Below are positions 1 to 64,000 of a stretch of DNA of 64,000 bases, in pieces. The notes below the pieces were generated by a model. It ran no database searches. It saw only the letters and a list, made by a program, of their open reading frames with translations, and was not told the origin of the DNA. Both the position numbers and the translations under genes were made by a program. The DNA is taken from contig JAJFBF010000005.1 of assembly GCA_020697295.1 (NCBI GenBank), forward strand, positions 13,994 to 77,993, read 5' to 3'. Source of the stretch: Moraxellaceae bacterium (GTDB taxonomy: Bacteria > Pseudomonadota > Gammaproteobacteria > Pseudomonadales > Moraxellaceae). How positions within the stretch are numbered: the stretch's first letter is position 1; every line of letters begins with the position of its first letter.

Positions 1-20
1 ATTCCCCAGGGGTTCTGAAA

Positions 21-1007
21 GTGTCGTGGTTTGTGCTCGTGCTTCTATGCGCGGGATTTATGACGTTTCTGGTGACTTTTGCGATTTTTTTCGAACATTG
101 GCAGAGTCAGATTCTGCCTCTTTTCGTGTTTTTTGCAGTATTTACCCGTTACGCTTACCTAAAGCTGAAGTCGGCAAAGGCCGGATATCTTCTCGACGAT
201 AATTGGGTTGACGGGTTCATCTTTCGCATCCTTGATAGGCTTTCACCGGCCAATTGGCCTGTACTGCCTGTGCTGGTCGGTTGCTTGGCCTGGATCGGAG
301 TTGGGTATGCCTTTGCGGAGTCTGGCTCATTCTCATTCGTTTTGGGGCAGGCCTTTGCTTATGGGGCACCTGCTGGTCTTACGATTCTGGTTTTGGCTGG
401 CATACTCTCATTTATTCCGTATGTTCAGGAGAATCTAGATGTAAAGTGGATGGTGATCCTGTTCTCTGCTGCCGGCGTAGTTTTTTTTCAGCTACGTGAT
501 CACCTTGCTGTAGAGAAGTTGGAAGAGCGACAAGCAGAGGTGGCTTCTTCATTGCCTCATGTTTCAGGGGATAGTAGTCGGTCGCCTATCAATAGCGGTC
601 ATAATGCTCTCACAGACTACGATACTATGTTGGGTGAGCTTGAGCGAAAGCATCCTGCTATTAATCCTGATTCTCCTCGGTTTGATCCTGCAGTTACTGA
701 AAAAGTCGCCAACGCGATGAGCGTTTGGCAGGCCAGAGGTCTCCCTAAAGAGCAGGCTCTTAGGATGGCGGTTGACGAGGTTATCTACGGCGCGGGACTG
801 AAGAGGGAGCAGGCAGGTGCTCGTACCGAAGTTACGCAGTCAGCAGTTCAGCAGGGTGGCAATCGGAAAGGTAGGGGCGCGGAAGACAGCGCTCAGTATT
901 CGGGTGGTGGGTCAACTTACCCTGATTGTGAATTCAAGAATGTGATGACTAACGAAGACTGGATCAAGTGTGGTAGAACGCCGCCGTCGTATGACTATGC
1001 CAAGTGA
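21..1007 (+). CDS. hypothetical membrane protein (multi-TM N-terminus, soluble C-terminus)
   Basis: 328-aa ORF with a GTG start and AGGGG upstream. Hydrophobic segments FVLVLLCAGFMTFLVTFAIFF, ILPLFVFFAVF, VLPVLVGCLAWIGVGYAF, GLTILVLAGILSFI, MVILFSAAGVVFF. AT-richer than its neighbours. Confidence 0.5.
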   Translation: MSWFVLVLLCAGFMTFLVTFAIFFEHWQSQILPLFVFFAVFTRYAYLKLKSAKAGYLLDDNWVDGFIFRILDRLSPANWPVLPVLVGCLAWIGVGYAFAESGSFSFVLGQAFAYGAPAGLTILVLAGILSFIPYVQENLDVKWMVILFSAAGVVFFQLRDHLAVEKLEERQAEVASSLPHVSGDSSRSPINSGHNALTDYDTMLGELERKHPAINPDSPRFDPAVTEKVANAMSVWQARGLPKEQALRMAVDEVIYGAGLKREQAGARTEVTQSAVQQGGNRKGRGAEDSAQYSGGGSTYPDCEFKNVMTNEDWIKCGRTPPSYDYAK

Positions 1008-1168
1008 TCGGGCACCGCCTTGATGCTCTTGGAGGGATGAGCCGGCGAGGCCTGTTGAATTGCCCCCAAAACTGGCCCACTTCAGGGCCTGAAACGTGTT
1101 GGGCGGGGGCATAATGGCTCCATCCTCACAACGGTTGGAGCTTCCGCGATACCCGGGGCGGCTCAAGG

Positions 1169-4100
1169 TCATGTCGGGGGCTCCAGCTTTATCAGGCTGC
1201 TCTCTACCAGTTTGGCCAGCTGAGTTTCGTCCAGGTGGGTTCCCAGACAGGCCAGCAAGTCCTCCTGGCGAGGCTGTGCAAAGGCCAATCGGTAGAGCGA
1301 CAGGCCGCGCTTCAGGGCGTGATACCTCCCTGTGTCACGACTGAAGGGCATGTCAAAGATCTGGCGCTGTACCTTGCTTCCCTCCGGTACATCATAAATC
1401 CAGTACGGGATCAGGTCTGTGCTGTCGGCAGGCTTGTCCCGATTGGCTTGTTCAAAGACATATCGCCAGGGGTCCTGCTCAGGCCCCACTTCTGCAAGTC
1501 TGTCGCTATAACGCAGGGCCACGTTCTTGCGCACCGCATGTCCCTTATATCGATGCACGCGACCTTCACGCTGTTCCATGTCCACGGGATTTGATGGCAG
1601 GTTCCAGTGGACCACTGAATGACACCAGTGGTGAAAATCCAGGCCCTCCTGTCCCACCGATGTGGACGTCAGTACAAAGGGACGAAAGGGCGAATTGAAG
1701 GCTTCCTTTACTGCCCCCTTGCGAGCGACAGCCTTGTTGTCTTCGGAGAACTCGCCCAGCCGCAGGGCGAAATGGCAGCGAATGGAGTGGGGCTCGAAGT
1801 CGATCCGGTCACCTTCCACCTTGATTATGTCCGGCATGACTTTGACCGTTCGCAGGGAGAGTGCCTCGAACATGGCATCCGCAACCTTGGCTGCGGTCGC
1901 CCCCGTGCTGATACTTCCCAGACTGCAGCGCTCTGCCAGCATGTGCGCATATTCGTCCAGGACAGCCTGGAGATTGCCCTCTATCCCGTAGCGCAGTACG
2001 CGCTGCCAGTACGCATCCGCATCACTGGTCTTCAGCAGCGCGGTGGCCAAGGGATGGTTGAACTGGCTTCTCAGGCCTTCGGCACCGCGAACGGCGGCGT
2101 CCAGTACGTCCCAGTCATCCAGCTTTGCATGCTCAATGCTCCGCCGCAGTGACCGCAGCATGCAGGTCCCATGGCCTGCAAGAGCCAGGTCCGCCACGAC
2201 CTCGGCCAGGTCGTCAGGTACGCGTCCGAGGTTCGGCACCGGGGTGTCCCAACACTCCACCCAGTGTGCTACGTGTGCATCGAACGACGTTTCCTGTCCG
2301 TCGTCGGGGTCAACTCCATCCTTCTCATCGGCGCGGGGGGCGGCCGCCCATCGGTGGCGGCACCACTCCACGAGACGAGGCTGATGCCGTTGCTCAAGGC
2401 GGATAAGGGCGAGCCAGTACCAGCGTCGGTCAGGGGCCCCCGTAGCCGTCGGGGCATCCACCACGGGGGCCAGCAAGGCCTGAGCGCGCTGGATGGCTAC
2501 TTCGCGCACTCTGGTCAGGGTTGGCTGGGGCCCCAGGGAAGAGGCAATCGACAGAGGATCGATCTCCGCCGCCAGGGTAGGGGAGGGAAACATTAATGCC
2601 AGCGTCGACATGCTCGCTGCGCGCTCCTTGTCCTGCATCCGGAAGCGAAGGTGCTGGCCCAGTCGCTTGGGCATGTCGTGATAGTTGCCGGCATAGCCGG
2701 CTTCTTGCACGAGTCTGCGCTCGACCTGATAGGAAATCAGCGCAGAGACAGCATCCGGCACCAGGTTCCAGGCGGAGAAAAGCAGGCGTTTGACGGCGCC
2801 CTTGGCAGTGGCGAAAGCCCCTTCCTGCTGCCAGTACGGCATCGAGGGAGGTAGCCAAAGCAGCTGCCACAGGCCGGACTGCTCGATTTCATCCCAGAGG
2901 GCGCGCAGGCGTGGATTCCCCACTTCCACGTCCCGGTAGTGATCGAAGGCAGAGGAATCCAGCAATAGACGTTCGTTGCTCCGCAGGAGCTGGGCTAGCT
3001 CGGGCGCCCGGCGGGCCGCCCGTTTCCGGAGGTCCTGCTTCAGCTGGTAGTCCTTCATGAAGTTCAGCACATAGGAGCCGGACTTCCAGTATTCCATGAC
3101 GTCCTGGCGCTGCTCGAGGTCGCTGGCGACGCGGTCCACGAGGCGGAATGCCTCCAGGTCCCGGGGGCTGAGGCGCGGCCTGATCAGCTGCTCGGCCACC
3201 ATGCCGTCCCGGCTGTCGGTATGGCCGATGCGTTCGGTTCGGCACATGATCGATAACAGCTTCTGCTCCACCCTTTTGCGAATTTCGGGAAGGCCGGCGA
3301 GCGCGTCGGCATCGTTGTTGACCCGAAGCATGGCACGGCGGTAGTCCTTGAGGTCCCGCTCCAGGGCACTCAGGTCGTCATCGTGGCGAAACAGGAAGCG
3401 GGCTGTCTGGATGAAGTCCTTGTAGTGGTCCTCTGCTTCGGAGTCCTGTACGTACATTTTGTAGGGCGTCGCTGACAGCAGCAGCATCCGTACCTTGCCG
3501 TAATTGAAAAGCGCGTGGGCCAGCTCGGCTTCAGGACTATCTTCGGGGTTCCGAAGCAGATCCCGAAAGCGCTGAAATTCATCCAGGATCACCAGGTCGG
3601 GCTCCAGAGCACTCAAGCATTCCTTGGCAAGTGTCTGCCGCAGTTTGCCGATCAGCGACAGGCAGCGATTCCGGTCCTCCGATGAGATGCTTCGCAATTT
3701 GCGGCCGTCATGATATCGATCCGATAGCCATTCCAGCTCCATGCGGAGGGAGGCATTTTTTTGAATGGCTAGAAGGAAATCGCTGGCAATGTCTGGGTCG
3801 AAGCCAATCTCTTCTTCGACATAGTTAAACCAGCCGTCACCCGCCGGCCCCTGCAATGCGTTGACCAGGGCACGTTTTTTGAGCCATGGCAGCGAACACA
3901 GCATCTTGTAAAGCAGCCGGCGCTCTTCCTTGTGGCCGGAGCGGTGACCTTGGTCAAACGTTGTGCCAGGGGTAAAGCTGATCAGGTTTACCTTGCGCTT
4001 ACGCATGCCGTGAATATGCAGGGGCAGCAGGGTGAGCCGGGTTGCCATGGCAAATGGATCCATGCCGGGGAGCTTCAGGCTGTTAACATTCTGCTGGGCA

Positions 4101-4345
4101 ATGTCCGCATTTGAGCAGACATAGATCACGTCAATGCGAGGTTCGATATCCTGAAGATGCTCGATCGTCTTTGCCAGCAGTCCGCGGGCGATCATGGTTT
4201 TGCCCATGCCAACTTCGTCAGCCACCAGAAAGCGGCGCGTCTGCTGTTCGTCTACGAACAGTCGATGAAAGGCATAATCAACAGTTCGCTTCTGGAAGTC
4301 CTTGAGAGACGCCAGCGTATCGGTCGCACTGAACCGGTTCATCAT
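1169..4345 (-). CDS. SNF2-family (SF2) helicase
   Basis: Motifs LVADEVGMGKTMIARG (I), VILDEFQRF (II), LLLSATPYKM (III), TSVGQEGLDF...NLPSNPVDMEQREGRVHRYKG (V/VI). ATG at 4345 overlaps the upstream stop (ATGA). The ORF track start at 4384 is probably too long. Confidence 0.9.
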   Translation of the reverse strand: MMNRFSATDTLASLKDFQKRTVDYAFHRLFVDEQQTRRFLVADEVGMGKTMIARGLLAKTIEHLQDIEPRIDVIYVCSNADIAQQNVNSLKLPGMDPFAMATRLTLLPLHIHGMRKRKVNLISFTPGTTFDQGHRSGHKEERRLLYKMLCSLPWLKKRALVNALQGPAGDGWFNYVEEEIGFDPDIASDFLLAIQKNASLRMELEWLSDRYHDGRKLRSISSEDRNRCLSLIGKLRQTLAKECLSALEPDLVILDEFQRFRDLLRNPEDSPEAELAHALFNYGKVRMLLLSATPYKMYVQDSEAEDHYKDFIQTARFLFRHDDDLSALERDLKDYRRAMLRVNNDADALAGLPEIRKRVEQKLLSIMCRTERIGHTDSRDGMVAEQLIRPRLSPRDLEAFRLVDRVASDLEQRQDVMEYWKSGSYVLNFMKDYQLKQDLRKRAARRAPELAQLLRSNERLLLDSSAFDHYRDVEVGNPRLRALWDEIEQSGLWQLLWLPPSMPYWQQEGAFATAKGAVKRLLFSAWNLVPDAVSALISYQVERRLVQEAGYAGNYHDMPKRLGQHLRFRMQDKERAASMSTLALMFPSPTLAAEIDPLSIASSLGPQPTLTRVREVAIQRAQALLAPVVDAPTATGAPDRRWYWLALIRLEQRHQPRLVEWCRHRWAAAPRADEKDGVDPDDGQETSFDAHVAHWVECWDTPVPNLGRVPDDLAEVVADLALAGHGTCMLRSLRRSIEHAKLDDWDVLDAAVRGAEGLRSQFNHPLATALLKTSDADAYWQRVLRYGIEGNLQAVLDEYAHMLAERCSLGSISTGATAAKVADAMFEALSLRTVKVMPDIIKVEGDRIDFEPHSIRCHFALRLGEFSEDNKAVARKGAVKEAFNSPFRPFVLTSTSVGQEGLDFHHWCHSVVHWNLPSNPVDMEQREGRVHRYKGHAVRKNVALRYSDRLAEVGPEQDPWRYVFEQANRDKPADSTDLIPYWIYDVPEGSKVQRQIFDMPFSRDTGRYHALKRGLSLYRLAFAQPRQEDLLACLGTHLDETQLAKLVESSLIKLEPPT

Positions 4346-6144
4346 TCCTTGCTCTCCCGGCCAGCACTCGCTACTACTTGCCACAGGGCCTCGAATTCTT
4401 CCGGCACAATGTCACCCTCGGCCACCTTGTCCTGCCGAAGGCGCACCATCACCGATTCGATGTAGTCCAGCTTTCCTGGATCGCGGGCATAGGCGCGTGC
4501 CAGCATTTCGAAGAGCGACTCATTTGTGCCTGCTTCTGCATTCCAGCCGCCCTTGCCCTTACCTTGCTTGTCAGGCTTCTCGAGGTCAGGCCCCTGCTTA
4601 CCCAGCAACAGCAGCATGTAGCGGAGGAATCCCTCCCGGTTCTCCAGAATGCCCCGCATCACATCGGCATCCCGGCCAGCCGGCGGGTTGATCAGAGGGA
4701 TCTCCAGGCCAAAGTTCAGCTCCACCTCATTGAGCCGCAGGCGAAAGCCCACCAAAGACGTGACATCCCGCAAGGACAAGCGTGGCATGGTGGGCTCAGG
4801 AGGCGTGGCGCCCCGGTTAACTGCGGTGGCAGCGGTTGCGGGCACGGTGAGCGGCCACACGGCAAGCTCAAGGGTGGCCGGCCCCGGCAGCGAGAGGCCC
4901 TTCAATGTCAGTGTCCAGCCGTCTTCGGTTTGGTCGCATGCCAGAGAGAGGGACTGCATTGCAATACTGCGCCGGGCATCGTCCAGTAGCTGCTGGTCCC
5001 GAATCGTGGCCGCGTCTTCCGCCGGCACTTCGCTGCGCTGATAGGGCTCCAGAATGTCTCCGATGCCCGCGCTGCTGATCCAGTCGGACGGCAGGCCAGC
5101 CTTGCGTTTGCCCGTCAGCTCGACCATGAACTCGACATTTTTACCCGCCATCAGTGCGGCATCTGTTGCGTTGGCCGACCCGACAAACAGATGCGTATCC
5201 CATCCGGCCTGTCCGATATAGGCCTTGGCATGCAAGCCCGTGAGCCGGTCTGATTCGGTGCCCCCGGTCTCTAACTGGTCTGCTCCGTCGCGCATGACAA
5301 GTACCTGCTGAAACGCGCCAAAAGCTCTCTCGGGGAGGCGGTCGAGTTCCTCCGCCCGTGATACCAGGAAGAGGGGGGTATGGCTGCATTCGGCCAGTTG
5401 CCGCAACGCCCCTTCACCTATAAACGGCGAGATCACGCCTAGCTCATCCCAGCGCCGGTCGAGCCGGGCTGGCAGCCACGGAGCTGGCTGTTTGCCAAGG
5501 CCCAGTGCATGGAACTCAATCTGCTCAAATTTGCCGGGCAATTCCCACTCCGCAGCCGAGGCGTCCAAAATCAGGGTATCCAGATCGGATGCCCGCCGTT
5601 TGGACATATCCTTATGCTTCAGCCCCGCCACGCTTTTCAGGAAGGCTGCCAGCTTGTCCTGGCGCCGGTGTTTCTTGCCTACCGGGCCCTCCAGGCATAC
5701 CGAGAGATCCCAGGATCCGTCGTCCGTGAGATTGCGGGACATTACCAGCAGCCGTAGAAATGGCGGGTCGCCGCCTTCTTCGGGTTTGAATCGCATCAGC
5801 CAGACCTTGGGGTGAAATGCGCCGCCATGGGGCGCGACCACTTCATGCACCATGGTTTCCAGCAGGGACAGCAAGGGGCTGGCGGCGCGCGGCACCTGTA
5901 ACCGTCCCCGCTCACTGAATACGGTGAAACGCTCGGCGACCCGGCGCAGGCCTTCCAGGGCAAGGACCGGGTCCAGGTTGTCGGGAGTGTCGTCGCCGGT
6001 CGCAAGCCACGCCATATGAAGAGGCATTGCTAGCAGGGTGACCAGGTCGAGCGAGAATGTGGTGGCAACCCCGCAATCAAAGACATGACCGGGAGGCGGA
6101 GTGAGCGCATCGCTCAGCAGCAGGCGGGTCTCGGGACTGATCAT
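4342..6144 (-). CDS. phospholipase D-like (single HKD motif) nuclease-family protein
   Basis: 600-aa ORF with HKD motif GLHAKAYIGQAGWDTHLFVGSANATDAAL. ATGA overlaps at both ends (6141-6144, 4342-4345). Confidence 0.88.
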   Translation of the reverse strand: MISPETRLLLSDALTPPPGHVFDCGVATTFSLDLVTLLAMPLHMAWLATGDDTPDNLDPVLALEGLRRVAERFTVFSERGRLQVPRAASPLLSLLETMVHEVVAPHGGAFHPKVWLMRFKPEEGGDPPFLRLLVMSRNLTDDGSWDLSVCLEGPVGKKHRRQDKLAAFLKSVAGLKHKDMSKRRASDLDTLILDASAAEWELPGKFEQIEFHALGLGKQPAPWLPARLDRRWDELGVISPFIGEGALRQLAECSHTPLFLVSRAEELDRLPERAFGAFQQVLVMRDGADQLETGGTESDRLTGLHAKAYIGQAGWDTHLFVGSANATDAALMAGKNVEFMVELTGKRKAGLPSDWISSAGIGDILEPYQRSEVPAEDAATIRDQQLLDDARRSIAMQSLSLACDQTEDGWTLTLKGLSLPGPATLELAVWPLTVPATAATAVNRGATPPEPTMPRLSLRDVTSLVGFRLRLNEVELNFGLEIPLINPPAGRDADVMRGILENREGFLRYMLLLLGKQGPDLEKPDKQGKGKGGWNAEAGTNESLFEMLARAYARDPGKLDYIESVMVRLRQDKVAEGDIVPEEFEALWQVVASAGRESKE

Positions 6145-7343
6145 TGCTGATAGCCCTCAAACCATTCCTGGAGGAAGCGCTGGGTGATATTCCAACGATA
6201 ATTGAGAAGGCCGAGGCCTGCCGAACCGCTCCATTGCCGCAGCGCGGCCGGACTGGCGAATCGGGAGCGCGCCTTCTTCAATACGCCCTCGCGCCGCTGG
6301 ATCAGTTGCCGGGCGTCGTTCAGGGCCGCGACTTTGTTGCCTGCGTTCCGGGACAATTCCAGCCAGGACTGTACAAAGTCCCGTGTTGATTTGTCCGGCG
6401 GACTGCCATGCTGGCCCAATATGGCCCACAGATCGGTTGGCACCCAGTCAGCCAGGAGGTCCTGGTTTTCGCGCGCGCGGTCGCTTAGCTGCTGCCGGTA
6501 GTCCTCTACCAGCTGCTCTCGTCCGGACCGCTCTGCCAGCTGCAGGTTGTAGAGCAGGGCGGCAGCCTTTACGAGGTAGGCAAAGCGGTGGGCGTGCCCT
6601 ACCAGAACAAGCAGGGCGGGCGGAAAGTCTACTTGGCGCGGGTGCAGCCAGATCTCGTCGACCGGGTCCAGTTGCTGCCGATCGGCCGTGTCCTGCGCCA
6701 GCCAGTTCAGCAAAGAACCCTTCGGCCCCTTGCCCCACAGATCAAGTAGCAGCTCTGCCTCTGCACGCTCAATGCTCATGGTGGCGCCTTTTGGATAGCC
6801 ATCCGGCATCAGCTTCAGGACTTGTTGGTGCCAGGTACTGGCAGTCCCGAACCCTTCCTCGTCATCATCCGCGGCCTTGCGATGGGCTCGACGTTCCAGA
6901 TAGAGATCATCCATGGCAGCGAAATAGCGCGACTGCGCACCGCTGAACAACCGGAATCCCCATGCCTCAAGGCCCGCCCAGTAGACGGAGCTTGGCAGCC
7001 GCTTCAGGCTGCTGCCGGCGTCGCTGCCGATGTAGTCCGACTCTCCGCTTGCCTGAAAGGCCTCCATCAACTGAATTTCGGCGCGACGTGAAGCGGCAGG
7101 TAGCTCGCGGGAACTTATCCTCCGGTCCTCCAGCTGCGCCATTAGCCAGGGAATGTGAAACATATAGCGAAGGCGTGTCTGGATGGTCGATGTGCCGGGA
7201 AACAGGATGTCAGCAATGGCGTCACGAACGCCGCCAATGCCGAGTTCGTCACGGGACTCTGGCGCGTTAAATGAGGAGATCAGCTGCAGGCTGCGCTGTC
7301 GCGCCGTACTGTCCCGGTCCACCCAGGCAATTGAAGAACCCAT
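6141..7343 (-). CDS. hypothetical protein, first gene of the helicase/PLD operon
   Basis: 400-aa ORF with protein-like composition, translationally coupled to the PLD gene. No motif I can name. Confidence 0.75.
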   Translation of the reverse strand: MGSSIAWVDRDSTARQRSLQLISSFNAPESRDELGIGGVRDAIADILFPGTSTIQTRLRYMFHIPWLMAQLEDRRISSRELPAASRRAEIQLMEAFQASGESDYIGSDAGSSLKRLPSSVYWAGLEAWGFRLFSGAQSRYFAAMDDLYLERRAHRKAADDDEEGFGTASTWHQQVLKLMPDGYPKGATMSIERAEAELLLDLWGKGPKGSLLNWLAQDTADRQQLDPVDEIWLHPRQVDFPPALLVLVGHAHRFAYLVKAAALLYNLQLAERSGREQLVEDYRQQLSDRARENQDLLADWVPTDLWAILGQHGSPPDKSTRDFVQSWLELSRNAGNKVAALNDARQLIQRREGVLKKARSRFASPAALRQWSGSAGLGLLNYRWNITQRFLQEWFEGYQQ

Positions 7344-7795
7344 TTTATGTCAGCATCTCGGCGTAAGTTATTATTGTTGGCGCGGCTATAGACGTTCTTC
7401 GCGCGGGGCCTGGCTTACGCAATCTAGAGGCCCTCGTTGGCGGGGGCAAGCTGCGGGAAATACCTATGTCCGGCTGGCTTCCTGAGGCCTGGGCTCCCTT
7501 CTGCAGGGAGGTTGGCCTCCCTTTGGCCGGTTGCTGGCATCTTCTGTCAATATTACGTGCGTCGAGCGACAGAATGTGTCGTGCCATGGGCCAGGGTTTT
7601 CCCCGATTTCAGGGCCAGCTCGAATTTCCCCTTTCATCTCGGGCAGGTGCCTTGGGGGTAGGGAGGGCAGGGGGGCGTCGGGGAGGTCTAAGGCGGGCGG
7701 CTTGTAGGGGAATGAGAACGGCATTAACCTCAACTCACATCGCAGGGGTCCACATTGGACATACTGCATTCCTTGGTCTCCGATTGCCCTCCCTA

Positions 7796-8221
7796 ATGTC
7801 GACACGTCTTGACCTGCCCCCCGTTCCCCAGCTGCGTGAGCTTCTCCTGACGGAGTTTGGTGAGAAGGCGAATTGCTTTGAGCTTCGCGCTTTCGCCATG
7901 ACCAATCTGGCGGGAGACGAGTTTGCCAGGACGAAGCGACCTGGCATTTATGTGTTTTGGCATGAGGACGTTGGCTATCTGAAGATAGGAAAGAGCCAGA
8001 CCAACGCCTCGAAGCGGGCGCTTGAGCATGTACGTGATAACACTCGCACGAAGGATGGGGCTGCCGTTCAGATTCATATGACGGACATGCGGGAGTGCCC
8101 GAAGTGTCATCTTATCCTTGTGAACCTGGATTCGCCCCGCAACATGCACTGGGTGCTCGCCCTGGAGCATTACCTGGAAAATACGTTGAACCCCCGGATT
8201 CGATCGGCGCGTAATGGCTAA
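7796..8221 (+). CDS. GIY-YIG nuclease-domain protein (stand-alone)
   Basis: PGIYVFWHEDVGYLKIGKS...KRALEH...LALEHYLENTLNP fits the GIY-YIG / R / E / N pattern. Internal ATG at 7796 chosen, because the upstream 110 codons of the ORF look non-coding. Confidence 0.6.
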   Translation: MSTRLDLPPVPQLRELLLTEFGEKANCFELRAFAMTNLAGDEFARTKRPGIYVFWHEDVGYLKIGKSQTNASKRALEHVRDNTRTKDGAAVQIHMTDMRECPKCHLILVNLDSPRNMHWVLALEHYLENTLNPRIRSARNG

Positions 8222-8649
8222 AGCAAACCGGGTAGGCTACGGCAGGGTGGTGACCGTTTCGAGTAATTGTTGGGGCGCAGTGTCTAAGCTAACGGGGTTG
8301 CTCTTGATCGAAAATGCATCCCTCGGCTTCCGTTCAAGGAAGTAATCCTCTCTGCGTTTGCACCTGATGGGTGGGGAATGCCATCCAGGATACGGATAGG
8401 ATCCACCACGCCTTGCCCGGCGGGCCAGTGCATCCTTGCCACTGGAACAGCTTCGGCGGTGGTACTCCTATCTCCGGATGCTTCTGGAGATCGAGGGTCT
8501 ATTACTAGGTAAATGGTTCCTTCATGACCATATCCTGATTGATATGCTGACTCCATGTGGTTCCGTAAGTCATCAAATTCATGCAGTAGGTTTCGCTTAA
8601 TAATGGGTGTGATATGGTTTATGCAGTTATCAGTTGAGGGAGATCTCGA

Positions 8650-9507
8650 ATGGGTTATGTACTGAAAGCGGATCAGCTAAAGTTTGCTATTGCGGAAACG
8701 AGTTCTTTCGACTCCCAGCCGCCATATGAATTCATGCCGGGTGATGAGGAGTTAACCCGGGAAATTCTTGAGTCTCCTAGTATATTGGCACTACTTCCGA
8801 GTGGTGATGGCGGAGCCTTGCCTCCTAGTGGAGCAGACGGAGAGATGGTGCTTGAGTCACCAGATGGGCGGCGATATTTCGTGCCTCCGCGATATCAGCC
8901 CCTTGTAAGTATTGTGGCGCTACACTCGGGTGCGTTTGCGCAAGATGCCTCTCTCCAGATACTTCAGAAATTTTTCGATTATTTGCGGGATCTGCTTGGC
9001 TGGATAATGACCCGGAAAGCCTCACTGCGTACGCAAGTTGAGGATATTCTTAAGGATGCCGACTCGATCTATGAAAGTTTTCGTCTCCAAGTTCATGGAA
9101 TGCAAAAGCAGCATGACGACCATATTATTAGCCTTGTTCTGCTGATTCCGGACTTATTTGTATATCTTTGCAGGCTTTTTGCTGACAAGGATGTTGATCG
9201 TCGCGCAAAGGGTGAGCTGATTCTCGCACTTGTGTATCTCGTTTCTCCCGTGGATATCCTCCCGGAGGCCATAATTCCTCCGCCATACGGTTTCCTGGAC
9301 GACATCGGGATTGTTCTTTACTTTTTGAGGAGATCCATGCGGGATGGGTATGTCGACAGGGCGGCGTTTGAGCGAAATTGGCCTGGTGATCCTGGGTTTC
9401 TTGATGCGATGGAGGAGTGGTGGCAGACCATCCTGACTGTTTTGGATGAGCATTTTATTGAAAGTATTGTTAAGGCCGTGCGAGGCCGTACCAAAAAAGG
9501 CAAATAA
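8650..9507 (+). CDS. DUF1232 (YkvA-like) domain protein
   Basis: ALVYLVSPVDILPEAIIPPPYGFLDDIGIVLYFL matches the DUF1232 signature as I recall it. GAGGGAG SD. Lies in an AT-richer patch. Confidence 0.6.
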   Translation: MGYVLKADQLKFAIAETSSFDSQPPYEFMPGDEELTREILESPSILALLPSGDGGALPPSGADGEMVLESPDGRRYFVPPRYQPLVSIVALHSGAFAQDASLQILQKFFDYLRDLLGWIMTRKASLRTQVEDILKDADSIYESFRLQVHGMQKQHDDHIISLVLLIPDLFVYLCRLFADKDVDRRAKGELILALVYLVSPVDILPEAIIPPPYGFLDDIGIVLYFLRRSMRDGYVDRAAFERNWPGDPGFLDAMEEWWQTILTVLDEHFIESIVKAVRGRTKKGK

Positions 9508-9605
9508 GGCGAACTTTGCAGGATTAATTTGAAGGTGTCTTTCGGCTTAAGGAGAGCCCGATCCCCAATGTCACGAATGCAATGCCCTCATTGGAATGCT
9601 GCCTC

Positions 9606-10250
9606 TTAGCCATCAATAAATCGACCATTCTCAAACATTATAATTTCAATAGCGCGCAGGGATGTTACCGGATACCCAATTTTCGCATTTACCTTGCGAT
9701 GAAAATCGCTGAACTCCGCTCTGGCAGCAATTTCCTTAAGGGAGCTGAGATATTGAATATATAGCGTAGGGTTATTTACCTGATAGTGGTGCGGCTTCTT
9801 TCCATAAAGGAAGAAGTAAATGCGAGAATCCCAGATGGCATAGTTTTCGGGGGCGCAAAAATGGAGCAGCTTTGATGCGCCAACCATTGAGTTGTTTACG
9901 AGGCCCGAAAGACGAACCAGCTTCTCCTTGCAAAGAGGATGTCCAGCGCGCGCTTGCTCCAGCATGTCTGCTGCCTCTGAGGCCGTCGCCCTATCTTTGC
10001 CTTGGCCGAGCTCTAGGATTGTCGGCATCCAGCCATATACCATGTGGCAAGCTCTGACTACATCGCCTTCGCTGATGCGCTGAAGGCTGCTGAGGAGGCC
10101 AAGAAGATGTTTGTAGGAGATGATATACGACGATGTGCAGTCGATAGTTGTTTCATCAATGAGGGCGAGGATGTCGCGCATATCTTTCCCTGAGGGCTGA
10201 TGCAGAGCATGCGAGGCTGCAAATTGAACTGTGTAACTGCCTTCTGGCAC
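9606..10250 (-). CDS. hypothetical protein (last gene of the GTPase operon?)
   Basis: 214-aa ORF, co-oriented and 68 nt downstream of the 518-aa GTPase. AT-richer. No recognisable motif. Confidence 0.5.
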   Translation of the reverse strand: MPEGSYTVQFAASHALHQPSGKDMRDILALIDETTIDCTSSYIISYKHLLGLLSSLQRISEGDVVRACHMVYGWMPTILELGQGKDRATASEAADMLEQARAGHPLCKEKLVRLSGLVNNSMVGASKLLHFCAPENYAIWDSRIYFFLYGKKPHHYQVNNPTLYIQYLSSLKEIAARAEFSDFHRKVNAKIGYPVTSLRAIEIIMFENGRFIDG

Positions 10251-10318
10251 ACTGCGGCGTGGGCCGCAGAGTCTGGCTGCATGTGGACCTGCCAGACCCA
10301 GCGTCCCGCGTGACCTGT

Positions 10319-11875
10319 TCAGGCATCAGTTGCCGGCATGATGTGCTTAGAGAGCATCAGGCGGAGGTCAAGCAGAGTCTCCCGATCTGCTGCCAACGCA
10401 CTGAGGCCGGATCGAAGCTCGTCTTGGTGCCGTCTCAATCGGGCCAGGTCATCGGCAAACAGTGACGTCACCACGGTATCGACCTGCTCTGCGAGGCTCT
10501 GCTCAAGCTGTTCCGCCAAGGCGCCGGCCTGTTGGTGGCAGTGCAAGGCGCGGCGTTGCTCCATCTCGTTCTGCCGGGCCTGTTGATTCTGCGCAAGGAA
10601 GACCTCAAAGACGGCGGCAAGGCCGCGGATCAGTGGACCGAAGCGCTTCAGCCATTCTCGCGAGCTCTTCAGAAAGGGCTGCAGCCACTTGAGATTGGCG
10701 AGCGTCTTGGGGATAAGCGTGTGGTCGACGCCCTTTGCAAACTCAACCGCCTGCCGCGCAAGGCCTGCGCCGCCATCCTTGCCGGCCCCGCCTTGAAGTT
10801 CGCTGGCGAGCTGCTGCCAGTCCAGGCTGCTCTCGAGTACCAGGCTTCCTCCACTCTTGATATCGCTAGTCAGCCACTCTTCCACCTGGCGCGCAGCGTC
10901 GGTGCAAGCTGACACAATCCGGTCTTCGACCGATTCGCCGGCCATGGCAGCCTCCACTGCTGCGCGCAGCGGGCCGCGCTGAATGTTCACGGCACGAGTC
11001 ACTTGGTTGCGAGCGGCGAGATGCAACAGGTTGCTGCTCGTCTCGATGCCGGCCATCGCGCGCGTCGCCTCGTCCAGCTTCTTATTGGCATCATTGCCGA
11101 TGTGGCTTTCAATGGCGGTCAGGGCGGGCGTTACCAGACGGCCTTCGACCTGCTGGCAGTAGGCCGCTAAACGTTGCTGCTCGCCCTTGTAGCGCTGCAG
11201 CCAATTTCCGAATGTGACAAGAAAAGCCTCATAGCCCGAGTGCGTCAGAAGCGCTGGCTTATTGCCGAGTCGTGCGCGCATGGCCGAATCAGCGTTCACC
11301 GTAATCACGGGTAGCTCTTCCAGGATGGCGCTACTGACGTTGGCGCTATTGGCGCTGGCGAGCAGCAGGGAGTTGGTTCGGTCGAGAACCCGCGCGACGT
11401 CATCAGCGTCGGTGCTGCGCGGGTTGATGACGAGGAATACCTTCTTACCAGACTTCACCAAGTCCAGAAGGCGGACATAGACGTCCTGTACATCCTGGTC
11501 TTCGTCCGAGATGACGCAGAGGATGAGGTCACTGCGCTCGATTTCCGCCTGGGTAGCCCTTTCGTGCTCGATCGGGGCGTTGACGCCTGGCGAATCCAGC
11601 AGCACATGGCCGTTCCAGTCATAACGGTCAATGCGATCCGTCGTGGGAATGTCGCCGACCCGGGCCTCATCTCGGCCGAGCAGCGCGTTGATCAAGGTGC
11701 TCTTGCCGGCATTGTAGGCGCCGAACACCAGGACATTGAGTCGCTGTTCCTGGCTGCGCGTGTGAAGATCGGCAAGAGTTACCTCCGCCTGTGAGCCCAA
11801 GGCGCGCTGGAACAGCGGTGCCAATTCCACGAGTTGGGTGTCGATCTTCTCAAAGGGACTATTCATGTAGGGCAT
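10319..11875 (-). CDS. dynamin-like P-loop GTPase
   Basis: G1 VFGAYNAGKSTLINALLG, G3 LLDSPGV, long helical C-terminus. Start at 11875 or ATG at 11866, either of which overlaps the upstream gene end. Confidence 0.85.
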   Translation of the reverse strand: MPYMNSPFEKIDTQLVELAPLFQRALGSQAEVTLADLHTRSQEQRLNVLVFGAYNAGKSTLINALLGRDEARVGDIPTTDRIDRYDWNGHVLLDSPGVNAPIEHERATQAEIERSDLILCVISDEDQDVQDVYVRLLDLVKSGKKVFLVINPRSTDADDVARVLDRTNSLLLASANSANVSSAILEELPVITVNADSAMRARLGNKPALLTHSGYEAFLVTFGNWLQRYKGEQQRLAAYCQQVEGRLVTPALTAIESHIGNDANKKLDEATRAMAGIETSSNLLHLAARNQVTRAVNIQRGPLRAAVEAAMAGESVEDRIVSACTDAARQVEEWLTSDIKSGGSLVLESSLDWQQLASELQGGAGKDGGAGLARQAVEFAKGVDHTLIPKTLANLKWLQPFLKSSREWLKRFGPLIRGLAAVFEVFLAQNQQARQNEMEQRRALHCHQQAGALAEQLEQSLAEQVDTVVTSLFADDLARLRRHQDELRSGLSALAADRETLLDLRLMLSKHIMPATDA

Positions 11876-13547
11876 CCTTCGCCTTCTTCAGGCGCTCTTC
11901 AAATGTTGTGATGTGCTCGTTCAGTTCGGCGGCATGGCCTCTCAAGCGATCGATTGATTCGATACAGTTGTCGATGACGCGGTTGACCTCCTTCGGCACA
12001 ATCGTCTCGAGAAGCGACTGGACGCGCTCCAGAATTTCCTCAGAGGTCACGCCAACCACCTTGGTTTCCCATCGCTCTTCGACAAACCGATCGCCTACCT
12101 TGCTCCCCAGCCAACCTCCGACTAGGCCGCCGACGAAGGTTCCGATGACGGGAATAGGCACCAGAGTGCCGACGGCAGCCCCTAGCATCGCGCCTGCGCC
12201 GGCCGCCGCGGCACGGCTTCCGCTGCCGCTGACCACACGGATGTCGTAACTGTTCTCTGTGAAGCTGCCGATGTCGGCGCTGGAGAGATCGACCAGGATC
12301 TGGTCGATGTTCTTCAGGTACTGGGAGAGGGTTTCCTGCAGCCGTTTGTTGATGCTCTCGACAAGAACATTAGAAATGGCGTGACGAAGCGTGACCACAT
12401 CCTGTTGACCCTTCGTCTTTTCGATAAGCATCGGAAGAGACGCCAGAACATCCGCCATGACTTGTCGGGCCACCGTCTTGCGTTGATGATCAAGCGCCTT
12501 GACTTGTTCACTGGCTTGGCGGGAGAGGTCGGCGATGCGCGGCTGCAGTTGATCATGGATGGTGCCAAGCACCTGGTTTTCCAGATAATTAATCACCTGC
12601 CGCGTGGCCTTGGTCGCCTTGTAGGTCTGCGCGTCGGCAACGCGGTTGGCCAGTTGGGCGAATAGAAGGTCCATGCCGCTGTCTGCAAATCGGCCATCGC
12701 GTTCCGGGTTGCGACGGCAGTAGCGGACGGATATCGATACCGGCGACATGAGGGAGGTGGCGTGCGCGCCGAGCTTGGCGCTGGCACGAGCATGCACATC
12801 GGCCTCCTGGCCGGCCCGACGCGTCTCAGACTTGAGCTCCAGCACCGAAATGATAGCGCCATCGACCTCGTCTTCAACATTGACGTCGCTTTTGGTTATT
12901 ACGGGTAGCAGCGGCTTTCCACGCTCAATCTCGTCCTTGAGGTCGTCAAGCTCCTGCACCTGTCCGGGAGCGACAGAGCTCGTTACCCATAGCACTACGT
13001 CGGCGCTATCGGTAAAGCGGCGAGTGAGGTCGCCATTCTCGCTGGTCACTGAGTGCAAGCCAGGGGAGTCCAGCAGGACTAGTCGCTGTCCGAGGCGAAC
13101 CCCCTGGATGCGAGCAGTGGTTTCAGTGGCACCCTCTGCAAACTCTTCTTCAGTGTCAATGAGCTTTCCATTTTCCAGATAAAAGTACTGGACTTTTTCT
13201 TGTGTAAACTGCCGGGCAACAAAGTTGCCGAATGAGCTCTTTCCGCAGTTAACCTTTCCAAAGACGAGAATGATGACCTGGTCGCCGAAGGTGGAAGAAA
13301 GTTCGCGCATGGGTGCGGCAGCATCCCATCTGCCAACGACTTCTTCAATAATAGTGGTAATGTTACGACCAACTTCCCGCGCCAATTTTCCCAGTTCGTT
13401 GTCATCCGCGAGGCGGCTGGTCGAAGTGGTTTTTCGAAGACCCTGTATCAGCTCCTCCCGGAGTGGAATCAGGCGGGCCTCGGCAGCACCAATATCATCA
13501 AAACGTGCGGTGAAGCTGGAAAGTGCCTCAATAAATGCCGCTCTCAC
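11859..13547 (-). CDS. dynamin-like GTPase with C-terminal glycine-zipper membrane hairpin
   Basis: G1 VFGKVNCGKSSFGN, G3 LLDSPGL, G4 ITKSD. Hydrophobic segment GAGAMLGAAVGTLVPIPVIGTFVGGLVGGWLG. GTG at 13547 is preceded by GGAGGA. The ORF track start is 13601. Confidence 0.85.
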   Translation of the reverse strand: MRAAFIEALSSFTARFDDIGAAEARLIPLREELIQGLRKTTSTSRLADDNELGKLAREVGRNITTIIEEVVGRWDAAAPMRELSSTFGDQVIILVFGKVNCGKSSFGNFVARQFTQEKVQYFYLENGKLIDTEEEFAEGATETTARIQGVRLGQRLVLLDSPGLHSVTSENGDLTRRFTDSADVVLWVTSSVAPGQVQELDDLKDEIERGKPLLPVITKSDVNVEDEVDGAIISVLELKSETRRAGQEADVHARASAKLGAHATSLMSPVSISVRYCRRNPERDGRFADSGMDLLFAQLANRVADAQTYKATKATRQVINYLENQVLGTIHDQLQPRIADLSRQASEQVKALDHQRKTVARQVMADVLASLPMLIEKTKGQQDVVTLRHAISNVLVESINKRLQETLSQYLKNIDQILVDLSSADIGSFTENSYDIRVVSGSGSRAAAAGAGAMLGAAVGTLVPIPVIGTFVGGLVGGWLGSKVGDRFVEERWETKVVGVTSEEILERVQSLLETIVPKEVNRVIDNCIESIDRLRGHAAELNEHITTFEERLKKAKDALHE

Positions 13548-13917
13548 GGAGATCCTCCAGGAATTTAATGGCTGCGTTCTCACGCTCGGCCAGGGTTGCA
13601 AGACTGCTTATTTCTGCCTGCTGCTCGGCTCTTTCTGGGAGTGCCAGATAGGCAGCATGAAGTTGGCTCTCAAAGCGGTCAGGGTTATGAATCAAGGATT
13701 CTGCGCTAAAGCCGGCGGCAGGGACCTGGTATGACGCCAGCAATGCGGTCAGGTGCAGGCTGAGTTCGTCGACTACGGCTCGCCTGCGAGCCGCATGGCC
13801 CTCATCTTCCAGGCAGAAGGCGACACGAAGCTCCGTCATGACGTCCTGAAGATCACTGTTCGCTTTAACCCGCGGAATCCCCTGCAAAGTATCGAGAACT
13901 AGTCGAGCGAATGTCAT
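13528..13917 (-). CDS. small helical hypothetical protein
   Basis: 129-aa ORF. Its start forms an ATGA overlap with the upstream GTPase stop (13914-13917). Confidence 0.6.
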   Translation of the reverse strand: MTFARLVLDTLQGIPRVKANSDLQDVMTELRVAFCLEDEGHAARRRAVVDELSLHLTALLASYQVPAAGFSAESLIHNPDRFESQLHAAYLALPERAEQQAEISSLATLAERENAAIKFLEDLRESGIY

Positions 13918-14738
13918 AGCGCCGCCACCTTTTTGCGCGTCTCAAGGAGTAGCTCCGTTACTTGCAGCTGGAATCCGAGTTTTTTGAGGGCAAAAGACGA
14001 CTCGACGACCTCTAGGCGTGTCCGATGCAGCGAAAGGTTGGTGCTAAGCCGATCCAGCAATTGTGTGCGTAGGCGCTGAATTTCAGCTTTCTTGTTGTCG
14101 GCATGACCCTCCAGCCAGACTGCAATCTGTGCTTTGAGCGGCACGAAGCCTGAAGCTTCGGACAGACGTTGCTTACCTTCGATCTTGCCGCGGACATACC
14201 GAGTGGAAGAGACCTCCATTATTGGAATGCTGAGTGAGCCCACCTGACGGGAAATAACCTGGAGCGTCTGCGTCAGCGCTCCTTCATCGACGTTGTCGAC
14301 GCAGCTGATGACAAGCAGTGCTCGGTCGGTTCGGCCGGCAGCAGCAAGGGCACGCAGAAAATCTGCTTCGCACTGGTCAAGTTCGCCGTCGACGGCGCTA
14401 TGAACGACCAACAGGGCATCCGCTCCCGTATATGCAACCTGGCGCGCAAGATGGTCATCATGCCCAGCCACGTCAGCGTCCAGCCCGGGTGTATCGATCC
14501 AGGTGATTCCATTGGATTCATATCGGCGCACCTCCGTGGTTTCACGCTTGTCAGATGCCTTGAAAACATCCTTGCCTATCAGGGCATTGAGAAGTGAGCT
14601 CTTGCCATGGTTGTACTTTCCAACTACGGCAATCCGTGGAACAGAGGCATCTTCCACAAGCTGACGCAGTTGATCTACCTGGTCGGCCTCGTCTGGTAAA
14701 AGGTCTTCTAGCTCACCATAGGGATCGGTCTGTCTCAT
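13914..14738 (-). CDS. small P-loop GTPase (dynamin/Era-like G domain)
   Basis: G1 VVGKYNHGKSSLLNALIG, G3 IDTPGLD. ATGA overlap with the upstream gene (14735-14738). Confidence 0.85.
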   Translation of the reverse strand: MRQTDPYGELEDLLPDEADQVDQLRQLVEDASVPRIAVVGKYNHGKSSLLNALIGKDVFKASDKRETTEVRRYESNGITWIDTPGLDADVAGHDDHLARQVAYTGADALLVVHSAVDGELDQCEADFLRALAAAGRTDRALLVISCVDNVDEGALTQTLQVISRQVGSLSIPIMEVSSTRYVRGKIEGKQRLSEASGFVPLKAQIAVWLEGHADNKKAEIQRLRTQLLDRLSTNLSLHRTRLEVVESSFALKKLGFQLQVTELLLETRKKVAAL

Positions 14739-15196
14739 ACGAGATCTTCCTCAAGATTTGTCAGAAATGCCTCGGCAGCCTCAAGGCGGCGGATGCGCAG
14801 ACGCAGTTGCCGCCGCCCACGGTCAATGGCCTTCATGGCGGGAGTCTCAAGGTAGTCCTCTACAAGAATGGCCTCTGCAGCCCAAGGATCACCCAGTAGC
14901 ATGCTGACGTCATGCCGGCATTCGCCCATTTCATGCCCGGCGAGGAGGGCAGTTAGTCTGGGACTTAGGTGATTCAGCAGGTTACGGGCATGGGCTTCCC
15001 TTCGGGCCCTGGCATTGGTGGCGCGTGCGCGACGTCTTGCTTTTTCTTCCTCAGCATCATCATCATCATCGCTGCCAGAGGCAGCTGCAGCGGTCAGTAG
15101 TGCAGCAACCCCCGCACCAATAAGCCAGAACGGCAATGGCATGTCCTTTTGCTCCTGTGAGAAACCTCCTAAAGAGGTCAGTCGATAAGACGACAT
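14735..15196 (-). CDS. small single-pass membrane protein
   Basis: 153-aa ORF with TM segment LPFWLIGAGVAALLTAAAA followed by DDDDDAEEE and an Arg-rich helix. An alternative ATG at 15142 has AGGAG upstream. Confidence 0.6.
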   Translation of the reverse strand: MSSYRLTSLGGFSQEQKDMPLPFWLIGAGVAALLTAAAASGSDDDDDAEEEKARRRARATNARARREAHARNLLNHLSPRLTALLAGHEMGECRHDVSMLLGDPWAAEAILVEDYLETPAMKAIDRGRRQLRLRIRRLEAAEAFLTNLEEDLV

Positions 15197-15412
15197 ATCC
15201 GCGACATTTTGTGTCGCTTGTGATCTTCGCGAGATAGCTAAGCTCGTCTGATACTATTTTTGCATCTAGGTTACAGTACTGGTGACTTCAAGCTATGGGG
15301 TGTGGCTTGGCTGGGTTTTAGCCGGCAATCCGTATTATCCGCAAGGCAAAAAAGGCCGTGGTCCTGTTGACGGGAAAAGTTGGCAGTCATGGGCGTGAGC
15401 CGTAAGGTCTAA

Positions 15413-17134
15413 TCAATGTGACTGAGCCGCATACCGCCCAATCGCCACCCCCGCCGCCCCCGTATGCAACACATCCAGACTGAACGTCGCCCGCGTCATC
15501 CCGCAATACAGTAGGTTCCGAGTCCGCTCCGTGATCTCCTCAAAATCCAGGTCAATCAGGATCACGGCCTTCGCCTGCTGCCCCTTGAACCGGAACAGGG
15601 TTTCGCAGCGCAGCTCACCTTCGGAAAACACGGGCTGGCCATTCGCCTCGTAGGTGCCGGTAAAGGTCTTCACCCGCAGGCCGGCCACGGTGTCATCGCC
15701 CAGAGCGCTCTTGCCGCGTCCCTTCAAGCTCACAATGGCCAGGTCTTCCGGCGCAAAACGCGCAAGCTGCTCCTGCACCACCCGTTGCAGGGTCTCGTGG
15801 AAAGTGTCGCCGTTATGCTGGTGAAAGCGCGGTTCTTCCCCGGCAATCGGGTTGGCCGCGGTCATGCCCGGCAGGTGTAGGAGAGGCGACAAGAGTTCGG
15901 CAATGCGGCGCGGTGAACGGTAGTTCCGGTCCAGGTGAAGGTGGACGGTGCCGGCGTGCTGATAGTCCCGCTCCTGCAGGCGCTGGTAAGGATCTTCCAG
16001 CCAAATCAGTTCGCCGCCCTCGCGCAGGAAATGGCGGGCGGTGGCGGCCATCTCCGCATCAAAGTCCTGGCCTTCGTCCACAATCAGCACGTCAAAGCGC
16101 CAGTCTTCCGGCAGCGGATGGGCGAGTACGGCCTGCCGCAATTCCATGAAGAAGTCCGGGCCCTGTTCGCCAAAGGCCGGCAGCTCGCCGCGGGCCTCCA
16201 GCACTTCGCGCACCAGATGGTCGAGGTTGGCGACATGGCAGCCTGCCGGGAAGAAAGGCCGCAATGCATCGGCCAGCGGACGGTTGAAGCAGGTGTAGAG
16301 CGGGCGCAGGCCGCGGGACAGGGCCCGCTGCGCCAGGTGCCGGGCGAGCTGGGTCTTGCCGGAGCCGGCGCAACCGGTGACATGCAGCGACCAGGGCTGG
16401 AAGGACAGTCGATCCACCCACTCGCCAAGCTCGGTGGCAAAGCCGCGATAGACGGCCTGCTGGCGCTCCATGGAGGCGCCGAGGTCGGGCGCCAGGTCGA
16501 GTTCGCCCAGGAGGAAATTGACGACGTCGCTGACATGGTCGGGGGAGGTGGGCTTGTCGGCATGGATCTCCTGCACGATCTCGCCCAGACGCTCCATCTG
16601 CGTGCTGTCGATGATGCGCTGGGGATTGAGCTGCAGGCCCTGGTAGGAGCGCAGGTGATAGTCCGGGCAGACGAGCAGGTAGTCGACGGCAATCGAGCTA
16701 CGGCCCTGGTAACGGTACTTCAGGGCATTCTTCACCACTGACACCGAGTTCATGATCTGCTGGCCCACATCCTTGCCCGGGTTCTCCGCGTAGCTTTTCA
16801 GCAGGCGGCCTTGCTCGTCGACCATGAGGCCGCCGTTCTTCTGCTCGATGATGATGAGGTCGCCGGAAGGGGCGACGATGCAGAAGTCGATCTCGCCGAA
16901 CTTGCTCTTGCGCTTGCTGGAGAGGGTGACCCAGCTCAGGTTGGGGAAGATGGCGTAGCGGTCGGGGAGGGCGGCGGCGAGGCGGTCCAGCATGTCGCGC
17001 TCGGCGTCGTGCATGAAGGCGGCGCGCAGTTCCTGCCAGTTTTCGGGGTAGATGGTGGCCATGAGTCCCTTCGGGCGGCTGTCCTTGTTGTTATTGAACC
17101 CCGCCGTAGAGCCGTTCTTTGGCAGGGGCTTCAT
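15413..17134 (-). CDS. NERD-domain / UvrD-like SF1 helicase fusion
   Basis: NERD: FGEIDFCIVAPSGDLIIIEQKNG. Helicase: VTGCAGSGKTQLA, LIVDEGQDF, C-terminal FKGQQAKAVILID...LLYCGMTRA. Start ATG at 17134 with GGGAG SD. The ORF track start at 17323 is probably too long. Confidence 0.85.
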   Translation of the reverse strand: MKPLPKNGSTAGFNNNKDSRPKGLMATIYPENWQELRAAFMHDAERDMLDRLAAALPDRYAIFPNLSWVTLSSKRKSKFGEIDFCIVAPSGDLIIIEQKNGGLMVDEQGRLLKSYAENPGKDVGQQIMNSVSVVKNALKYRYQGRSSIAVDYLLVCPDYHLRSYQGLQLNPQRIIDSTQMERLGEIVQEIHADKPTSPDHVSDVVNFLLGELDLAPDLGASMERQQAVYRGFATELGEWVDRLSFQPWSLHVTGCAGSGKTQLARHLAQRALSRGLRPLYTCFNRPLADALRPFFPAGCHVANLDHLVREVLEARGELPAFGEQGPDFFMELRQAVLAHPLPEDWRFDVLIVDEGQDFDAEMAATARHFLREGGELIWLEDPYQRLQERDYQHAGTVHLHLDRNYRSPRRIAELLSPLLHLPGMTAANPIAGEEPRFHQHNGDTFHETLQRVVQEQLARFAPEDLAIVSLKGRGKSALGDDTVAGLRVKTFTGTYEANGQPVFSEGELRCETLFRFKGQQAKAVILIDLDFEEITERTRNLLYCGMTRATFSLDVLHTGAAGVAIGRYAAQSH

Positions 17135-17228
17135 CGTATGACTCCCTCGAAGGGAGTACACCTTGCGGCCGACGATTGCCCGTTTGGGGCCGCTGGACTG
17201 CAGGGGGGCATGCATATGTATTCGATGG

Positions 17229-17735
17229 CTACATGTCCGCCTGGAGGCTCTCGTCGCCGGACAGGGAAAGGCTTTGCGCCCAGTCGGCGGAATCCGGCTC
17301 GGCCAACCAGCAGAGGCTGTCATGCCGGCTGCCCGCCACTCCCTGCCAGCCTTCCGCCGTCAGAATGGGCGGAGCGACAAACCATTCGCGCACCTCGCCG
17401 TCGGGATTGACCGTCAAGGCGCATCTGTCTGCCGCCAGCGCTATCCGTAAGCCGCGAATGACCTGTGGCCGGTGCCGGAAGCCGTTGTCGTCCAGACAGT
17501 CCGGGCCGGTGACGCCCTGTAGCTGCCAGCAGTCGTCAAGCGGCGTGGCCTGACCGATGATGAAGTGCTGGCCGCGCACGTCCCAATGCGCCATGCCCTT
17601 GTCATCTTCCTGCAGGCGCGGCTTGTCCTCGCAGGCGATAACCTGACCCTGGGGCTGGTAGGTGATCCAGTTCACCCATAGTGGCAGCTTCTGGATAACG
17701 TCGGCGACCAGGAGGCGTGGGTGCTCGATTTTCAT
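17229..17735 (-). CDS. hypothetical protein upstream of the NERD helicase
   Basis: 169 aa from ATG at 17735 (AGGAA SD). The longer ORF (to 18161) has an Arg/Pro-rich, non-coding-looking N-terminus. Confidence 0.5.
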   Translation of the reverse strand: MKIEHPRLLVADVIQKLPLWVNWITYQPQGQVIACEDKPRLQEDDKGMAHWDVRGQHFIIGQATPLDDCWQLQGVTGPDCLDDNGFRHRPQVIRGLRIALAADRCALTVNPDGEVREWFVAPPILTAEGWQGVAGSRHDSLCWLAEPDSADWAQSLSLSGDESLQADM

Positions 17736-17920
17736 AGGGATTTCCTGGCGCAGATTGCTGCGCAGTTTTATAAGCGGCAATCTCGGACTGTCTGCCCGGG
17801 ATGCGACAACATGCGCCGTATTGGCCGGGAACCAGGAGGCAAGGGCAGGCTGGATAAGCGACAAATACTGACGCATGGCCATGTTGTGATTGTCACCTGC
17901 TCTCCACCTCCGGAATTTCC

Positions 17921-18379
17921 ATGACCGATGCCGGTTCCACACACACCCTGCACTGGCGAAGCTATTGGCGCCGGGCGCCCCTATCCCTGCAGGCCATGCT
18001 GGGCGACCGCGAGGAGGAGGGGCTGGCCGAGGTACTGGCCCTGCTGCGCGAACGCCCCGCTGCCGCATTTGTTGTGCAGCAGCCATCGGTGGCCGCCGGG
18101 TTGCAGGCAAGGATTCGTGATGGCGGCTTCGGCCTGGTTCGCCTGGAGGCTGCGTTGGCATCCGCCCCGGCAGCGGGAAAGGCCGGGCCGACAGTGGTCA
18201 CTGTGCTGCTGCTCGTGGGGCCGGCTGATGTTGCCGTTGCGACGGCCGTGGAAGCGGCGGCCCTCGGTATTGCGCGTGCCTGCGGGCAGCCCTGGATCAG
18301 GCTCAATCCCGGCGACGACACTACCACGCGCCTCGATGCGCTGGCCCGCCAGGTGCTGGACGCTCCGGCCCCCAACTAG
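17921..18379 (+). CDS. hypothetical protein
   Basis: 152-aa ORF with Ala-rich beta-alpha-beta-like segments (VVTVLLLVGPADVAVATAVEAAALGIARACG). A competing overlapping frame exists, so this is weak. Confidence 0.35.
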   Translation: MTDAGSTHTLHWRSYWRRAPLSLQAMLGDREEEGLAEVLALLRERPAAAFVVQQPSVAAGLQARIRDGGFGLVRLEAALASAPAAGKAGPTVVTVLLLVGPADVAVATAVEAAALGIARACGQPWIRLNPGDDTTTRLDALARQVLDAPAPN

Positions 18380-18434
18380 TCCGCTCCACTGCCAATAACC
18401 TGCCCGGCAGCTCGCGATTCCCTCCGACTAACCT

Positions 18435-18462
18435 CCTGTAGGTCGGGATTCATCCCGACAAA
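18435..18462. repeat. REP-like palindromic element, copy 1
   Basis: cctgtagGTCGGGATTCATCCCGACaaa. Perfect 7-bp arms, intergenic. Confidence 0.7.
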
Positions 18463-18507
18463 CACCTCGCCGGGCTGCCCACCGGGCCAGGCTCTCAGCA
18501 TGCAGCG

Positions 18508-20385
18508 CTACTCCGTATGGCGTCCCGGATACGGCCGCACCTCGTTTTCCATCTTGGGCGGGTCCGCATTAAAGGCTCGCGAGAAGTCGGCGATGCCCAG
18601 GCGCAGGAGCTGTCCCATCATCTCGAAATCAGACGCGATAATCGCGTTGAAGCGCCCCTTCAGCTGCTCCTGCTCCCAGCGCTTCGACCAGCCGCGGCGC
18701 AGCTCCATCGTGGCGATGCGCAGCTTGCCCCAGCGAATGCTCACGATATGGCACTCCCCGGCCTGGCATTCCGACGCATAACTGTCCACGCAGTGCCGCA
18801 TCTCCATGGCTTCTTCCATCAGCTCCGCTTCGTGCTCCAGGGTCAGGAAACGAAAATCCTGCCAGGCGTGCTCGCGCAGCGGAACACGCCAGCGATGCGC
18901 CACCGTACGCTTTGCCTTTGTCGGCCGGGGTCCCGGTGGCTGTGCCTGTAGCCCCTGCGCTTGTTGACGTTGCTGCTCTTGCTGCAGTTGCTGCAGGCGC
19001 GCGGCCTGCTCCCCGCGTTCGCGTTCCGCGCACATCCGTTCATGCCATTGCCGCGACTGCCGGAGCAGGGCCGGCACTTCTCCCTTGAAGGCCTGGGGCG
19101 GCAGCAGGGGGCTGCAGGCGCGGAACCAGTCGATCAGGTCGCTGAGGTCTTCGCGGTGCCGCGCCATGGCTTCCGGCGTGGCTGAATGCAGCAGGTGGCG
19201 GGCGATGGCGGTGAGCAGCAGGTCGGTTTTCTTGACCTGCTCCGGCGGTAGCTCGGCGCCGGGTACCACTCCATTGAGCACCCGCAGCGAGGCGCTGCGT
19301 CGTTGCAGGCGATACCACTGCTGGCGTTCGCCGCAAACCGGCGCTCGCAGGCCCGTGCGCAGGGCGGTGAGGCGGGAGGGAATGTCGCTGACGATCTCCG
19401 GCAACTGGTGGCGCCAGGCGCGGTAAAAGCGCGTGCAGGGGCCAAGCCGCGACAGCAGGAAGCCGAGTGCCGGCAGGAAGTCGGCCAGCCGTCCCTCGGC
19501 CTGCCAGTGGCCGAGCGTAAGGCCCAGGTCGCGCAACTGCGGCAGCGGGACCTGGTGCAACCGTGCCCACGCGTTGCGCGGCAGGCCCTGAGCGCGCAAG
19601 GCGGCGCGGACGTCGTCGATGCGCAACGAGCCGATAAGGCCCGCCTCGCGCAGGGGCAGCGCCAGCCACACCAGCTTGCGGGCGCGGCGCGGCCAGCGGC
19701 GCAAGGTCTCCCACTCGGCGAGCAGGCAGCCGATCTCCGCCGGCGTGGGGTGCGGCGTGCCGCGCCCGAGTTCGCGCAGGTAGCACTGCAGGAAACCGGA
19801 GGGATAGCCGATCCGACGCAACAGCAGTGCCTTCAGTAGCGGCCCTTCGCCTTCAAGGGTGCGTCGCACGACAGTGGCGAGGGTGCGTGGCAGCTCGTGG
19901 CGCTCGACGGGCCACAGATCCTCGAACCATGGCTGCAGCAACAGCCACTGTCCGGTCCATCCCCGCAGCAGTGGCCCCAGCGCCACGATCCACTCGGCAT
20001 TGTTGAGCGGCTCTTGCAGCTGCCGCTCCGGCTGCCAGTCGCCGGTTTGCCAATAGCCGATGGCCTGGCCCTGCGTATTGAGGCGCACCTGCAGCCGGCA
20101 ATCGCCAATCCGGATCGCGCGCTGATCGCCATTGTCCTGCACCTGCACCATGAGGCGCACCAGATGCAGCGAGAGTGCCGCGGCATCGAGGGGCACCGTC
20201 GCCGGATCGGAAAACGCCGACCCGGCCTGGGTCATCTCGGACCGGACCATTCTGGACAGCGCCATCGCCAGCTGGGCGGCAAGCGCCTGCTCCAGGTCAT
20301 CGGGCTCTGGCGTGTCAAGAAGCAGCGCGCGCAGCGACGCAATATCCGCGGGGTCACAGGCGGCGGGCTGGAAGGCTTTGCTCAT
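18508..20385 (-). CDS. PcfJ-like domain protein
   Basis: C-terminal core LEHEAELMEEAMEMRHCVDSYASECQAGECHIVSI resembles the PcfJ-like family signature (EG..M.HCV..Y) as I recall it. ATG at 20385. Confidence 0.75.
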   Translation of the reverse strand: MSKAFQPAACDPADIASLRALLLDTPEPDDLEQALAAQLAMALSRMVRSEMTQAGSAFSDPATVPLDAAALSLHLVRLMVQVQDNGDQRAIRIGDCRLQVRLNTQGQAIGYWQTGDWQPERQLQEPLNNAEWIVALGPLLRGWTGQWLLLQPWFEDLWPVERHELPRTLATVVRRTLEGEGPLLKALLLRRIGYPSGFLQCYLRELGRGTPHPTPAEIGCLLAEWETLRRWPRRARKLVWLALPLREAGLIGSLRIDDVRAALRAQGLPRNAWARLHQVPLPQLRDLGLTLGHWQAEGRLADFLPALGFLLSRLGPCTRFYRAWRHQLPEIVSDIPSRLTALRTGLRAPVCGERQQWYRLQRRSASLRVLNGVVPGAELPPEQVKKTDLLLTAIARHLLHSATPEAMARHREDLSDLIDWFRACSPLLPPQAFKGEVPALLRQSRQWHERMCAERERGEQAARLQQLQQEQQRQQAQGLQAQPPGPRPTKAKRTVAHRWRVPLREHAWQDFRFLTLEHEAELMEEAMEMRHCVDSYASECQAGECHIVSIRWGKLRIATMELRRGWSKRWEQEQLKGRFNAIIASDFEMMGQLLRLGIADFSRAFNADPPKMENEVRPYPGRHTE

Positions 20386-20406
20386 GTGCAATTTCGCCCG
20401 GCTGGC

Positions 20407-21201
20407 CTAGCACACGAACACATAAAGACCGGATGGCAGGGCATCGGTATTCGGCAGGGCAATCACCACCGCGCAATCAGCCTCGCAATGCTGGCTCAGG
20501 TGGTCGCCGACCTCGGTAAAGTCGGCCAGCGTGCAGGTCTCCGGCATGACCATCACGGCCCAGAGCGTGTGCCGTCCCCGAAAATCGTCCAGCTGCGACA
20601 GCATGGCGCGCATGCGCTCCGGGCCCTCCTGTCGCAACGGCGCCCACAGCAGGCACCCCTCGCCGGTCAGGTTGTTGCGCAGGTCGCCGTAGTCGATGCC
20701 GACCACGCCTTGGCACATCACGCTGCTCCAGATCACCTCGGCGGCGAGCAGTGGCGGCAGGGAGGGTGGGCACTTGCAAAGAAAACCCATCGCCGCGAGC
20801 AGGGCGGCCCGTTCTGCGGGCGGCAGCGACGGATCCTCGGGCATGAAGGCCATGACATCTCGCCCGCGGCTCTTGACGTGCGCGCCGATCGCCGTGGCCA
20901 GCGCACGAGACTCTGCAGACTCGCCGATGACCAGCAACAGCCACTCGGCCTCAGACATCATGGCGTCGATGGCCGCGCCATCTTCCGGAGAAAGCCCGGC
21001 GGCAGCGGCCGGCGGAAATACCGCTGGCACTGAATGAAGGCGGATCCCGGGAAGCTGGCCCTGTGGCCCGCCGCTGGCCGTCAGGGCCTGGTAGCAGCGG
21101 AGGAGTTCGACTGGGAAGTGGGTCGTTCTGGGCTCGTGGCGCAAAGGTGCGCAAATCACGAGGCGGACGAGGTCAACGGGCGAAAAGTCGGTATCTGGCA
21201 T
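20407..21201 (-). CDS. degenerate FtsZ/tubulin-like protein
   Basis: Colinear with FtsZ: LVRLVICAPLRHE / LLLVIGESAESRALATAIGAHVKSRGRDVMAFM / VVGIDYGDLRNNL (T7-like) / LWAVMVMPETCTLADFTEVGDHL...AVVIALPNTD...LYVFV. The glycine GTP loops are lost. AGGAG SD. Confidence 0.6.
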   Translation of the reverse strand: MPDTDFSPVDLVRLVICAPLRHEPRTTHFPVELLRCYQALTASGGPQGQLPGIRLHSVPAVFPPAAAAGLSPEDGAAIDAMMSEAEWLLLVIGESAESRALATAIGAHVKSRGRDVMAFMPEDPSLPPAERAALLAAMGFLCKCPPSLPPLLAAEVIWSSVMCQGVVGIDYGDLRNNLTGEGCLLWAPLRQEGPERMRAMLSQLDDFRGRHTLWAVMVMPETCTLADFTEVGDHLSQHCEADCAVVIALPNTDALPSGLYVFVC

Positions 21202-21310
21202 GGCAGGTGCTCCTGGACCTGCCCAGCTTGACGGTGGGGTGCGTCAGGACGTGTCGGATGGCGCCTGGTGCCAGATGCCCTGGCTCCGGGGATTCACGGC
21301 ACGGCTGGCG

Positions 21311-21760
21311 TCAGTGCGACACAAGAAGTCGCACCTCCCTGTTAGCCTCTATCCACACCACGGCGTTCTGCCCGAATTCCCGCCCCAGCTGGATGGCGTT
21401 GCTCTCTGTCACGCCCAACACCAGCAAGGAGGCCTCGGGATCCCAGGCCGTATCGGTGCCCAGGCCGGCGCCCCCGCAGTAGCGAAAACCGCGGTTCTGG
21501 AGTTGCAGTCGCAGACTGCGCTGCCGGTCCAGGTTGTGTTCCGGCGCCAGATCCGGCCCGTGTTGGGGATTGTAGGCCGTGATGAACACGGCAGCCGAAA
21601 CGGCGCTGCGCTCGAGCAGCCGCGCGGTCACGCCGTCAGGGCGCTGGCCCACGCGGATGACGCCAATGGCCTCGTGATCGCGGAACACGAACACGGTGTC
21701 GGCATAGGCCTGCCACAGGCCGTCGGGAATCAGCCCGGGGGCAGGGGATCGAAGCTTCAT
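21311..21760 (-). CDS. DUF3293-like protein
   Basis: AAVFITAYNPQHG...NLDRQRSLRLQLQNRG...EASLLVLGV..AIQLGREFGQNAVVW resembles DUF3293 as I recall it. ATG at 21760 with GGGAG SD. Confidence 0.6.
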   Translation of the reverse strand: MKLRSPAPGLIPDGLWQAYADTVFVFRDHEAIGVIRVGQRPDGVTARLLERSAVSAAVFITAYNPQHGPDLAPEHNLDRQRSLRLQLQNRGFRYCGGAGLGTDTAWDPEASLLVLGVTESNAIQLGREFGQNAVVWIEANREVRLLVSH

Positions 21761-21895
21761 GCACCAACTCCCGGCGCGGGGCATGTCACCGATGCCCGGC
21801 GCGGTTCAAGAATTCAAGGGCTCGTGCCACAAGCCGGTCCGGCATACACCAAGTCCTCCGTCACGCCAGCGGGGGGCATACCGGAGGGACTCATC

Positions 21896-22519
21896 ATGGC
21901 TACCACGATTGAGCAAGTTTGCGGCTACCTGAACGACCTGGGGGTCAGTGTCAGTGAGGTGGACAGGGACAATGAGCAGATCCTGTTTTTTCTCAGTCCG
22001 CTCAACCTGTCGCTGCGTTGTTATATCAACCTGCGCAGCGAGGGGAAATACATTGTCGTCACCTGTTATCCGGAAATCGTCAACCAGGCGCCTCTGGCGC
22101 CGCTGCGTCGCGAGCAGGTGCTGGAGCGCCTGAATGCGTTCAACTGCGACTTCATTTACGGGCGCTGGGGACTGGGCGACAACGAGGAGCCGCGGGTCAC
22201 TTTTCCCTTGCACCTGGAAGATGCGGCGCTGACGCATCGGCAGATATGGTCGGTGATCTTTATCCTCAAGGATCTGGTCATCCTCCAGGCGCAAAGCCTG
22301 CAGTTGCTGATCGGCGCGGGTATCCAGGCGCCGGTGGAGGAGGCCTTGCTCTCCGGCATCGCCATCAGCGCGGCCCTGGGGCATCCCTCGCGCGTTGCCG
22401 AAATCGCCCATGTCCTGTGCCTGCAGCCGGCAGCGGCCCATGCCCTGCACGAACTGGTGGGCGAAACCGCGACGGTGCAGGACGAGGAGGTGGAGTGCCC
22501 AAGGCTGCTGCTCAACTAG
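21896..22519 (+). CDS. YbjN-like (T3SS-chaperone-like fold) protein, tentative
   Basis: 207 aa from ATG at 21896 (GGAGGGA SD). The N-terminal 120 aa has the YbjN-like pattern (IEQVCGYLNDLG..ILFFLS..LRCYINL..GKYIVVTCYPEI). Confidence 0.55.
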   Translation: MATTIEQVCGYLNDLGVSVSEVDRDNEQILFFLSPLNLSLRCYINLRSEGKYIVVTCYPEIVNQAPLAPLRREQVLERLNAFNCDFIYGRWGLGDNEEPRVTFPLHLEDAALTHRQIWSVIFILKDLVILQAQSLQLLIGAGIQAPVEEALLSGIAISAALGHPSRVAEIAHVLCLQPAAAHALHELVGETATVQDEEVECPRLLLN

Positions 22520-22608
22520 GCACTGGTGCGCTGGCGGCAGTTTCCGCGGGGCGGTGCATTCCAGCGGCAGGGCTTTCGTCAGGCAGGTTTTTTCACAGGA
22601 GGGAGCGG

Positions 22609-23118
22609 ATGGATTTCGATGTGACTTCCACATTATGGGCCGGGCAGGATCCCGCGCCCTTCTTTCATGGCCTGCAGATCCGGCACCGTGTCCAGAAGGG
22701 CGGAACCTGCGTTTCCACGGGGCTGAGCCTGCTGACCCGCGAGGCCCCGGCCACGATCCGCCGCCGGATCAACACCCAGGACCCGGTGTCGTGGTCGCAT
22801 TATCTGCAGGCACATGGCATGCGCCTGGCCTATTGCCCCACGGATTTCCGGCGACTCCAGCATTATGTCGACGACCTGCTGGCCCTCGATGACCTCTTTA
22901 CCCTGAGCACCTATTCGCCGGAAATGGCGCAGCGCATTGGCGCCGAGCCCGATGACTCCGGGTGGATCTGCTCCTCGCACTTCGTCATCCTGCACCGGGA
23001 TGTCGTGTATGACACTGTGTACGCTGAACCGGTGCTGTTGCGGGACTATGACGACCTGCAGCGGTATGTGAAGCGGATTTTCCGCGTCGTGCCAGCCACC
23101 CACGACCGCGGCCTTTGA
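22609..23118 (+). CDS. papain-fold cysteine peptidase-like protein, tentative
   Basis: 169 aa with AGGAGGGAG SD. Q-x4-C (QKGGTCVSTGLSLL) and a later SSHFVILHRDVVYD (His/Asp) give a Q-C-H-D order. Confidence 0.5.
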   Translation: MDFDVTSTLWAGQDPAPFFHGLQIRHRVQKGGTCVSTGLSLLTREAPATIRRRINTQDPVSWSHYLQAHGMRLAYCPTDFRRLQHYVDDLLALDDLFTLSTYSPEMAQRIGAEPDDSGWICSSHFVILHRDVVYDTVYAEPVLLRDYDDLQRYVKRIFRVVPATHDRGL

Positions 23119-23128
23119 GGATATTCCC

Positions 23129-24058
23129 ATGACCACAGCAAGCCCAGCCAGGGATGCGCTCCAGGCCGAATTCCCGCTCCGCGCGCGCGGGGCGCTTTAC
23201 GGGCTGATCCTGGGCGACATCATCGGCGCCTATTTCGAATTCTCCTCCCGCGGGCGCAAGGAGCTTCCCACCCTGGGTGATCTGGCGGGGAAGACCAACG
23301 TCTTCGGCATCCGCTTTGGCTATACCGACGACAGCATCCTGGCACTGCTCGGCATGGAAAGCCTGGTGGACTGCGCGGGGCGCTGGGACACTGCCAGCCA
23401 GCGTGACCATGCCCGCCGCTACATGAACGGCGAGACCGCCTGGAGTCCGAATGGCCGCTGCTTCGATATCGGGATCTCTACGCTGCGCTCGCTGCGGGAT
23501 GGCGAATGGGCCGGCAAGCGAGACGCCCGCAGCGCTGGCAACGGCGTACTCATGAAGCACCTGCCGTTTGTGATTGGCCGTTGCCTGCATCCGGACCAGG
23601 AACCCGTGGAGTACTACCGGCAGGTCGCCGACCTAACGCATGGCTGTCCGAGTACGGTGACTACCGCAAGGGAAATGGGCCTGCTGCTGGAGCGCCTGCT
23701 GCAAGGCCTGCCCTGGAGCGATGCCCATGCGGGGCTGGACACGGCGATACGCCACGAGACACTTTCGGTCGAGCGGACCTACAGCGGCTTTTGCGAGGAT
23801 TCCTGGGTGCTGGCCCTGCAACTGGTGCAGCGTCGTTTCAAGGACGACCTGGACTGGACGCGTGGCATCCAGTGCATCATGGACCTGGGCGGTGATACCG
23901 ACACCAATGCCGCCATCTATGGTCAGCTATACGGGGCGCTGTTTCCGGCCGAGATCATCGCGCAGTACGAGGCCGTCCGCGCGCATGTCCACCGCGCGGA
24001 GGATATTGATGCGTTACTGGAGCGCTTGCTGGCGACGGGGGAAGGCGTCGCGGCATAA
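23129..24058 (+). CDS. ADP-ribosylglycohydrolase family protein
   Basis: LYGLILGDIIGAYFEF, GYTDDSILAL, LGGDTDTNAAIYGQLYGA are canonical ARH/DraG motifs. Confidence 0.85.
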   Translation: MTTASPARDALQAEFPLRARGALYGLILGDIIGAYFEFSSRGRKELPTLGDLAGKTNVFGIRFGYTDDSILALLGMESLVDCAGRWDTASQRDHARRYMNGETAWSPNGRCFDIGISTLRSLRDGEWAGKRDARSAGNGVLMKHLPFVIGRCLHPDQEPVEYYRQVADLTHGCPSTVTTAREMGLLLERLLQGLPWSDAHAGLDTAIRHETLSVERTYSGFCEDSWVLALQLVQRRFKDDLDWTRGIQCIMDLGGDTDTNAAIYGQLYGALFPAEIIAQYEAVRAHVHRAEDIDALLERLLATGEGVAA

Positions 24059-24095
24059 GCCGCTGGCAAGCCAGGGCGGGCCGCGAAAGCTGGTG

Positions 24096-24542
24096 TCAGC
24101 TGATGGGGAAGAGCGCAATTTCGGCTTTCTGAAGGCGTGCCAGCGTGTCACCCGTTTCGAAGCACCACCCCTCGGGCATTTCGCTCTTCAGGTTGAGTCC
24201 CGCTTTTCCGTCAAGACGGGCGGCTTCATTTTTGGAGATATGAGCGATTCGCCAGTGTTTGGCGAGGAGGGCGGCAATGGTGGTGTCCGGTACTCCAGCT
24301 TCGATTAGCCGGCATGACTCCCGGATCAGGACGGCGCAGGGCACGACATGCTCCGGATGAATGGGCTCTTCGTCGATAACGGCACGAGAGCGCCCGATCA
24401 GGGTCAGGCTTTGCTCGGGATGCAGGATGATGGAAAAGATACGGGAGTGAATGCCCAGTACCCCCTTGTTCTCCAGGCGCTGCTTGAAGTGCTGCACGAG
24501 CAGTAGCGAGGTTTTGTAGAGAATATCGTCGTTGGCATTCAT
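24096..24542 (-). CDS. small hypothetical protein (possible His-Me/HNH-like)
   Basis: 148 aa from ATG at 24542. IHPEHVVPC ... HWRIAHISKNEAARLD is loosely HNH/DUF1524-like. Lies 54 nt downstream of the WYL gene. Confidence 0.45.
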   Translation of the reverse strand: MNANDDILYKTSLLLVQHFKQRLENKGVLGIHSRIFSIILHPEQSLTLIGRSRAVIDEEPIHPEHVVPCAVLIRESCRLIEAGVPDTTIAALLAKHWRIAHISKNEAARLDGKAGLNLKSEMPEGWCFETGDTLARLQKAEIALFPIS

Positions 24543-24595
24543 CAGTAATTGATCTTTCCTTCTCGGGCGCACATGGCCATCTGTTTTGACAAAAA

Positions 24596-25849
24596 CTAGG
24601 AATAGCGCGCCAGCATGCCGCGCGCCGCATGATGCATGCGCTCGCGCAAATGCACGGGGCCGTCCACGCGCACGTTGGCGCCAAAGCCCAGCAGCCACCA
24701 CAGCAGCTGTTCGGTTTCGCGAAGCCTGGCCTGGATCCGGTGCTGGCCTGCGGCGATCGGCGTGATGACCTGCTTGTCCGCGAGCGGGCTCTCGGCCAGG
24801 TGCAGGCCCGCGCCCTCGAAGAACGTGACATCGAGATCAATCAGGCCGTGCTCGCCGGGGAAGTCCAGGCCCTGCTGTTCATGCACATAGCTATCGAGAT
24901 CGAAGCCGGGGATGGTGCGGCCCGCCTCGTCCTCCAGCAGCGTGGTTTTCTGGAAGCGGTGCAGGGCATAGAGACGCACGTCGTCATAGTCGAATACCGT
25001 GGCCACCAGGTAGGTGACGTGGCCGCGGATGACCAGTCCCAGCGGGTTGAACACATGGTCCTTGCGCAGGGTGCCGTCCTTGAGGCGGTAACTGCCCTGG
25101 AAGCGTGCATTGAGCGCCAGTGCGGAATAGACCACGTCGCGGATGTTGCGCGGGGTCACCGGGCTTTGCAGCGGCTGCGTGGGCGGCACCGCCAGGATCT
25201 TCTTTTGCCAGCTGCTCAGTTGCTGATGGCTGAGGACGCCGTTGAGGCGCTGCTCGGCCTGTTCGAACTGCGGCTTGAGGGCCTCCACCACGAGCGTCGG
25301 CAGCATCTGCACCAGATGCCGCTTCACCATGAGCAGGGTGAGGGCCTCGGCCTGGTTCATCGCAGGCGCCATGCGCTGGCGGGCATCGGTCGGCCAGGCC
25401 CAGCCATGGGGCTTGCTGTCATCGAAGCACTGGATGCCGAAGGCTTGGGAAAGCTCCTTGATGTTGCGCTCGATGGTGCGGCGATTCACCTTGTAGCCCT
25501 GTATTTCCATGCGCTGGTCGATCTGGCTGGTGGTGACCTTCTCGGGGTAGCGCGGAATCATCGCCAGCATGTCGATATAGCGGAGGGCCAGGCTGATGCC
25601 GTCGGCTTTCGGGCTGGTTTTGGCGGCGGCTTTGGCCGGCGCGGGCCGGCGCGTGGCCGTTGCATTGGCCGGCGTATTGGCGGGCGCAGCGGGGCGTTTT
25701 TTTGCAGCGGTCGCGCTGGCGGCGGCCTTTGCCGGCGTGCCGGGGGCGGAGGCTTTTTTTGCACTGCCCCTGGAGGGGCGGGAGGCGGGTGCGACGGGCT
25801 GGGTGGGCATCGGTTTCTTGTTTTTTGGGGGAGCCATCGGGCCGGTCAT
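24596..25849 (-). CDS. WYL-domain transcriptional regulator with Ala/Lys/Pro-rich N-terminal tail
   Basis: HTH (TTSQIDQRMEIQGYKVNRRTIERNIKEL), WYL core (RKDHVFNPLGLVIRGHVTYLVATVFDYDDVRLYALHRF) and an 85-aa tail (AKKASAPGTPAKAAA...AKAAAKTSPK). Confidence 0.8.
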   Translation of the reverse strand: MTGPMAPPKNKKPMPTQPVAPASRPSRGSAKKASAPGTPAKAAASATAAKKRPAAPANTPANATATRRPAPAKAAAKTSPKADGISLALRYIDMLAMIPRYPEKVTTSQIDQRMEIQGYKVNRRTIERNIKELSQAFGIQCFDDSKPHGWAWPTDARQRMAPAMNQAEALTLLMVKRHLVQMLPTLVVEALKPQFEQAEQRLNGVLSHQQLSSWQKKILAVPPTQPLQSPVTPRNIRDVVYSALALNARFQGSYRLKDGTLRKDHVFNPLGLVIRGHVTYLVATVFDYDDVRLYALHRFQKTTLLEDEAGRTIPGFDLDSYVHEQQGLDFPGEHGLIDLDVTFFEGAGLHLAESPLADKQVITPIAAGQHRIQARLRETEQLLWWLLGFGANVRVDGPVHLRERMHHAARGMLARYS

Positions 25850-25914
25850 GAGAGCCGGGTCAGGGTCGAGGATAATTCGATTTGCGGGATTGGCCTATCC
25901 CGGCGCCGCGGGGC

Positions 25915-26316
25915 TCAGGAAAACCAGACCTTCAGCCAGTCGTCCGCGCTGCGGTCCTGCCAGGGCCGTTGACGGGCGGCGTCCACCGCCTCCTTCCTGG
26001 CCTGCGCCCGCTCGGCCGCATAAGCCTGCTCGCGTTCGGCGGCGGCGCGACGAAGCTGCTCCTCTTTCTCGCGACGTTGCCGTTCCAGGGTTTCCTGTTC
26101 CTTCTGCCAGATAAGCCAACCGCCGAGGAGGGCGCCGACCAGGACCAGCGCGGTCGCATAGCCGGCCAGCTCGCCATAGTGCGAGCCGATGGCCGCACTG
26201 ATCCCCATGATGACAATGCCGAGCAGCGCCAGGCCCCAGAGCATGATGATCGCCAGGTAGTAGGTGAACACCGCAAAGATGGCCACCAGGCCCAGCAGTA
26301 GCACCACGATCGTCAT
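25915..26316 (-). CDS. small membrane protein with coiled-coil tail
   Basis: TM segments IVVLLLGLVAIFAVFTYYLAIIMLWGLALLGIVIMGI and ATALVLVGALLGGWLIW, then an E/R/A-rich helix. ATG at 26316 forms an ATGA overlap with the upstream stop. Confidence 0.55.
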   Translation of the reverse strand: MTIVVLLLGLVAIFAVFTYYLAIIMLWGLALLGIVIMGISAAIGSHYGELAGYATALVLVGALLGGWLIWQKEQETLERQRREKEEQLRRAAAEREQAYAAERAQARKEAVDAARQRPWQDRSADDWLKVWFS

Positions 26317-26744
26317 GACGGCTCTCCCGGGTGGTCGCATCTACGTTCGAACCGGGCCACGGCTTCCGGCGCCAGCGGCGTCTGCAGTGCCGAGCGCAGC
26401 AGGTGATAGTGGCGATCCAGCAGCTCGGCTTCGTCAGCGCGCGCGTCATGCCAGGTCTCGGTGATGCCCTCGGCGGCCAGATGGCGCAGGTAGTCGTCCT
26501 CCAGCTCGCGAGCAATCTCCATGTCCTGCTCCAGGCGCAGGCGCGAGGCACGGCAGGTCATCTCCTGCACGAAGCCGGCTTGCTGCGGGTGCTGGCGCCG
26601 CAGGCCGTCCAGCCGTTGCAGCAGGCTTTCCCAGGCCATCAGCGGCAGGCGCCGGATCAGCAGTTGCCGGAGCTGGACCGCGCGCCGGCGCTGGCGGACC
26701 TGCTCCGGGGTGAGGTCGAGTAGCGGCGTTGAGGGCGGCGGCAT
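26313..26744 (-). CDS. hypothetical helical protein
   Basis: 143 aa (MPPPSTPLLDLTPEQVRQRR...). The rest of the 321-aa ORF upstream is Arg/Pro-rich and unlikely to be coding. Confidence 0.45.
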   Translation of the reverse strand: MPPPSTPLLDLTPEQVRQRRRAVQLRQLLIRRLPLMAWESLLQRLDGLRRQHPQQAGFVQEMTCRASRLRLEQDMEIARELEDDYLRHLAAEGITETWHDARADEAELLDRHYHLLRSALQTPLAPEAVARFERRCDHPGEPS

Positions 26745-27065
26745 GGGGCTCTCCTGGCGGGGGCGCGGAGCGGGCGGCCGGTGGGGCGCCCGCCTGGCGC
26801 GACAGCCACAGCATGCCGGCTGCATGCGACGGAATATGTCGCATGTATGCCGGACGGGAAGGCTCGCTGCAAGCCCCGGCGGCCCGCGCGACCAGTCGGC
26901 ATGTCGTCTTTCCAGGCGCGTTTCTTGCGACACAAGATGACGGTTGCCTGCGTAATACTGACGGTCGACTGCAACCGCCCGCGGAGGCCTCATGCCCGAT
27001 CTCGACCTGCTCCCTGACTGGGCAACTGGTGAAATGGCGCAGGACAAGGCGCTCAACGAACGCAT

Positions 27066-27917
27066 ATGGGAGAAATATCCGGGATGGTGATGTTCACGAC
27101 ACTGGACGCGTCCGGGCGCGGTCCTTTCGGGCCGGCGGCGTGTTTTGACTTTCATGACGGATTGAACGTCATCGTTGGCGGCAACGGCACCGGCAAGACC
27201 ACGGTGTTTCAATTGCTGCGGAAATGCGCCGCCCACGAGCTTCTGCCGATTACTGCGGTGGAAGAGCTGCAGGAGCAACAGCTCCCGGATCCCGTCCCTG
27301 TAGGTCGGGATTCATCCCGACAAAAAAATGAAACCGCCAACAATACCCCCGCGCCCGCCGACCTGCTCTCCAGCCTCGTATTCCTGACTGATGGAGATCG
27401 CATGCGTTGGGAGGGCGGCAGCGCGTCCGGACTTTGCTTGCTTGCGACCTGGCCGGGCATCGACCGTCCTCGCCTGGAAGCCGACCTGACCGCCTGGGTC
27501 CGACGCTTGTTCGGCGCCGAGGGAAGCTGGGCCACGCGCGCCGGCGCGCTGCAGGTCACGCTGGCGCCCGGGGGTGGTCTTGAGCTTTCCGTGGCGGGCG
27601 AACGCGTCTGCCACACCGTCTTCGCGGCGGGAGAGCAGACGTTGCTGCACCTGGCGCTGGTGGCCGCGTTGCGTGCGCAGCTGGATCCTGCGCATCACTG
27701 GCCCCTGGTCGTCGACAGCCCCTTCGGATCGCTCGATAGCTCCTTTCGCGCCTGCGTCGCCACGGTGCTGCCGGAGCTGGCGAAGCAGGTGATTGTGTTG
27801 CTGCCCCCTCGGGAGCTGCCGGAGGCTGGCTGGCAGCCGGATTACGAGCTTGTCTATGAAGGCCAACCCCAGGGCGTCACTCGCGTAGTCGCGATTGCGC
27901 CCGGGGCCGGCGCCTAG
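27066..27917 (+). CDS. minimal ABC/SMC-head-like P-loop ATPase (paralog A)
   Basis: Walker A VIVGGNGTGKTTVF, signature-like FAAGEQTLL, Walker B PLVVDSPFGSLD. The true start may be ATG at 27084 or 27090. Carries an in-frame REP-like insert at 27297-27325. Confidence 0.65.
   Translation: MGEISGMVMFTTLDASGRGPFGPAACFDFHDGLNVIVGGNGTGKTTVFQLLRKCAAHELLPITAVEELQEQQLPDPVPVGRDSSRQKNETANNTPAPADLLSSLVFLTDGDRMRWEGGSASGLCLLATWPGIDRPRLEADLTAWVRRLFGAEGSWATRAGALQVTLAPGGGLELSVAGERVCHTVFAAGEQTLLHLALVAALRAQLDPAHHWPLVVDSPFGSLDSSFRACVATVLPELAKQVIVLLPPRELPEAGWQPDYELVYEGQPQGVTRVVAIAPGAGA
27297..27325. repeat. REP-like palindromic element, copy 2 (inside a CDS)
   Basis: cctgtagGTCGGGATTCATCCCGACaaaa, identical to copy 1. 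Translated in frame as VGRDSSRQ within 27066-27917. Confidence 0.7.
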
Positions 27918-28435
27918 TCTTCCGCGAGCGGGATCTCTGCAAATACCGCTATCTCCATGCTAATCACCGCATGGCGGCACTCGAGGCGGTCCAGTGCGGT
28001 AGTGGCGCGGAGGCTGGAGCGGACCGATTGCGGCACCAGATGCAGCGTGAGCAGCGCCTGGTACACGCCCTCGACCGAGTCAGCCTGCAGCGGCTGGCTT
28101 TCGCTCGCGCCGATGCCCTGGGCCAGCTGCGTCATCAGCGGGCGCAGGGTGTCCTCGGGACAGTCCTCATCGGCGAGCTTGAGCGGATCCTGGCGACGGT
28201 AGATTCCGGCGGGCATCTTGAGCCAGGTGGCGGCTTTGCCTGCCAGGTAGGCGAAGGCGGAAGGGGCGTTATTGTCCAGGGGAGCCTCCCGGCGCCCGTC
28301 GGGCAAGAAGCCACGGGCGCATGGTCCGGTTGATGTTGGCGTCAGCATGCGCTGTCGTTGCGACAGGTTATGTCGTATCGCCGCGAGAGGATGTACTGGG
28401 TCCGGCGAGCTGCTGGAAGCAGTTGCACCCGTCAC
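27914..28435 (-). CDS. hypothetical protein
   Basis: 173-aa ORF, convergent with the ATPase and sharing CTAG stop overlap. No motif. Confidence 0.4.
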   Translation of the reverse strand: MTGATASSSSPDPVHPLAAIRHNLSQRQRMLTPTSTGPCARGFLPDGRREAPLDNNAPSAFAYLAGKAATWLKMPAGIYRRQDPLKLADEDCPEDTLRPLMTQLAQGIGASESQPLQADSVEGVYQALLTLHLVPQSVRSSLRATTALDRLECRHAVISMEIAVFAEIPLAED

Positions 28436-28454
28436 CCGTAATTGAAAAAGGAAA

Positions 28455-28604
28455 ATGAAGATGAGCGGATTTTACCCGGCGCCCCCGTATTTCTTTGTCT
28501 GCAAGGACTGCGGCCACCGCTACCGGCGCGACATCAAGCTGGCCTTGTTCTGCCCGCAGTGCAAATCGTTCCGGGTGGCGTCGGATCCTTCGGTTCTGAA
28601 GTGA
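28455..28604 (+). CDS. small zinc-ribbon protein (49 aa, below the ORF-track cutoff)
   Basis: Hand translation: MKMSGFYPAPPYFFVCKDCGHRYRRDIKLALFCPQCKSFRVASDPSVLK. Two CxxC pairs, AAAGGAAA SD. Confidence 0.45.
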   Translation: MKMSGFYPAPPYFFVCKDCGHRYRRDIKLALFCPQCKSFRVASDPSVLK

Positions 28605-28628
28605 GCGACGGCGATTCCAATGGGCCGG

Positions 28629-29222
28629 CTAGCTCACGCGGTAGCCACCATTTTCCGCCGCCATCTGATTGAAGAGCGCCCACTTCCGGATCCAGGCAGC
28701 CGCTGCCTCCGGCGCCATGCCGCTGCGGACATAAGGAGCGTGCAGGGCGCTCTCCTGCCGCGCCAGCCCTGCCAGAAGGCCGCTGGCAATCCATTGGCAC
28801 TCCTCCGGCCAGACATACCACGATCGCTGCGAACTGAACTTGCACGACAGCACCTTGCCGGGCTGATCGCTGCGGCGCGTCAGGATGGCGTTGGTGGCGA
28901 GCGCCCATGCATCAAAAAGACGCTCCTCCCGGCTCGTCATCTGGTCCGTGCAGTCGTGGCCGATGAGGCCTTCGGCGCCCTCCACGCAGAATACGGCGCC
29001 GAGTGTGTCGACCCGCTTCTGCGAAATGCCCTTGGGCGGCCAGGCCGGAAAGTCTTCGGGGACGGCCGTGGTATCCATGACGGCGGCGGCCACCATCACC
29101 GCCACCATGTCGTCCATCGCGTGGTTGGAGCAGAGGAAGCGGTCTTCGTATCCCGGTAGTGGCGGGACATAGCCGGCAACCACATCGTCGGGCGGGAACG
29201 CCATCTGCATGTCATAGCCCAT
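28629..29222 (-). CDS. hypothetical protein downstream of DUF2779
   Basis: 197-aa ORF, 39 nt after the DUF2779 gene on the same strand. Trp/Cys-containing globular composition. Confidence 0.55.
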   Translation of the reverse strand: MGYDMQMAFPPDDVVAGYVPPLPGYEDRFLCSNHAMDDMVAVMVAAAVMDTTAVPEDFPAWPPKGISQKRVDTLGAVFCVEGAEGLIGHDCTDQMTSREERLFDAWALATNAILTRRSDQPGKVLSCKFSSQRSWYVWPEECQWIASGLLAGLARQESALHAPYVRSGMAPEAAAAWIRKWALFNQMAAENGGYRVS

Positions 29223-29261
29223 GTTGCCGGCTCCTGGGGGGCGGGGAGAGCAGTGCCGCTC

Positions 29262-30761
29262 TCAGGCCGGGGACGGGGAGCGGGCCGGACTCCGGCGTGA
29301 TGCCTTGCGCCGCCCTTCAAAGAACTTCGCCAGCTCCACCATCGCCTGCGTGTCGCGCCCGCAATATTCCACCAGCGCTGCGCGCACCTGCAGCGCCCTT
29401 GCCGGATCCGTTTCCGGCGACAGCAGCTCCAGAAAGGCCTCCTGCGCCATGCCGCCGTCACCGACCTCCAGTTCGCTGTAATCCAGCTCGGGCGCCACCG
29501 TGGGTAGCACCGCCTTGATCGACCAGGAGCCGCGCATGTCCGGGTGGTAATAGTGGTCTCGCGCAATCACCAGCAGGTCCACCATGCGGTTGATGATGGA
29601 CTGCAATGCCTCCGCGTGTTCGGGGAAGGCCACCGCCATTTCCTGCAGCCGGCTGCGCTCGAAGGACGCGTTCCAGACCAGCACGCTGCCGCGCGGCCCG
29701 ATCGCCGCCAGCAATGTCTCCACGAATTCGCGGCGCGGATCCTCAAGGCCTTCGGCCAGCCAGCCGCGCTCGCGCAAGGTGCCGGTGTGCGACTCCACAT
29801 GACAGGACCACTGGAAGGGCACCTGCTGGTAGGGGCGCGTGCCGGCCCAGATGGGCGCGGCAAAACTGATCGTCTCGAAGTCCATGTAGTAGCGCGGCCA
29901 GGCCAGCGTACTCATGGCCGCGGCGACTTCCTTGCGCAGGACAGGCTTGCCCTTTTGCAGCGAGTCCCAGACCAGCAGGTGGCTGTCGTTGCGCAGGCGA
30001 TCGCGCGGCAGCTCGCGGATGTCGTCGTAGCCCTCGGCGCGCAGGGCGTCGGCCTGCTTGCCGATGCGCGGCAACTCCTCCACGGGATAGGCCTCCGGAT
30101 CCGCCGCCGGATGGCAGTAGCCAATGAAGGGGCATTCATAGGGATCAGTGCACTGCGCGCCCGTTTCGACCCGCGGCTCCTTGCCTTTGAGCGTCTTTTG
30201 CGCCGCCTTGATCCAGCCCGGCACCTCGGGCTGCAGGTCGCGGGCCTGCGAGGTGACGTCCACCGTGGTGAACAGGCCCTGGTAGTCCTCATTGCCGGGG
30301 TACACGAACTGGTTGTTGATGTGCACGACCGAGATCCGCTTGACCTTGACGCCGCAGGCCTCCGCCACGTGCGCCTGGATGGCCACGTCCTGCAGATGGT
30401 AGGACTTCACGCTGGTGGAGGACTTCACCTCGGCGAGGTGATAGCCGCCGCGCTCTGGCAGCAGCAGGTCATTGCGCACCAGCACGCTGTCGGCGTTGAA
30501 GGTGGCCTCGAACACCGGCACCCGTTTGGGTTTGGCCAGCAGCGCCTCCGTGTCCTTCAATGCCTGGGACAGACTGCCGCCATCGATCAGGATGCCCCCC
30601 GGGTGCAGTTGCCGGGCAATGTCACCCACGACGTTGCCGGCATCCATGCGGGACTGCTGGGAAGCGTCCACCACGGTCAGTTCCGGCTTGTTCATCTGCA
30701 GCCACAGGCGCTTGGGGCACTGCAGGTGGGCAATCAGGCGAGACTTGGACAGACCGGCCAT
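29262..30761 (-). CDS. DUF2779-family protein (PD-(D/E)XK / Cas4-like nuclease fold)
   Basis: N-terminus LSKSRLIAHLQCPKRLWL and YMDFETISFAAPIWAGTRPYQQVPFQWSCHV match the DUF2779 family pattern as I recall it. Confidence 0.8.
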   Translation of the reverse strand: MAGLSKSRLIAHLQCPKRLWLQMNKPELTVVDASQQSRMDAGNVVGDIARQLHPGGILIDGGSLSQALKDTEALLAKPKRVPVFEATFNADSVLVRNDLLLPERGGYHLAEVKSSTSVKSYHLQDVAIQAHVAEACGVKVKRISVVHINNQFVYPGNEDYQGLFTTVDVTSQARDLQPEVPGWIKAAQKTLKGKEPRVETGAQCTDPYECPFIGYCHPAADPEAYPVEELPRIGKQADALRAEGYDDIRELPRDRLRNDSHLLVWDSLQKGKPVLRKEVAAAMSTLAWPRYYMDFETISFAAPIWAGTRPYQQVPFQWSCHVESHTGTLRERGWLAEGLEDPRREFVETLLAAIGPRGSVLVWNASFERSRLQEMAVAFPEHAEALQSIINRMVDLLVIARDHYYHPDMRGSWSIKAVLPTVAPELDYSELEVGDGGMAQEAFLELLSPETDPARALQVRAALVEYCGRDTQAMVELAKFFEGRRKASRRSPARSPSPA

Positions 30762-30914
30762 GGTCGGCTCCTTATTGTTGTTTTTCGGGGCTTGGTGGTA
30801 GCGGGCACTCCACGCTACAAGTTAAAAGTAATACAACACTGCGACAACATAAGTCGCGATCAGCGCGGCTGAAGAGCTGGAATGGCCGTTTAACGGCCAG
30901 ACAGGGGAGGGCGC

Positions 30915-31289
30915 ATGACGCCAGCGCCAACATTGAGCGTGGGGATCTTCTGGTGGGTGGAGGGGGCGCTGCTGCTCGACCAGGCGCCGCTGGCGCAGGC
31001 CGAGCCTTATGGGCCGGCCCTGCAGCATGGCGGACACTGGGAATTCCATGAGGGGCTGACGCCCCGCACCTTGCGCGAGGAGCGCTTCCAGCAGCAGCCC
31101 TATGACGTGAACCCCCGCGGCCGGGTGGTGTATTTCACGGCCCAGGGCGTAGCCGTGGTGTATATCGACCGCTGCCTGAATGCCCCGGCCATCCGGGCGG
31201 TGATTACGGAGGCCTTTGGCCTGGCCGGGGAGATCCGGTTCGCCCTGGATCCGCATTATCGCTGCCCCGGCTGCGGTAGCCTGTACTAG
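30915..31289 (+). CDS. hypothetical small protein
   Basis: 124 aa with GGGGAGGG SD. C-terminal CPGC. Confidence 0.5.
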   Translation: MTPAPTLSVGIFWWVEGALLLDQAPLAQAEPYGPALQHGGHWEFHEGLTPRTLREERFQQQPYDVNPRGRVVYFTAQGVAVVYIDRCLNAPAIRAVITEAFGLAGEIRFALDPHYRCPGCGSLY

Positions 31290-31400
31290 CAGCGGAGCTG
31301 TAAAGATCATTTAGGCGGATGATGCGCGACTAAGGGCTTCCTTTGCCCGCCGCTTGTCGTGCGGCGCCATTTGCACCGCAATTCCCTGCAAGAGTCTTTT

Positions 31401-32162
31401 TCAGAGATATTCCGTGGTGCCGGGGGCTACCACCGTATATCCATGGACGTCCTCGGCCTTCATGCAGTGGCTGACCGCAATATCCGGCACCAGGGTACTT
31501 GGCCTCCCGATGACGATCACCTGTCGTGAGATGGCCCGCAGGAGTTGCGACAGGTTATCGAGGAGAAGGCTGTCCATCGCCCCCAATTGATCATCGATGA
31601 CAAACGGAAAAATCTGTCCGCCCGGGATCCTCCTGCGAAGGGCCCAATTCAGGGCCAGGTAGATGGCACAGCGTTCAGTATGGGACGAGAGGACTCCGGT
31701 CACGGCGTTCCCGGTGACCGCATTGGTCAGTTCGAGCTGACCGGCCTCGGATACCGCGTACCGAAACTCAGGGAAGGAGTCAGCACCCCCATAGGCACCG
31801 GACAAGACAGCGTTCCTGTCGGAGAGAACCTGCTCGAAGGCAAACTGGAAGTCACTGGCCAGTTGCTCACGGTCAATCCGCAGGGGTTGGATGAGGTCGG
31901 CAAGGGGCGGGTATGGCCGCCAGAACATCGGAAGATCGCAATGATCGGACCAGAACATCAGCGGTTCGGGAGGGGCGAGACGGGCAGCTGTGTCCTCGGC
32001 CGCCAGGAAGGCCAAAGCGGAAGCGCGTAGTTGCTCGAACAGCCGGGTCTTCCCGGACAGATGTTCGCCGCTGACCTGGTTGACCCCGTTCTTGAAGGCA
32101 ATGCGGGCGCCGGGCTGGAAGGGCCACACGGCTGACAAGTCCAGTTCATAAAATGAAAACAT
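31401..32162 (-). CDS. minimal ABC/SMC-head-like P-loop ATPase (paralog B)
   Basis: Walker A VSGEHLSGKTRLF, signature-like LSSHTERCAIYL, Walker B PFVIDDQLGAMD. Same layout as 27066-27917. Confidence 0.65.
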   Translation of the reverse strand: MFSFYELDLSAVWPFQPGARIAFKNGVNQVSGEHLSGKTRLFEQLRASALAFLAAEDTAARLAPPEPLMFWSDHCDLPMFWRPYPPLADLIQPLRIDREQLASDFQFAFEQVLSDRNAVLSGAYGGADSFPEFRYAVSEAGQLELTNAVTGNAVTGVLSSHTERCAIYLALNWALRRRIPGGQIFPFVIDDQLGAMDSLLLDNLSQLLRAISRQVIVIGRPSTLVPDIAVSHCMKAEDVHGYTVVAPGTTEYL

Positions 32163-32201
32163 GCATGCCGCTCCTCTGGCCGGGAGTTTCAGTACGCCGC
32201 T

Positions 32202-32756
32202 TCAGGTGCCCGGTCGCTCACGCAATAGCGTTTCCTGCAGAGCCAGCTGCACTTTTTTGAGTGCCTCATTCATGCTCACCTTGCCTTCGCAGTAGTCGGA
32301 GCAATTGACGATGGATAATCGTCTGGCGGGATCGGTCTTGTCGGAAACCCATGACCGCAGGCTCTCCAGATCCTCAAGGGCAGGTAACCAGCCGCTGTCA
32401 AAGGAGAACGGCAGGATGACGTGAAGATGGCAATCAGCGAGCTCTCCCGCATTGGCCATCTCACGCAGCCTGCGGCCCCCTTTTCCTCCCAGGGCCGCAA
32501 TGACATGAGATCGGGCAGGGATGCCAAACGGTTCGGGCGTGACATTTATCTCGAATTCGGCGCCGTCCAGATTGGCGCGGCTAAGCGCTGCATTCGTGTA
32601 AAGGTCAGGCAGGGAGAACTCGTTGAAGATCCAGCGCCGTATTTCCTTGGCTTCAAGCTGGGGTCGTATGGCCGAATCAGCCCAGATGCGAGCCAGGGTG
32701 GCCGATCCATAGGTTCCGATGGCGACCACTGCGGTAGCGGGGGAAAGCGGAGTCAT
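32202..32756 (-). CDS. small Rossmann-like protein with glycine loop (FtsZ-N-like or SLOG-like)
   Basis: VVAIGTYGSATLARI ... HVIAALGGKGGRRLREMANAGELADCHLHVILPFSFDSG ... RLSIVNCSDY. Colinear with the FtsZ N-domain (GGGTGTG region, KPFxFEG), and also reminiscent of LOG/SLOG PGGxGTxxE. Confidence 0.55.
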   Translation of the reverse strand: MTPLSPATAVVAIGTYGSATLARIWADSAIRPQLEAKEIRRWIFNEFSLPDLYTNAALSRANLDGAEFEINVTPEPFGIPARSHVIAALGGKGGRRLREMANAGELADCHLHVILPFSFDSGWLPALEDLESLRSWVSDKTDPARRLSIVNCSDYCEGKVSMNEALKKVQLALQETLLRERPGT

Positions 32757-33319
32757 GACCTCTCCTTGCGACGGGCCGTTTGAGTCAATGCCTTAACAGC
32801 GGGGGCTTGGGGCATAGTTTTAAAGGCCGCGAAGATTGGAGAATATCGTCCTGTTGCGACAGGATGTGTCGGATTCATCGCCTCTAAAAACCTGATCAAC
32901 GCAGGGCGTGGCAATCTCTGCCAACAGTCAGACTAATCCGCCTCATCTGTAGTGATTAAAGAACACCCGCCATGTCAGGCTGGTTGTCGCGTCATCTGAA
33001 TCTTAACCCCTTGGCGAGCGGCTGGACGTGATGCGTCCCGCTGGGCGCGCTCTGAAATTCGGCAGTTGCACAGTTGGTTTGACAGTCTCTGAATGACACT
33101 CGGTATGAGCAGCCGGTACAGTTGAAGGACGACGAGGAGTAGTCTCGCTACGTCAATCCATCCTCCGGCTTCTCCCGCACAGCCGGCCCCTTGGCATTGA
33201 GAAAGTCAGCAGGAAGGCGATCAGCGTTCCTGTTATCCATCACTCACCGCAGGTGCGACTGTCGCAGGCCAGCTTTCCTCTGCTGGCGACAGCTCCCCAT
33301 GATGTGAAGGCGACACCCT

Positions 33320-33673
33320 ATGACCCTGTCCATAAATGCGCTGCTGCGGCGGCGTGCCCTTTTTTATGCCATGGATGCCCAGGAGCATACGGCGGAAACG
33401 ATTTATTGGGCCGTACATGCTTTTCTTGAGCATCCTGTGGCGGAGCGCCCTGCCGGGAGTGCTCCGCCGCTTCCTGTACCGCCCGGCTCCCGTACTTGCG
33501 GCGAGCGCGAGCCGGTGGAGCTGGATGAGCCCTTGCTGGTCCGGCTTCCGGTCGTGGCGGAGGCGCTGGGCATTTCTGCGGAGTCAGTGGTGGATCTCGC
33601 GGTGGAGCGGGCCTGCCCGCCGCTGGGCATGGCGCTCGACCCCCAGTGGTTCATTGCTGGATTGGGGCCGTGA
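33320..33673 (+). CDS. questionable small ORF upstream of the hipA-like gene
   Basis: 117-aa ORF. The C-terminal LLVRLPVVAEALGISAESVVDLAVE could be a DNA-binding helix pair. Coding status is uncertain. Confidence 0.25.
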   Translation: MTLSINALLRRRALFYAMDAQEHTAETIYWAVHAFLEHPVAERPAGSAPPLPVPPGSRTCGEREPVELDEPLLVRLPVVAEALGISAESVVDLAVERACPPLGMALDPQWFIAGLGP

Positions 33674-33815
33674 TTCACGAGCACGAAGCCGATCGTCGCT
33701 CAGCCAGGCATTGGAGCAGGGGCACGAGCGGCTATTGGTGCAGCCGGCATAAATCTATTCAGGTTATCTGGGTGCCAATATCTCAACGCATTGAAAATAA
33801 AGCTCTTATATATTT

Positions 33816-33848
33816 AATATCCATTAAATATCTATTCATATAGTATTC
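33816..33848 (+). promoter_or_regulatory. three tandem 11-bp units (candidate operator) 5 nt upstream of the hipA-like ATG
   Basis: AATATCCATTA AATATCTATTC ATATAGTATTC. The same unit occurs at 53369-53390. Confidence 0.45.
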
Positions 33849-33853
33849 AGATC

Positions 33854-35194
33854 ATGTCTGATACCAGCCCCGATCTCCTGCATGCCCTCGCCACCGGCGC
33901 CCGCAACGGCGCCGAGCTGCAGGCGCGCCTGGGCGTCAGCCAGCCCACGGTTTCCCGCCTGGTGCGGGCCGCTGGCAACGAGGTGATCGTGATCGGGCGT
34001 GCCCGCGCCACCCACTATGCCCGGCGCCGCCGGATCCCCGAAGTTGGCGATGACCTGCCGCTCTACCGCATCGACCCCCAGGGCGACGTCCACCGCTTCG
34101 GGCATCTCTATCCGCTGGTGGCCGGGGAGTTCGCCTGTGCCTTCGAGGGCCAGGCGTCGGTGCTGCATCCGGGATTGCCGTGGTTCCTGCAGGACATGCG
34201 GCCACAGGGCTTCATGGGCCGCGCCTTTGCCCGGCATTTCGCGACCTCCCTCAATCTCCCCGGCCGTCTGCCGGACTGGGATGACGACGCCCATCTCATC
34301 GCCATGGCGCTGTACGGCGAGGACCTCGCCGGCAACCTGATCGTCGGCGACGCCTCCCTCGAGCGCTTCTATCGGCGGGCCCTCGCCGGGGATGCCATTC
34401 CCGAGGCGGGGCGGGCCGCGGCCTATCCACGGCTGGCCGAAGCCTTTCTCGACGAGCAGCCCGGTTCGAGCGCGGGCGGCGAACAACCCAAGTTCACCGC
34501 CCGACTGGCGACGCCTGGCGGGGGCATTCGTTCCGTCATCGTGAAATTCAGCCCCACCGGCAATGACGCCGCCGCTGTGCGGTGGCGGGATCTGCTGCGT
34601 GCCGAGCAGGCGGCGCTGGCCTGGCTGCGCGAGCAGGGTATTCCTGCGGCCGCGAGCCAGCTGGTCGAGGCGGGCGGGCGCCTGTTCCTGGAGGTCGAGC
34701 GCTTCGATCGGGTGGGAGAGCGGGGGCGGCGCGGACTGCTGTCGCTGGCGGCAATCGATGACCATCACTTCGGGCTGCGCGGGAACTGGTCGGCAATGGC
34801 CGCGCGGCTGCAGCAGCAGCGCATGGTCACGCCCGGCGAGGCCAGGACCATGCGCCTGCTGGATGTGTTCGGGGCCCTGATTGCCAACAGCGATCGTCAC
34901 TTCGGCAATCTCTCGCTGTTCGTGGACGACTTCACGCATGCCCTGGCGCCGGCCTATGACTTGTTGCCGATGGCCTGCCGGCCGACGGATCAGGGCGAGG
35001 TGCGCGCGCCGGACTTCCTCCCGCCGCTGCCCTCCGCCGCCAACGCGGACGTGTGGGACGAGGCCCTGGCGCTCGCGCGCGAATACTGGCGCCGGCTCAC
35101 GGATCTTCCGGCGTTGTCCGCCGACTTTCGCGCCATTGCCGCCGGGAATGCCCGGCGTCTCGCCAGCCTGGAGGCGATCCGGCCGCCGCAGTGA
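33854..35194 (+). CDS. HipA-family Ser/Thr kinase with fused N-terminal HTH (YjjJ/HipH-like)
   Basis: N-terminus NGAELQARLGVSQPTVSRLV (HTH). GGEQPKF and LIANSDRHFGNLSLF are HipA catalytic-core motifs. Confidence 0.85.
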   Translation: MSDTSPDLLHALATGARNGAELQARLGVSQPTVSRLVRAAGNEVIVIGRARATHYARRRRIPEVGDDLPLYRIDPQGDVHRFGHLYPLVAGEFACAFEGQASVLHPGLPWFLQDMRPQGFMGRAFARHFATSLNLPGRLPDWDDDAHLIAMALYGEDLAGNLIVGDASLERFYRRALAGDAIPEAGRAAAYPRLAEAFLDEQPGSSAGGEQPKFTARLATPGGGIRSVIVKFSPTGNDAAAVRWRDLLRAEQAALAWLREQGIPAAASQLVEAGGRLFLEVERFDRVGERGRRGLLSLAAIDDHHFGLRGNWSAMAARLQQQRMVTPGEARTMRLLDVFGALIANSDRHFGNLSLFVDDFTHALAPAYDLLPMACRPTDQGEVRAPDFLPPLPSAANADVWDEALALAREYWRRLTDLPALSADFRAIAAGNARRLASLEAIRPPQ

Positions 35195-35354
35195 GGGCGG
35201 GACAGGGCCAGCGCTTCCCGCCTCCGTAATCACCGCAATATTGAAGCCGACACATTCTGTCGCTTCTTCCCCCTAGCATGACTTCCCACGGCAGCACACG
35301 ACTGCCGGCTTTATAACAACACCGCTCCATTGCGAGCGGTCAGGGAAGAACACC

Positions 35355-35783
35355 ATGCGCCTCATCCGCCTGCCTTTGCTGGCCGGCAGCCTCCTGCTGC
35401 TGTCCGCCTGCCAGTCCCGCCCCGCCCCGGAGTTCCTGATACAGGAACCCGCGGTCGACCTGCACACCCAGCCCGGCCAGGTGGCCGTGATCCAGCCCGC
35501 CTCGCGCGTGGTCGGCAGCGCCAACGCCATCCAGGTGATCGGCCTCAAGACCATCACCGACGGCAGCCGCCTGCTCGTCGAGGCCACGCTGCGCAACGAT
35601 CGCGGCCGTCGCGACATCGTCTATTACCGGCTGCGCTGGCTCGACAGCGCCGGCGTCATGCTGGGCCAGTACGAGCCCTGGGCCACCGAGTCCCTGGACG
35701 GCCTGCAGCAGGCCGTCATCACCGCCACTTCTCCCTATCCCCACGCGGTGGACTTCCGGCTGGAAATCCGCAGCAAGGATTGA
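35355..35783 (+). CDS. YcfL/DUF1425-like lipoprotein
   Basis: Lipobox LLLLSAC. 142 aa with beta-rich pattern (LLVEATLRNDRGRRDIVYYRLRWLD). Confidence 0.65.
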   Translation: MRLIRLPLLAGSLLLLSACQSRPAPEFLIQEPAVDLHTQPGQVAVIQPASRVVGSANAIQVIGLKTITDGSRLLVEATLRNDRGRRDIVYYRLRWLDSAGVMLGQYEPWATESLDGLQQAVITATSPYPHAVDFRLEIRSKD

Positions 35784-35812
35784 CCTCACGTTTGACTCCA
35801 AGGATCTCGACC

Positions 35813-36292
35813 ATGCGTATCAAGGCTTGCCTTGCCGGCGTTGCCGGCCTTTTCCTGACCGCCTGCGCCGCCACCCCGGAAGCGCCGGGGGATTTTGCGC
35901 GCGCGGATTCCAATGGCGACGGCCATGTCTCCCTTAACGAGTGGAAGCAGTCCGGCGGGCGCGAGCTCGCCTTCCTGGCGGCCGACACGCAGAAGAAGGG
36001 CCGGCTCGATGAAAGCGCCTTCTACGCGGCGCAGCGCCTGGACCGCACCGCGGGTGCCGACGCCGAGTCGGCGCGCCAGGCCGGTGATGCCCAGATCACG
36101 CAGGACATTCGCGCCGCGCTGGGTGCGCGCCGCGAGATCAATGGCCATGCCATCCGCGTCGAAACCTACCAGGGCACGGTGCAGCTCTCCGGCAGCGTGC
36201 GCAGCGACCGCGAGAAGCGCGCCGCCGAGGACACCGCCGCCTCCGTCCGTGGCGTGCGCCAGGTCTTCAATTCCATCGTCATCCAGAACTGA
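35813..36292 (+). CDS. lipoprotein with EF-hand-like loop and BON domain
   Basis: Lipobox LFLTAC. DSNGDGHVSLNE (EF-hand loop). BON-like IRVETYQGTVQLSGSVRSDREKRAAEDTAASVRGVRQV. Confidence 0.75.
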   Translation: MRIKACLAGVAGLFLTACAATPEAPGDFARADSNGDGHVSLNEWKQSGGRELAFLAADTQKKGRLDESAFYAAQRLDRTAGADAESARQAGDAQITQDIRAALGARREINGHAIRVETYQGTVQLSGSVRSDREKRAAEDTAASVRGVRQVFNSIVIQN

Positions 36293-36306
36293 TCCGGGAA
36301 TTCATC

Positions 36307-37887
36307 ATGATTGCTCGCAAGACCCTGCTGGCCGCGCTGCTTGGCCTGGCCGCCGCGCCGGCCCTGGCCGTTGAACTGATCATCCAGGGCGAGGGCGCCG
36401 CCCCCATCACCGCGGACATCGCCCTGACGCGCGAATCGTCGCAGATGGCCGCCAAGAAAAACGCGGTGCTGGCCGCCATCCGCAAGATCAATGGCGCCAC
36501 TGCCGGCGACGACCCCAAGGTGATGGCCGCGCTCGAGGAGATCGTGCGCCAGGTCGGCAACGAGTCGATCCGCGACATCAGCACGCGCCGCGATGCCGGC
36601 AACAACTTCGTCACCTCGCTCAAGCTGGTGATGGACGACAAGGATTTCCGCAAGCTGGTGAGCGATGCCGGCATTGGCGTCAAGACGGCGAACAGCTATC
36701 CAGTGCTGGTGGTGATGGACGAGTACTTCACCACGCCCACCGACACCGCCAAGCCCTTGCGTGAAGTGGTGGAGTTCTTCTCCGACAAGAGCACGCATCA
36801 CAAGGAAGACCTGGCGGCTACGGCCTCGGCCAGTGCCTCGGCTTCCGCCTCCGATTCCGCCTCCGAGCGCAGCCAGGCCTCGGCCTCGGGCGCCAGCAGC
36901 GCGAGCGCCAGCGAGCGCGCCTATGTGAATACCTATAACGGCACGGGCTCGGCCAGTGGCCAGTATGCGGCGAACAGCCGTCATGCCAGCGCGGCATCCT
37001 CGGCCTCCGCGTCGGCGTCGGAATCGCAGTCGCAGTCGGCGGAGAACGCCTCGCTCAACCACAGCATCGATGCCGGGCAGAAGGACGTGCAGTCCTACCG
37101 GAAGCTGGTGGAATACCAGCCGCAGCAGACCACGCCCTCGGACCGCAGCTACACCTACGAGGCCATCCTGCGCGAAGCCGCCAGCTACGATCTCAATATC
37201 CTCGACAACAGCCTGTTCCGCAGCCGCTACTTCACCGGCAAGCCGCTGACCCTGCAGGAGCTGCAGGCCGGTCCCGAGCTGGCCCGCTATGTCCAGGCCG
37301 CCCGTGACGAGCTGCAGGCCGATTACTTCATGATGGGCAGCGCCATCATTTACGACCTGGGCAAGGACCCGGCCACCGGCGCCTCCCGTTGCGACGGCGT
37401 GGTGACGCTGAAGGCGTTCTCCACGGCCGAGAGCAAGGTGCTGGCCACCGACGCCCGCTCCGAATCAGCTTCCGGCAACTCCCCCGACCAGTGCCGCGTC
37501 AATGTCGCCAACAAGCTGGCGGTGTTCACCGGCAGCGTGGTCAGCACGCAGATTGCCGAGTACTGGAAGAACCGCAATATGTACGGCCAGCAGTACTCGG
37601 TGAAGCTGATCAGCCTGCTCGGGCAGCTGGGCTTCCAGCCCAAGAACAATTTCCGCAAGGTGCTGGAGCAGGTGAAGGGCGTGAAGGAGGTGCCGGTGCA
37701 GCGCAAGAGCGGCAATGCCGAGCTCGAGTACAGCCTGCAGTACGGCGGTGACACGCCCATTGCCGACGCCATTGGCGAACTCATTGCCGCCAATCCGGCC
37801 TTTGGCGCCTATCCCAACTTTGATGTCTCGACCAATGGCACGACGGTGCGCGTCTGCCTCGAGTCGTCCTGCCCGCCGGCTCGCTGA
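36307..37887 (+). CDS. secreted protein with Ser/Ala low-complexity linker
   Basis: Signal peptide LLAALLGLAAAPALA. SASASASASDSAS...SSASASASESQSQS region (about 36810-37060). Confidence 0.75.
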   Translation: MIARKTLLAALLGLAAAPALAVELIIQGEGAAPITADIALTRESSQMAAKKNAVLAAIRKINGATAGDDPKVMAALEEIVRQVGNESIRDISTRRDAGNNFVTSLKLVMDDKDFRKLVSDAGIGVKTANSYPVLVVMDEYFTTPTDTAKPLREVVEFFSDKSTHHKEDLAATASASASASASDSASERSQASASGASSASASERAYVNTYNGTGSASGQYAANSRHASAASSASASASESQSQSAENASLNHSIDAGQKDVQSYRKLVEYQPQQTTPSDRSYTYEAILREAASYDLNILDNSLFRSRYFTGKPLTLQELQAGPELARYVQAARDELQADYFMMGSAIIYDLGKDPATGASRCDGVVTLKAFSTAESKVLATDARSESASGNSPDQCRVNVANKLAVFTGSVVSTQIAEYWKNRNMYGQQYSVKLISLLGQLGFQPKNNFRKVLEQVKGVKEVPVQRKSGNAELEYSLQYGGDTPIADAIGELIAANPAFGAYPNFDVSTNGTTVRVCLESSCPPAR

Positions 37888-37898
37888 GGAACGCTCCC

Positions 37899-39986
37899 AT
37901 GCTGCGATATGCGTTGCTGGTGATGATGTGGCTGGGACTGCCGGTGCTGGCAGCGGCCGAGGCGGCCGCCAAGCCGCCGGCCTTGCTGCTGGTGCCGGCC
38001 ATCTACGGCCTCAAAAGTGATGCCGGGACCGGCAAGCCGGCCCATATCCATGACGATTTCCTGCGTGCCATCGGCGCCAGCGCGACCACTCGGCCTGAGG
38101 CTGTCATCGCCCGCCTGCGCGCCCGTTTCGACGAGGCCTTTGCCCTCGAGAAGGTGGAGCGCATCACGCCCGCCAACAAATACCGCACCTATGCGGTGTC
38201 GCTGGAGGTGCTGCGCGCCGACCAGTACCAGGTGAGCCGGCCGGACGGGACTGTCGATATCTATCTGCCGGTGTCGCTACGCCTGTACGTGACCAGCCTG
38301 CTTAGCGGCGAGGTGCTTTACAGTCGCGCCCTGACCAGCTATCGCAACCGCAACGAGCTGAAGGAGGACTTGCTGAGCGGGGCGGCGGCGACTCGCATCG
38401 ATGCCGACTATCTCCACAATGTGCTCGAGCTGGTGGACCGGGTGATTGCCGAGACGCGCCAGCAGTTCCAGCCCTTCCAGGTGCGCGCGACGGTGGTGGG
38501 GCGTCCCCTCGGCCTGTATGTGGTCGACCGTGGCATGGATGCGGGCATCGGCAAGGGCACCGAGCTGGTCAACGCCAGTGGCGCCGGCATCCGCATCCTG
38601 CATACCGGCAAGACCTATGCGGTGGGCGAGGCCACGCTGGGCGATATCCAGTCCGGCGAGGAGCTGGCCATGTATTCCACCGCCGCCGCGGCCGACATCG
38701 TGAAGCCGCGCGCCCTGGTGATGAATGCCGACACGCCGGCGGACCTGCCGGGGGCCTATGCGGCCGTGCAGTTCGCGGAAAACCTGGGCAATCGCGTGGC
38801 CTTCACCGTGGTGCCGGTAAATCCGGATTTCCAGTCGGTGCTGCAGTTTGTGGCCACCACCGAGGGCGTGCAGCAGGCCGAGGTCACGCAAAAGCGCGTG
38901 CTGCCCGACTATTTTGTCCGCATCAAGATTCCCGAGCCCGAGATCTACCAGTTGCCGACCTCGAAGGGCTTCAGCAAGGTCCGCGTGCTGGTCGGTAGCG
39001 CCTGGGCCGAGCTGCTCGACCGTCAGGGGCGGGTGGTCTATGTGACGCAGGCCAGCGAGCAGATCGAGGACCAGATACTGGAAGGCGGCATTGCCTTCGA
39101 GAGTGCTGACCGGCGCAAGGTGCTCTATGGCAACCTGCTCAAGACCCTGGGCGAGCAATTCATTCGTGACGTGAGCTTCCGCCAGGACTCCCTGACGGTG
39201 ACCACCGCGGGCGAGCAGGTGCAGGTGGCCGATCCGCAGCGCTCCGTCAGCGCCGGCCAGAGCCTGCGCCTGTACCGGCCGCTGACGCTCGCACCGGTGA
39301 CGGAGCCGGTGCTGGTGCCGGTATGGGACATGACTGCGCAGGCCCCGGTCGCCGGCATGGTGGCCCTGGAGCGGCAGCTGCCGGTGGCGCAGCCGGAAGA
39401 AAAGATCCGCAAGGGCGACGTGGTCCTGCTGCAGGTTTCCGGCGCCGGCAGTGGCGAGGCGCAGGCGGCGGCCTTGTGTCCCACCTTGCAGGACAAGGGC
39501 GCCATTGCCCTCAGGGATGTGCGCGCGCTGGCCTATTTCGCCATTGGCAGCGGCAGTCGACTGCCCTTCCTGGGCGGCGACACCAGTCTCTCCTATGCCT
39601 TTCCGACCTTGTCGTCGGAGCGCGACCGCCTGCAGCGCAGCGGCTTTGCCAGTCCGCTCGCCGGCACTGTCGCCAGCCCGGCGCTGTGCTACCAGCCCCT
39701 GATCAAGATCGACGAACTCTCGCGCCGGTGTGACGACGGCAGCGGCCTCTGCGAGGTCGAGTTGCAGATCGCCGCCGGCGTCAATCTCCTGCACCAGGGT
39801 CAGCCCGCGGGCCGCAAGATCCTGCAGGCGAAGAGCCAGCTCAGGAACGTACCGCAGGCGGACAGTGCCACCTTTATCCAGATTCAGGCCAGCCAGAAGC
39901 TCTATCCGCTGCTGGTCGACAGTGTTCGCCAGTTGGCCCTTCCGGCCGCTGACGCGCTTACCCAACCCACCGCACAAGGAAATTAA
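37899..39986 (+). CDS. secreted hypothetical protein (695 aa)
   Basis: Signal peptide LVMMWLGLPVLAAAEA. Starts 12 nt after the previous gene. Confidence 0.75.
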   Translation: MLRYALLVMMWLGLPVLAAAEAAAKPPALLLVPAIYGLKSDAGTGKPAHIHDDFLRAIGASATTRPEAVIARLRARFDEAFALEKVERITPANKYRTYAVSLEVLRADQYQVSRPDGTVDIYLPVSLRLYVTSLLSGEVLYSRALTSYRNRNELKEDLLSGAAATRIDADYLHNVLELVDRVIAETRQQFQPFQVRATVVGRPLGLYVVDRGMDAGIGKGTELVNASGAGIRILHTGKTYAVGEATLGDIQSGEELAMYSTAAAADIVKPRALVMNADTPADLPGAYAAVQFAENLGNRVAFTVVPVNPDFQSVLQFVATTEGVQQAEVTQKRVLPDYFVRIKIPEPEIYQLPTSKGFSKVRVLVGSAWAELLDRQGRVVYVTQASEQIEDQILEGGIAFESADRRKVLYGNLLKTLGEQFIRDVSFRQDSLTVTTAGEQVQVADPQRSVSAGQSLRLYRPLTLAPVTEPVLVPVWDMTAQAPVAGMVALERQLPVAQPEEKIRKGDVVLLQVSGAGSGEAQAAALCPTLQDKGAIALRDVRALAYFAIGSGSRLPFLGGDTSLSYAFPTLSSERDRLQRSGFASPLAGTVASPALCYQPLIKIDELSRRCDDGSGLCEVELQIAAGVNLLHQGQPAGRKILQAKSQLRNVPQADSATFIQIQASQKLYPLLVDSVRQLALPAADALTQPTAQGN

Positions 39987-39987
39987 A

Positions 39988-40698
39988 ATGATGCTGCGTA
40001 AATCCGTTCTCGCCACAGGGGTGGCACTGGTGCTTTGCTCGGGCGTGTCCTGGGGTTTTGGCCTGCCCAAGATGCCGGGCGTCCCGGCGGCTCCGGCTGC
40101 CGACAATGGCGGCGTGACTGCCGATGCCGTAGACCAGTTCATCGTCGCCGGCCAGGCCAGCAACGCCGCGATTGGTGCTGCCCGCGAGATGCTGGCGGCG
40201 GCGCTGTCCACCAAGGAAGAGCGCGCCAAGCTGATCAGTCAGCGCGAGCAGCTCCAGAAGGGGTTGGATGCCAAGGACAAGAAAGCCCAGGAAGAGGCCC
40301 GGGCCATCATTGCCTCCCAGGATGCCAAACTGAAGACGGACCTGGCTGACCAACAGAAACTCGATAGCCTCAAGTCGCTCAGCGCCGACCAGCGCAAGGC
40401 CGTCGCCAATTCCGCGCTCAACCTGGGCTATAGCATCCTGCTGCAGAAGGAGCAGGTGGCGGTGGGGCAGGGCATGATCTCGCAGATCGCGTCCAATCCG
40501 AGGCTGGCGACCAAGCTGCCCGCCATCAAGGACACGGTGGCGGCGATGGCTTCCAACCTGTCCGGCACGGCCGGCTACCTCACCAGCGTGCCCAAGCTCT
40601 TCAGTGCACTGGGCGTGCAGGCCAAGCTGCCGACATCGAAGGATGAAAAGCCGGCCGATGCCACTGCCAATCTGGCGGATGTGTTCGCTGAAAAATGA
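39988..40698 (+). CDS. secreted helical hypothetical protein
   Basis: 236 aa from ATG at 39988 (2 nt after the upstream stop). Signal peptide VLATGVALVLCSGVSWG. K/E/Q-rich helices. Confidence 0.7.
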   Translation: MMLRKSVLATGVALVLCSGVSWGFGLPKMPGVPAAPAADNGGVTADAVDQFIVAGQASNAAIGAAREMLAAALSTKEERAKLISQREQLQKGLDAKDKKAQEEARAIIASQDAKLKTDLADQQKLDSLKSLSADQRKAVANSALNLGYSILLQKEQVAVGQGMISQIASNPRLATKLPAIKDTVAAMASNLSGTAGYLTSVPKLFSALGVQAKLPTSKDEKPADATANLADVFAEK

Positions 40699-40707
40699 TC
40701 GTCTGCT

Positions 40708-40736
40708 GCGGACGGGGCGGGTGCCGCCCCGTCTGC
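40708..40736. terminator. GC-rich hairpin between convergent genes
   Basis: GCGGACGGGGCGGgtgCCGCCCCGTCTGC, a 13-bp stem with one mismatch and no clear U-tract. Confidence 0.45.
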
Positions 40737-40764
40737 GGTAGTTCGGGTGCTGGCCGGGCTTTAT

Positions 40765-41463
40765 TCAGGCCGGTTCCCCGAGGTTGAACCCCGCCGGCAG
40801 GAGGGAGGGTGCTTCCTGTAACTCCACCTGCCGGATTTCTCGCAAGCTGATCTTTAGCGGAGCTGCATAAGCCTCGTGCGCAGCCACCAGGCTTATGCAT
40901 TTTTCATCGATGACCAGCCCCAGCGGGCTGACCTTCTCCAGGTATCGTTCCCCGTCCGACTCGCCGCTATCGAAGCGCAGCGAGATCGTCTGTCCTGTCT
41001 TGACCGCTTCCTTGAGTGTCACCAGGTGGTTGATGGACTCCATCGGCAAGTCTTTGCCGGCACTGGTGGGCAGCTCCACTTCGTCGAGGGCCGACAGGAA
41101 TTCCTTGTTATGGCTCTGGCGCAGCGCAAGATCAGCCTTCCGGAAAAGCGGCTGCAATTCGTCGAGGAAGTCGGATGGCAGCAAGGGCGACATGTAGCGT
41201 TGCATCAACTTGACGGCGGCTGCCGCCCGACCGCTCATCCATTTCACTTCGATCGCGGGAATCTGCTCGCGAGTTTGCCACCGCGGATTGCGGCTGCGGT
41301 CCTGGCTGATCTGCTGGATACGCCCTTCCAGGGCCAGTTGCTCGATATCGCGCTCGATGGAGCGCGCCGACACCCGCGGAAAGCGGGCCTTGATGTCGAG
41401 CGAGGAGCGGGGGCTTTCCTGCAGCATCCTGATGATGAGCTTGAGTCTTTCGCGACGGTCCAT
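40765..41463 (-). CDS. HTH + WYL-like transcriptional regulator
   Basis: 232 aa from ATG at 41463. VSARSIERDIEQLALEGRI (HTH). ISLRFDSG...KVSPLGLVIDEKCISLVAAHE...LREIRQV is WYL-like. Confidence 0.6.
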   Translation of the reverse strand: MDRRERLKLIIRMLQESPRSSLDIKARFPRVSARSIERDIEQLALEGRIQQISQDRSRNPRWQTREQIPAIEVKWMSGRAAAAVKLMQRYMSPLLPSDFLDELQPLFRKADLALRQSHNKEFLSALDEVELPTSAGKDLPMESINHLVTLKEAVKTGQTISLRFDSGESDGERYLEKVSPLGLVIDEKCISLVAAHEAYAAPLKISLREIRQVELQEAPSLLPAGFNLGEPA

Positions 41464-41671
41464 GGAAAGCGTTACAAGTGAGTGGATTCCGCTATAAATC
41501 ACACTATGGCGACAGTATGTGTCGTTTGGCGAAGGGCTGGCGGTCACCCTCTCCGCGCGCCACTTCAACCCCCCCAGTGATCCGCACTCAGGATATCCAG
41601 ATGGGTACGCAGGCGGTCTCGTTCCGCGTTCACGGCCTGGGTCTTCTGTGCCGCCTCCTTCCTGATTTGCG

Positions 41672-42910
41672 CTAGACGGCCCAGCGCTCCCCATCGGCGT
41701 GCCACTCGACCTTGTCATAGAGGCCGCTGAATTCCTGCGGATTGAAGCTGTGAATGGGTACTAGCCGCTCCGGAGCCAGGCCAGTCACAAATCGACGCAG
41801 CGTCGGGACATCCGCATGACCGGAAGTATGGATGGAATGACGCGGTATTCCCTGAGCCTCCAGCCAGTTCTTCAGGTCGTCATAGCTGCCGCTCTCCCAG
41901 TAGCCTTGCCACTGTGAGTAGACATAAGCCGCGCCCTTGAGGCAGGCGGCACGCTCAAGGTCATTGGAATGCAACGGCCGGAACAGCAGCGCATAGCGCC
42001 CGGGATCCGCCGCCAGTGCTTCGGCGTAGATTCGCTTGGACTGGTGTCGGGCAAGCAGGTCAAAGCAGCCCTGGCGCTTTATCTGCAGGCGTTGGCGGAA
42101 GGGGACGTAGAGGGCGACCCCTTCCCAGTCGGACTGCGGCAGTCGCTTGCCGCCGGCGGCCTCCAGGATGGCGGCGGCATACAGGTCGATGACCAGCGTG
42201 CGGCCACTTTTTTTGGCGGCGCGGAAGAGGGTCACCACGCGGTCGATGTTCTGCGCCGAGGCATGCACCATGACCAGGCCCGCGGTATCGCGGCAACAGG
42301 TGGTGAGCTCCGCCTCCAGTTCCGACTCTGTCGGGTAGGCGGGCGATTCCTCATTGCGGCCGAGTGACGTCCCTTCCATCAACAGGGCATGGATGGGCGA
42401 GGGCGGCGCCGCCAGCAGGCGGTCCAATAGCGCTGACTTGCGGCCGTGTCCGCGGAAATCGCCGCTGTAGAAGATCCGTCGACCGCCGGCTTCCACCATG
42501 AGCGCATAGGCGTCGTAGGCCGAGTGATCGACCAGGAAAGGGGTGATGCGGAACGGGCCGACCTGCAACGGTACGCGGTCCACGAGTTCGGGGCCCTCGA
42601 GGCCGGGCAGCACCTGGCCGGTGAAGGGCGCCGCCGCCTGCACGATGCGGCGCGCGGCCTTGCCCATCACGACGGGGATGCCGGACGGCAGGTGGTGCAG
42701 CAAGCCGTAGTGGTCCTGGTGCGGGTGCGACACGACCACGGCGCAGGGTGCCAGGCCGTTCAGGTCGAGGCTGGCGGGAAGCCGTTCGCGGGAATTGTCG
42801 GGGGCGTCGAGCGGCAGTCCGAGGTCGATGATCAGGCGCTGGCCTTCGTGTTCGAGCTCGACACAGGAGCCACCGATCTGGGTGGCGCCACGATGGATGC
42901 AGGCGTGCAT
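41672..42910 (-). CDS. MBL-fold (beta-CASP / RNase J-like) metallo-hydrolase
   Basis: VVVSHPHQDHYG (HxHxDH) and C-terminal HTSGHA motif. ATG at 42910. Confidence 0.8.
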   Translation of the reverse strand: MHACIHRGATQIGGSCVELEHEGQRLIIDLGLPLDAPDNSRERLPASLDLNGLAPCAVVVSHPHQDHYGLLHHLPSGIPVVMGKAARRIVQAAAPFTGQVLPGLEGPELVDRVPLQVGPFRITPFLVDHSAYDAYALMVEAGGRRIFYSGDFRGHGRKSALLDRLLAAPPSPIHALLMEGTSLGRNEESPAYPTESELEAELTTCCRDTAGLVMVHASAQNIDRVVTLFRAAKKSGRTLVIDLYAAAILEAAGGKRLPQSDWEGVALYVPFRQRLQIKRQGCFDLLARHQSKRIYAEALAADPGRYALLFRPLHSNDLERAACLKGAAYVYSQWQGYWESGSYDDLKNWLEAQGIPRHSIHTSGHADVPTLRRFVTGLAPERLVPIHSFNPQEFSGLYDKVEWHADGERWAV

Positions 42911-43123
42911 GGGAGTTCTCCGGGCGGTGTGGTTGCGTACTTGGGGAATCGTTGCGTATGAGTCCGGGCATCCCGTCTGGCGGTCTGCGGTGTCCATTAT
43001 GGTCCGCACCAGCGACGGAATGCGTCGCGGTCAATTCGGCGACCTCCGGGCCGGCTTGCGACGCAAGATGACGCACGCGCGTGTGCTAATGGCAGCCTCG
43101 GACACTTCGCCTGGAGCCAGTGC

Positions 43124-44005
43124 ATGCAGCAGATTCCCCGGCAACAGTTGCGCCGCTGGTGCTGGTACGCCGGCCGCGGCCGGAACGGCAATGTCGGGAT
43201 GTGGAATGGCGAGGAGTTCCTGGTGCTGACCGCCACGTTGCGGCCCTCGATCAAGCAGGAACCCTATTTCGACGTTGACGGCGGTTGCTTCCAGCCGTTC
43301 CTGCGCATTGAGGAGGGCGTGGTCCGCGAGCCCTTTGTGGAGCAGGGGATGGAGACGCGGTATGCCGTGGAGATGGCCTACGGCGTGGAATGCGCAGATG
43401 ACTTCACGGCGCTCCTGGCAGATGCCGCTACGCTCCCCGTCATCGTCGGTGGCAGCAGTGCGCTGTCGCTGTTCCTGGACCAGAGGCCCTGGCCGGCAGA
43501 GGTGTGGTTGCTGGCAGGCACGACCGGCGCGGATGACGTCGTGCGGCAACTGGGATCTGATGTCCACGCAGGGGCAGGAGGAGCCATCGTCCGTGCCTCA
43601 CGGGGCCGACTGGAGATATGCGTTAGGATCGTTCCCGACGAGGTCCTCGGGGCCCTGTATGGGATGTCGGCAAGATCCCTGCCGTGGCAGGTCACTACCT
43701 TGTCGCCGTCGGGCGTGCTTTGCGGCTGCCTGTGGGAAAGCTCGCAGGACGAGAGCCCGCGGCAATCTGCGGAATCGGTGGCCCTCGATGCCCTGGACTG
43801 CCTGGCGGAGGCGGACGTGGTGGCGGTGGAGGCCTTCCTGGCCGGCCGCCTCTGGCCGCTGGCCGATGCCCTACTGGCGGAGTGGAAGGAGCAGGCCCGG
43901 CGGCGCCGCTGGAGCTGGAGCGAGGTGGTGCTCGAGCGGCGCCGGCTCCAGGCGGGGCGATTCGAGGATGGGAATTTCAGCCCTTCAGCAGGTAGCCATT
44001 TTTGA
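43124..44005 (+). CDS. hypothetical protein
   Basis: 293-aa ORF with no recognisable motif. Its 3' end overlaps the convergent gene by 29 nt. Confidence 0.45.
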   Translation: MQQIPRQQLRRWCWYAGRGRNGNVGMWNGEEFLVLTATLRPSIKQEPYFDVDGGCFQPFLRIEEGVVREPFVEQGMETRYAVEMAYGVECADDFTALLADAATLPVIVGGSSALSLFLDQRPWPAEVWLLAGTTGADDVVRQLGSDVHAGAGGAIVRASRGRLEICVRIVPDEVLGALYGMSARSLPWQVTTLSPSGVLCGCLWESSQDESPRQSAESVALDALDCLAEADVVAVEAFLAGRLWPLADALLAEWKEQARRRRWSWSEVVLERRRLQAGRFEDGNFSPSAGSHF

Positions 44006-44987
44006 TTAGGCCGCTGAAAGCGGCAATGTCCAGCAGGGTGCTCGCGTGCATGGCGTAGCCTGCGAAGTTGGACACGAAGAACCTGACGTCGAAACCAGGA
44101 TCCTCATTTCCGAGGATGGATTCCAGCTCTGCGATCTCGCGTCTTAGCGCGCTGCTGCGGGGATTGGCATTGGCAATTACAAAAAGGATAATTGGCCGCT
44201 GTTCAATAGATGCCTGCAGCTGCATGTTAGTGTTGGCGATTTTTATTAGCTTTAGCGCTTGAAGCTGGGAAAGTTGGTAATTGACCGTATCCACCAGCTC
44301 CTGACGGCAATTCACGAGGAATTTTTGCATGTCTTTGAAGTGCTTGGTCATGCCTGATTTTTTTTCTGTTAGTGAATTATCGCCGTATTTAACTTCGACG
44401 ATAACTGGCCGGCAGAGGCGAGCGCTCTTGTGATTGCGATCCTCTGAAAGCCACTCTACTCCTAGCATGTCAAAGCGAAAGCTGTTCTTCTTGCCGCTCA
44501 GGCCTTGTAGCGGCGATGTATTTTTATCGACATTAATTGGGCTGGCATATTCGATATCCGTGAAGAAGTACTCGGTCTTGTTGGACAGGCGAGAGAAGTT
44601 GTTCTCACGGAAAATCAATTGCTGGAACTCTCGCTCGTCCTTGGAGGTTCTTGCCATGGATAGGTCCATCTCCTGCTTAAGTTCGGCGAATTTATCCACC
44701 CATTGTTTGGCGGCATCGACTGTAGCTAGCGGGAGGACATTTGCTGTCAGCCAGGTTTTTAGCGTTGCATTTTCCTGGCGGATGTAGTTTTCATCGAATT
44801 CGGGAATATAGTGGCGTATGCCGCCGGCCTTGGTGAGCTGGAGCAGGTTTCCTCCGCGATAATAGATATTGATGTAGTCCTCTCGAATGGCCAGCATGAG
44901 AGTATGGTCATTCTGCACCCGCGTGAGAATGGGGTTGAGGAATCCACTCTTGAGGTCTTCCATGAATTGCACATCTAGCCGTCGCAT
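43977..44987 (-). CDS. PD-(D/E)XK-like hypothetical protein (low GC)
   Basis: 336 aa from ATG at 44987 (AAGGAG SD). FRFDMLGV ... PVIVEVKYG gives a D...E-x-K arrangement. Markedly AT-richer than its surroundings. Confidence 0.6.
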   Translation of the reverse strand: MRRLDVQFMEDLKSGFLNPILTRVQNDHTLMLAIREDYINIYYRGGNLLQLTKAGGIRHYIPEFDENYIRQENATLKTWLTANVLPLATVDAAKQWVDKFAELKQEMDLSMARTSKDEREFQQLIFRENNFSRLSNKTEYFFTDIEYASPINVDKNTSPLQGLSGKKNSFRFDMLGVEWLSEDRNHKSARLCRPVIVEVKYGDNSLTEKKSGMTKHFKDMQKFLVNCRQELVDTVNYQLSQLQALKLIKIANTNMQLQASIEQRPIILFVIANANPRSSALRREIAELESILGNEDPGFDVRFFVSNFAGYAMHASTLLDIAAFSGLIKNGYLLKG

Positions 44988-45256
44988 CGGATATCTCCTT
45001 GTTGTTATTTGATATAGCGGCTTTCGGTCTTTGCCGATTGCGTCAGGTGCATTTCGGGTTGATCCGGCGCTGCATTTGGCGAGCATAGTTGTCAGGCCCA
45101 GGAAGGGGGGCAAATCGATGCCTTCATTGTCGCCCAGCAGTGCCGGCTGACCTTACTGGTACGCTTACATGTACTGCAAGGCAGGCAGAGGCTACTGTAT
45201 CCGAAAGGACTCCTCCGTACCGTAGATGCGGCTGGCTGTTCCGCCAGTCGGGTGTC

Positions 45257-47023
45257 TCATTCGTCTTCCGGCCCTGATTCCGAGCAATCCATGAGATTTG
45301 ACAGCGCGTCCCGCAGCGACTGCTGCCGCTGCAAGTCGCCCAAGGAAAATGATCGGCGGGCGCCCGCCGGCGAAGCACTGTCGGCAAGGCGGACAAAACG
45401 GAGCGAGGCGCCCGGATCCGGGCAATAGGGGACGCAGGCGGCCACCTCCGGGCTATCAGGATGCAAGTACACCATCAGCTCCTGCAGCACGGTCTCGCCC
45501 TCGCGGGCAGCGAAGCTGTCGGCATCACGCAGCCGGTGGAGCAGCTCGTCGGTCATGGCCAAGCGTTCCCAGCGCGCGATGCGTTCCGGCAAGTGCAGCT
45601 GAATGGACGGGTCGGGCATCGCCTGAGTGATAAGCGACGTCGCTTCATCAAAGCCTGATGGCTCAAACTCATCTTCCGGATGGGGTGGTTGGACAGCGTC
45701 CAGATACGTCCAGTAGGCGGCGAAGGGCATCCTGTCCTGTGGGCACAAATAGAAGTAGGGCGGCTCGAAGGGGCCCTCGGGCATGCAGCCCTCCAGCCAG
45801 GCCAAGATGATGTCGATGGTCGCCTGCCGGGGTGGCTGATTGGCATAGGTCCTTGCCTCCCGCAGGATCCAGCCCGGCAGCGATTGCTCGAGCAGTACGG
45901 TGCAGCGCTCGGGCCAGGCCATGATATAGGCGGCCATCTCGCCGCCCTGAAGGCTGGCTTGGTAGCGGGCGATGCAGTTCTGCATGTAGATGCCTTCGAA
46001 TACCAGCCGGCCAATGGTCCGGATTGGCGTCAGCCAGGGCACGGCCGGAAGTGCAGGAGATGGAAAGTCGGCAGCGTCGGCCTGCGCGTCTGGCAAGACT
46101 CCCCTGGCCATGCGTGACTTGAATCGCCGCTCCATCCGGCGGAGTTGCCTCTCAAGCCATCTCACGTTCGGAGCCGCCTTCACGAGTCCCTTCAAGCCGC
46201 CCTTGCCCTGGAGCTGGCACTGGTAATCGAGCCGCTCAAGCGTCAGCACGAAAGTGTTCGGCCGTAATTTCTCGCCGGTCTTGAGGCAGCGATGGAAGAG
46301 AGGGGCGAGATCCTGTCCCCTGAGGTAGGTGCGGTCCAGGGCGAGCGCAAACGCCTGAAGGGTCACGAGCCGCTTCCGAAAAGGCCGGGATGACTGGAGG
46401 AAAGCGGGCAACAGCGGAGCGTAATTACGCATCTTGCCGTGGTCGAGCAATTCCAGGCGGTCAGCAAAGCGGCCGGGGAAGCAGGCGGCGAAATCCAGCA
46501 TGAGCCTGCCGTATTTGCGGGCGTCCAGTGGCGCAGGCCGAGCGTCGGCATCGTACCAGAACAGTTCCCGGCGAGGCCGTGACAGGAGTTCGCGTACGTG
46601 CAGCTGCGCCGCCGCCAGGCCCTTCAGCCTAAGCAGTTGCAGCCACTCCGCCACGTGTTGCCGGAAGCACGAAGGAAATGCCAGCAGTCCCTCCAGCTCT
46701 GGATGATGGCGCAGCAGGAACAGCACCTGAAGCTGGTCGAGATCGTCGCGACGCAGCCGTTCCAGCAGTCCGGCCGGAAATTGCGACCGCCACGCAGTCA
46801 GGTGGCTTGGGAGGCTCGCTTCCTCCAGATCCCTGATGCCCAGCGTCCATAGCCCGGCGTGCTGCCGGACGAGTGCATCCTGTCCCTCCACTGTGGCGTG
46901 CTCATCATTTTCCGCCGGGTACAGCCCGGCGTTCCAGCTGCCGAGGAGTGGTGGCAGCCGGATGCCCCGGCATGAGCTGACGTTGAAGCGGAGGCAGGCA
47001 TTGGTCGTGCTGGTCAGGTGCAC
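45257..47023 (-). CDS. PcfJ-like domain protein with C-terminal extension
   Basis: Core RLVFEGIYMQNCIARYQASLQGGEMAAYIM. GTG at 47023 is preceded by AAGGAG. The ORF track start at 47119 (TTG) is less likely. Confidence 0.7.
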   Translation of the reverse strand: MHLTSTTNACLRFNVSSCRGIRLPPLLGSWNAGLYPAENDEHATVEGQDALVRQHAGLWTLGIRDLEEASLPSHLTAWRSQFPAGLLERLRRDDLDQLQVLFLLRHHPELEGLLAFPSCFRQHVAEWLQLLRLKGLAAAQLHVRELLSRPRRELFWYDADARPAPLDARKYGRLMLDFAACFPGRFADRLELLDHGKMRNYAPLLPAFLQSSRPFRKRLVTLQAFALALDRTYLRGQDLAPLFHRCLKTGEKLRPNTFVLTLERLDYQCQLQGKGGLKGLVKAAPNVRWLERQLRRMERRFKSRMARGVLPDAQADAADFPSPALPAVPWLTPIRTIGRLVFEGIYMQNCIARYQASLQGGEMAAYIMAWPERCTVLLEQSLPGWILREARTYANQPPRQATIDIILAWLEGCMPEGPFEPPYFYLCPQDRMPFAAYWTYLDAVQPPHPEDEFEPSGFDEATSLITQAMPDPSIQLHLPERIARWERLAMTDELLHRLRDADSFAAREGETVLQELMVYLHPDSPEVAACVPYCPDPGASLRFVRLADSASPAGARRSFSLGDLQRQQSLRDALSNLMDCSESGPEDE

Positions 47024-47111
47024 GTGGGCTCCTTCTTGCTCTGGCCTCGGTGCCGGCCTGAGTGGCCGGCACGGTGGAATGCGATGGCGTTGGTCATCGG
47101 ATGCCTCCAGA

Positions 47112-49280
47112 TCAGACAAACCCCATCGACTGCTGCTGCCCGTCCTCCTTCAACGCACATTCCTCGCGCAGCCGTTGCAGCACCGCGCCCGGTGCGCCGA
47201 ACTTGCGGAAGCGGTGCTGCCGCGCCACCACCGCGAAATCCCCCGGCGTCAGCACTTTGAGACGGTCAATCTCAATGCGAAGCGATGCGTCAGGCGTATC
47301 CAGCGCCAGGCCTTCGCACAGCCGCTCGAACAGCGTCCACGCCTGCTCCGCCTGCAGATAGCCAAACTGCAGCTTCTCGTCGAAGCGCCGCAGCGCTGCC
47401 TGGTCCAGCCCCTGCATCAGGTTGGTGGAGGCGATGAAGATGCCCTCGAAGTTGTCCATCTGCGTCAGCATCTCGTTGACCCCGCTGACCTCCCAGGATT
47501 GCCTCGCGCCGCGCCGGTCCTGCAGGAAACTGTCGACCTCGTCGATCAGCAGGATGGACTTGGACTGCGACGCCTCGCGAAAGGCGGCCGCCAGGTTCTG
47601 CTCCGTGCCGCCGACATACATGTCGAGCAGGTCCGAGCACTTCTTGACCAGCAACGGCATGCCGAGCTGGTCCGCCAGCCAGCGCCCGTAGGCGCTCTTG
47701 CCTGTGCCCGGGGGGCCATACAGGCAAAGGCGGGCGTTCCGGTTCTCGCGCAGGCCCTCGGCCAGGGCCGTGAGGTCCGTGTCCACATTCACGAAGCGCG
47801 GGTCGTACCAGGCGGGCAGGGCGCCTTCGTGCTTGCGCACCGGCTCGTGGCCCTGGGCGGTCAGCGTGTTGTTGACCAGCAGCTCCATGGCGCTGCCGCG
47901 ACGGTCGGGGGAAAGGTCGTCACGCACGGCCGAGATCACGGCGGCGGCGCGCGCAATGACGGCGGGCGAGAGCGCCTCGGCGCTGGCGATGCGCGTGATG
48001 GTGCCTTCATCCAGCAGGTCGCCGGCATGGTCGCGGACGATGCGCTCGCGCTCCTGTCGGGGCGGCACGCCCAGCTCCATCACCATGTCGAAGCGGCGCA
48101 GGAAGGCCTGGTCCATGCAGCGGATGGAGTTCGTCAGCCACAGCGTGGGCACCGGGTTTTCTTCCAGCATCCGGTTGATCCAGGCCTTGCGCAGCTGCGC
48201 CGTGCTCTTGCGGCCCCAGGGGCCGTCGCCGTCGTTGAACACGTCCTCGATCTCGTCGAAGAGCAGCAGCGCGCGGTGGCTGACGAGCAGCGACTGCGCC
48301 GCATTGTAGGAGCGCAGACGGTTCTCTCCGCGCACCGGATCCCCTTCCTCGTCCTCGCTCGCCACCTCGAAGAGCTCGCTGCGAGTTTCGCTCGCCAGCA
48401 TCCGCACCATTTCGCTCTTGCCTGTCCCGGGCGGTCCGTAGATCAGCACATTCACGCCTGTCCTGTGCTGCTCCAGCGTGCGCTGCAAATAGGGCAGGAG
48501 GATCTCCAGTTCCCGGGCCGCATGCGGATAGTTGTCCCGCGCCAGGGTGCCGGGCCGGCTGAGAAAGACCGTGTCCCGGATCAGCTGCAGCGGATCCTGT
48601 TCCTCCGACTGCATGCGGTCGACGAAGCGCAGGGAAACGACGTCCAGCTTGCCCTTGAGCGGAGGGGAGGAGGAATTGATGTCGACCGTGACCAGTCCAC
48701 AGCGGGCGAGGCCGCCCTTGCTGGAGAGGGCGAATTTTACCGCCACCTCCGGCAGGTCGAGGACAATCGCCAGGACGCTGGACACGCGCCGGGTGGACAG
48801 CCCGCCCAGGAAGTCGGCGGCATCATCGAGCGAGCGTTCCGAGTGCAGCAACACCGTGAACTCCAGGATCCGGCGCTCGGCCTCATCCAGGCCGAGCTTG
48901 TCGGCCAGGCGACTCGCGTTGGCGCCCAGCGTCGCCGGAACTTCCCGGGTGGCGGCCGTCTTCTCCGCGCGGGCGTGCAGCCGCCGCAGTTTGGCCAGCG
49001 CGCTGCGCGGATTGTAGGTGCTCCCCTCCGCCGGCAGATCCTCGAACTCCGAGTCGCAGGAGGGAGAGGTCTGCAGGCCCAGGCTGATCGCCAGGTCGTC
49101 GTTGTTGTAGCCATGCGGGCTGAGGAAGCGCTGGTGGCCGGACAGGGAGATCAGCAGGCGCAGGATCCAGAGCTCGATGATGGGCTGCAGCACCTGCCCG
49201 GTGGGGTACAGGCTGTCCTGGAACAGCATGTTGAGTTCTTCAATGCTGTGCTGGGTGGACGGACGCTTCCGGCGGGGCAT
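47112..49280 (-). CDS. tandem AAA+ ATPase (two classical AAA modules)
   Basis: VLIYGPPGTGKSEM + LLLFDEIED + AFLRRFD. CLYGPPGTGKSAYG + ILLIDEVDSF + AALRRFD. ATG at 49280 with GAGGAG SD. Confidence 0.9.
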   Translation of the reverse strand: MPRRKRPSTQHSIEELNMLFQDSLYPTGQVLQPIIELWILRLLISLSGHQRFLSPHGYNNDDLAISLGLQTSPSCDSEFEDLPAEGSTYNPRSALAKLRRLHARAEKTAATREVPATLGANASRLADKLGLDEAERRILEFTVLLHSERSLDDAADFLGGLSTRRVSSVLAIVLDLPEVAVKFALSSKGGLARCGLVTVDINSSSPPLKGKLDVVSLRFVDRMQSEEQDPLQLIRDTVFLSRPGTLARDNYPHAARELEILLPYLQRTLEQHRTGVNVLIYGPPGTGKSEMVRMLASETRSELFEVASEDEEGDPVRGENRLRSYNAAQSLLVSHRALLLFDEIEDVFNDGDGPWGRKSTAQLRKAWINRMLEENPVPTLWLTNSIRCMDQAFLRRFDMVMELGVPPRQERERIVRDHAGDLLDEGTITRIASAEALSPAVIARAAAVISAVRDDLSPDRRGSAMELLVNNTLTAQGHEPVRKHEGALPAWYDPRFVNVDTDLTALAEGLRENRNARLCLYGPPGTGKSAYGRWLADQLGMPLLVKKCSDLLDMYVGGTEQNLAAAFREASQSKSILLIDEVDSFLQDRRGARQSWEVSGVNEMLTQMDNFEGIFIASTNLMQGLDQAALRRFDEKLQFGYLQAEQAWTLFERLCEGLALDTPDASLRIEIDRLKVLTPGDFAVVARQHRFRKFGAPGAVLQRLREECALKEDGQQQSMGFV

Positions 49281-49449
49281 GGCGGTCTCCTCTTGTTCTT
49301 GGGAGACCATGGTGCTCGCGTATTACGACAGGATGTGTCGCACCCGGTTGGGCCGGCGCTCGGGCTATGGGCCTCGGAACCTGGCGGCGCTTGCCCTGGC
49401 CTTGACCGGACTTTAGGGTTGTCGGCACCAGGCACCAGAAGGGCTCGAC

Positions 49450-49926
49450 ATGCTGGCAATCATTGAAGAATGGATCGATGCGACTCTCGCAAGCCACGCT
49501 GCCGAGAGAGTGTCGTGCGTGAGCCTGTCTCCGCATTTCGAAGGTTATTTTTCGCGGGAATTCCTTTCCCAAAGCTACTTTGTAGTGACGGATGAGCTTC
49601 CCAAGCCTGACTTCCCGGCGCTGCACGACCTGGGCCTGGGAGGATTCCTGGCCCTGGACGCCGATGGCATCACCTACAAGGACACCTATTTCATCCGGCC
49701 GGCCGTGGTCGATAAGGTCGATTTGCACTTTCACGAGCTGGTACATGTCGCCCAGTGGCGGCATCTGGGCGCCCCGGCCTTTATCGAGCGCTATGCCCGG
49801 GAATTGCTGCAATTCGGCTATGAGCGGGCGCCGCTCGAGGAGATGGCCTACTCGCTGCAGCGATATTTTTGCGCCGGCAACGGCAGGCCTGTGGATGTGC
49901 GGAAGTTTGTGCTGGCACGGTGTTGA
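49450..49926 (+). CDS. HExxH protein (DUF4157-like putative metallopeptidase)
   Basis: DLHFHELVHVAQWRHLG resembles the DUF4157 HExxHxxQ signature as I recall it. 158 aa. Confidence 0.55.
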   Translation: MLAIIEEWIDATLASHAAERVSCVSLSPHFEGYFSREFLSQSYFVVTDELPKPDFPALHDLGLGGFLALDADGITYKDTYFIRPAVVDKVDLHFHELVHVAQWRHLGAPAFIERYARELLQFGYERAPLEEMAYSLQRYFCAGNGRPVDVRKFVLARC

Positions 49927-50029
49927 GTCGGGCAGGCTAGACAGAAGGCTGCGTGCAGTGGCCGAAGCTGTAGTCGTGAATGCGCAAGTCCTAAGGTCGG
50001 AAGTATATGCACGATGTGCTTCTGGCCAA

Positions 50030-50854
50030 TCAGGCCAGAAAAATGTAGGCCCCGTAGGACAGTCCGCGAACCAGGGGGCAGGCCACTATCACCATGGCTT
50101 CTTCGCTGCAGAAGGGCGCCAGGTGTTCGCCGGCAATCGTGTACTCATCAAGTCCGATGGTCTCGGGCATCACCAGAACGCAGCAGAGCCATTTCCCGGC
50201 AAAGTAGGGAGGAAGGCTCGTCATCATGTCACGCATGCGGTCCTCGCCGGTGTCTGCGAGCGGCATCCACAGCACATGACCTTCTCCTGTGCCTCGCATG
50301 GTTGAGAAGTCTTCGAAGTCGATGCAGATTATTGTGGGGGCATTCACGGTGCTCCAGAGAGCCTGCGCCGCATCGAGGGCCCTCAAACCTGCGGCGGGAG
50401 GGAAAAGCTGGTCGACCTGGTCCAGCAAAGCTTGCCGCAGTGCGTGAGGTAGCGGGCCCGGGACATTCTGAAAGACCGTTACCAGGTTGCCCCTCGCCTT
50501 GGCGTGGCGCGCGATAACCAGGGCGATCAACAGCGAATCTGGCGGCGTCCCGATGACCAGGGTTACCCAGCCGATGCCGGACATTATCTCCGCCAGGGTT
50601 TGCTCGTTGGTGTCTATGACGTGATCTGCAGGCAGTGCTAGCGGGTCATCAGCGGTGCCGCCCGCAAGGCTTCTTGGCAGGGTAAGGCGGATGCAGGGCA
50701 GCCCGGCGCTCGGTTCGGCTCCGGGTGTAAGGGCCTGGTAGGCTGGAAGATCCTCCTGCCCGAATGCCAGCCCGGCAATGCCGGTCTCGGCCTCCCCGCA
50801 AATGATGAGGTTGGCGAACGGGGGGTATTCTTTAATTTCGAACACATCGGGCAT
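50030..50854 (-). CDS. degenerate FtsZ/tubulin-like protein (paralog of 20407-21201)
   Basis: ANLIICGEAETG / WVTLVIGTPPDSLLIALVIARHAKARGNLVTVF / IICIDFEDFSTMR / CCVLVMPETIGLDEYTIAGEHL...MVIVACPL...YIFL. ATG at 50854 with GGAG SD. Both paralogs start with MPD. Confidence 0.6.
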   Translation of the reverse strand: MPDVFEIKEYPPFANLIICGEAETGIAGLAFGQEDLPAYQALTPGAEPSAGLPCIRLTLPRSLAGGTADDPLALPADHVIDTNEQTLAEIMSGIGWVTLVIGTPPDSLLIALVIARHAKARGNLVTVFQNVPGPLPHALRQALLDQVDQLFPPAAGLRALDAAQALWSTVNAPTIICIDFEDFSTMRGTGEGHVLWMPLADTGEDRMRDMMTSLPPYFAGKWLCCVLVMPETIGLDEYTIAGEHLAPFCSEEAMVIVACPLVRGLSYGAYIFLA

Positions 50855-51324
50855 GGCACATCTCCGGTTGGCGGAGTGAGCATGTGCAGTACTTGCGACA
50901 GCCAATGTCGTGTTCCGGGGAAGGGCCATGCCTGCCTGCGACCAGAGAAGCCTGTCTGGATGGCGACTGCTGTCCGGCTGGATCGGCAGTCGCCATTTTC
51001 AGCTAGTGCTTCTAATTCAACGGCAGTCCAAGCATCCAGAGCACATGCAGGTGCCGGGGTGGCAGATACATCCATGATGTAACCCCGGCTGGGCACGAAG
51101 AGGGAAACCAGCTCCGGTTCCCGGTTGTAGACAATGCTGACCCGGTCGAAGCTGAAGGCTCCTTCCCGGTGCAGGCGGGCGCGAAGTACCCCGCGGACCT
51201 GGCTCACGTGGTAGTCCCGCTGCAAGACGAGGGGATGTCCGGGCAGTGTCGGAACCCAGGTAAATCCGGACTGAACCAGCCGGTCCTCCAGGTCAGGAAT
51301 GCGGGCCTCACTGACTGTTTCCAT
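50638..51324 (-). CDS. hypothetical protein, 3' part doubtful
   Basis: The first 125 codons or so look protein-like (METVSEARIPDLEDRLVQSGFTWV...). The last 100 codons or so are Pro/Arg/Gly-rich and overlap the FtsZ-like gene by 217 nt. Confidence 0.35.
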   Translation of the reverse strand: METVSEARIPDLEDRLVQSGFTWVPTLPGHPLVLQRDYHVSQVRGVLRARLHREGAFSFDRVSIVYNREPELVSLFVPSRGYIMDVSATPAPACALDAWTAVELEALAENGDCRSSRTAVAIQTGFSGRRQAWPFPGTRHWLSQVLHMLTPPTGDVPCPMCSKLKNTPRSPTSSFAGRPRPALPGWHSGRRIFQPTRPLHPEPNRAPGCPASALPCQEALRAAPLMTR

Positions 51325-51548
51325 GGCGATCCTCCGTTGTTGAGTTCACGCTAACCCGGATTCCGGATTCGTCAACGGCCTCTAACCCGCCGGCTCACTG
51401 CTCAGCAACGACGCGGGTTTCAGAGAGCTTCAGATGGAGGTTGGCGGATGATGGTCATACCACTTATTGAATTCAGTGAGACAGGTTCTGTCGCATGTGG
51501 CGCGTAGAATCCGCCGGCCCACCTGGATTACAGAAACGGAGCCTTCCC

Positions 51549-52136
51549 ATGGCGATACCCCCAGGCACACCTGGCGCATCAGGCCAGAAAGTCCGAACCA
51601 GCCAGTCGCATCCGCTCAGAATCGATGTATTGCCGGCGCCGTGGAGTCTTGGATTTATTGGTATGACCATTTGTCCGGGCAAGAAAGGCGAGTCGGTTTA
51701 CGGCGCCGCCTGGGACCGGGATCTGGCCACTGACCTCGACGCCATAGAGGCTTGGGGAGCGGAGTGCGTTGTCACCCTGATGGAGGACTTCGAGTTCGCC
51801 ATGCTGGGCATTCCTGACTTTCCTTCCGTCATGGCCGCGCAGTCCTTCGAGTGGCTGCACCTCGAGATTCGGGATGCTGACGTCCCGGATCACCGATTCG
51901 AGAGCGCCTGGCCATTGGCCCGGGAGAAGCTCCTGGCCGTACTGGAGCGAGGCGGGAGAGTGCTGGTCCATTGCCGGGGCGGTCTTGGCCGCACGGGTCT
52001 CATGGTGGCCCGGCTTCTGGTAGAACAGGGCATGGCTGCCGAGGAGGCAATCCGGCTGACCCGGTCAGTACGACAGGGAGCCATCGAGACAAAGGCGCAG
52101 GAGCGACATGTGCTGGCCCTGGTTCCACTGACCTGA
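51549..52136 (+). CDS. CX5R protein-tyrosine / dual-specificity phosphatase (CDKN3-like)
   Basis: Active site VLVHCRGGLGRTG. ATG at 51549. Confidence 0.8.
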   Translation: MAIPPGTPGASGQKVRTSQSHPLRIDVLPAPWSLGFIGMTICPGKKGESVYGAAWDRDLATDLDAIEAWGAECVVTLMEDFEFAMLGIPDFPSVMAAQSFEWLHLEIRDADVPDHRFESAWPLAREKLLAVLERGGRVLVHCRGGLGRTGLMVARLLVEQGMAAEEAIRLTRSVRQGAIETKAQERHVLALVPLT

Positions 52137-52601
52137 ACCACCTGCGAGCCGGATGATGGTCCGGTACCCGAGGGAGTCCTGGACCAACTGCGCAAGGCGG
52201 TGCCTCAGGACCAGGCCTCGAATGTCAGCAGTTCGCTATTCCTCAGGCATCGCTTCCGAACGATTCGCAGCGCGACTGATGGGGCTCCGCCCTTTAGAGC
52301 CGGTTGCCTCCGAACACCCTTGGAGGCAGTCATGGGCCTCCGGGCGTAGTGCATTTGCTGCTCAAAAAACGCTCAAAAATGACCCCTTCCTTATATAGGT
52401 AGGGGTCAGCCTGATTGCGCAGCGCAACTCGGCCGAGTGTCAGGTCTTGCCCGGCTGGGGCTCCTGCCGAGACTGACTCCCACCTTGTTTTTGAATCTCC
52501 CTGTTTGGAAAGCCGCGCCAGACCTGGGTTTGCGTGGGTATCCGGAGGGTAAGGCGGGGTAGGGTGGTAGTGTTTATTTCTTTGACATGGAATTCTCCGA
52601 A

Positions 52602-52639
52602 ACCCGCCGTCCGCAAGGACGGCGGGTTTTGTGCTTTTG
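52602..52639 (+). terminator. orphan rho-independent terminator
   Basis: CCCGCCGTCCgcaaGGACGGCGGG followed by TTTTGTGCTTTT. No convincing CDS within 460 nt upstream. Confidence 0.6.
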
Positions 52640-52736
52640 GGGGTCAGGCAATGAGCACTATTCTTATGGGCAGTATTGCCGGGAAGGGTGGCCAGAACGG
52701 CTGTCCCTCTGCCGCTGACCGGAAGGAGACTCTGGG

Positions 52737-53243
<507 letters not shown>

Positions 53244-53368
53244 TGGGCACTGTGCTGGGAGCAGGGCGGCAGGCCTCACGGGATGGCGATAAATTTCCGC
53301 AAGAAATCTATTCGGCAAATGGCCTTATCGGTTTGTAAGAAACTGAATTAGTTTAATAATTTCAATGA

Positions 53369-53390
53369 AATATCTATTCAATATCTATTC
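53369..53390 (+). promoter_or_regulatory. two perfect tandem 11-bp units (candidate operator) upstream of a WYL regulator gene
   Basis: AATATCTATTC AATATCTATTC in an AT-rich spacer, 230 nt upstream of 53620. Confidence 0.45.
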
Positions 53391-53619
53391 ATGCAGTCTA
53401 TGGGCCGCGCCTGTCCTCCCATCCTGCTCGGCCCCGCTCAGTGTTTCCCGAGCTATCTTCCTTCCCCCGCTTTGCTAACGTGCTGTCGTCAAAGCCGACA
53501 TGTCGATACTGGCCACAGGAACCGGTACACAATCGGAATATGTCGCATTTTCAGGCAGATGGTTCACCGCAAGGGGAGCCGATAGCCTTTGAGCCCGTCT
53601 TGGGATAAGGGGAAGGACC

Positions 53620-54489
53620 GTGGAAGACACCACCCGATCGGCATGGCCCGAGCGCTGGGATTTGCTGTTGCGCTATCGCCTGATCGAGATCATCGCGCTC
53701 TGGGAAGGGCGCCTGACCACCAATCACCTGACCCGCGCCTTCGGCATCGGCCGCCAGCAGGCCTCCAAGGACATCAACACCTATCTGGGCAAGACCGGCG
53801 GCAATCTCGTTTATGACAAGAACCTCAAGGGCTACAAGCCGGGCCCGGATTTTCGTCCGCGCTTCACGCGCGGGGTGGCCGATGAATACCTGCAATTGCT
53901 GGCCGCGCAAAATGACTTGGCGGAGAGCATCGGCGAGCTCAATGTCCGCCTGCCCAACACCGAGGTGATCGCGCCGCCGGCGCGCCTGATCCGCCCGCTG
54001 GTGCTGCAGCGCGTCGTGCGCGCCTGTCGCGAGAAGCTGCGCCTGGAGATCGTCTACGGCTCCATGGCCAATCCCGAGCCCGAGACGCGCGTCATCCAGC
54101 CGCATACCCTGGTGTACAACGGTTATCGCTGGCATGTGCGCGCCTGGTGCGAGAAAAACCGGGATTTCCGCGATTTCGTGCTGACGCGGATCTATGACGA
54201 GCCGGACTGGCTGACCGAGCAGACGATGCCCGTGGAAGCGGACGAGGCCTGGAACACCCGGGTCGATATCGAGGTAGTGGCCGATAGCCGTCTCACGCCG
54301 GCCCAGCAACGGCTGGTAGCGGAGGACTGGGGCTTCGAGCACGGCGTGCTGCGGATTCCGACGCGGGCGGCACTGGTGGCCTACAGCCTGCAGTTGTTCC
54401 GGCTGGCGCCGGGCATGCGCGATGCCACCGAACTGGAGCAGCCCCTGCATGTCCGTAACCTGGAGCAGTTGCAGCGCTGGGTGTTCTGA
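53620..54489 (+). CDS. HTH + WYL-domain transcriptional regulator
   Basis: RLTTNHLTRAFGIGRQQASKDINTYL (HTH). QPHTLVYNGYRWHVRAWCEKNRDFRDFVLTRI (WYL). GTG start with GGGGAAGGA. Confidence 0.8.
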   Translation: MEDTTRSAWPERWDLLLRYRLIEIIALWEGRLTTNHLTRAFGIGRQQASKDINTYLGKTGGNLVYDKNLKGYKPGPDFRPRFTRGVADEYLQLLAAQNDLAESIGELNVRLPNTEVIAPPARLIRPLVLQRVVRACREKLRLEIVYGSMANPEPETRVIQPHTLVYNGYRWHVRAWCEKNRDFRDFVLTRIYDEPDWLTEQTMPVEADEAWNTRVDIEVVADSRLTPAQQRLVAEDWGFEHGVLRIPTRAALVAYSLQLFRLAPGMRDATELEQPLHVRNLEQLQRWVF

Positions 54490-54958
54490 AGAGGCGCGCA
54501 GTTGAAAGGGTCGCCGGCAGAGGGCTTCAGGAACAATCGGCCAACTCCCTTTGGCTTGAGTCAATTGCCCCGTCTGGGCTGCCATTGGCGCAACGGGAGC
54601 CAGGAAGGGGGGAAATGACCGCTTCCGGCGGGTGGCGCCTGTCGGGGGCCAGGATCAGTCAGCAAGGGTGGCGGCTGGCGTCAGTCCACGGCCTGGAGCC
54701 CGGCTTTCCGGGAGGCGCCAGGCCCCGTGGCACGTGATCGGCACCAGTCTCCGTCGCCCATGTGGCAGGCTGCTACTCCCCCCGAGTGGGAAGGATTCCC
54801 GCCGGCGGGAGTGTCAACTACCCCCTGAGTCCGATACCCCCCCACGTTTTGCGGACGAACTGCACGTTTGGCTGCAAGGCCACGCGCTCCGGCGTGGCAT
54901 CATGGCTGAAATGGCCTTTAAGGGGCCTTTCCGTACTTCTTAATAGGTAGCCTGTTTG

Positions 54959-56284
54959 ATGATTCCCCATCCCGCCATCCTGGTCGTTGATGACCAGAGC
55001 AGCAATCTGATTGCCATGGAGGCGGTGTTCGAGGGCGAGCCGGTGGATCTGGTCAAGGCCAACTCGGGGGCCGAGGCCCTCAAGCTGATGCTGCAGCGCG
55101 ACTTCGCCCTGGTCCTGCTCGATGTGCAGATGCCCGAGCTGGATGGCTTTGAAGTGGCTGAAATCATGCGCAGCAACCCGCGCACCGAGTCGACGCCCAT
55201 CATCTTCCTGACGGCCCTCAGCAAGGAGCAGCGCTATATCTTCCGCGGCTATGAAACCGGTGCCGTCGACTATCTCTTCAAGCCCATCGATGCCTCCATT
55301 CTGCGCAGCAAGGTGCGGGTCTTCCTCGAGCTCGATCGCAAGAATCGCAGCCTGCGCGAGAGTCTGCGCCTGCTGCAGCAGGAGCGTGACCACAACCAGA
55401 CGCTGCTGCGCTCGCTGTCCGAAGGCCTGCTGGGCATCACCCAGAGCGGCAATGTCTTCTATGCCAACCCTACCGCCGAGGAGATGCTGGACAGTCCCTT
55501 GCGCGATCTCATCGGGCGTCGCCTGACCGAGATTTTCCAGCTCTACAACGAGAACGCCGAGCCAGTGGAATGGCCCTTGCCGGAGCTGCTGTCCTCCTGC
55601 GAGCGTGGCGAGCGCGTGCATCGCGATGATCTATTCATGAATCGCGATGGCCAGCAGATCGCCGTCGAGATTTCCGCCAATCCGCTCATGTCCGGCGATC
55701 CGGCACGTGCCGGCGTGGCCGGTGTGGTGGTGGTGTTCCGGGATGTCTCCTCGCGCCGCCAGAACGAGAAGGTGCTGACCCGCAAGGCCACGCTCGACAG
55801 CCTGACCGGTCTTTGCAACCGCGCTGAATTCGAGCGCCTGCTCGAGGAGCGCGTGGCCCAGGCCAATCGCAGCGAAACCAGCCTGGCGCTGCTCTACATC
55901 GACCTCGATCGCTTCAAGGCCATCAACGACACCCTCGGCCATCATGTCGGGGACCAGGTCCTGAAGGCGGCGGCCAAGCGCCTGCATGACAGCTCCCGCG
56001 CCACCGACCTTGTCGCCCGCCTGGGCGGCGACGAGTTTGTCATTGTCCTCGAAAGCACCGAGCCGCGCCGGGCCGCCAGCCTGGTTTCCGGCAAGGTGCT
56101 GCAGGCGTTCGCGCGAGTGGTGGACGTCGCTGACGGCAGCAAGCTGCAGATCGGCACCAGCGTCGGCATCGCCATCTACCCTGACGACTCCACCCATTCC
56201 GAAGACCTGCTCAAGTGCGCGGACAAGGCCATGTACCAGGCCAAGACCGCCGGCCGTAACACCTACCGCTTCTATCGCGGCTAA
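54959..56284 (+). CDS. response-regulator receiver / PAS / GGDEF diguanylate cyclase
   Basis: ILVVDDQSSN...LVLLDVQMPELDG (REC). PAS-like middle region. DSLTGLCNRAEF and RLGGDEFVIVL (GGDEF). Confidence 0.9.
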   Translation: MIPHPAILVVDDQSSNLIAMEAVFEGEPVDLVKANSGAEALKLMLQRDFALVLLDVQMPELDGFEVAEIMRSNPRTESTPIIFLTALSKEQRYIFRGYETGAVDYLFKPIDASILRSKVRVFLELDRKNRSLRESLRLLQQERDHNQTLLRSLSEGLLGITQSGNVFYANPTAEEMLDSPLRDLIGRRLTEIFQLYNENAEPVEWPLPELLSSCERGERVHRDDLFMNRDGQQIAVEISANPLMSGDPARAGVAGVVVVFRDVSSRRQNEKVLTRKATLDSLTGLCNRAEFERLLEERVAQANRSETSLALLYIDLDRFKAINDTLGHHVGDQVLKAAAKRLHDSSRATDLVARLGGDEFVIVLESTEPRRAASLVSGKVLQAFARVVDVADGSKLQIGTSVGIAIYPDDSTHSEDLLKCADKAMYQAKTAGRNTYRFYRG

Positions 56285-56286
56285 AA

Positions 56287-56340
56287 GCCTGTTTCAGCAG
56301 GGCAGCCGGCTTTTTGTCAGTCGGGATAATTCCCGATCCG
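56287..56340. repeat. REP-like composite element, copy 3 (inverted orientation)
   Basis: agcctgtttcagcagggcagccggctttttgtcagTCGGGATAATTCCCGAtc. Its reverse complement aligns with 62834-62886. Confidence 0.65.
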
Positions 56341-56542
56341 CCGGACCAGGCTTTAATCCGCCGCGCCGGCCCTTGTTTGCCTTCGCCCGCCTGCCCACTC
56401 GTCGGGCGTCGCAATCTTGTCGTGAAGTGTCAAAAACCCTGTCGTGATGTGTCCATACCGTTCCGGGCCGGCTCCCTAGACTTGCCCCACTTTGCCGTGC
56501 AGTACCCGGCTCCAGGAACCCACACGCTAAGGGAATAACAAT

Positions 56543-57478
56543 ATGAAGACCCCCGTCCTTGCCTGCCTCGCCTCCGCCGCCCTGCTGGCCACTGCCACTG
56601 ATGCCAGTGCCTGGAGCCAGGAAACCCATCGCCGTATCGCGATCGACGCCGTCAACTACATGAAGGCCAACCCGACCACCACGAATTACGCCAAGCTGCT
56701 CAATGGCGCTACCAAGGCCGGCTACACGATCGACCAGTTCGCCGCCGCCCTGGGCCAGGGCGCCTATGATGTGGACGAATTCGCCGACACCTACATCTGC
56801 GGCGCCACCACCGGCAACTGCCAGCTCGCTCCTGTCTGGGGACTGGGCGCCAGCATCGTCAAGTACACTTCCTACTGGCACTTCCAGAATCACACCCAGG
56901 GCGTGGACGCGCACGGCAACGACATCGGCGGCTACAACTACGCCAAGCTCACGACCTGGGGCACCATCGACACCATGGCTGCCAGTTGGCTGGTCGGTGA
57001 CTACCTGGATGACGGCGCCGGCAACCTGACGGGCTGGTTCTGGTCCGACAGCTCCAAGTACAACGCCTACGACAAGACCGAAAAGAACTACCGCCTGGGT
57101 GGCTATTCGACGCGCAGCATGTATGCGGACTACGAGAAGATGCCTTTCCAGCCGATCGACAACCTCGGCCAGTACTGGTTCTCGCAGTTCCTGGCGGCGC
57201 CGACTGTGCAGAAGCTGGGCTTCGTGCTGCACACCACCGACCTGCTGCAGCCGCACCACACCTGGACGACGGCCCTGAACAGCTTCACGCCCCTGTCGAC
57301 GACCGCCACCGACATCCGTCCGCTGCTGACCCAGGGTGGCCGTATCTCTTACAACCAGGGTGGCATCGTGCTCTCCAGCACTGACAGCACCGATCGCCTG
57401 AACACGGCCCGCGTCCTGATCCCCCACTCCATCGCCATGGCGGTGCGTGTCCTGAACCGCGCGGCTGATCGCTTCTGA
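56543..57478 (+). CDS. zinc-dependent phospholipase C / S1-P1 nuclease superfamily protein (copy 1)
   Basis: Signal peptide, then a predicted mature N-terminus WSQETHRRIAIDAVNYM (cf. Bacillus PC-PLC WSAEDKH...), and YWHFQNH. Confidence 0.75.
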   Translation: MKTPVLACLASAALLATATDASAWSQETHRRIAIDAVNYMKANPTTTNYAKLLNGATKAGYTIDQFAAALGQGAYDVDEFADTYICGATTGNCQLAPVWGLGASIVKYTSYWHFQNHTQGVDAHGNDIGGYNYAKLTTWGTIDTMAASWLVGDYLDDGAGNLTGWFWSDSSKYNAYDKTEKNYRLGGYSTRSMYADYEKMPFQPIDNLGQYWFSQFLAAPTVQKLGFVLHTTDLLQPHHTWTTALNSFTPLSTTATDIRPLLTQGGRISYNQGGIVLSSTDSTDRLNTARVLIPHSIAMAVRVLNRAADRF

Positions 57479-57822
57479 TCCCGTGCTGGCGGGCCTTGCC
57501 GGCCCGCCACGGCATCCTTCAACGACTGGCAAAGGGGCGGATCGCAAGGCCGCCCCTGGTCATTTCCGGCCGGATTCCTGCGGGCCGGCCAGGGTCCGAG
57601 GATCCTGGCGCGGCGATATCCCGCGGTCCATTCCGGCCTTGAGGCCGGCGGGCGAAGGGAAGGGCAGGCGTCGGCCTGACCGTTCGTCGCCACTTGACTG
57701 GTCAGAATATGTCCGGTTCATGTCCCTTTGTGTCCTTATGTAATTTGCTGGCGTCGCTAGACTGCATAGCAATCGCGGGAAGTATCGAGCCGCGCAAAAA
57801 AAGAAAATAAAGGGGTCCCAAC

Positions 57823-58857
57823 ATGAAGAACGTCGCTCGTACTCTCATCGCCGCTGCCGCCCTCACGGGTGTTTCCCTGGAAGCCTCCGCCTGGAGCCAG
57901 GAAGTCCACCGCCGTATCGCCATCGACGCCGTCAACTACATGAAGGCCAACCCGACCACCACGAATTACGCCAAGCTGCTCAATGGCGCCACCAAGTCCG
58001 GCTACACGATCGACCAGTTCGCCGCCGCCCTGGGCCAGGGCGCCTACGACGTGGATGACTTTGCCGACACCTACATCTGCGGCGCCACTACCGGCAACTG
58101 CCAGCTCGCTCCCGTCTGGGGCGCGGGTGCCAGCATCGTCAAGTACACCTCCTACTGGCACTTCCAGAACCACACCCAGGGCGCCGATGCCCACGGCAAT
58201 GACCTTGGCGGCTACAACTACGCCAAGCTGACCGTGTGGGGCGACATCGACAACATGGCCGCCAGCTGGCTGGTGGGCGACTACCTGGACGACGGTCCCG
58301 GCAACCTGACGGGCTGGTTCTGGTCCGACAGCTCCAAGTACAACGCCTACGACAAGACCGAAAAGAACTATCGTCAGGGCGGCTACTCCACCCGTTCCAT
58401 GTATGCCGATTTCGAGAAGATCCCCTTCCAGCCGATCGACAACCTGGGCCAGTACTGGTTCTCGCAGTTCCTGGCGGCGCCGACTGTGCAGAAGCTGGGC
58501 TTCGTGCTGCACACCACCGACCTGCTGCAGCCGCACCACACCTGGCACCACACCTGGACCACCTCCGCCCTGAACCACAGTGGCTGGGAAACCTGGGTCA
58601 ATGACTACTACTACACCTACCAGCTGAACAGCCAGCCCGCGGTCACCGCTGCGCTGAACAACCTGACGCCGATGGCTGCTACCGCCACTGACGTCCGTCC
58701 GCTGCTGACCCAGGGTGCCCGCGTGGCCTACACCCAGGGTGGCATCGTGCTCTCCAGCACCGATGATACCGATCGCCTGAACACGGCCCGCGTCATGATC
58801 CCGCACGCCATCGCCATGACCGTGCGCATCCTGAACCGTGCAGCTGATCGCTTCTGA
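57823..58857 (+). CDS. zinc-dependent phospholipase C / S1-P1 nuclease superfamily protein (copy 2)
   Basis: Near-identical to copy 1 over long stretches, with an extra 33 aa or so (HTWHHTWTTSALNHSGWETWVNDYYYTYQLN...). Confidence 0.75.
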   Translation: MKNVARTLIAAAALTGVSLEASAWSQEVHRRIAIDAVNYMKANPTTTNYAKLLNGATKSGYTIDQFAAALGQGAYDVDDFADTYICGATTGNCQLAPVWGAGASIVKYTSYWHFQNHTQGADAHGNDLGGYNYAKLTVWGDIDNMAASWLVGDYLDDGPGNLTGWFWSDSSKYNAYDKTEKNYRQGGYSTRSMYADFEKIPFQPIDNLGQYWFSQFLAAPTVQKLGFVLHTTDLLQPHHTWHHTWTTSALNHSGWETWVNDYYYTYQLNSQPAVTAALNNLTPMAATATDVRPLLTQGARVAYTQGGIVLSSTDDTDRLNTARVMIPHAIAMTVRILNRAADRF

Positions 58858-58910
58858 GTCCCGGAGGACGGTTCTGCCGTCCATCCTGATTCCGGTTTAA
58901 CTGTAGCTTT

Positions 58911-58942
58911 GGGGGCGTATCGTCAAGATCGCCCCCTTTTTT
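58911..58942 (+). terminator. rho-independent terminator after PLC-like copy 2
   Basis: GGGGGCG-12 nt loop-CGCCCCC followed by TTTTTT. Confidence 0.7.
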
Positions 58943-58956
58943 ATTGCGATCCCTTC

Positions 58957-60321
58957 ATGATGCCCATCCGCCATATCCTGCTCGCACTGGGGCTTTGCCT
59001 CATGGCACCGGCCCAGGCCGGGGTCCGTCACGACCTGGTTGACCCCGCGCTTGCCGCTACCGTCGACGGCGAGCCTCTCAGCAATCGCTTCGTCGATGTC
59101 ATGCACCGGATCGCCCTGCCGGGTGATCCGTCCATTACCCGTGCGGCCGTGGTGCAGGCCCTGGTCGACGACCGCCTGGTGGCCCGCCATGCCCGCGCCA
59201 CCGACCCTGACGGGCATCTGATCGAGGACAACAAGGTTGCCTTCAGTCCGGCCATGCAGATCGAGCAGGCCATGGTGTCCAATATCCAGGCCGGATTCCG
59301 CGACAAGCTGGAGGCACGCCTCAAGCGGGAAAAGGGCGGGATGCTCAACCAATTGATCATTGCCGAGGCGCAGCCTACGGGCCCGCAATGGAACAGTGTG
59401 TTTTCAGCAAAGCCCGGCTTGTTGCTGGAGTACGCCCTCGATGCCAAAGGGCGTGCCGCTGCCGCGAAAGTCGTGCTGCTGCGCTACCGCCTGGGCAAGG
59501 CGGCCCCGGCGCGCCTGACCCTGCTCGATGTCTATGATGCGCAGAACATCCAGGGGCGTAACGAGCTGCATGCGCGCAATGGCGACTTTGCCATCGAGCA
59601 GGCGCGCCTCTTGCTCAAGAACCGCTTTATCCTGGACTGGGCGCGCTCGCCCGCCGGCTTTGGCGAGGCAGATTTTGCGGTGTTCCGGCGCGCCATGGAG
59701 GACCGCCTCGTGCATGGCGGCTGGATGGCCCATCTGGGGGTCGCCGCCGACATCCATGACGACCCGCAGCATCTCAAGGATTTGCAGGCGAAGGTGACCC
59801 CCGAGGAAATTCGCGCCTACTACGACAGTCATCGCGATGAGTTCCGGCGCATCGAGAAGGTGAAGGCGCGCCACATCCGCGTGCAGGACGAAGCCACCGC
59901 CCGCAAGGTCGAGGAGCGCCTGAAGAAGGGAGAGGTTTTCGCGGCGCTGGTGACGGTGTTTTCGCTGGCGGCGGATGCCGCCAGCGGCGGTGAGCTGGGC
60001 TGGATCGTGCACGGCGAGAAGGCACATGGCTGGCTCGACAGCCTGGCCTTCCTGCAGCAGCCCGGCGTGCCGTCACGGCCGGTGCGCCTGCCGGGCGTTG
60101 CGGGCGAGGAGCCGGGCTGGGAAATCCTGGTCGTGGACGAGCGCGTGATGGGCTGGCAGCCTGTCGACAGCGAGTCCGTGCGCTACCTGGCCAGCCAGTC
60201 CATCGCCCGCGACAAGGCCCTGGCGGAATATCGCAGCGCCCTCGAGCGTGTGCGCCGCGAGGCGGACTTGCGTCTGCATCCTGAACTGTCGCCGCTGGCG
60301 CGCCCGCGGGAGAGCAAGTGA
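58957..60321 (+). CDS. periplasmic parvulin-type peptidyl-prolyl isomerase (SurA/PpiD-like)
   Basis: Signal peptide ILLALGLCLMAPAQA. PPIase core KARHIRVQDEATARKVEERLKKGEVFAALV...ASGGELGWI. A terminator at 58911-58942 argues against the longer ORF start. Confidence 0.8.
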   Translation: MMPIRHILLALGLCLMAPAQAGVRHDLVDPALAATVDGEPLSNRFVDVMHRIALPGDPSITRAAVVQALVDDRLVARHARATDPDGHLIEDNKVAFSPAMQIEQAMVSNIQAGFRDKLEARLKREKGGMLNQLIIAEAQPTGPQWNSVFSAKPGLLLEYALDAKGRAAAAKVVLLRYRLGKAAPARLTLLDVYDAQNIQGRNELHARNGDFAIEQARLLLKNRFILDWARSPAGFGEADFAVFRRAMEDRLVHGGWMAHLGVAADIHDDPQHLKDLQAKVTPEEIRAYYDSHRDEFRRIEKVKARHIRVQDEATARKVEERLKKGEVFAALVTVFSLAADAASGGELGWIVHGEKAHGWLDSLAFLQQPGVPSRPVRLPGVAGEEPGWEILVVDERVMGWQPVDSESVRYLASQSIARDKALAEYRSALERVRREADLRLHPELSPLARPRESK

Positions 60322-60917
60322 TGAATGCCAACCGCTGGATACTGGTCGGTCTTGCTGTGCTGGTGCTGGTCGTCATCGTGGGCGGTCGCCTGCTGTGGTC
60401 CTCCGAGGCACCGGCGCCCGATGCGGTGGCGCCGGCGGATGGGCAGGGCCTGCGCCCGCTGGGCTCCAGCCAGCTGCCGCCCCTGGATGCCGCCGGCATG
60501 GTGGCGCCTGCGCCCCCGGCCGGGACCGACTCGCCGCTGCTGCCCATGCCGGAGTCCACGGTCGACGCCGCCGAAACCATGAGCCATGCGCGCGAGCACG
60601 GTGACCCCTCGGCGCCGCCGGTCGTGCGTGATGCCCCGCCGCAGGCGGCCACCGCTGCCGAGCTGGCCGACCCCAAGGCTTACCAGCGCTACGAGGCGCG
60701 CCAGAACGAGCGCCTCTATAACCAGTACGTCAAGGCGGCCGACAGCGAAATTCCCCGCCTGCAGGCCGATATCGCGCGTGCCCGCGCCGCCGGCCTCCCG
60801 CCCGAGCAGATTGCCGAGGGCGAGGAGAAGCTGCGTCGCATCCAGGCCATGCGCGACCAGCTGCAGTCCGAGAAGGGCGCCACGCCAGCGGCCCCGACCG
60901 AGCCCGCCGCGCCCTGA
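60321..60917 (+). CDS. membrane-anchored hypothetical protein
   Basis: TM segment WILVGLAVLVLVVIVGG, Pro/Ala-rich linker, helical C-terminus. Its ATG overlaps the upstream TGA. Confidence 0.6.
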   Translation: MNANRWILVGLAVLVLVVIVGGRLLWSSEAPAPDAVAPADGQGLRPLGSSQLPPLDAAGMVAPAPPAGTDSPLLPMPESTVDAAETMSHAREHGDPSAPPVVRDAPPQAATAAELADPKAYQRYEARQNERLYNQYVKAADSEIPRLQADIARARAAGLPPEQIAEGEEKLRRIQAMRDQLQSEKGATPAAPTEPAAP

Positions 60918-61055
60918 GCCGCCGCGCCTTGCGGCAGCGGGCGGCGATGGCCGGCGGATCGCTGTGCTCTTTCCGTATTGGCGGGGAGGAGGGCATTGCA
61001 TACTATTGATGAGGCGCATGCATGCGCCGGCCCATAACAAGAAAATCATTCCCCC

Positions 61056-62114
61056 ATGACACAGCCAGTCGCGGAAAACCTCGGGTTCATTTCCGTTCCG
61101 GCCCTGCAGCAGTACCTGCGCAGTGCCGAGGCGTGCGGCCTCGTGCGCGAGAAGATGCTGGCCGAGGCCGACATTCCCGCCGAAGTCCTGCTCGACAACA
61201 ACGGTCGACTGCCCGGCGAGGTGCTGCTGAGGCTGCTGCAGTACATCCTGCCGCGCTGCGGCAATCCGCTGTTCGGCCTGCAGACTTCCCAGTACATCCA
61301 GCCTGGCTCCTACAGCGTCATGGGCTACATCGCCATGACCAGCAACACCCTGGCCGAGGCCGTGATGCGCATGCCGCAGTACGAGAAGCTGGTCGGCGAC
61401 ATGGGCATCTCGAGCGTGGAGCATGAGCCTGGCGCGGTCATCGTGCGCTGGGATTGCCGTTTCTCCGAACCACTGGCGCGTCGCCACATCATCGAGAACG
61501 TGCTCGCCTCGTGGACGACCTATTCGCGCTGGATGGCCGACAACCAGGAGCTGTCGCCGCTGGCCGTGCGCTTCGAGCACGACCCGCCCGCCGACCGTTC
61601 CCTGCTCAAGCACTACCAGTCCATCTTTCGCTGCCCGGTGTATTTCAATCAGCCCATGTCGGCGCTGCTGGCCTCGCCGCAGCTGTTCGAATATCCGCTG
61701 CGCAGCCCCGACGCGACCTTGCGTGAGACCCTGGAGCAACACGCCCAGTCCACGATGGCGGCGCTCAAGGAAAAATACTCGCTGGGTGACCAGGTGCGCT
61801 CGTTGCTGCGCGCCATGCTTTCCGATACCTCGCCGCGCAAGGAATTCGTGGCCGACCAGATGGGCATGAATGTGCGCACCCTGCACCGCAAGCTCGCGGA
61901 CGAGAACACTTCCTACCAGCAGATCCTCGATGAATTGCGCGCCGAGCTGGCGCGCAAGTACCTGCAGCAGTCCCTGCTCTCGGTGGAGGATATCGCCCGC
62001 AAGCTGGGCTTCACGGAAAGCCGGTCCTTTATCCGCTACTTCAAGGGCTATGTCGGGCTGACACCCGGTGAATTCCGGCAGACGCTCCGGGACGAGGCCC
62101 CGCCCGCGCCCTGA
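61056..62114 (+). CDS. AraC-family transcriptional regulator
   Basis: C-terminal dual HTH: VADQMGMNVRTLHRKL and VEDIARKLGFTESRSFIRYFKGYVGLTPGEFR. Confidence 0.9.
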   Translation: MTQPVAENLGFISVPALQQYLRSAEACGLVREKMLAEADIPAEVLLDNNGRLPGEVLLRLLQYILPRCGNPLFGLQTSQYIQPGSYSVMGYIAMTSNTLAEAVMRMPQYEKLVGDMGISSVEHEPGAVIVRWDCRFSEPLARRHIIENVLASWTTYSRWMADNQELSPLAVRFEHDPPADRSLLKHYQSIFRCPVYFNQPMSALLASPQLFEYPLRSPDATLRETLEQHAQSTMAALKEKYSLGDQVRSLLRAMLSDTSPRKEFVADQMGMNVRTLHRKLADENTSYQQILDELRAELARKYLQQSLLSVEDIARKLGFTESRSFIRYFKGYVGLTPGEFRQTLRDEAPPAP

Positions 62115-62182
62115 CACTGCTGGCGAGGTCCCGCGCCGGGGCTATAGTGCAAGGCCGGTTCCCTTGCCGCAGTCCTGTCGCC

Positions 62183-62809
62183 ATGACCCCGATTCCTCTC
62201 CTGGACGAAGCCCGCGCCTGCACCTTGTGCGCACCTTTCCTGCCGCAAGGCCCGCGCCCCATCTTCCAGCTCCATCCCGGGGCGCGCCTGCTCATCGCCA
62301 GCCAGGCGCCCGGTCGCCGCGCCCATGCCTCCGGCATCCCTTTCGACGACGCCAGCGGTGAGCGCCTGCGCGAGTGGCTGGGAATTTCACGCGAGACGTT
62401 CTACGACCCCTGCCAGGTGGCCATACTGCCCATGGGCCTTTGTTATCCGGGCCGGGGCAAAGGCGGCGACCTGCCGCCGCGCCCCGAGTGCGCACCGGTC
62501 TGGCGCGAACGCCTGCTGGCGCTGCTGCCGGCACTGGAGCTGACTCTGGTCATCGGCCAGTACGCCCAGGCCTGGCACCTGCCCGGGCGTCCCCCGACTC
62601 TCACGGAAACGGTACGCGCCTGGCCCGATGCCGGGCCCGGGCTCATGCCGCTGCCGCATCCCAGCCCGCTGAACAATGTCTGGCTGCGGCGCAATCCCTG
62701 GTTCGAGGCCGAGGTGCTGCCGCACTTGCGCGAGCGGGTGGGTAGGGTGCTGCGGCGGACGGAGCGGGTTGAAGCAGGTCAGTGCAGCGGGGACCGCGGC
62801 GAGCGCTGA
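62183..62809 (+). CDS. uracil-DNA glycosylase superfamily protein
   Basis: LLIASQAPGRRAHASGIPFDDASG (motif A-like) and PLPHPSPLN (motif B). ATG at 62183. Confidence 0.8.
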   Translation: MTPIPLLDEARACTLCAPFLPQGPRPIFQLHPGARLLIASQAPGRRAHASGIPFDDASGERLREWLGISRETFYDPCQVAILPMGLCYPGRGKGGDLPPRPECAPVWRERLLALLPALELTLVIGQYAQAWHLPGRPPTLTETVRAWPDAGPGLMPLPHPSPLNNVWLRRNPWFEAEVLPHLRERVGRVLRRTERVEAGQCSGDRGER

Positions 62810-62818
62810 CGCGCCAGG

Positions 62819-62886
62819 AGCCTGTTTCGGCAGGTCGGGATTTATCCCGACTGACAAGAGGCAAACGGCCCTGTTGAAACAGGCTC
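62819..62886. repeat. REP-like composite element, copy 4
   Basis: agcctgtttcggcagGTCGGGATTTATCCCGACtgacaagaggcaaacggccctgttgaaacaggct. Outer arms agcctgtttc / gaaacaggct. Confidence 0.65.
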
Positions 62887-62941
62887 TAACCGGCTAACCG
62901 GCTAACCGGCTAACCGGCTAACCGGCTAACCGGCTAACCGG
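62886..62941. repeat. octanucleotide tandem repeat (CTAACCGG)x7
   Basis: Seven perfect 8-bp units read directly from the sequence. Confidence 0.9.
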
Positions 62942-62994
62942 CGGAGTAGCGGAGTAGCGGAGTAGCGGAGTAGCGGAGTAGCGGAGTAGCGGAG
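62942..62994. repeat. octanucleotide tandem repeat (CGGAGTAG)x6.6
   Basis: Six perfect units plus a partial one, directly abutting the first array. Confidence 0.9.
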
Positions 62995-63039
62995 GTTCAT
63001 GCACGCACCGGCCGGCGGCAAGCCGCTCAGGCGGACATG

Positions 63040-63070
63040 AAAAAAGCCGGCATTGCCGGCTTCTTCAAAA
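63040..63070 (-). terminator. rho-independent terminator of the lpxL-like gene
   Basis: aaaaaGCCGGCAttGCCGGCttcttcaaaa. On the minus strand the hairpin is followed by TTTTTT. Confidence 0.7.
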
Positions 63071-63086
63071 AGTGTGCAAGCCCCCG

Positions 63087-64000
63087 TCAGTCGCGACGAT
63101 ACACGTCGGGCAGGTGCTCGCTCTTGCGGAAGCGCTTGTAGCTCCACTGGTACTGCACCGGATCGCGGCGGATCAGCGTTTCAATCGAGCGGTTCATGGC
63201 CGCGGTGGCAACGGCGACATCCTCGCTATAGACCTCCGGGTCCGGCTCGCTCAGGAAAATTTCGAAGCCGTCGCCACCCGGCCGGCGTACGCAGGCCATC
63301 ATGACTGCGGTGGCGCCGGTGCGGTGGATCAGCTTGGGGACCATCATGCCGGTCCAGGTGGAGATACCGAAGAAGGGCGAATACATGCCGCCGTTCTCGT
63401 GAGGCACATGGTCCGGCAGGATGGCGCAGAAGGCGTTCTGCTTCAGGCCCTTGAACACGGCCTTCACGCCGCGGTCATCAGCCGGAACCAGAGTGGCCTG
63501 CAGGCGGCTGCGCGCCTGGAGCACGAAGGTATCGACGCCTTTGTCCTTGCCCGGCTTGTACATGATGATGGCGCGGGTCAGCGAGTTCACCCAGGCGTTC
63601 ATGAACTCCCAGGTGCCGAAGTGCGGGACGATGCCGATGGTGCCGCGGCCGGAGGCAAGCGCATCCTCGAGCAGTTTCAGGTTATGCACCTGCTTGATCT
63701 GGCCCAGGCTGTATTCGGGCGGCATGCCCCAGGTCTTGGCGAATTCGAGGGCGGTCTGCGCCGTCGAGATCACGTTGGCGCGCAGGACCTGTTCGCGCCA
63801 CTCCGGCGTCTGTTCGGGAAAGCACAGCTCCAGGTTGCGGCGGATGGTGTGGGCGGTCTTGCTCTTGCCCCCCAAGGCCACGGCAATGACCGCGAGCAGG
63901 GCGGCCAGGCGCTGCAGGAAGCCCAGCGGCAGCCGGCTGAAGAAGCCCAGCAGCCTGAGCAGGAAGCGGTCCCGGCCGGAGAGTTCGGCACGGGGTGGGA
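63087..64000 (-). CDS. lipid A biosynthesis (LpxL/HtrB-type) acyltransferase, 5' end outside the window
   Basis: IGIVPHFGTWEFMNAW (HX4E/D acyltransferase motif) and RRNLELCFPE. The reading frame stays open to the window edge. Confidence 0.85.
   Translation of the reverse strand, partial: PPRAELSGRDRFLLRLLGFFSRLPLGFLQRLAALLAVIAVALGGKSKTAHTIRRNLELCFPEQTPEWREQVLRANVISTAQTALEFAKTWGMPPEYSLGQIKQVHNLKLLEDALASGRGTIGIVPHFGTWEFMNAWVNSLTRAIIMYKPGKDKGVDTFVLQARSRLQATLVPADDRGVKAVFKGLKQNAFCAILPDHVPHENGGMYSPFFGISTWTGMMVPKLIHRTGATAVMMACVRRPGGDGFEIFLSEPDPEVYSEDVAVATAAMNRSIETLIRRDPVQYQWSYKRFRKSEHLPDVYRRD

Follow-up and report, generated by a model that had tools for sequence, protein, structure and literature searches.

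On the minus strand of the 64,000-nucleotide Moraxellaceae window analysed here (the whole stretch of contig that was read), five genes form one coupled unit, A-G1-B-G2-G3, and we consider on balance that this locus is an undescribed four-component, Eleos-like module for membrane-remodelling defence, accompanied by one lineage-specific extra gene; the defensive role is suggested by the neighbourhood in which it sits. Judging from the encoded proteins, its core is a dynamin-like protein of the inner membrane (G2) and a soluble LeoA-like protein (G3), to which a further GTPase (G1) and a small membrane protein (A), both conserved, are added.

A sequence-only reading of this DNA had proposed an operon of six genes, and all six open reading frames are indeed found where it placed them, with the co-orientation and overlaps that it described; it is the sixth that does not belong. 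Read directly, ATGA overlaps join A to G1 (14735-14738) and G1 to B (13914-13917), and G2 shares 17 nt with G3 (11859-11875). B overlaps G2 by 20 nt (13528-13547), given a GTG start for G2 at 13547 that is backed by homologue alignments. X (9606-10181, minus strand) encodes 191 aa, or 214 aa from a GTG at 10250, and lies 68 nt from G3 if that GTG is used; with the ATG at 10181, the start that its 191-aa homologues support, the gap is 137 nt. It was present in none of the 51 related GTPase loci examined, and its gap and GC content leave the coupled unit with five genes rather than six. The GC content of X is 49%, the same as that of the adjacent DUF1232 gene, against 55-61% within the module; its 454 homologues, about 191 aa long and some carrying PF19827, occur alone in unrelated variable regions and islands. 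X is thus an unrelated, stand-alone neighbour and not the operon partner it had been taken for. The module itself (GC3 0.52-0.73) is poorer in GC than the surrounding backbone, at 62-70%, and a promoter and terminator scan of the locus gave no signal exceeding that of shuffles.

Three of the products had been described as GTPases with G1 and G3 motifs, and a P-loop and DxxG can be read in each; these, together with the switch-I threonine, are conserved family-wide. G3 (10319-11875, minus strand) is a soluble protein of 518 aa (515 aa should translation begin at Met4), whose P-loop GAYNAGKS (11699-11722) and DSPG (11585-11596), both read directly, are conserved in 34 homologues. It matches the PADLOC LeoA model PDLC03839 over positions 47-550 of 559 (E 1.9e-31, 108 bits), and a profile of its family aligns along its full length with ETEC LeoA (4AUR; profile 29-512, chain 40-566, E 4e-10). 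The NCBIfam LeoA/HP0731 model NF041922, by contrast, has a cutoff of 325 bits, of which 24.7 are reached, and G3 is accordingly a distant, full-length homologue of LeoA that lies outside the family as curated. G1 (13914-14738, minus strand; 274 aa), also soluble and free of any hydrophobic segment by hydropathy, has a complete motif set, with the P-loop GKYNHGKS (14598-14621) and DTPG (14484-14495), both read directly, and switch-I Thr67; these motifs are at least 90% conserved among 41 homologues. Its Pfam matches are MMR_HSR1 and Dynamin_N, it meets the PADLOC LeoA model through the G domain only (E 1.6e-25), and its BLASTP alignment to G3 spans about 200 aa at 28% identity (E 7e-16). A single-sequence model of low confidence (pLDDT 57) places a helix at residues 201-273. 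G1 is a truncated paralogue of G3, comprising a complete G domain and one long C-terminal helix.

The largest of the three, G2 (11859-13547, minus strand; 562 aa), is predicted to be membrane-inserted. Its P-loop GKVNCGKS (13236-13259), DSPG (13059-13070) and TKSD (12885-12896) were read directly, and its Pfam matches are Dynamin_N, MMR_HSR1 and Gly-zipper_Omp. The glycine-zipper hairpin that had been noticed in this protein is borne out by the last of these matches and by hydropathy (residues 447-480; 12108-12209), and a hydrophobic hairpin recurs in all 26 family members compared. The AF2 model of G2 (pLDDT 78) shows a long helical bundle and the hairpin, with IniA, LeoA 4AUR, Campylobacter DLP1/2, BDLP and the mitofusins as its best Foldseek matches. 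Searched against the PDB, the single G2 sequence gave no match, and the family profile gave only a Gly-rich match that we judged spurious; single-sequence PDB searches with the other GTPases returned G-domain matches to Der and Era only. G2 has 556 homologues at around 40% identity across Proteobacteria, the nearest of which (P0002) lies on a 1.9-kb contig with no informative context. A housekeeping identity (Era, Der, YihA or MnmE) was considered for the three GTPases and rejected: the best NCBIfam scores are 48-63 bits, confined to the G domain, against cutoffs of 116-953, and the locus occupies a low-GC island between defence genes instead of core synteny. Over the three GTPases as a whole, NCBIfam scores run from 25 to 63 bits against cutoffs of 116-950, and the assignment to the dynamin family, also made from sequence at the outset, holds. 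G2 and G3 can thus be placed, by sequence and, for G2, by its modelled fold, in the bacterial dynamin-like superfamily, with G1 as a truncated member.

The small proteins proved a mixed group. Three of them had been offered as partners, and the one that is conserved is A-type: X is the unrelated neighbour described above and B an orphan. The open reading frame of A extends back to 15196, which would give the 153-aa single-pass protein first described, but the start is most likely Met19 (15142), yielding 135 aa (14735-15142, minus strand); this codon is preceded by a Shine-Dalgarno sequence, AAGGA, and all A homologues begin there. The other features reported for A stand, with a transmembrane helix by hydropathy (15074-15142; residues 1-23 from Met19), the acidic tract SDDDDDAEEE (15044-15073) and an Arg-rich helix (14990-15043), both from the translation, in a protein whose C-terminal domain is helical. 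A and G2 are the only products of the unit with hydrophobic membrane segments. From Met19, A is matched end to end (E 3.6e-15) by an A-family profile built from 28 small proteins whose genes sit, in other loci, between those for G1 and G2. In the window A itself stands upstream of G1, outside this usual position, and the slot is filled by B (13528-13917, minus strand), a soluble helical protein of 129 aa. Searches of 5.8 billion and 1.84 billion proteins returned no homologue of B bar B itself and two repetitive proteins. The A-family profile scores 11.5 bits on its C-terminal half, a value reached by none of 1000 shuffles, while hhalign links B to the A family weakly (P = 0.002, probability 13%); its GC1/GC2/GC3 pattern is of coding type and equal to that of G1. 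We suggest that B is probably a degenerate A paralogue, a decayed copy that lacks the transmembrane helix.

Among loci retrieved by a G2-seeded search, G1, an A-like gene, G2 and G3 are contiguous and co-oriented in 28 of 44 at species level, and the same layout occurs at 29% identity on plasmids of Klebsiella and Raoultella, where the small protein consists of a transmembrane helix and a poly-Ser tract. This bears on a simpler account, in which the locus is an ordinary Eleos (G2 as LeoBC, G3 as LeoA) that just happens to have a further GTPase and some small genes of no relation to it as neighbours. The PADLOC LeoA and LeoBC models are the sole matches of note for the GTPases and the best in the window for G3 and G2, respectively, the two genes are ordered and overlap as leoBC and then leoA, and G3 aligns with LeoA throughout. 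However, the retention of G1 and A alongside G2-G3 in 28 of 44 loci, coupled and down to that level of identity, means that they are not hitchhikers. On the LeoBC model G2 reaches 55 bits (E 1.6e-15), most of the match falling in its C-terminal half, against 545 bits for a canonical LeoBC and 69 for the Klebsiella G2 orthologue, and the Vibrio orthologue has no match to it; the LeoA/HP0731 score of G3 falls short of the cutoff. We regard this simpler account as improbable. The kinship with Eleos that had been proposed is a distant one, and the suggestion that the locus is a ‘split’ relative fails, as G1 and G2 each possess a complete P-loop, switch-I threonine and DxxG.

G1 and A travel as a pair across the retrieved loci: they have moved together in one (L042), been duplicated together in two (L007 and L030), are reversed in order in two more (L028 and L046) and are fused in a single genome (L045). 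Movement and duplication as a block, and the existence of a beta-proteobacterial form that lacks G3, would fit a pair of separately working units, commonly found side by side, namely a membrane-anchored small GTPase (A and G1) and a dynamin pair (G2 and G3). Against this, overlapping stop and start codons tie together G1, B or A, and G2 both in the window and elsewhere, and G1-A without G2 was seen in none of the retrieved loci, a count that the G2-seeded retrieval biases. We consider this arrangement in two units very improbable, and continue to read the four components as one module.

As for its setting, the module is preceded in the same orientation by a gene for a NERD and UvrD-like helicase (15413-17323, minus strand; Pfam NERD and UvrD_C_2; PADLOC RTasNERD-Hel, E 7e-16), with GC3 of 0.83 against 0.52-0.73 in the module, and Azaca ZacABC lies at 1169-7343 of the window. 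Full-length homologues of the helicase hold the same upstream position in four other loci (L016, E 1e-93; L019; L005; L048); it thus recurs next to the module and might be associated with it. In Burkholderiaceae, the gene that separates the NERD gene from G1 was considered as an A homologue and set aside, being H-NS-like by eye. In other loci the module adjoins genes for WYL/BrxR regulators, NERD proteins, parts of type III CRISPR-Cas systems and a GmrSD_C protein, as well as IS elements and integrases. Related loci were found in Campylobacterota, Spirochaetia and a Bacteroidales MAG; megablast of the locus gave no match in plasmids, and tblastn of G2 none in a phage collection.

One sub-branch, with a long G1 and G2 and neither A nor G3, sits inside catA-catM-catB-catC catechol clusters, carried by an Acinetobacter plasmid and by six beta-proteobacterial genomes. 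Its location argues against the defence reading, in that the ancestral activity could have been general membrane protection rather than immunity. The module might on this account be a device for membrane-stress repair, sealing or remodelling the inner membrane after damage of whatever kind, be it from solvents, pore-formers or envelope stress, and a useful accessory trait on islands and plasmids. A TerB-like stress-family gene added in gammaproteobacterial loci, and the fact that DynA counters not only phages but also pore-forming antibiotics (PMC8844932 and PMC12998192), point the same way. Yet the four-gene form adjoins Azaca, NERD helicases, WYL/BrxR regulators and type III CRISPR parts, its distribution is patchy and mobile, and its nearest characterised relative, Eleos, is anti-phage; we therefore think a purely repair-based role unlikely. 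We prefer the defensive reading, and it is quite possible, though we put this forward tentatively, that the locus represents not an Eleos but a distinct and unnamed four-component dynamin-like immune system in which A and G1 serve as sensor or gate of a G2/G3 polymer, and whose machinery was recruited on two or more occasions, to counter phages when on islands and plasmids and to protect membranes when within catechol clusters.

We can sketch how such a module might work. A would tether G1 at the cytoplasmic face of the membrane, where the tethered head could pair through its G domain with that of G3 (or G2), and so nucleate or gate GTP-dependent assembly of a G2/G3 polymer. At a phage-perturbed membrane, this assembly might tether, seal or remodel the bilayer, such that the infection cycle is blocked or lysis delayed, as has been proposed for Eleos and DynA. 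The question matters beyond this one genome, as the module is widespread, with hundreds of homologues across Proteobacteria and copies on conjugative Klebsiella plasmids, and bears on the targeting and activation of dynamin-like pairs in bacteria, and on the mechanism of Eleos. Since the additional, tethered GTPase head and the anchor that holds it, which are probably the regulatory parts, are encoded by genes of their own, each can be mutated separately. Existing Eleos models catch the module inconsistently, and censuses of defence systems therefore probably miss or mislabel it, whilst the catechol-cluster variant could be set against the four-gene form to ask if the immune function arose out of a general role in repairing membranes.

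Our literature searches found no description of the four-gene module; an E. coli dynamin/RdcB/phospholipase operon (PMC12922286) was considered and is a different system. The closest parallel is Eleos (Millman et al. 2022), a two-gene dynamin operon whose protection against jumbo phages depends on the P-loops of both proteins (10.1101/2022.05.11.491447). Both have adjacent, overlapping dynamin-like genes, the membrane type (leoBC; here G2) followed by the LeoA type (leoA; here G3), and both lie in defence islands. Eleos, however, has two genes (or three where the first is split) against four conserved components here, with G1 and A added and a G2 that attains a tenth of the canonical LeoBC score, and phage protection has been shown for Eleos, the present module being known from sequence. 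In ETEC H10407, the small LeoC carries the P-loop and switch 1 and the large LeoB the DxxG and stalk, as one GTPase domain in two pieces (PMC4159319). That locus, LeoC-LeoB-LeoA, likewise sets three GTPase-related genes in a row, the small one first, with a GTPase head held by a transmembrane segment, there the C-terminal anchor of LeoC and here, as we propose, A with G1; it differs in that our anchor is a separate protein, G1 having no hydrophobic segment, and in that G1 is paralogous to G3/LeoA rather than to G2. Campylobacter DLP1/DLP2 (5OWV/5OXF), Nostoc BDLP (2J68), Mycobacterium IniA/IniC (6J72) and B. subtilis DynA, which delays phage lysis (PMC8844932), share the fold of the G2 model. 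The bacterial pairs resemble the present one in their tandem genes, an arrangement that implies hetero-oligomers, and in serving to tether, fuse or divide membranes, but their sequence identity to G2 is 11-14%, none has an extra truncated GTPase and a separate transmembrane anchor, and G2 is inserted by a glycine-zipper hairpin. Finally, the long and short isoforms of Mgm1/OPA1, an analogy already drawn for Leo by Michie et al. (PMC4159319), also combine a membrane-anchored GTPase head with a soluble dynamin-like partner and act through hetero-association; these are eukaryotic isoforms of one gene, homologous at the superfamily level only, and we likewise offer the comparison as an analogy.

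All six open reading frames claimed by the sequence-only reading are found on the minus strand of the window: in transcription order, the small transmembrane protein A (14735-15196), the dynamin-like GTPase G1 (13914-14738), the orphan B (13528-13917), the GTPases G2 (11859-13547 from a GTG start, or to 13601 from a TTG start) and G3 (10319-11875), and the neighbour gene X (9606-10250). Direct reading of the junctions bears out the overlaps, with ATGA at A/G1 and G1/B, 20 nt shared by B and G2, and 17 nt by G2 and G3; every P-loop and DxxG motif named earlier is also present, as is TKSD in G2. A very probably begins at Met19 (15142), correcting the longer reading frame; this codon follows an AAGGA ribosome-binding site, and every homologue of A starts at the equivalent position. 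A hydropathy scan confines membrane-type segments to A (residues 1-23, counted from Met19) and to a glycine-zipper stretch of G2 (447-480), with G1, B, G3 and X scored as soluble.

Each of the three GTPases matches Pfam Dynamin_N and MMR_HSR1, with an additional Gly-zipper_Omp match in G2, and the Eleos models are their sole notable matches in PADLOC: G3 scores 108 bits against LeoA (model positions 47-550 of 559), G1 scores 88 bits against the same model, restricted to the G domain, and G2 gives 55 bits against LeoBC, mostly over the C-terminal half, and 46 bits against LeoA. That these might be housekeeping proteins, the alternative raised in the sequence-only reading, is ruled out because their matches to Era, Der and GTPases of that kind are confined to the G domain and score far below curated cutoffs. 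A profile built from 25 G3 orthologues gives a full-length alignment with ETEC LeoA (4AUR; E 4e-10), and the best structural matches of the AlphaFold model for G2 (pLDDT 78, low in the hairpin alone) are IniA, LeoA, Campylobacter DLP1/2, BDLP and mitofusins. G1 aligns with G3 at 28% identity (E 7e-16) over the first ~190 residues, that is, the G domain and first helix of G3, and has no significant alignment with G2; judged by its sequence, G1 is a truncated paralogue of G3, and its low-confidence model places a single long helix after the G domain. The nucleotide-binding motifs of all three are kept family-wide, so all three are probably active.

G2 has 556 detectable homologues, most of them full length at 35-42% identity and annotated merely as ‘GTPase’ or ‘dynamin family protein’, in hosts that include Pseudomonas, Vibrio, Photobacterium, Burkholderia, Cupriavidus, Achromobacter and Marinobacter. 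Sampling of genomic contexts (three look-ups plus 45 species-representative loci, using phmmer and HMM profiles) found the order G1 - small protein - G2 - G3, contiguous and co-oriented, in 28 of the 44 usable loci, with truncated contigs compatible with the same layout. The intervening small protein starts with a TM helix, continues through a poly-Ser/Asp tract and a charged helix, and ends in a helical C-terminal domain; A is built in the same way, and a profile of these proteins matches it over its whole length (E 3.6e-15). Across loci (L-numbers denote related GTPase loci elsewhere) A and G1 go together, being placed side by side after G3 (L042), jointly duplicated (L007, L030), present in reversed order with A then G1 (L028, L046), or fused into a single 498-aa protein (L045).

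Conjugative plasmids of Klebsiella and Raoultella carry the same four-gene layout at just 29% identity, their small protein again combining a TM helix with a poly-Ser tract. The four-gene module occurs on conjugative and mobilisable plasmids of Klebsiella, Raoultella and Citrobacter (for example at 3636-8415 of L059, a Klebsiella pneumoniae IncFIA plasmid), where it adjoins a TrlF-family ATPase gene and a GNAT/DUF1778 toxin-antitoxin pair. Before G1, 16 loci additionally have a gene for a CxxCxxCC protein and 9 loci one for a TerB-like protein; both genes are optional and are absent from the window. The ~94-aa CxxCxxCC gene (PF03692) abuts G1 in gammaproteobacterial modules and follows G3 in Pasteurellaceae (L009:5010-5695 and 15 other loci, such as L003:6060-6751), and is often preceded by the ~132-aa TerB-like gene (PF05099). 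Two Pseudomonas genomes have two added ~375-aa GTPases directly upstream of G1 (L001:4271-6627; L013:206-2595), with septin/MMR_HSR1 matches and, for one of the two proteins, a DUF697-like match, so that five GTPase genes follow one another. Six loci (L014:4322-4978, L032:10585-11265 and four others) have near the module, at varying positions and in varying orientations, a gene for a ~218-aa protein that contains an RNxxxH motif and weakly matches RiboL-PSP-HEPN.

Of the extra small subunits envisaged by the sequence-only reading, only A is conserved. In the window A precedes G1, and B fills the position between G1 and G2 that is canonical for the small protein. Neither a word-indexed search covering 5.8 billion proteins nor a full HMMER scan against 1.84 billion representatives yielded a homologue of B. 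B shares the coding-type GC1/GC2/GC3 pattern of G1 and is coupled to both of its neighbours. On the C-terminal half of B the A-family profile gives 11.5 bits, in register, a value reached by 0 of 1000 shuffles and 0 of 11 helical controls; hhalign of the A family against B gives P = 0.002 and a probability of just 13%. Most economically, we infer that the G1-A pair was duplicated (as in L007), that the first G1 was then lost, and that the inner A copy degenerated into the TM-less B.

X is not a member of the module, and the proposed six-gene operon contracts to the overlapping A-G1-B-G2-G3: X stands 68-137 nt from G3, has a GC content of 49%, like the adjacent DUF1232 gene (module, 55-61%), and is missing from every one of the 51 GTPase loci examined. 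Its homologues form a widespread family of ~191-aa proteins, some carrying PF19827, that stand alone in unrelated variable regions. The DUF1232 gene (8650-9507, plus) converges on X (9606-10181, minus), both at 49% GC, and the two look like a separate insertion. An X homologue of Pseudomonas alloputida (L053) is found beside a type I R-M system and 1.6 kb away from a canonical Eleos pair, whose LeoBC scores 545 bits.

The module is situated in a low-GC stretch of the window, flanked on one side by a complete Azaca system (1169-7343, minus strand) comprising ZacC (1169-4384; PADLOC E = 0), ZacB (4342-6144; E = 3e-166) and ZacA (DUF6361; 6141-7343; E = 3e-108). On the other flank, upstream and co-oriented, lies a NERD and UvrD-like helicase gene (15413-17323, minus; true start probably Met88 at 17062), whose GC3 of 0.83 differs from that of the module. 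Because full-length homologues hold the same position in four other genera/species (L016:3451-5091, L019:2746-4371, L005:5327-6220 and L048:3750-5441, in Paraburkholderia, Burkholderia and Halomonas loci), the helicase may work with the module or be a defence gene that travels with it. Of 148 flanks sampled at other loci, at least 8 hold WYL/BrxR regulators; the nearest flanking genes there also include NERD helicases and components of type III CRISPR-Cas, and integrases, IS elements and a GmrSD_C protein are among the further neighbours elsewhere. Within the window, an open reading frame at 7466-8221 (plus), which probably starts well inside the called frame, has a GIY-YIG-looking motif by eye (GIYVFW...YLKIGKS) and no match in Pfam, PADLOC or NCBIfam. 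Farther along the island are genes for a PcfJ-like protein (18508-20391, minus), which suggests a conjugative-element backbone, and an ADP-ribosylglycohydrolase (23129-24058, plus).

The main rival to an immune role is that the module is a general membrane-repair system. On an Acinetobacter plasmid and in six genomes of beta-proteobacteria, catechol-degradation clusters (catA-catM-catB-catC) contain a two-gene sub-branch, a long G1 (420-470 aa) plus G2 with neither A nor G3, which lies between catA and the catM/catB/catC genes; this hints at membrane protection during aromatic catabolism and speaks against a purely immune role. The loci concerned are Acinetobacter johnsonii plasmid pIC001A (L058, 3532-6401) and loci L026, L029, L031, L034, L037 and L038.

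Synthesising these observations, G2 is a membrane-inserted dynamin-like protein, G3 its soluble LeoA-like partner, G1 a truncated G3-like head, and A a TM protein genetically locked to G1; we hold this anatomical and evolutionary account with considerable confidence. We suggest that A would tether G1 to the cytoplasmic face of the membrane, where G1 may pair with G3 or G2 through their G domains, pairing of this kind being the usual route to activation of dynamin GTPases. Such pairing might then nucleate or gate G2/G3 assembly, which, upon phage-induced perturbation, could tether or seal the membrane. For a defence function we consider the balance to be about even; gating by G1 is the more speculative proposal.

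Eleos is a two-gene dynamin-like operon, LeoBC plus LeoA, and in B. vietnamensis it protects against the jumbo phages AR9 and PBS1, with both P-loops required (10.1101/2022.05.11.491447). In ETEC Eleos the first gene is split, LeoC carrying the P-loop, switch 1 and a TM anchor, and LeoB the DxxG motif and stalk (PMC4159319). The present module shares with Eleos the G2-then-G3 order, distant LeoA homology and an island location, but the split and expanded relative originally envisaged proves to be expanded, by two conserved components, and not split, in contrast to ETEC Leo. It also falls at the margin of the Eleos profiles: against the LeoBC model, a canonical LeoBC reaches 545 bits, G2 of the window 55 and its Klebsiella orthologue 69, and the Vibrio orthologue has no match. 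As the module is unsplit, carries two extra components, scores at the profile edge and has a four-part architecture of which we found no description in the literature, we place it outside Eleos; it is a variant related to that system rather than a member of it.

Follow-up and report, generated by a model that had tools for sequence, protein, structure and literature searches.

A highly divergent FtsZ homologue without GTP-binding loops and its PcfJ-like neighbour form a candidate conflict module in a bacterial defence island

The locus described here raises the question of whether a protein that bears only a degenerate likeness to FtsZ is a true member of the FtsZ/tubulin superfamily and, if so, what role such a protein may play next to a PcfJ-like protein. 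The gene, termed FtsZL1, is located on the minus strand at 20407..21201 and encodes 264 aa; the whole stretch of 64,000 nucleotides that was analysed is referred to as the window. An earlier note, made from the same DNA, had described the product as a degenerate FtsZ/tubulin-like protein in which the segment order of FtsZ is retained and both glycine-rich GTP-binding loops are replaced.

The comparisons by profile and structure that the earlier note had proposed for the 264-aa protein bear out this description. Searched against the PDB, the profile of the FtsZL1 family matched FtsZ in eight of eight cases (best E 0.0019), with the matches covering H7-T7 and the C-terminal domain. An exhaustive search of 1.84e9 protein representatives with this profile found 21 proteins, with carriers of FtsZ_C at E 5e-7; the five matches outside the family all carry Pfam FtsZ_C, and one of them, a tandem FtsZ, also has a Tubulin domain. 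Direct alignment with E. coli FtsZ by hhalign (probability 88.9%, E 2.4e-6) places residues 77-264 of FtsZL1 on residues 76-300 of FtsZ. In Foldseek, the best 50 matches are all FtsZ (E 2.8e-5, TM 0.48), with TubZ, PhuZ and tubulin absent from these 50; the AF2 model used is of moderate quality (pLDDT 62.5 overall, below 50 in the C-terminal domain). The Pfam models FtsZ_C and Tubulin do not detect FtsZL1 directly. FtsZL1 is a genuine, though highly divergent, homologue of FtsZ, with detectable homology along a co-linear two-domain fold that comprises a Rossmann-like N-terminal domain, H7, the T7 loop and an FtsZ_C-like C-terminal domain. The proposed segment order stands for the T4, T7 and C-terminal blocks, all of which align with their FtsZ counterparts, but the N-terminal strand and T1 are placed only by MAFFT, about three residues away from the register suggested earlier.

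Which parts of FtsZ have been lost and which retained can be read from the alignments. At T1, the glycine loop GGGGxN has given way to a segment of the CAPLRHE type, in a register that rests on MAFFT, and in the family (L/I)IxCG is followed by a variable loop devoid of glycines. Strand S4 and the degenerate T4 loop, WLLLVIGESAESRAL (20899..20943, minus strand), replace the 15-residue T4 block of FtsZ; the segment reads GESAESRA in FtsZL1 and GxxxES(L/R)A in the family consensus, and the tubulin signature GGGTG(T/S)G is lost. Both GTP-binding loops are indeed replaced, as the note had held, and because these motifs are lost, FtsZL1 is predicted to lack GTP-dependent polymerisation and GTPase activity. 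At T7, GIDYGDLR (20677..20700, minus strand) aligns with NVDFADVR of FtsZ, with D170 and D173 on D209 and D212; within the synergy loop NxDxxD, both aspartates are thus aligned, Asn is replaced by Gly, and the first aspartate varies in a few family members. H7/T7 is the best conserved block within the family, and D173 is the one column whose conservation reaches at least 90% when FtsZ is counted with the family. In the C-terminal block, the alignment is with GVLVNITAGFDLRLDEFETVG..TVVIG of FtsZ, and L225 falls on FtsZ L272; N207, F268 and D269 of the FtsZ bottom face are not kept, so that conservation of this face is partial. The chain stops at the last strand of the C-terminal domain (…GLYVFVC), with neither a disordered linker nor a C-terminal FtsA/ZipA-binding peptide. 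Since the loops of the former nucleotide pocket carry conserved residues specific to the family (C17-G18, G93..E97-S98 and C142-x-C144-P), a new ligand rather than none is possible at this site.

FtsZL1 belongs to a very small and rapidly evolving branch within the FtsZ/tubulin superfamily. At 50% identity, this family makes up about 16 clusters among 1.84 billion proteins; a pattern scan of 185,579 GTDB species genomes yielded no member, and neither the 72,556 plasmids nor the 50,697 phage records searched by tblastn with the FtsZ-like protein gave a homologue. In each syntenic locus, the FtsZ-like gene is the most diverged, at 50-52% identity versus 66-91% for its neighbours, and two to three paralogous copies occur per island.

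The genes of FtsZL1 and of a 625-aa PcfJ-domain protein (18508..20385) are closely spaced on the same strand. With the ATG at 20385 the gap measures 21 nt, as previously noted, and the independent gene calls in L012 agree; an alternative start, TTG at 20391, would give 627 aa. Residues 448-566 of the 627-aa form match Pfam PcfJ (PF14284) at 35.3 bits against a cutoff of 25, and the motif EEAMEMRHCVDSY is present. According to the AF2 model and the alignment, the N-terminal region (about 480 aa) is alpha-helical, and the protein further has a coiled-coil-like helix and the C-terminal PcfJ domain. Within this domain, E521, E525, H531, C532, Y536, C540 and C545 are invariant, and the motif MRHCVDSY is unchanged in its core across ten homologues. 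Against BFVD, the protein matches phage PcfJ-like proteins (E 7e-6), on which the domain superimposes with an rmsd of 2.2-2.7 Å over about 100 residues; matches to GNAT-like folds are not significant (E 0.2-1.5).

The pairing extends beyond this genome, the point on which the earlier note had asked for neighbourhood evidence: in 10 of the 10 clade-1 loci with a visible downstream gene, a PcfJ-like gene follows the FtsZ-like gene at a distance of 16-103 nt. The related loci stem from a single island lineage as orthologous copies, their neighbouring genes being 60-91% identical, so that these co-occurrences do not count as independent events. Nor is the FtsZ-like gene strictly tied to PcfJ. Tandem FtsZ-like genes occur without PcfJ in L011, a GTPase gene lies upstream of the FtsZ-like gene in L010, and an AAA+ ATPase takes the place of PcfJ at a second FtsZ-like locus within the window, referred to as module 2.

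The gene most often found upstream of the FtsZ-like gene encodes a transcription regulator. In the window, a CapW-like wHTH-WYL-WCX protein is encoded at 24596..25849 on the minus strand (Pfam WYL 36.6 bits, WCX 47.3 bits; PADLOC WYL), and from its domains and the place of its homologues beside the operon a regulatory role is predicted. Homologues with 58-70% identity by BLAST are located directly upstream of the FtsZ-like gene in seven loci (L001, L002, L004, L005, L006, L016 and L017); in the window, an inserted block of about 3.4 kb parts the regulator from FtsZL1. BrxR-type WYL regulators are divergent to the FtsZ-like genes of two other clades. The DUF3293-like gene that had been reported before FtsZL1 on the same strand is real (PF11697, 65.7 bits versus 25; 21311..21760, minus strand, 149 aa as called from 21760, or 157 aa in the full ORF 21311-21784), but it is not a conserved partner, its position being held by WYL/WCX in other loci. 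In none of the other loci compared does a DUF3293 gene separate WYL from the FtsZ-like gene, and the sole other homologue, in L009, does not adjoin the FtsZ-like gene there; DUF3293 entered the window with the inserted block and does not belong to the conserved module. On the far side of the pair, a superfamily-1 helicase with NERD and UvrD_C_2 domains (15413..17134, minus strand, 573 aa as called; identified by Pfam, PADLOC and synteny) lies downstream in the window, L016 and L017 and upstream in L011, with homologues 67-81% identical. Between it and the PcfJ-like gene, a 217-aa protein is called at 17229..17882 (minus strand), a homologue of which, 43% identical, is found after the tandem FtsZ-like genes of L011. 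The earlier note made no mention of the WYL regulator, the NERD/UvrD helicase, the kept T7 aspartates or the flanking Azaca and Eleos systems.

At 45-51 kb, an analogous FtsZ-like plus PcfJ-like pairing had been proposed. Its FtsZ-like half is a real paralogue: FtsZL2 (50030..50854, minus strand, 274 aa) is 34% identical to FtsZL1 (E 2e-37), shares the loss of the GTP loops and keeps DxxD (ICIDFEDF). The supposed partner is sub-threshold for PcfJ and not adjacent. This protein of 588 aa (45257..47023, minus strand; 620 aa in the longer ORF 45257-47119) may contain a distant PcfJ domain (FEGIYMQNCIARY), as it scores 13.5-13.6 bits against Pfam PcfJ (cutoff 25, E 0.06), and five of five homologues match only PcfJ (best E 0.0016); hhalign against the PcfJ-like alignment gives a probability of 1.6%, and the histidine of the HC motif is replaced (MQNC). 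Between its gene and FtsZL2 lie a gene on the opposite strand and, downstream of FtsZL2, the gene of a 732-aa IetA-like double AAA+ ATPase (47112..49310, minus strand; Pfam AAA 156 bits, PADLOC IetA 139 bits). A BrxR-type WYL regulator (53620..54489, plus strand) is divergent from FtsZL2, and its 89%-identical homologue in L009 is directly divergent from another FtsZ-like gene.

The window as a whole is a defence island without conjugation genes. It contains a complete Azaca system, ZacABC (1099, 553 and 361 bits), and further defence-type genes, namely Eleos-like LeoA/LeoBC (dynamins), the IetA-like AAA+ ATPase and the NERD helicase; in L016, the module adjoins SNF2, PLD and DUF499 genes. The G+C content of the island is patchy. 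No relaxase, T4SS, integrase, tRNA or phage structural gene was found in the 64 kb window, and the earlier suggestion of an ICE leading-region module is not sustained by this content or by the lack of FtsZ-like homologues in the plasmid and phage records searched. The alternative suggestion of a defence-type role fits the Azaca, Eleos-like and IetA-like surroundings. PADLOC 2.0 returned no family at E <=0.01 for FtsZL1, its PcfJ-like partner or FtsZL2, and a system of this composition was found in none of PADLOC, NCBIfam, PHROGs and the papers searched, in agreement with the note's statement that none was known. From the constant adjacency of PcfJ in the clade-1 loci with a visible downstream gene and the setting inside an anti-phage defence island, we therefore regard the FtsZ-like/PcfJ-like pair as a candidate for an undescribed conflict module.

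The most likely reading, to which we assign a probability of about 0.4, is that of a WYL-regulated conflict module that would act through FtsZ-type docking rather than GTP hydrolysis. The target would most probably be a phage, and the FtsZ-like protein would be neither a GTPase nor a division protein. It may dock through the kept "bottom" polymerisation face (H7, T7 DxxD and the C-terminal domain with its counterpart of FtsZ L272); the surface bound would most plausibly be the nucleotide-bearing one of a true FtsZ-family protein. If this partner were host FtsZ, capping and an arrest of division could result, by analogy with SulA and MciZ; a phage tubulin would be the other option. SulA and MciZ-type inhibitors act by occupying the polymerisation interface of FtsZ, and SulA is induced by DNA damage. 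Sensing or an enzymatic activity would be contributed by the PcfJ-like protein, and a DNA-damage or ssDNA signal might lead the WYL repressor to release expression, as described for CapW. Regulators of the CapW/BrxR type reportedly govern defence operons and act as sensors of ssDNA (PMC11662680; PMC9122601). As to PcfJ domains in general, these are typical of phages and plasmids, and a role that benefits such an element fits equally well.

On that account, and in line with the note's leading-region idea, the pair could be a module for anti-defence or establishment that serves a phage, an ICE or the island itself rather than the host, for instance by interfering with the division or defence of the host upon entry. 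Large virulent phages commonly encode PcfJ-domain proteins (BFVD, E down to 7e-6), one PcfJ-domain gene sits in a prophage early region, and the patchy G+C content of the island points the same way. Pfam PcfJ is, moreover, named for a gene of the conjugative plasmid pCF10. However, with no mobility or phage structural genes in the 64 kb, no FtsZ-like protein in the plasmid and phage records, and host-type defence systems and WYL repressors as immediate neighbours, we consider such a function unlikely. A division inhibitor inducible by DNA damage or stress, and not immune as such, would place the same parts in a SulA-type checkpoint, in which WYL senses ssDNA and the FtsZ-like protein blocks the Z-ring. 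The WYL/WCX regulator directly upstream, the reported sensing of ssDNA and DNA damage by CapW-type repressors (PMC11662680) and a T7 face kept while the protein's own nucleotide site is lost are all consistent with it. The extremely narrow and patchy spread of the family (21 clusters in 1.84e9; none in the GTDB pattern scan), the fast divergence of the FtsZ-like gene, the two to three copies per island and the embedding among defence systems are, however, unlike a housekeeping checkpoint and make this proposal doubtful.

The FtsZ likeness could also be real but functionally irrelevant, FtsZL1 being a re-purposed Rossmann-type subunit that binds a small molecule or acts as a scaffold in a PcfJ-centred enzyme complex. 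The family-specific residues at the former nucleotide loops and the weak GNAT-like matches of the PcfJ domain would suit such a complex; we nevertheless think it improbable, since the strongest conservation, both in the family and versus FtsZ, lies in H7/T7 and the C-terminal domain rather than in the pocket, and the GNAT matches fall short of significance. Far less credible still is a type-III (TubZ/TubR-like) cassette in degenerate form that would partition or position the island, with the winged-helix WYL protein as DNA adaptor and the FtsZ-like protein as filament. A winged-helix regulator upstream of a tubulin-fold gene does resemble the gene order of tubR-tubZ, but the loops for GTP binding, on which TubZ dynamics depend, are lost, the structure comparison points to FtsZ instead of TubZ or PhuZ, no replication or centromere-like repeats were seen, and the plasmid and phage records hold no homologue. 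Membership in TubZRC type-III systems is rejected on the loops, the 50 best structural matches and those records.

In comparison with known systems, FtsZL1 is closest in fold to FtsZ itself (Tubulin PF00091 plus FtsZ_C PF12327), with which it shares co-linear domains, H7-T7 with both aspartates, a recognisable C-terminal domain and its best structural matches. It differs in the replaced T1 (GGGGGN) and T4 (GGGTGTG) loops, an H5-H6/T6 region shorter by about 25 residues and the blindness of the Pfam models to it; the missing linker and FtsA/ZipA peptide, together with defence-gene neighbours instead of the dcw cluster, rule out FtsZ proper. The FtsZl1 and FtsZl2 families are likewise highly divergent members of the superfamily outside the division cluster, with a predicted non-division role, and both keep GGGTG(S/T)G; FtsZl1 has neither T6-H7 nor an FtsZ C-domain but carries a coiled coil together with a helical C-domain and has vWA, GTPase and OmpA genes nearby (Makarova and Koonin, 2010; PMC2875224). 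The FtsZL1 family reverses this pattern, with the GTP loops lost but T7 and the C-domain kept, and its neighbours differ; the missing GGGTG(S/T)G, the architecture and the neighbours rule out membership in either family.

Tubulin homologues have also been predicted in GTPase-centric conflict systems, mainly of Firmicutes and Actinobacteria, with TRAFAC GTPases, HSP70, vWA and FNIII (Kaur, Burroughs, Iyer and Aravind, 2020; PMC7159879). These systems provide a precedent for FtsZ/tubulin folds in predicted conflict systems and for inactive division-related domains as effectors, whereas in this gammaproteobacterial MAG the FtsZ-like protein is accompanied by PcfJ-like, WYL and NERD-helicase proteins, and a GTPase gene adjoins only in L010. 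To SulA and MciZ there is a functional analogy only, in that damage induction of SulA parallels control by a WYL repressor (PDB 1OFU, among the Foldseek matches); their folds are unrelated to FtsZL1, and contact of FtsZL1 with FtsZ is hypothetical. As in the CapW/BrxR-regulated defence operons (PMC11662680; PMC9122601), a WYL/WCX or BrxR-type regulator adjoins the FtsZ-like genes, here in three arrangements, although the putatively regulated genes match no defence system catalogued in PADLOC. With the PcfJ-like proteins of phages and plasmids (PF14284), finally, the partner shares a C-terminal domain of about 100 aa with the motif E..E...M.HC...Y. No FtsZ-like gene adjoins the prophage PcfJ gene that was examined; what sets this clade apart is its helical N-terminal region, about 480 aa long, together with an obligate FtsZ-like neighbour.

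The 264-aa protein encoded at 20407-21201 on the minus strand (FtsZL1) lies between a PcfJ-like protein, termed here the PcfJ partner, and a DUF3293 protein, and the ORF check together with the gene calls of the window's own contig (L012) bears out the three minus-strand ORFs that the earlier note had described, including the 21-nt spacer. The PcfJ partner occupies 18508-20391(-), with 627 aa from a TTG start or 625 aa from the ATG at 20385, which is the start that gives the 21-nt spacer and on which the independent gene calls of L012 concur; the DUF3293 protein occupies 21311-21784(-) as an ORF of 157 aa and is called as 149 aa with its start at 21760. The GC3 of the three ORFs (0.80-0.82) is similar to that of adjacent genes, and the promoter and terminator scan of 17-26.2 kb did no better than on shuffled sequence and is uninformative on operon structure. 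The 627-aa PcfJ partner matches Pfam PcfJ over residues 448-566 (35.3 bits; cutoff 25) and the DUF3293 protein matches Pfam DUF3293 (65.7 bits). FtsZL1 has no credible Pfam family match.

FtsZL1 is nevertheless FtsZ-like, by four partly independent tests, as had been proposed from the bare sequence. Scans of Pfam, NCBIfam, PADLOC and PHROGs with FtsZL1 and its 274-aa paralogue FtsZL2 (50030-50854, minus strand) returned no usable match, the sole one being Mur_ligase_C at E 0.044, which was taken as noise, and a single-sequence phmmer search of FtsZL1 against the PDB also gave no match, so that a family profile was needed. The profile A1, built from FtsZL1, six homologues of about 52% identity and FtsZL2, matched eight sequences in the whole PDB, every one of them FtsZ (best E 0.0019), pairing profile positions 172-259 with FtsZ residues 200-295, that is, the end of helix H7, the T7 loop and the C-terminal domain. 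A1 was also searched, using no word index, through 1.84 billion cluster representatives; at a cut-off of E <= 1e-3 it recovered only 21 proteins, comprising 16 family members or their fragments and five others (E 5e-7 to 2.8e-4), all five of which carry Pfam FtsZ_C and one of which is a tandem FtsZ that also matches the Tubulin GTPase domain. A wider alignment of 15 members (A2), compared by hhalign with an E. coli FtsZ sequence whose key segments match the PDB chains of the profile search, aligned over 188 columns (query 77-264, FtsZ 76-300) with a probability of 88.9% and E 2.4e-6. Finally, Foldseek with the AF2 model of FtsZL1 (pLDDT 62.5, pTM 0.64) found FtsZ in all of the best 50 PDB matches (best E 2.8e-5, TM ~0.48). 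Since the N-domain of the model is the better predicted part (pLDDT 70-90, with the C-domain below 50) and the sequence support is best in the C-domain, the two lines are complementary. Among the segment pairs that had been set against FtsZ, the T4, T7 and C-terminal ones hold: WLLLVIGESAESRAL of FtsZL1 with a 15-letter segment of FtsZ, GIDYGDLR with NVDFADVR, and TLWAVMVMPETCTLADFTEVG..AVVIALP with GVLVNITAGFDLRLDEFETVG..TVVIGTS. The pairing of the first strand and T1 is given by MAFFT alone, in a register shifted by about three residues.

What the family has lost are the loops with which FtsZ binds GTP. No family member has the glycine loop at T1 or the tubulin signature at T4, which confirms the proposed replacement of both glycine-rich loops; the consensus reads (L/I)IxCG… at T1 and WLLLV(I)GxxxES(L/R)A at T4. 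Compared with FtsZ, about 25 residues are missing from the H5-H6/T6 region, and FtsZL1 ends directly past the last strand of the C-domain and thus has neither linker nor C-terminal tail. The best conserved stretch of the family is the H7/T7 block, AAExLWxSVxxxGxVG(V/I)D(Y/F)xDLR, in which D170 and D173 of FtsZL1 align with D209 and D212 of FtsZ; D173 is the only column conserved to at least 90% across the family and FtsZ. FtsZ L272 is matched by L225, which is invariant in A1, and FtsZ residues N207, F268 and D269 are lost in the family alignment. In FtsZ, D209 and D212 of T7 enter the GTP site of the adjacent subunit, and L272 is part of the same 'bottom' interface. With the GTP loops lost and the T7 residues partly retained, the nucleotide-bearing face is degenerate and the T7 face partly preserved. 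FtsZL1 also has conserved cysteines at C17, C36, C142 and C144. Further degenerate FtsZ relatives, possibly evolutionary intermediates, are found in proteins P0022-P0026, P0022 being a 670-aa tandem FtsZ-FtsZ fusion. Three of the non-family matches (P0023, P0024 and P0026) have GVGDWGC at T1, no T4 signature, an intact GVDFADVR and FtsZ_C, and judged by these motifs could be such intermediates.

The PcfJ partner has ten homologues of 51-67% identity (BLAST), in which E521, E525, M529, H531, C532, Y536, C540 and C545 are invariant, together with a further stretch, Q574-L-K-G577..N580-A581 (alignment A3). Of these residues, H531, C532, C540 and C545 may make up a Zn site. In its AF2 model (pLDDT 67), residues 10-300 are alpha-helical (pLDDT 55-94, with dips to ~47 near residues 53-62 and ~58 near 116-123), residues 310-440 are poorly modelled, and a long helix (436-478) precedes an alpha/beta domain (505-606). 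Many phages and plasmids encode PcfJ domains, and the BFVD matches of the partner include many phage 'PcfJ-like proteins' (E down to 7e-6), with cores of ~100 residues superposing at an rmsd of 2.2-2.7 Å. Against the PDB, the fold matches GNAT and L/F-transferase structures alone, at a non-significant E of 0.2-1.5, so that this model-based resemblance is a lead, not a result. Sequence profiles of the PcfJ partner and the DUF3293 protein found no solved relative and no match, respectively, in the PDB.

The linkage of the two genes extends beyond this genome. Contigs bearing homologues were screened with local HMMs of the FtsZ-like and PcfJ-partner families, and in all ten loci with a PcfJ-partner homologue (the window and the fetched loci L001-L006 and L016-L018) a same-strand FtsZ-like gene lies directly upstream, and the gene 3' of that FtsZ-like gene is PcfJ-like, at gaps of 16-103 nt. 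In seven of these loci (L001, L002, L004, L005, L006, L016 and L017) a WYL/WCX regulator, 58-70% identical (BLAST) to the product of window 24596-25849, stands 77-176 nt upstream on the same strand. In the window, L016 and L017 a gene for a NERD/UvrD_C_2 helicase (67-81% identical) is found downstream of the pair; in L011 the helicase gene is upstream instead. Between loci the flanking genes share 60-91% identity, and L001 repeats the window's gene order (588-aa, 333-aa, 298-aa, MBL, DUF2779 and 197-aa genes, then WYL, FtsZ-like and PcfJ); these loci are orthologues within a single island lineage and do not count as independent associations. Within this lineage the most diverged gene is always the FtsZ-like one, at 50-52% identity, compared with 51-66% for PcfJ, 66-70% for WYL, 80-81% for the helicase, 81-86% for DUF2779 and 91% for MBL. 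The best conserved backbone of the island (74-91% identity across loci) lies at 28629-30761(-) and 41672-43009(-) and encodes the DUF2779 protein, with a weak Cas4-like nuclease match, the 197-aa protein and the metallo-beta-lactamase/RMMBL protein. A 124-aa gene at 30915-31289(+) has ~50%-identity homologues directly 3' of the PcfJ-like gene in L001, L002, L005 and L017, so that in the window it has been moved from its place beside the pair.

In the window, the WYL gene is parted from the FtsZ-like gene by a 3.4-kb insert that holds a 148-aa gene, opposite-strand genes for YbjN-like, 169-aa and ADP-ribosylglycohydrolase proteins, and the DUF3293 gene. Lying within this insert, DUF3293 is local baggage: it is absent between WYL and the FtsZ-like gene elsewhere, its sole other homologue (in L009) is not next to an FtsZ-like gene, and the synteny of related loci rules it out as a module member, contrary to the link that the earlier note had drawn. 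The opposite-strand block at 21896-24058(+), with the YbjN-like gene (207 aa), the 169-aa gene and the ADP-ribosylglycohydrolase gene (116 bits) between WYL and DUF3293, is missing from related loci and is thus possibly a separate ADP-ribosylation-related module.

Other FtsZ-like clades keep different company. FtsZL2 is divergent from an array at the island edge (51495-54489, plus strand) of a PTP-SAK-type dual-specificity phosphatase, a RhuM-family gene and a BrxR-type WYL regulator, and 3' of it lie an opposite-strand 158-aa gene, an IetA-like double AAA+ ATPase and the 588-aa protein. The gene for the homologue P0009 stands directly divergent to one for a BrxR that shares 89% identity with that of the window, and the P0010 gene is preceded by WYL and GTPase genes. 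L011 carries two tandem FtsZ-like genes (10001-11619; 263 and 267 aa, 44% mutual identity, 23-nt gap), with a NERD helicase and a DUF726 protein 5' and a homologue of the 217-aa gene at window 17229-17882 on the 3' side; the HMM screen found no PcfJ gene at this tandem locus. The second PcfJ pairing claimed at 45-51 kb is not supported, as the likeness of the 588-aa protein to PcfJ is no more than marginal: it scores 13.5 bits against Pfam PcfJ, under the cutoff of 25, the H of its HC motif is replaced by N, and hhalign against the PcfJ-partner profile gives a probability of 1.6%, so that a PcfJ identity is not established. PcfJ is the sole Pfam match in all five of its homologues (best E 0.0016).

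The locus is a defence island. By PADLOC, the window encodes a complete Azaca system at 1169-7343(-), with ZacA at 6141-7343(-) (361 bits; also Pfam DUF6361), ZacB at 4342-6144(-) (553 bits) and the ZacC helicase at 1169-4384(-) (1099 bits), and two LeoA/LeoBC-like (Eleos) dynamin-like GTPases at 10319-13601(-) (108 and 55 bits); the other PADLOC matches in the window are the IetA-like ATPase, the WYL regulators and a helicase resembling DRT-linked NERD helicases. In L016 the module adjoins SNF2, PLD and DUF499 genes. Between the Leo-like genes and the NERD helicase lie a 274-aa MMR_HSR1 GTPase and small genes, the GTPase genes reaching ~15.2 kb. A HipA_C kinase domain (79 bits) with an N-terminal MarR-like HTH is encoded at 33854-35194(+), followed at 35355-39986 by a DUF1425 gene and 526-aa and 695-aa genes, all three of which occur in L011 at 70-84% identity. 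Low-G+C patches at 8001-10000 (0.50) and in a 378-aa ORF at 43977-45113 (GC3 0.60), in an island otherwise of 0.60-0.69 G+C, suggest mosaic acquisition on compositional grounds. From ~54.9 kb onwards the genes look like ordinary chromosomal ones (GGDEF response regulator, PPIase, AraC regulator, UDG and lipid A acyltransferase). The suggestion of an ICE leading region was rejected, as no tRNA and no integrase, relaxase or T4SS families were found in the window. The FtsZ-like family is very rare and comes essentially from one island lineage: tblastn found no match to the FtsZ-like protein in 72,556 plasmids or 50,697 phage records and, for the PcfJ partner, one short domain match only, in a prophage, and pattern scans from A1 and A3 found neither family in 185,579 GTDB species genomes or the JGI metagenome collection.

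This family of FtsZ homologues thus lacks the GTP loops and, in one clade, has an obligate PcfJ-like neighbour; WYL-type regulators adjoin three of its clades, and its location is a defence island. Our main reading, to which we give a probability of about 0.4, is that of a conflict module under WYL control, with the FtsZ-like protein docking through its retained T7/C-domain face rather than hydrolysing GTP. It would most plausibly dock onto host FtsZ, or onto a phage tubulin, at the nucleotide face, and the PcfJ-like protein would be the source of a sensing or enzymatic step. A role to the benefit of the element itself, or in anti-defence, is a rival explanation that draws on PcfJ being typical of phages and plasmids. 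The FtsZ-like protein may also be a damage-inducible division inhibitor of non-immune function or a re-purposed ligand-binding scaffold, and a TubZ-like partition system is the least likely alternative, with TubZ, PhuZ and tubulin all missing from the best 50 PDB matches of FtsZL1 in Foldseek.

An immune module that mimics the division protein, with the GTP-less FtsZ homologue at its core as decoy/guard or effector, is a further proposal that we consider unlikely. As a decoy or guard, FtsZL1 would present the FtsZ surface bound by phage division inhibitors, and their capture would license the PcfJ-like partner and possibly the helicase; as an effector, it would cap filaments of host FtsZ or phage tubulin and so lead to aborted infection. 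If such mimicry were true, this would be the first tubulin-superfamily pseudo-GTPase shown in prokaryotic immunity, and an immune module would tie cell-division mimicry to phage defence.

The family is a candidate for a pseudo-GTPase branch of the FtsZ superfamily not described before, within an uncatalogued candidate conflict module. In the literature searched, neither PcfJ nor DUF3293 nor FtsZ homologues lacking the GTP loops are the subject of a functional paper, and the placement of the pair next to WYL regulators in a defence island also gives functional work on the PcfJ domain a starting point. All FtsZ/tubulin families named in two surveys are defined by, or retain, the GTP-binding signature (PMC2875224, PMC7159879). 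A natural branch with its nucleotide pocket lost and its inter-subunit T7 face kept would be the first pseudo-GTPase of this superfamily, and would serve as a ready-made probe of FtsZ filament ends. The FtsZl1 family keeps GGGTG(S/T)G and is devoid of T6-T7 and the C-domain (PMC2875224), whereas the present family shows the reverse pattern, with T7 and C-domain but without the GTP loops. Predicted conflict systems that contain tubulin homologues have been described before, but they combine these with other partners, including GTPase and HSP70 components (PMC7159879).

Follow-up and report, generated by a model that had tools for sequence, protein, structure and literature searches.

Two adjacent reading frames on the minus strand of a Moraxellaceae contig raise the question of what the upstream 184-residue protein is, and whether the 253-residue ATPase encoded directly downstream is its partner. 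The window, by which we mean the whole 64,000-nucleotide stretch of DNA analysed here, had received a first-pass annotation in which the two genes formed a two-gene cassette, the smaller product being either an FtsZ GTPase domain only or, with equal compatibility, a LOG/SLOG-type protein, and the larger a minimal ABC/SMC-head ATPase. On balance, we consider it probable that the small protein, here called FtsZN, represents a rare family within a plastic defence-island module, that the ATPase is an accessory and that FtsZN, activated by a T7 loop provided in trans, would gate the effectors of the module. The two genes and a paralogue of the second are as follows.

32202–32756, minus strand: FtsZN, a stand-alone FtsZ/tubulin-type GTPase domain spanning S1–H7 (AF2, Foldseek and family alignment)
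31401–32162, minus strand: 253-residue Rad50/SMC/DndD-type head ATPase without a coiled coil (motifs, paralogy and Foldseek)
27066–27917, plus strand: 283-residue paralogous SMC-head-type ATPase (Pfam AAA_23, PbeC and DndD)

The two open reading frames of the pair are also called by independent gene callers on two other contigs, and both are real genes. All motifs quoted earlier are present in the translations; that of FtsZN carries VVAIGTYGSATLARI, HVIAALGGKGG...HLHVILPFSFDSG and RLSIVNCSDY.

Fold and nucleotide pocket of FtsZN

Structure prediction, which had been proposed as a check, was run on both proteins and gives an FtsZ-type fold for the first and a Rad50/SMC-type head for the second. 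The AF2 model of FtsZN, built from an eight-sequence alignment, is compact and confident (pLDDT 90.5, pTM 0.87). When it is compared with the PDB using Foldseek, ranks 1–15 are all occupied by FtsZ, CetZ or TubZ (probability 1.00, E-values from 1.6e-5 to 3.5e-3, TMq 0.58–0.65), and the best matches in a viral library are phage tubulin, PhuZ and FtsZ. The model has the Rossmann-like N-domain fold of tubulin topology from S1 to H7, and its elements follow the order seen in FtsZ, CetZ, TubZ and PhuZ (S1-T1-H1, S2-T2, S4-T4-H4, S5-T5, S6-T6, H7). The description of the protein as the GTPase domain of FtsZ and nothing more is thereby borne out.

At the level of sequence the relationship is faint. 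Identity between FtsZN and FtsZ is only about 15%, and superfamily membership remains sub-threshold: PF00091 is matched by no member of the family and Tubulin_2 by a single one (E = 0.16). The family profile finds FtsZ in the PDB weakly (entry 2r6r, E = 0.35), with collinearity in T1 and in T4–T5, and hhalign pairs the G91...PFxFD segment with G109...PFNFEG of E. coli FtsZ. Matches to the Rubisco small subunit in a single-sequence PDB search were rejected as chance.

The residues expected around a nucleotide are the invariant positions of the family (T1 GxGxYG, T2 ExS, T4 LGG, T5 PFxFD and T6 D/N). The T1 loop, GxG[ST]YG[AS], is related to but distinct from GGGGxN, has Gly14 and Tyr16 invariant and is placed by HMMER on the GVGGGG of FtsZ 2r6r. 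The ExS of T2 and the Asp or Asn of T6 are both invariant pocket positions, the latter at the end of S6 (VNC/VID). T5 reads PFxFD, with Pro116, Phe119 and Asp120 invariant, where FtsZ has PFxFEG; the motif of H7 is NEAL where FtsZ has NDVL, and the glycine loops are equally spaced in the two. The tubulin signature of T4, [SAG]GGTG[SAT]G, is not found in FtsZN, where only LGG is invariant and is followed by [TSKE][GHNA][GAS]. This loop is one to three residues shorter than GGGTGTG, with partial retention (GGTGA) in members P0004 and P0008. With T4 cut down to LGG[TSKE]x and neither helix H3 nor the T3 loop present, GTP binding by FtsZN remains putative.

The last helix of the model, H7, comprises residues 162–179 of 184. 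FtsZN ends after it and therefore contains neither the T7 loop (NxDxxD) nor the C-terminal domain, which in FtsZ and tubulin activate GTP hydrolysis by the next subunit and serve polymerization. FtsZ and tubulin are polymer-forming cytoskeletal GTPases whose known tasks are to divide cells, segregate plasmids and form the spindles of phage nuclei. Unlike FtsZ, CetZ, TubZ and PhuZ, the members of the FtsZN family are 181–200 residues long and have no T7, H8, C-terminal domain or C-terminal tail; they also differ in the loss of H3 and T3, in a T4 cut to LGGxG and in falling below every Pfam threshold. They are encoded in defence islands rather than in the division, plasmid-segregation or phage-spindle operons of the known members.

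Divergent prokaryotic FtsZ-like families outside division have been described before as FtsZl1 and FtsZl2 (Makarova & Koonin, 2010; PMC2875224). FtsZl1 resembles FtsZN in that it has no recognizable T6–H7 elements and no canonical C-terminal domain and in that it may not polymerize, but it is a large protein in which the FtsZ-like domain is followed by a coiled coil and then by an α-helical C-terminal domain (PMC2875224). Its operons contain VWA, OmpA-like and kinase genes and have been linked to membrane remodelling (PMC2875224), whereas the neighbours of FtsZN are entirely different. FtsZl2 retains all T loops and a C-terminal region of about 300 residues (PMC2875224), in contrast to the single domain of FtsZN.

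A rare family in a plastic defence-island module

The family to which FtsZN belongs, stand-alone GTPase domains of the FtsZ/tubulin superfamily, is very rare and had no earlier annotation. Word-seeded homologue searches with the 184- and 253-residue proteins each retrieved only the query itself, and the family was recovered only through exhaustive HMMER searches, which gave about ten distant relatives of 181–200 residues (26–59% identity). Seven of these are found among 1.84 billion cluster representatives, with P0010 and P0011 in addition, and overall some 15 billion proteins yield about ten sequence clusters of the family. The members, mutually 26–36% identical, agree in their ends and in their pocket residues, and their alignment has 17 invariant columns, which include Gly14, Tyr16, Glu46, Ser48, Gly90, Gly91, Pro116, Phe119 and Asp120. 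FtsZN matches nothing in Pfam, NCBIfam, PHROG or PADLOC, occurs in no cultured reference genome and has no relative in GTDB representative genomes, plasmids or viral contigs in alignment-based scans. This rarity limits the power of comparison.

Azaca and Eleos defence systems are present in the same window, in agreement with the conflict setting proposed earlier. The window is a defence island, and a role of FtsZN in defence is putative. Scans for Rfam families and tRNAs were empty. The genes of the window with homologues near FtsZN elsewhere are listed below.

28455–28604, plus strand: zinc-ribbon protein of 49 residues, CxxC...CxxC (homologues adjoin FtsZN; weak zinc-ribbon Pfam matches)
29262–30761, minus strand: DUF2779 protein, Cas4-like PD-(D/E)XK nuclease with an RNase H-like 3'-5' exonuclease domain (Pfam, PADLOC)
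24596–25849, minus strand: WYL-WCX transcription regulator (Pfam WYL and WCX)
45257–47119, minus strand: P604, PcfJ-domain protein of 620 residues, start codon uncertain (homologues beside FtsZN and the zinc-ribbon gene)
18508–20391, minus strand: PcfJ627, PcfJ-like protein of 627 residues (Pfam PcfJ, E = 1.2e-8)
15413–17323, minus strand: NERD and UvrD-type helicase (Pfam NERD and UvrD_C_2; PADLOC RTasNERD-Hel and C3a187)
47112–49310, minus strand: double-AAA+ ATPase of 732 residues (Pfam AAA, E = 6.5e-46; IetA-like second domain)

FtsZN is a component of a plastic multigene module in the defence islands of hosts with 41–63% GC. Its recurrent neighbours are the zinc-ribbon gene directly 3', a PcfJ-domain protein of 576–620 residues and a WYL-DUF2779 operon. 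Copies of the zinc-ribbon gene (47–49 codons, products 63–79% identical) lie right after FtsZN in loci L005, L006, L007, L008, L009, L011, L017/18, L023 and L024/26, and the gene is directly 3' of FtsZN in seven context classes. The gene is also found in Halomonas, Zobellella and a Vibrio MAG in the absence of FtsZN, which counts against the reading preferred here. Homologues of P604 adjoin FtsZN in five context classes (576–617 residues, 28–31% full-length identity; L003, L004, L005, L011, L017/18 and L024/26). Residues 352–443 of P604 match an annotated PcfJ-domain protein and its motif EGxYMxNCIAxY pairs weakly with the PcfJ region of PcfJ627, while the P604 profile matches nothing in the PDB.

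The DUF2779 protein (Pfam E = 3.7e-46; PADLOC Cas4 E = 6e-7) is interpreted as a nuclease–exonuclease fusion following PMC3985635 and PMC13621843. Its copies (65–68% identity) adjoin FtsZN in L008, L011, L017/18 and L024, and in the same loci they form an operon with an adjoining WYL gene (33–36% identity). WYL-DUF2779 adjoins FtsZN in four context classes. A Rhodoferax plasmid carries the operon as well, in the company of McrBC-like, PLD and helicase genes, and in this respect the loci resemble WYL-regulated defence or DNA-damage modules in which such a regulator is paired with a nuclease. A second PcfJ-like protein, the NERD-UvrD helicase and the double-AAA+ ATPase are often added to the module: homologues of PcfJ627 occur in L004, L011 and L024, the helicase is 36–39% identical to genes of L004 and L011 and is found directly 3' of FtsZN in L003/L004, and the AAA+ ATPase, whose gene shares 8 nt with the start of P604, is 48% identical to the product of a 707-codon gene of L011.

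In the window itself the zinc-ribbon, PcfJ-domain and WYL-DUF2779 genes are present in dispersed form, the last within 8 kb of FtsZN. The assemblage of FtsZN, zinc-ribbon and PcfJ-domain proteins, WYL-DUF2779, NERD helicase and AAA+ ATPase is a recurrent unnamed module, absent from PADLOC and Pfam; in PADLOC-DB v2 no family is matched by FtsZN, the zinc-ribbon protein, P604, PcfJ627 or the A6 proteins described below. We found no description in the literature of a link between DUF2779-WYL and FtsZ-type, zinc-ribbon mini- or PcfJ-domain proteins, and nothing specific on host-encoded tubulin-like defence proteins, the function of PcfJ or DUF2779 systems.

The 253-residue ATPase, an accessory in the slot 3' of FtsZN

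The 253-residue protein is a coiled-coil-less head ATPase of the Rad50/SMC/DndD type, as had been proposed. It aligns end to end with the 283-residue protein at 27066–27917 (25% identity, pairwise E = 4e-10), which confirms the paralogy noted in the first-pass annotation, and the two have Walker A, signature-helix, Walker B and D-loop blocks in common. Walker A (GEHLSGKT, residues 32–39) pairs with GGNGTGKT of the paralogue, and the Walker B/D-loop segment FPFVIDDQLGAMD, with the core FVIDDQLGAMD, pairs with PLVVDSPFGSLD and with the C-terminal block of DndD/PbeC. The segment SSHTER, previously read as resembling an ABC signature, is present at the corresponding place as LSSHTER, but it is degenerate: both glycines of LSGGQ/E are replaced, and the paralogue has FAAGEQ. 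The H-loop is degenerate as well. Walker A and the signature region are only about 120 residues apart, with no coiled-coil insertion, and the model shows nothing but short helices and strands. This model is poor (pLDDT 48) and usable for the fold class only, for which Foldseek ranks 1–15 are still all Rad50, SMC, cohesin or SbcC heads.

The 253-residue protein has no Pfam match, its matches to DndD, PbeC and GajA are sub-threshold, and no relative was found among 5.8 billion protein clusters. The paralogue is recognized by Pfam AAA_23 (29.7 bits, cut-off 27), PbeC (E = 1.2e-12) and DndD TIGR03185 (E = 1.6e-7), and both proteins fall far under the cut-offs of Dnd/Pbe-type family models (12 and 30 bits, respectively, against 245.85 for TIGR03185). 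They have Walker A, the signature-helix region and a DSPxGxLD-type Walker B/D-loop in common with the Rad50/SMC/DndD/PbeC heads of Dnd, Pbe, Lamassu (LmuB) and Septu (PtuA), from which they differ in the absence of a coiled coil, in being half the size or less and in their degenerate signature and H-loop. None of the partner genes of these systems adjoins either ATPase gene.

Several features of the locus favour a self-contained two-gene conflict system, in which FtsZN would sense and the SMC-head ATPase would act. The genes lie on the same strand in a defence-island setting, are separated by 39 nt without a terminator-like site on their strand and have their own ribosome-binding sites (AAGGAGAGG 5' of the FtsZN ATG and GAGGAG 8 nt 5' of that of the ATPase gene); their GC3 values (0.65 and 0.72) are below those of their neighbours (0.79–0.88), and the same gene order recurs in the closest relative, L010. 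Scans for promoters and terminators gave chance-level results, and no flanking repeats suggestive of a cassette were found around the pair. What decides against such a system is the comparison with other loci. Among the nine other context classes the ATPase is found 3' of FtsZN only in L010, where FtsZN is frameshifted and the ATPase truncated to 56 residues, and it is not found there in L003–L009, L011, L017/18, L023 or L024/26; its degenerate motifs and the lack of relatives point the same way. We therefore regard a two-gene system as improbable, and the cassette originally proposed does not hold up: a co-occurrence check, also suggested at the outset, returns the zinc-ribbon, PcfJ-domain and WYL-DUF2779 genes as recurrent partners in place of the ATPase. 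Two outcomes had been named in advance as speaking against the annotation: a pair that is not conserved, which was found, and an unrelated Rossmann enzyme with metabolic neighbours, which was not. The ATPase is instead a lineage-specific accessory or insertion in the slot directly 3' of FtsZN and not its defining partner. The decayed copy in L010, the degenerate ATPase signature and the low GC3 could also be taken to mean that the locus is functionless, a truncated ftsZ-like pseudogene followed by a dead ATPase. This is highly unlikely given that both frames in the window are intact with ribosome-binding sites, that the model of FtsZN is compact and confident, and that more than ten relatives at 26–59% identity keep length, ends and pocket.

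A6 proteins as candidate complements of FtsZN

Two further genes of the window encode short FtsZ-like proteins, here called A6.

50030–50929, minus strand: A6 protein of 299 residues, T7 loop and C-terminal domain kept, T1/T4 glycine loops lost (profile, hhalign)
20407–21201, minus strand: second A6 protein of 264 residues (gene immediately upstream of PcfJ627, 18508–20391)

The 299-residue protein matches neither Pfam nor PADLOC. When the A6 profile is compared with the PDB, 14 of 16 matches are FtsZ, aligned to FtsZ residues 201–299, and the C-terminal domain is closest to gammaproteobacterial FtsZ (1ofu, the best match, E = 3.3e-8); hhalign against E. coli FtsZ gives a probability of 91% (E = 9.4e-7). 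The T7 loop is of the VDFxD type (IDFED in the 299-residue copy), and both of its aspartates, Asp204 and Asp207 in that copy, are invariant in the family. The second copy is 34–37% identical to the first and is homologous to proteins of 288–289 residues in L003/L004 and of 272 residues in L008. A6 is the complement of FtsZN, with T7 and the C-terminal domain kept and the GTP-binding glycine loops lost. Since no similarity is found between FtsZN and the N-terminal half of A6, an origin by splitting of one gene is not claimed, and a literal split is at odds with the own, degenerate N-terminal half that A6 proteins keep. The protein p272 likewise shows no similarity to P604 or FtsZN. In L008, L009 and L023 the A6 gene has a convergent orientation relative to FtsZN and the zinc-ribbon gene, and in L003/L004 it belongs to the same cluster as FtsZN. 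Those parts of L011, L017/18 and L024 that were sampled yielded no A6 gene, and the window copies are 11–17 kb from FtsZN, so that the idea of a T7 loop in trans rests on three of about ten context classes.

Our preferred mechanism is the following. FtsZN would bind a guanine nucleotide and serve as switch or adaptor, a subunit unable to activate itself. The catalytic T7 aspartates would come in trans, most plausibly from the A6 proteins of the same islands, and the two may form a capped, non-polymerizing heterodimer whose nucleotide state would gate the DNA-directed effectors of the module. In its specific form, in which the complementary halves make up either a single-interface GTPase switch that does not polymerize or end-cappers of host or phage filaments and thereby control the WYL-regulated nuclease/helicase/PcfJ module, we hold this proposal only tentatively and consider it rather unlikely to be correct in full.

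Somewhat less likely still is that FtsZN and A6 act as poisons of filament ends. FtsZN would then offer a GTP-bearing top face and no bottom face, and A6 a T7 bottom face and a dead top face, so as to cap either a phage PhuZ/TubZ spindle or host FtsZ, in the latter case with a block of division that would serve as a checkpoint for damage or infection or as WYL-controlled abortive infection. The complementary half-interfaces, the proximity of the A6 C-terminal domain to gammaproteobacterial FtsZ and the phage tubulins among the structural matches of FtsZN are in line with this. Among the WYL regulators are regulators of DNA damage and defence, such as DriD, which in Caulobacter drives a division inhibitor. 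A cap for FtsZ is harder to reconcile with an identity to it of some 15%, with the divergence among FtsZN members although host FtsZ is highly conserved, and with invariant residues that line the pocket and not an obvious interface. The SLOG/LOG reading of the 184-residue protein, as a Rossmannoid sensor of nucleotide-derived signals, can now be set aside as very improbable and in no way equal to the FtsZ one. The two glycine-rich loops do occur in Rossmannoid order, and the viral Foldseek results include two SLOG proteins of phages, both YspA, at ranks 6 and 32, but their TM scores are 0.33–0.34 against 0.6 for tubulins and no such protein is among the PDB top 50. Moreover, the motif PGGxGTxxE is absent, the consensus LGGxGAxRL lacking its Thr and Glu, and the neighbourhood of FtsZN contains no nucleotide cyclase or generator.

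The switch formed by FtsZN and A6 that we prefer would recall the logic of the α/β-tubulin heterodimer, in that two diverged members with complementary defects (a pocket without T7 in FtsZN, T7 with a degenerate pocket in A6) suggest one productive interface. It would differ in that the pairing is deduced purely from such features, the two genes are not always adjacent and no polymer is expected. A bare nucleotide-binding domain near relatives of the activating half, in islands with Azaca and Eleos, would extend the superfamily to roles in immunity or mobile-element biology as a switch or cap that does not polymerize, and the complementary halves, if they do pair, would represent a fold of cytoskeletal GTPases put to new use as an immune switch.

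Fold of the 184-residue protein FtsZN

The gene at 32202-32756(-) encodes FtsZN, a protein of 184 amino acids, and 31401-32162(-) encodes an ATPase of 253 amino acids. The two genes share a strand, are separated by a 39 nt gap and are each preceded by a Shine-Dalgarno-like sequence. Both reading frames are as placed by the first-pass annotation and contain all of the motifs that it quoted. The same pair is called in two independent assemblies (JGI 3300044648 and Logan SRR15168755), and its third-position GC (0.65 and 0.72) is lower than that of the neighbours (0.79-0.88).

No Pfam, NCBIfam, PHROGs or PADLOC model is matched by FtsZN, and when 5.8 billion clusters were searched from word seeds, only the protein itself was retrieved. 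Seven relatives were obtained by an exhaustive HMMER search of 1.84 billion cluster representatives and two more by a profile search; their lengths are 181-200 amino acids, and they share 26-59% identity with FtsZN of the window. The family alignment (n = 8 sequences) has 17 invariant columns. The AlphaFold2 model built from these eight sequences is confident (pLDDT 90.5, pTM 0.87), and ranks 1-15 of a Foldseek search against the PDB are occupied only by FtsZ, CetZ and TubZ (E 1.6e-5 to 3.5e-3, probability 1.00, query TM 0.58-0.65). Among viral structures, the top matches are phage tubulin, FtsZ and PhuZ. At the sequence level the evidence linking FtsZN to FtsZ is weak, though collinear: the family profile matches Aquifex FtsZ at E 0.35 with the T1 and T4-H4-S5-T5 regions in register, hhalign places G91...PFxFD of FtsZN opposite G109...PFNFEG of Escherichia coli FtsZ, and one member touches Pfam Tubulin_2 (E 0.16).

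When the invariant positions of the family are placed on the model, they lie in the nucleotide pocket:

T1: G14, Y16
T2: E46, S48
T4: L89, G90, G91
T5: P116, F119, D120

The chain ends after helix H7 (residues 162-179) and so has neither a T7 loop nor H8 nor a C-terminal domain; it also lacks H3 and T3, and its T4 signature is a shortened one. We therefore assign FtsZN, with high confidence, to the tubulin/FtsZ fold, as a GTPase domain that stands alone. It probably retains nucleotide binding; it is without the parts by which FtsZ activates hydrolysis in the neighbouring subunit and polymerises. The earlier reading of the protein as the FtsZ GTPase domain only is therefore upheld by the model and its Foldseek matches. 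Its companion reading, a LOG/SLOG-type nucleotide sensor, finds two phage SLOG proteins among the structural matches, at TM 0.33-0.34 only, and the PDB top 50 contains no LOG/SLOG protein; we regard it as highly improbable. The proteins of the known divergent FtsZ families FtsZl1 and FtsZl2 are large, have several domains and lie among other genes (PMC2875224), whereas FtsZN is a single small domain. Our literature search found no description of a family like it, and FtsZN is a new, very rare and minimal family inside a known superfamily.

Gene order around FtsZN and its relatives

The DNA around the FtsZN relatives was recovered and all loci were compared with the window, including ZnR (a zinc-ribbon protein) and P604 (a PcfJ-domain family). 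The following arrangements were seen:

L005, L006, L007, L008, L009, L011, L017/18, L023, L024/26: ZnR (47-49 amino acids) directly downstream of FtsZN
L017/18, L024/26, L005: FtsZN, ZnR, P604 (576-617 amino acids)
L011: P604, FtsZN, ZnR
L008, L011, L017/18, L024: then a convergent WYL-DUF2779 operon
L003/L004: NERD-UvrD helicase downstream of FtsZN
L010: FtsZN, homologue of the 253-residue ATPase

These downstream ZnR copies are 63-79% identical to the one in the window, where all conserved partners of FtsZN exist but are dispersed:

15413-17323, NERD helicase
18508-20391, PcfJ-like protein
24596-25849, WYL
28455-28604(+), ZnR, 49-residue zinc ribbon
29262-30761, DUF2779, 68% identical to the L011 copy
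45257-47119(-), P604, PcfJ-type motif
47112-49310, double-AAA+ ATPase

GC content varies between 41% and 63% among the loci, and the association is therefore more than the synteny of a single clade. It is a recurrent gene module, unnamed in the libraries or literature searched.

The first-pass annotation had joined FtsZN and the ATPase into a two-gene cassette, which was drawn round the wrong partner. Outside the window, L010 (Logan ERR1352959) is the only compared locus with an ATPase homologue after FtsZN. It holds the closest relative of FtsZN (52-59% identity), and both genes are broken (44-920): a frameshift splits FtsZN, and the ATPase homologue, with SDPSAGKT as Walker A, ends after 56 residues, through either decay or assembly error. 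The pair is thus very likely not the conserved unit, ZnR being the usual downstream gene, and the ATPase next to FtsZN is a lineage-specific feature. A self-contained system of these two genes, one of two main rivals, is unlikely, and gene decay, a minor one, is very improbable.

The ATPase itself has intact Walker A and Walker B/D-loop motifs and SSHTER as signature motif; an H-loop histidine is not evident in the sequence, and lack of space excludes a coiled coil. Its database matches fall below threshold (C-terminal blocks of DndD and PbeC, N-terminus of GajA). Although its AlphaFold model, built from two sequences, is poor (pLDDT 48), heads of Rad50, SMC, cohesin or SbcC make up all of the top 15 Foldseek matches; Septu PtuA and Lamassu rank lower. 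These motifs and fold matches, with no space for a coiled coil, make putative minimal SMC/Rad50-type head ATPase a fair description, as first proposed. The suggested paralogue, a 283-residue protein at 27066-27917(+), matches the ATPase along the entire length (25% identity, pairwise E 4e-10); it passes the Pfam cut-off for AAA_23 and matches PbeC (E 1.2e-12) and DndD (E 1.6e-7). Between these two inverted paralogous genes, the segment 27918-31400 carries ZnR, p197 and DUF2779, in an orientation relative to FtsZN opposite to that in L008 and L011, consistent with an inversion in the lineage of the window.

ZnR is highly conserved (63-79%) and spread more widely than FtsZN, with further copies at L029 4035-4175, L030 10001-10147 and L031 10001-10144. 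In Halomonas maura, Zobellella denitrificans and a Vibrio MAG it stands without FtsZN, and it is therefore the more promiscuous of the two; in the first two it is preceded by a glycine-zipper/TM-like protein of 119-125 residues, and in the third it adjoins a WYL regulator. The P604 family (576-620 residues, alignment A5) has no match in Pfam or the PDB. Besides a conserved central motif that is like the PcfJ domain (EGxYMxNCIAxY...AAF/Y..WPER.TVLL...DAR), its members have a variable region rich in acidic residues and, at the C-terminus, a conserved block, YxHPD...DPxNS.

Short FtsZ-like proteins and a possible mechanism

In L008, L009 and L023 a gene for a 272-residue protein is convergent to FtsZN and ZnR. 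A single-sequence PDB search with this protein matches FtsZ chains only, through its C-terminal half. It belongs to A6, a second undescribed family, of 264-299 residues and with no Pfam or PADLOC match, whose members include:

L003 1037-1903 (288-289 residues, as in L004)
L004 3128-3997
L008 903-1721(-) (272 residues)
window 20407-21201(-)
window 50030-50929(-)

FtsZ accounts for 14/16 PDB matches of the A6 profile (best E 3.3e-8), and hhalign aligns A6 with E. coli FtsZ (probability 91%, E 9.4e-7) over FtsZ residues ~194-304, a stretch that runs from the last part of H7 through the T7 loop and H8 and takes in the C-terminal domain. The two aspartates of T7 do not vary in the family (VDFxD). 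In the N-terminal half, which is collinear with S4-H4-S5, the T1 and T4 glycine loops are lost. FtsZN thus has the pocket without T7 and A6 has T7 without the pocket, and the island therefore carries proteins with complementary parts. No A6 gene was seen in the portions of L011, L017/18 and L024 that were sampled, those of the window lie 11 and 17 kb from FtsZN, and similarity between FtsZN and the N-terminal half of A6 is not detectable. That the two pair functionally is therefore a hypothesis and not a finding.

The fold of FtsZN and its conserved pocket, the absence of a T7 loop and of a C-terminal domain, the recurrence of its neighbours, the defence-island context and the lineage-specific character of the ATPase have been established here. 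In the mechanism that we propose, FtsZN would bind guanine nucleotide as a switch or adaptor unable to self-activate or polymerise. The acidic residues needed for catalysis may come in trans from a partner, for which A6 is the best candidate, although such a T7 heterodimer is a doubtful proposition. Alternatively, a partner may read the nucleotide state of FtsZN, with the tightest neighbours ZnR and P604 as candidates. The output would be the WYL-controlled, DNA-directed machinery of the module (DUF2779 nuclease, NERD helicase and AAA+ ATPase), to which the lineage of the window may have added the SMC-head ATPase directly downstream of FtsZN as a possible extra effector or adaptor. A role of the module in defence or conflict has about an even chance. 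The other main rival, in which filaments of host FtsZ or of phage PhuZ would be capped, appears improbable.

The defence-island setting

The window is a defence island, in agreement with the conflict setting first suggested for the pair. It carries a complete Azaca system (1169-7343(-), PADLOC E 3e-108 to 0) and Eleos-type dynamin-like GTPases, together with conflict- or repair-type genes:

1169-4384(-), ZacC (E 0)
4342-6144(-), ZacB (E 3e-166)
6141-7343(-), ZacA/DUF6361 (E 3e-108)
10319-11875(-), 11859-13601(-), 13914-14738(-), three dynamin-like GTPase genes; the first, the one compared with PADLOC, matches LeoA/LeoBC and so points to an Eleos-type system
23129-24058(+), ADP-ribosylglycohydrolase
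41672-43009(-), MBL/RMMBL-fold hydrolase
51495-52136(+), DSP-PTPase ('Swiss Army Knife' phosphatase domain)
62147-62809(+), UDG-superfamily glycosylase

A NERD-UvrD helicase and a HipA-like kinase are also present. No PADLOC model is matched by FtsZN, ZnR, P604, A6 or the PcfJ-like protein. Relatives were not found in IMG/VR contigs, and PLSDB plasmids yielded none of FtsZN, A6 or the 253-residue ATPase.

The middle dynamin-like gene has a C-terminal glycine-zipper segment. At 33320-35194(+), the HipA-like kinase (446 residues) has a MarR/HTH-like N-terminal segment and is preceded by an ORF of 117 residues without a family match and an AT-rich stretch (~33750-33850); the arrangement could represent a variant toxin-antitoxin system of HipBA type. 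A 158-residue ORF (49450-49926(+)), placed between the genes for the AAA+ ATPase and A6, has an HExxH-like motif (FHELVHVAQW) and may encode a small metallopeptidase. In L024 a MuF_C-domain protein (12545-14608) directly follows P604, and L011 has SbcCD and a SNF2-like helicase upstream (3097-7727). The related islands appear to be mobile and mosaic; toxin-antitoxin pairs and an IS605/IS3 element lie near them.
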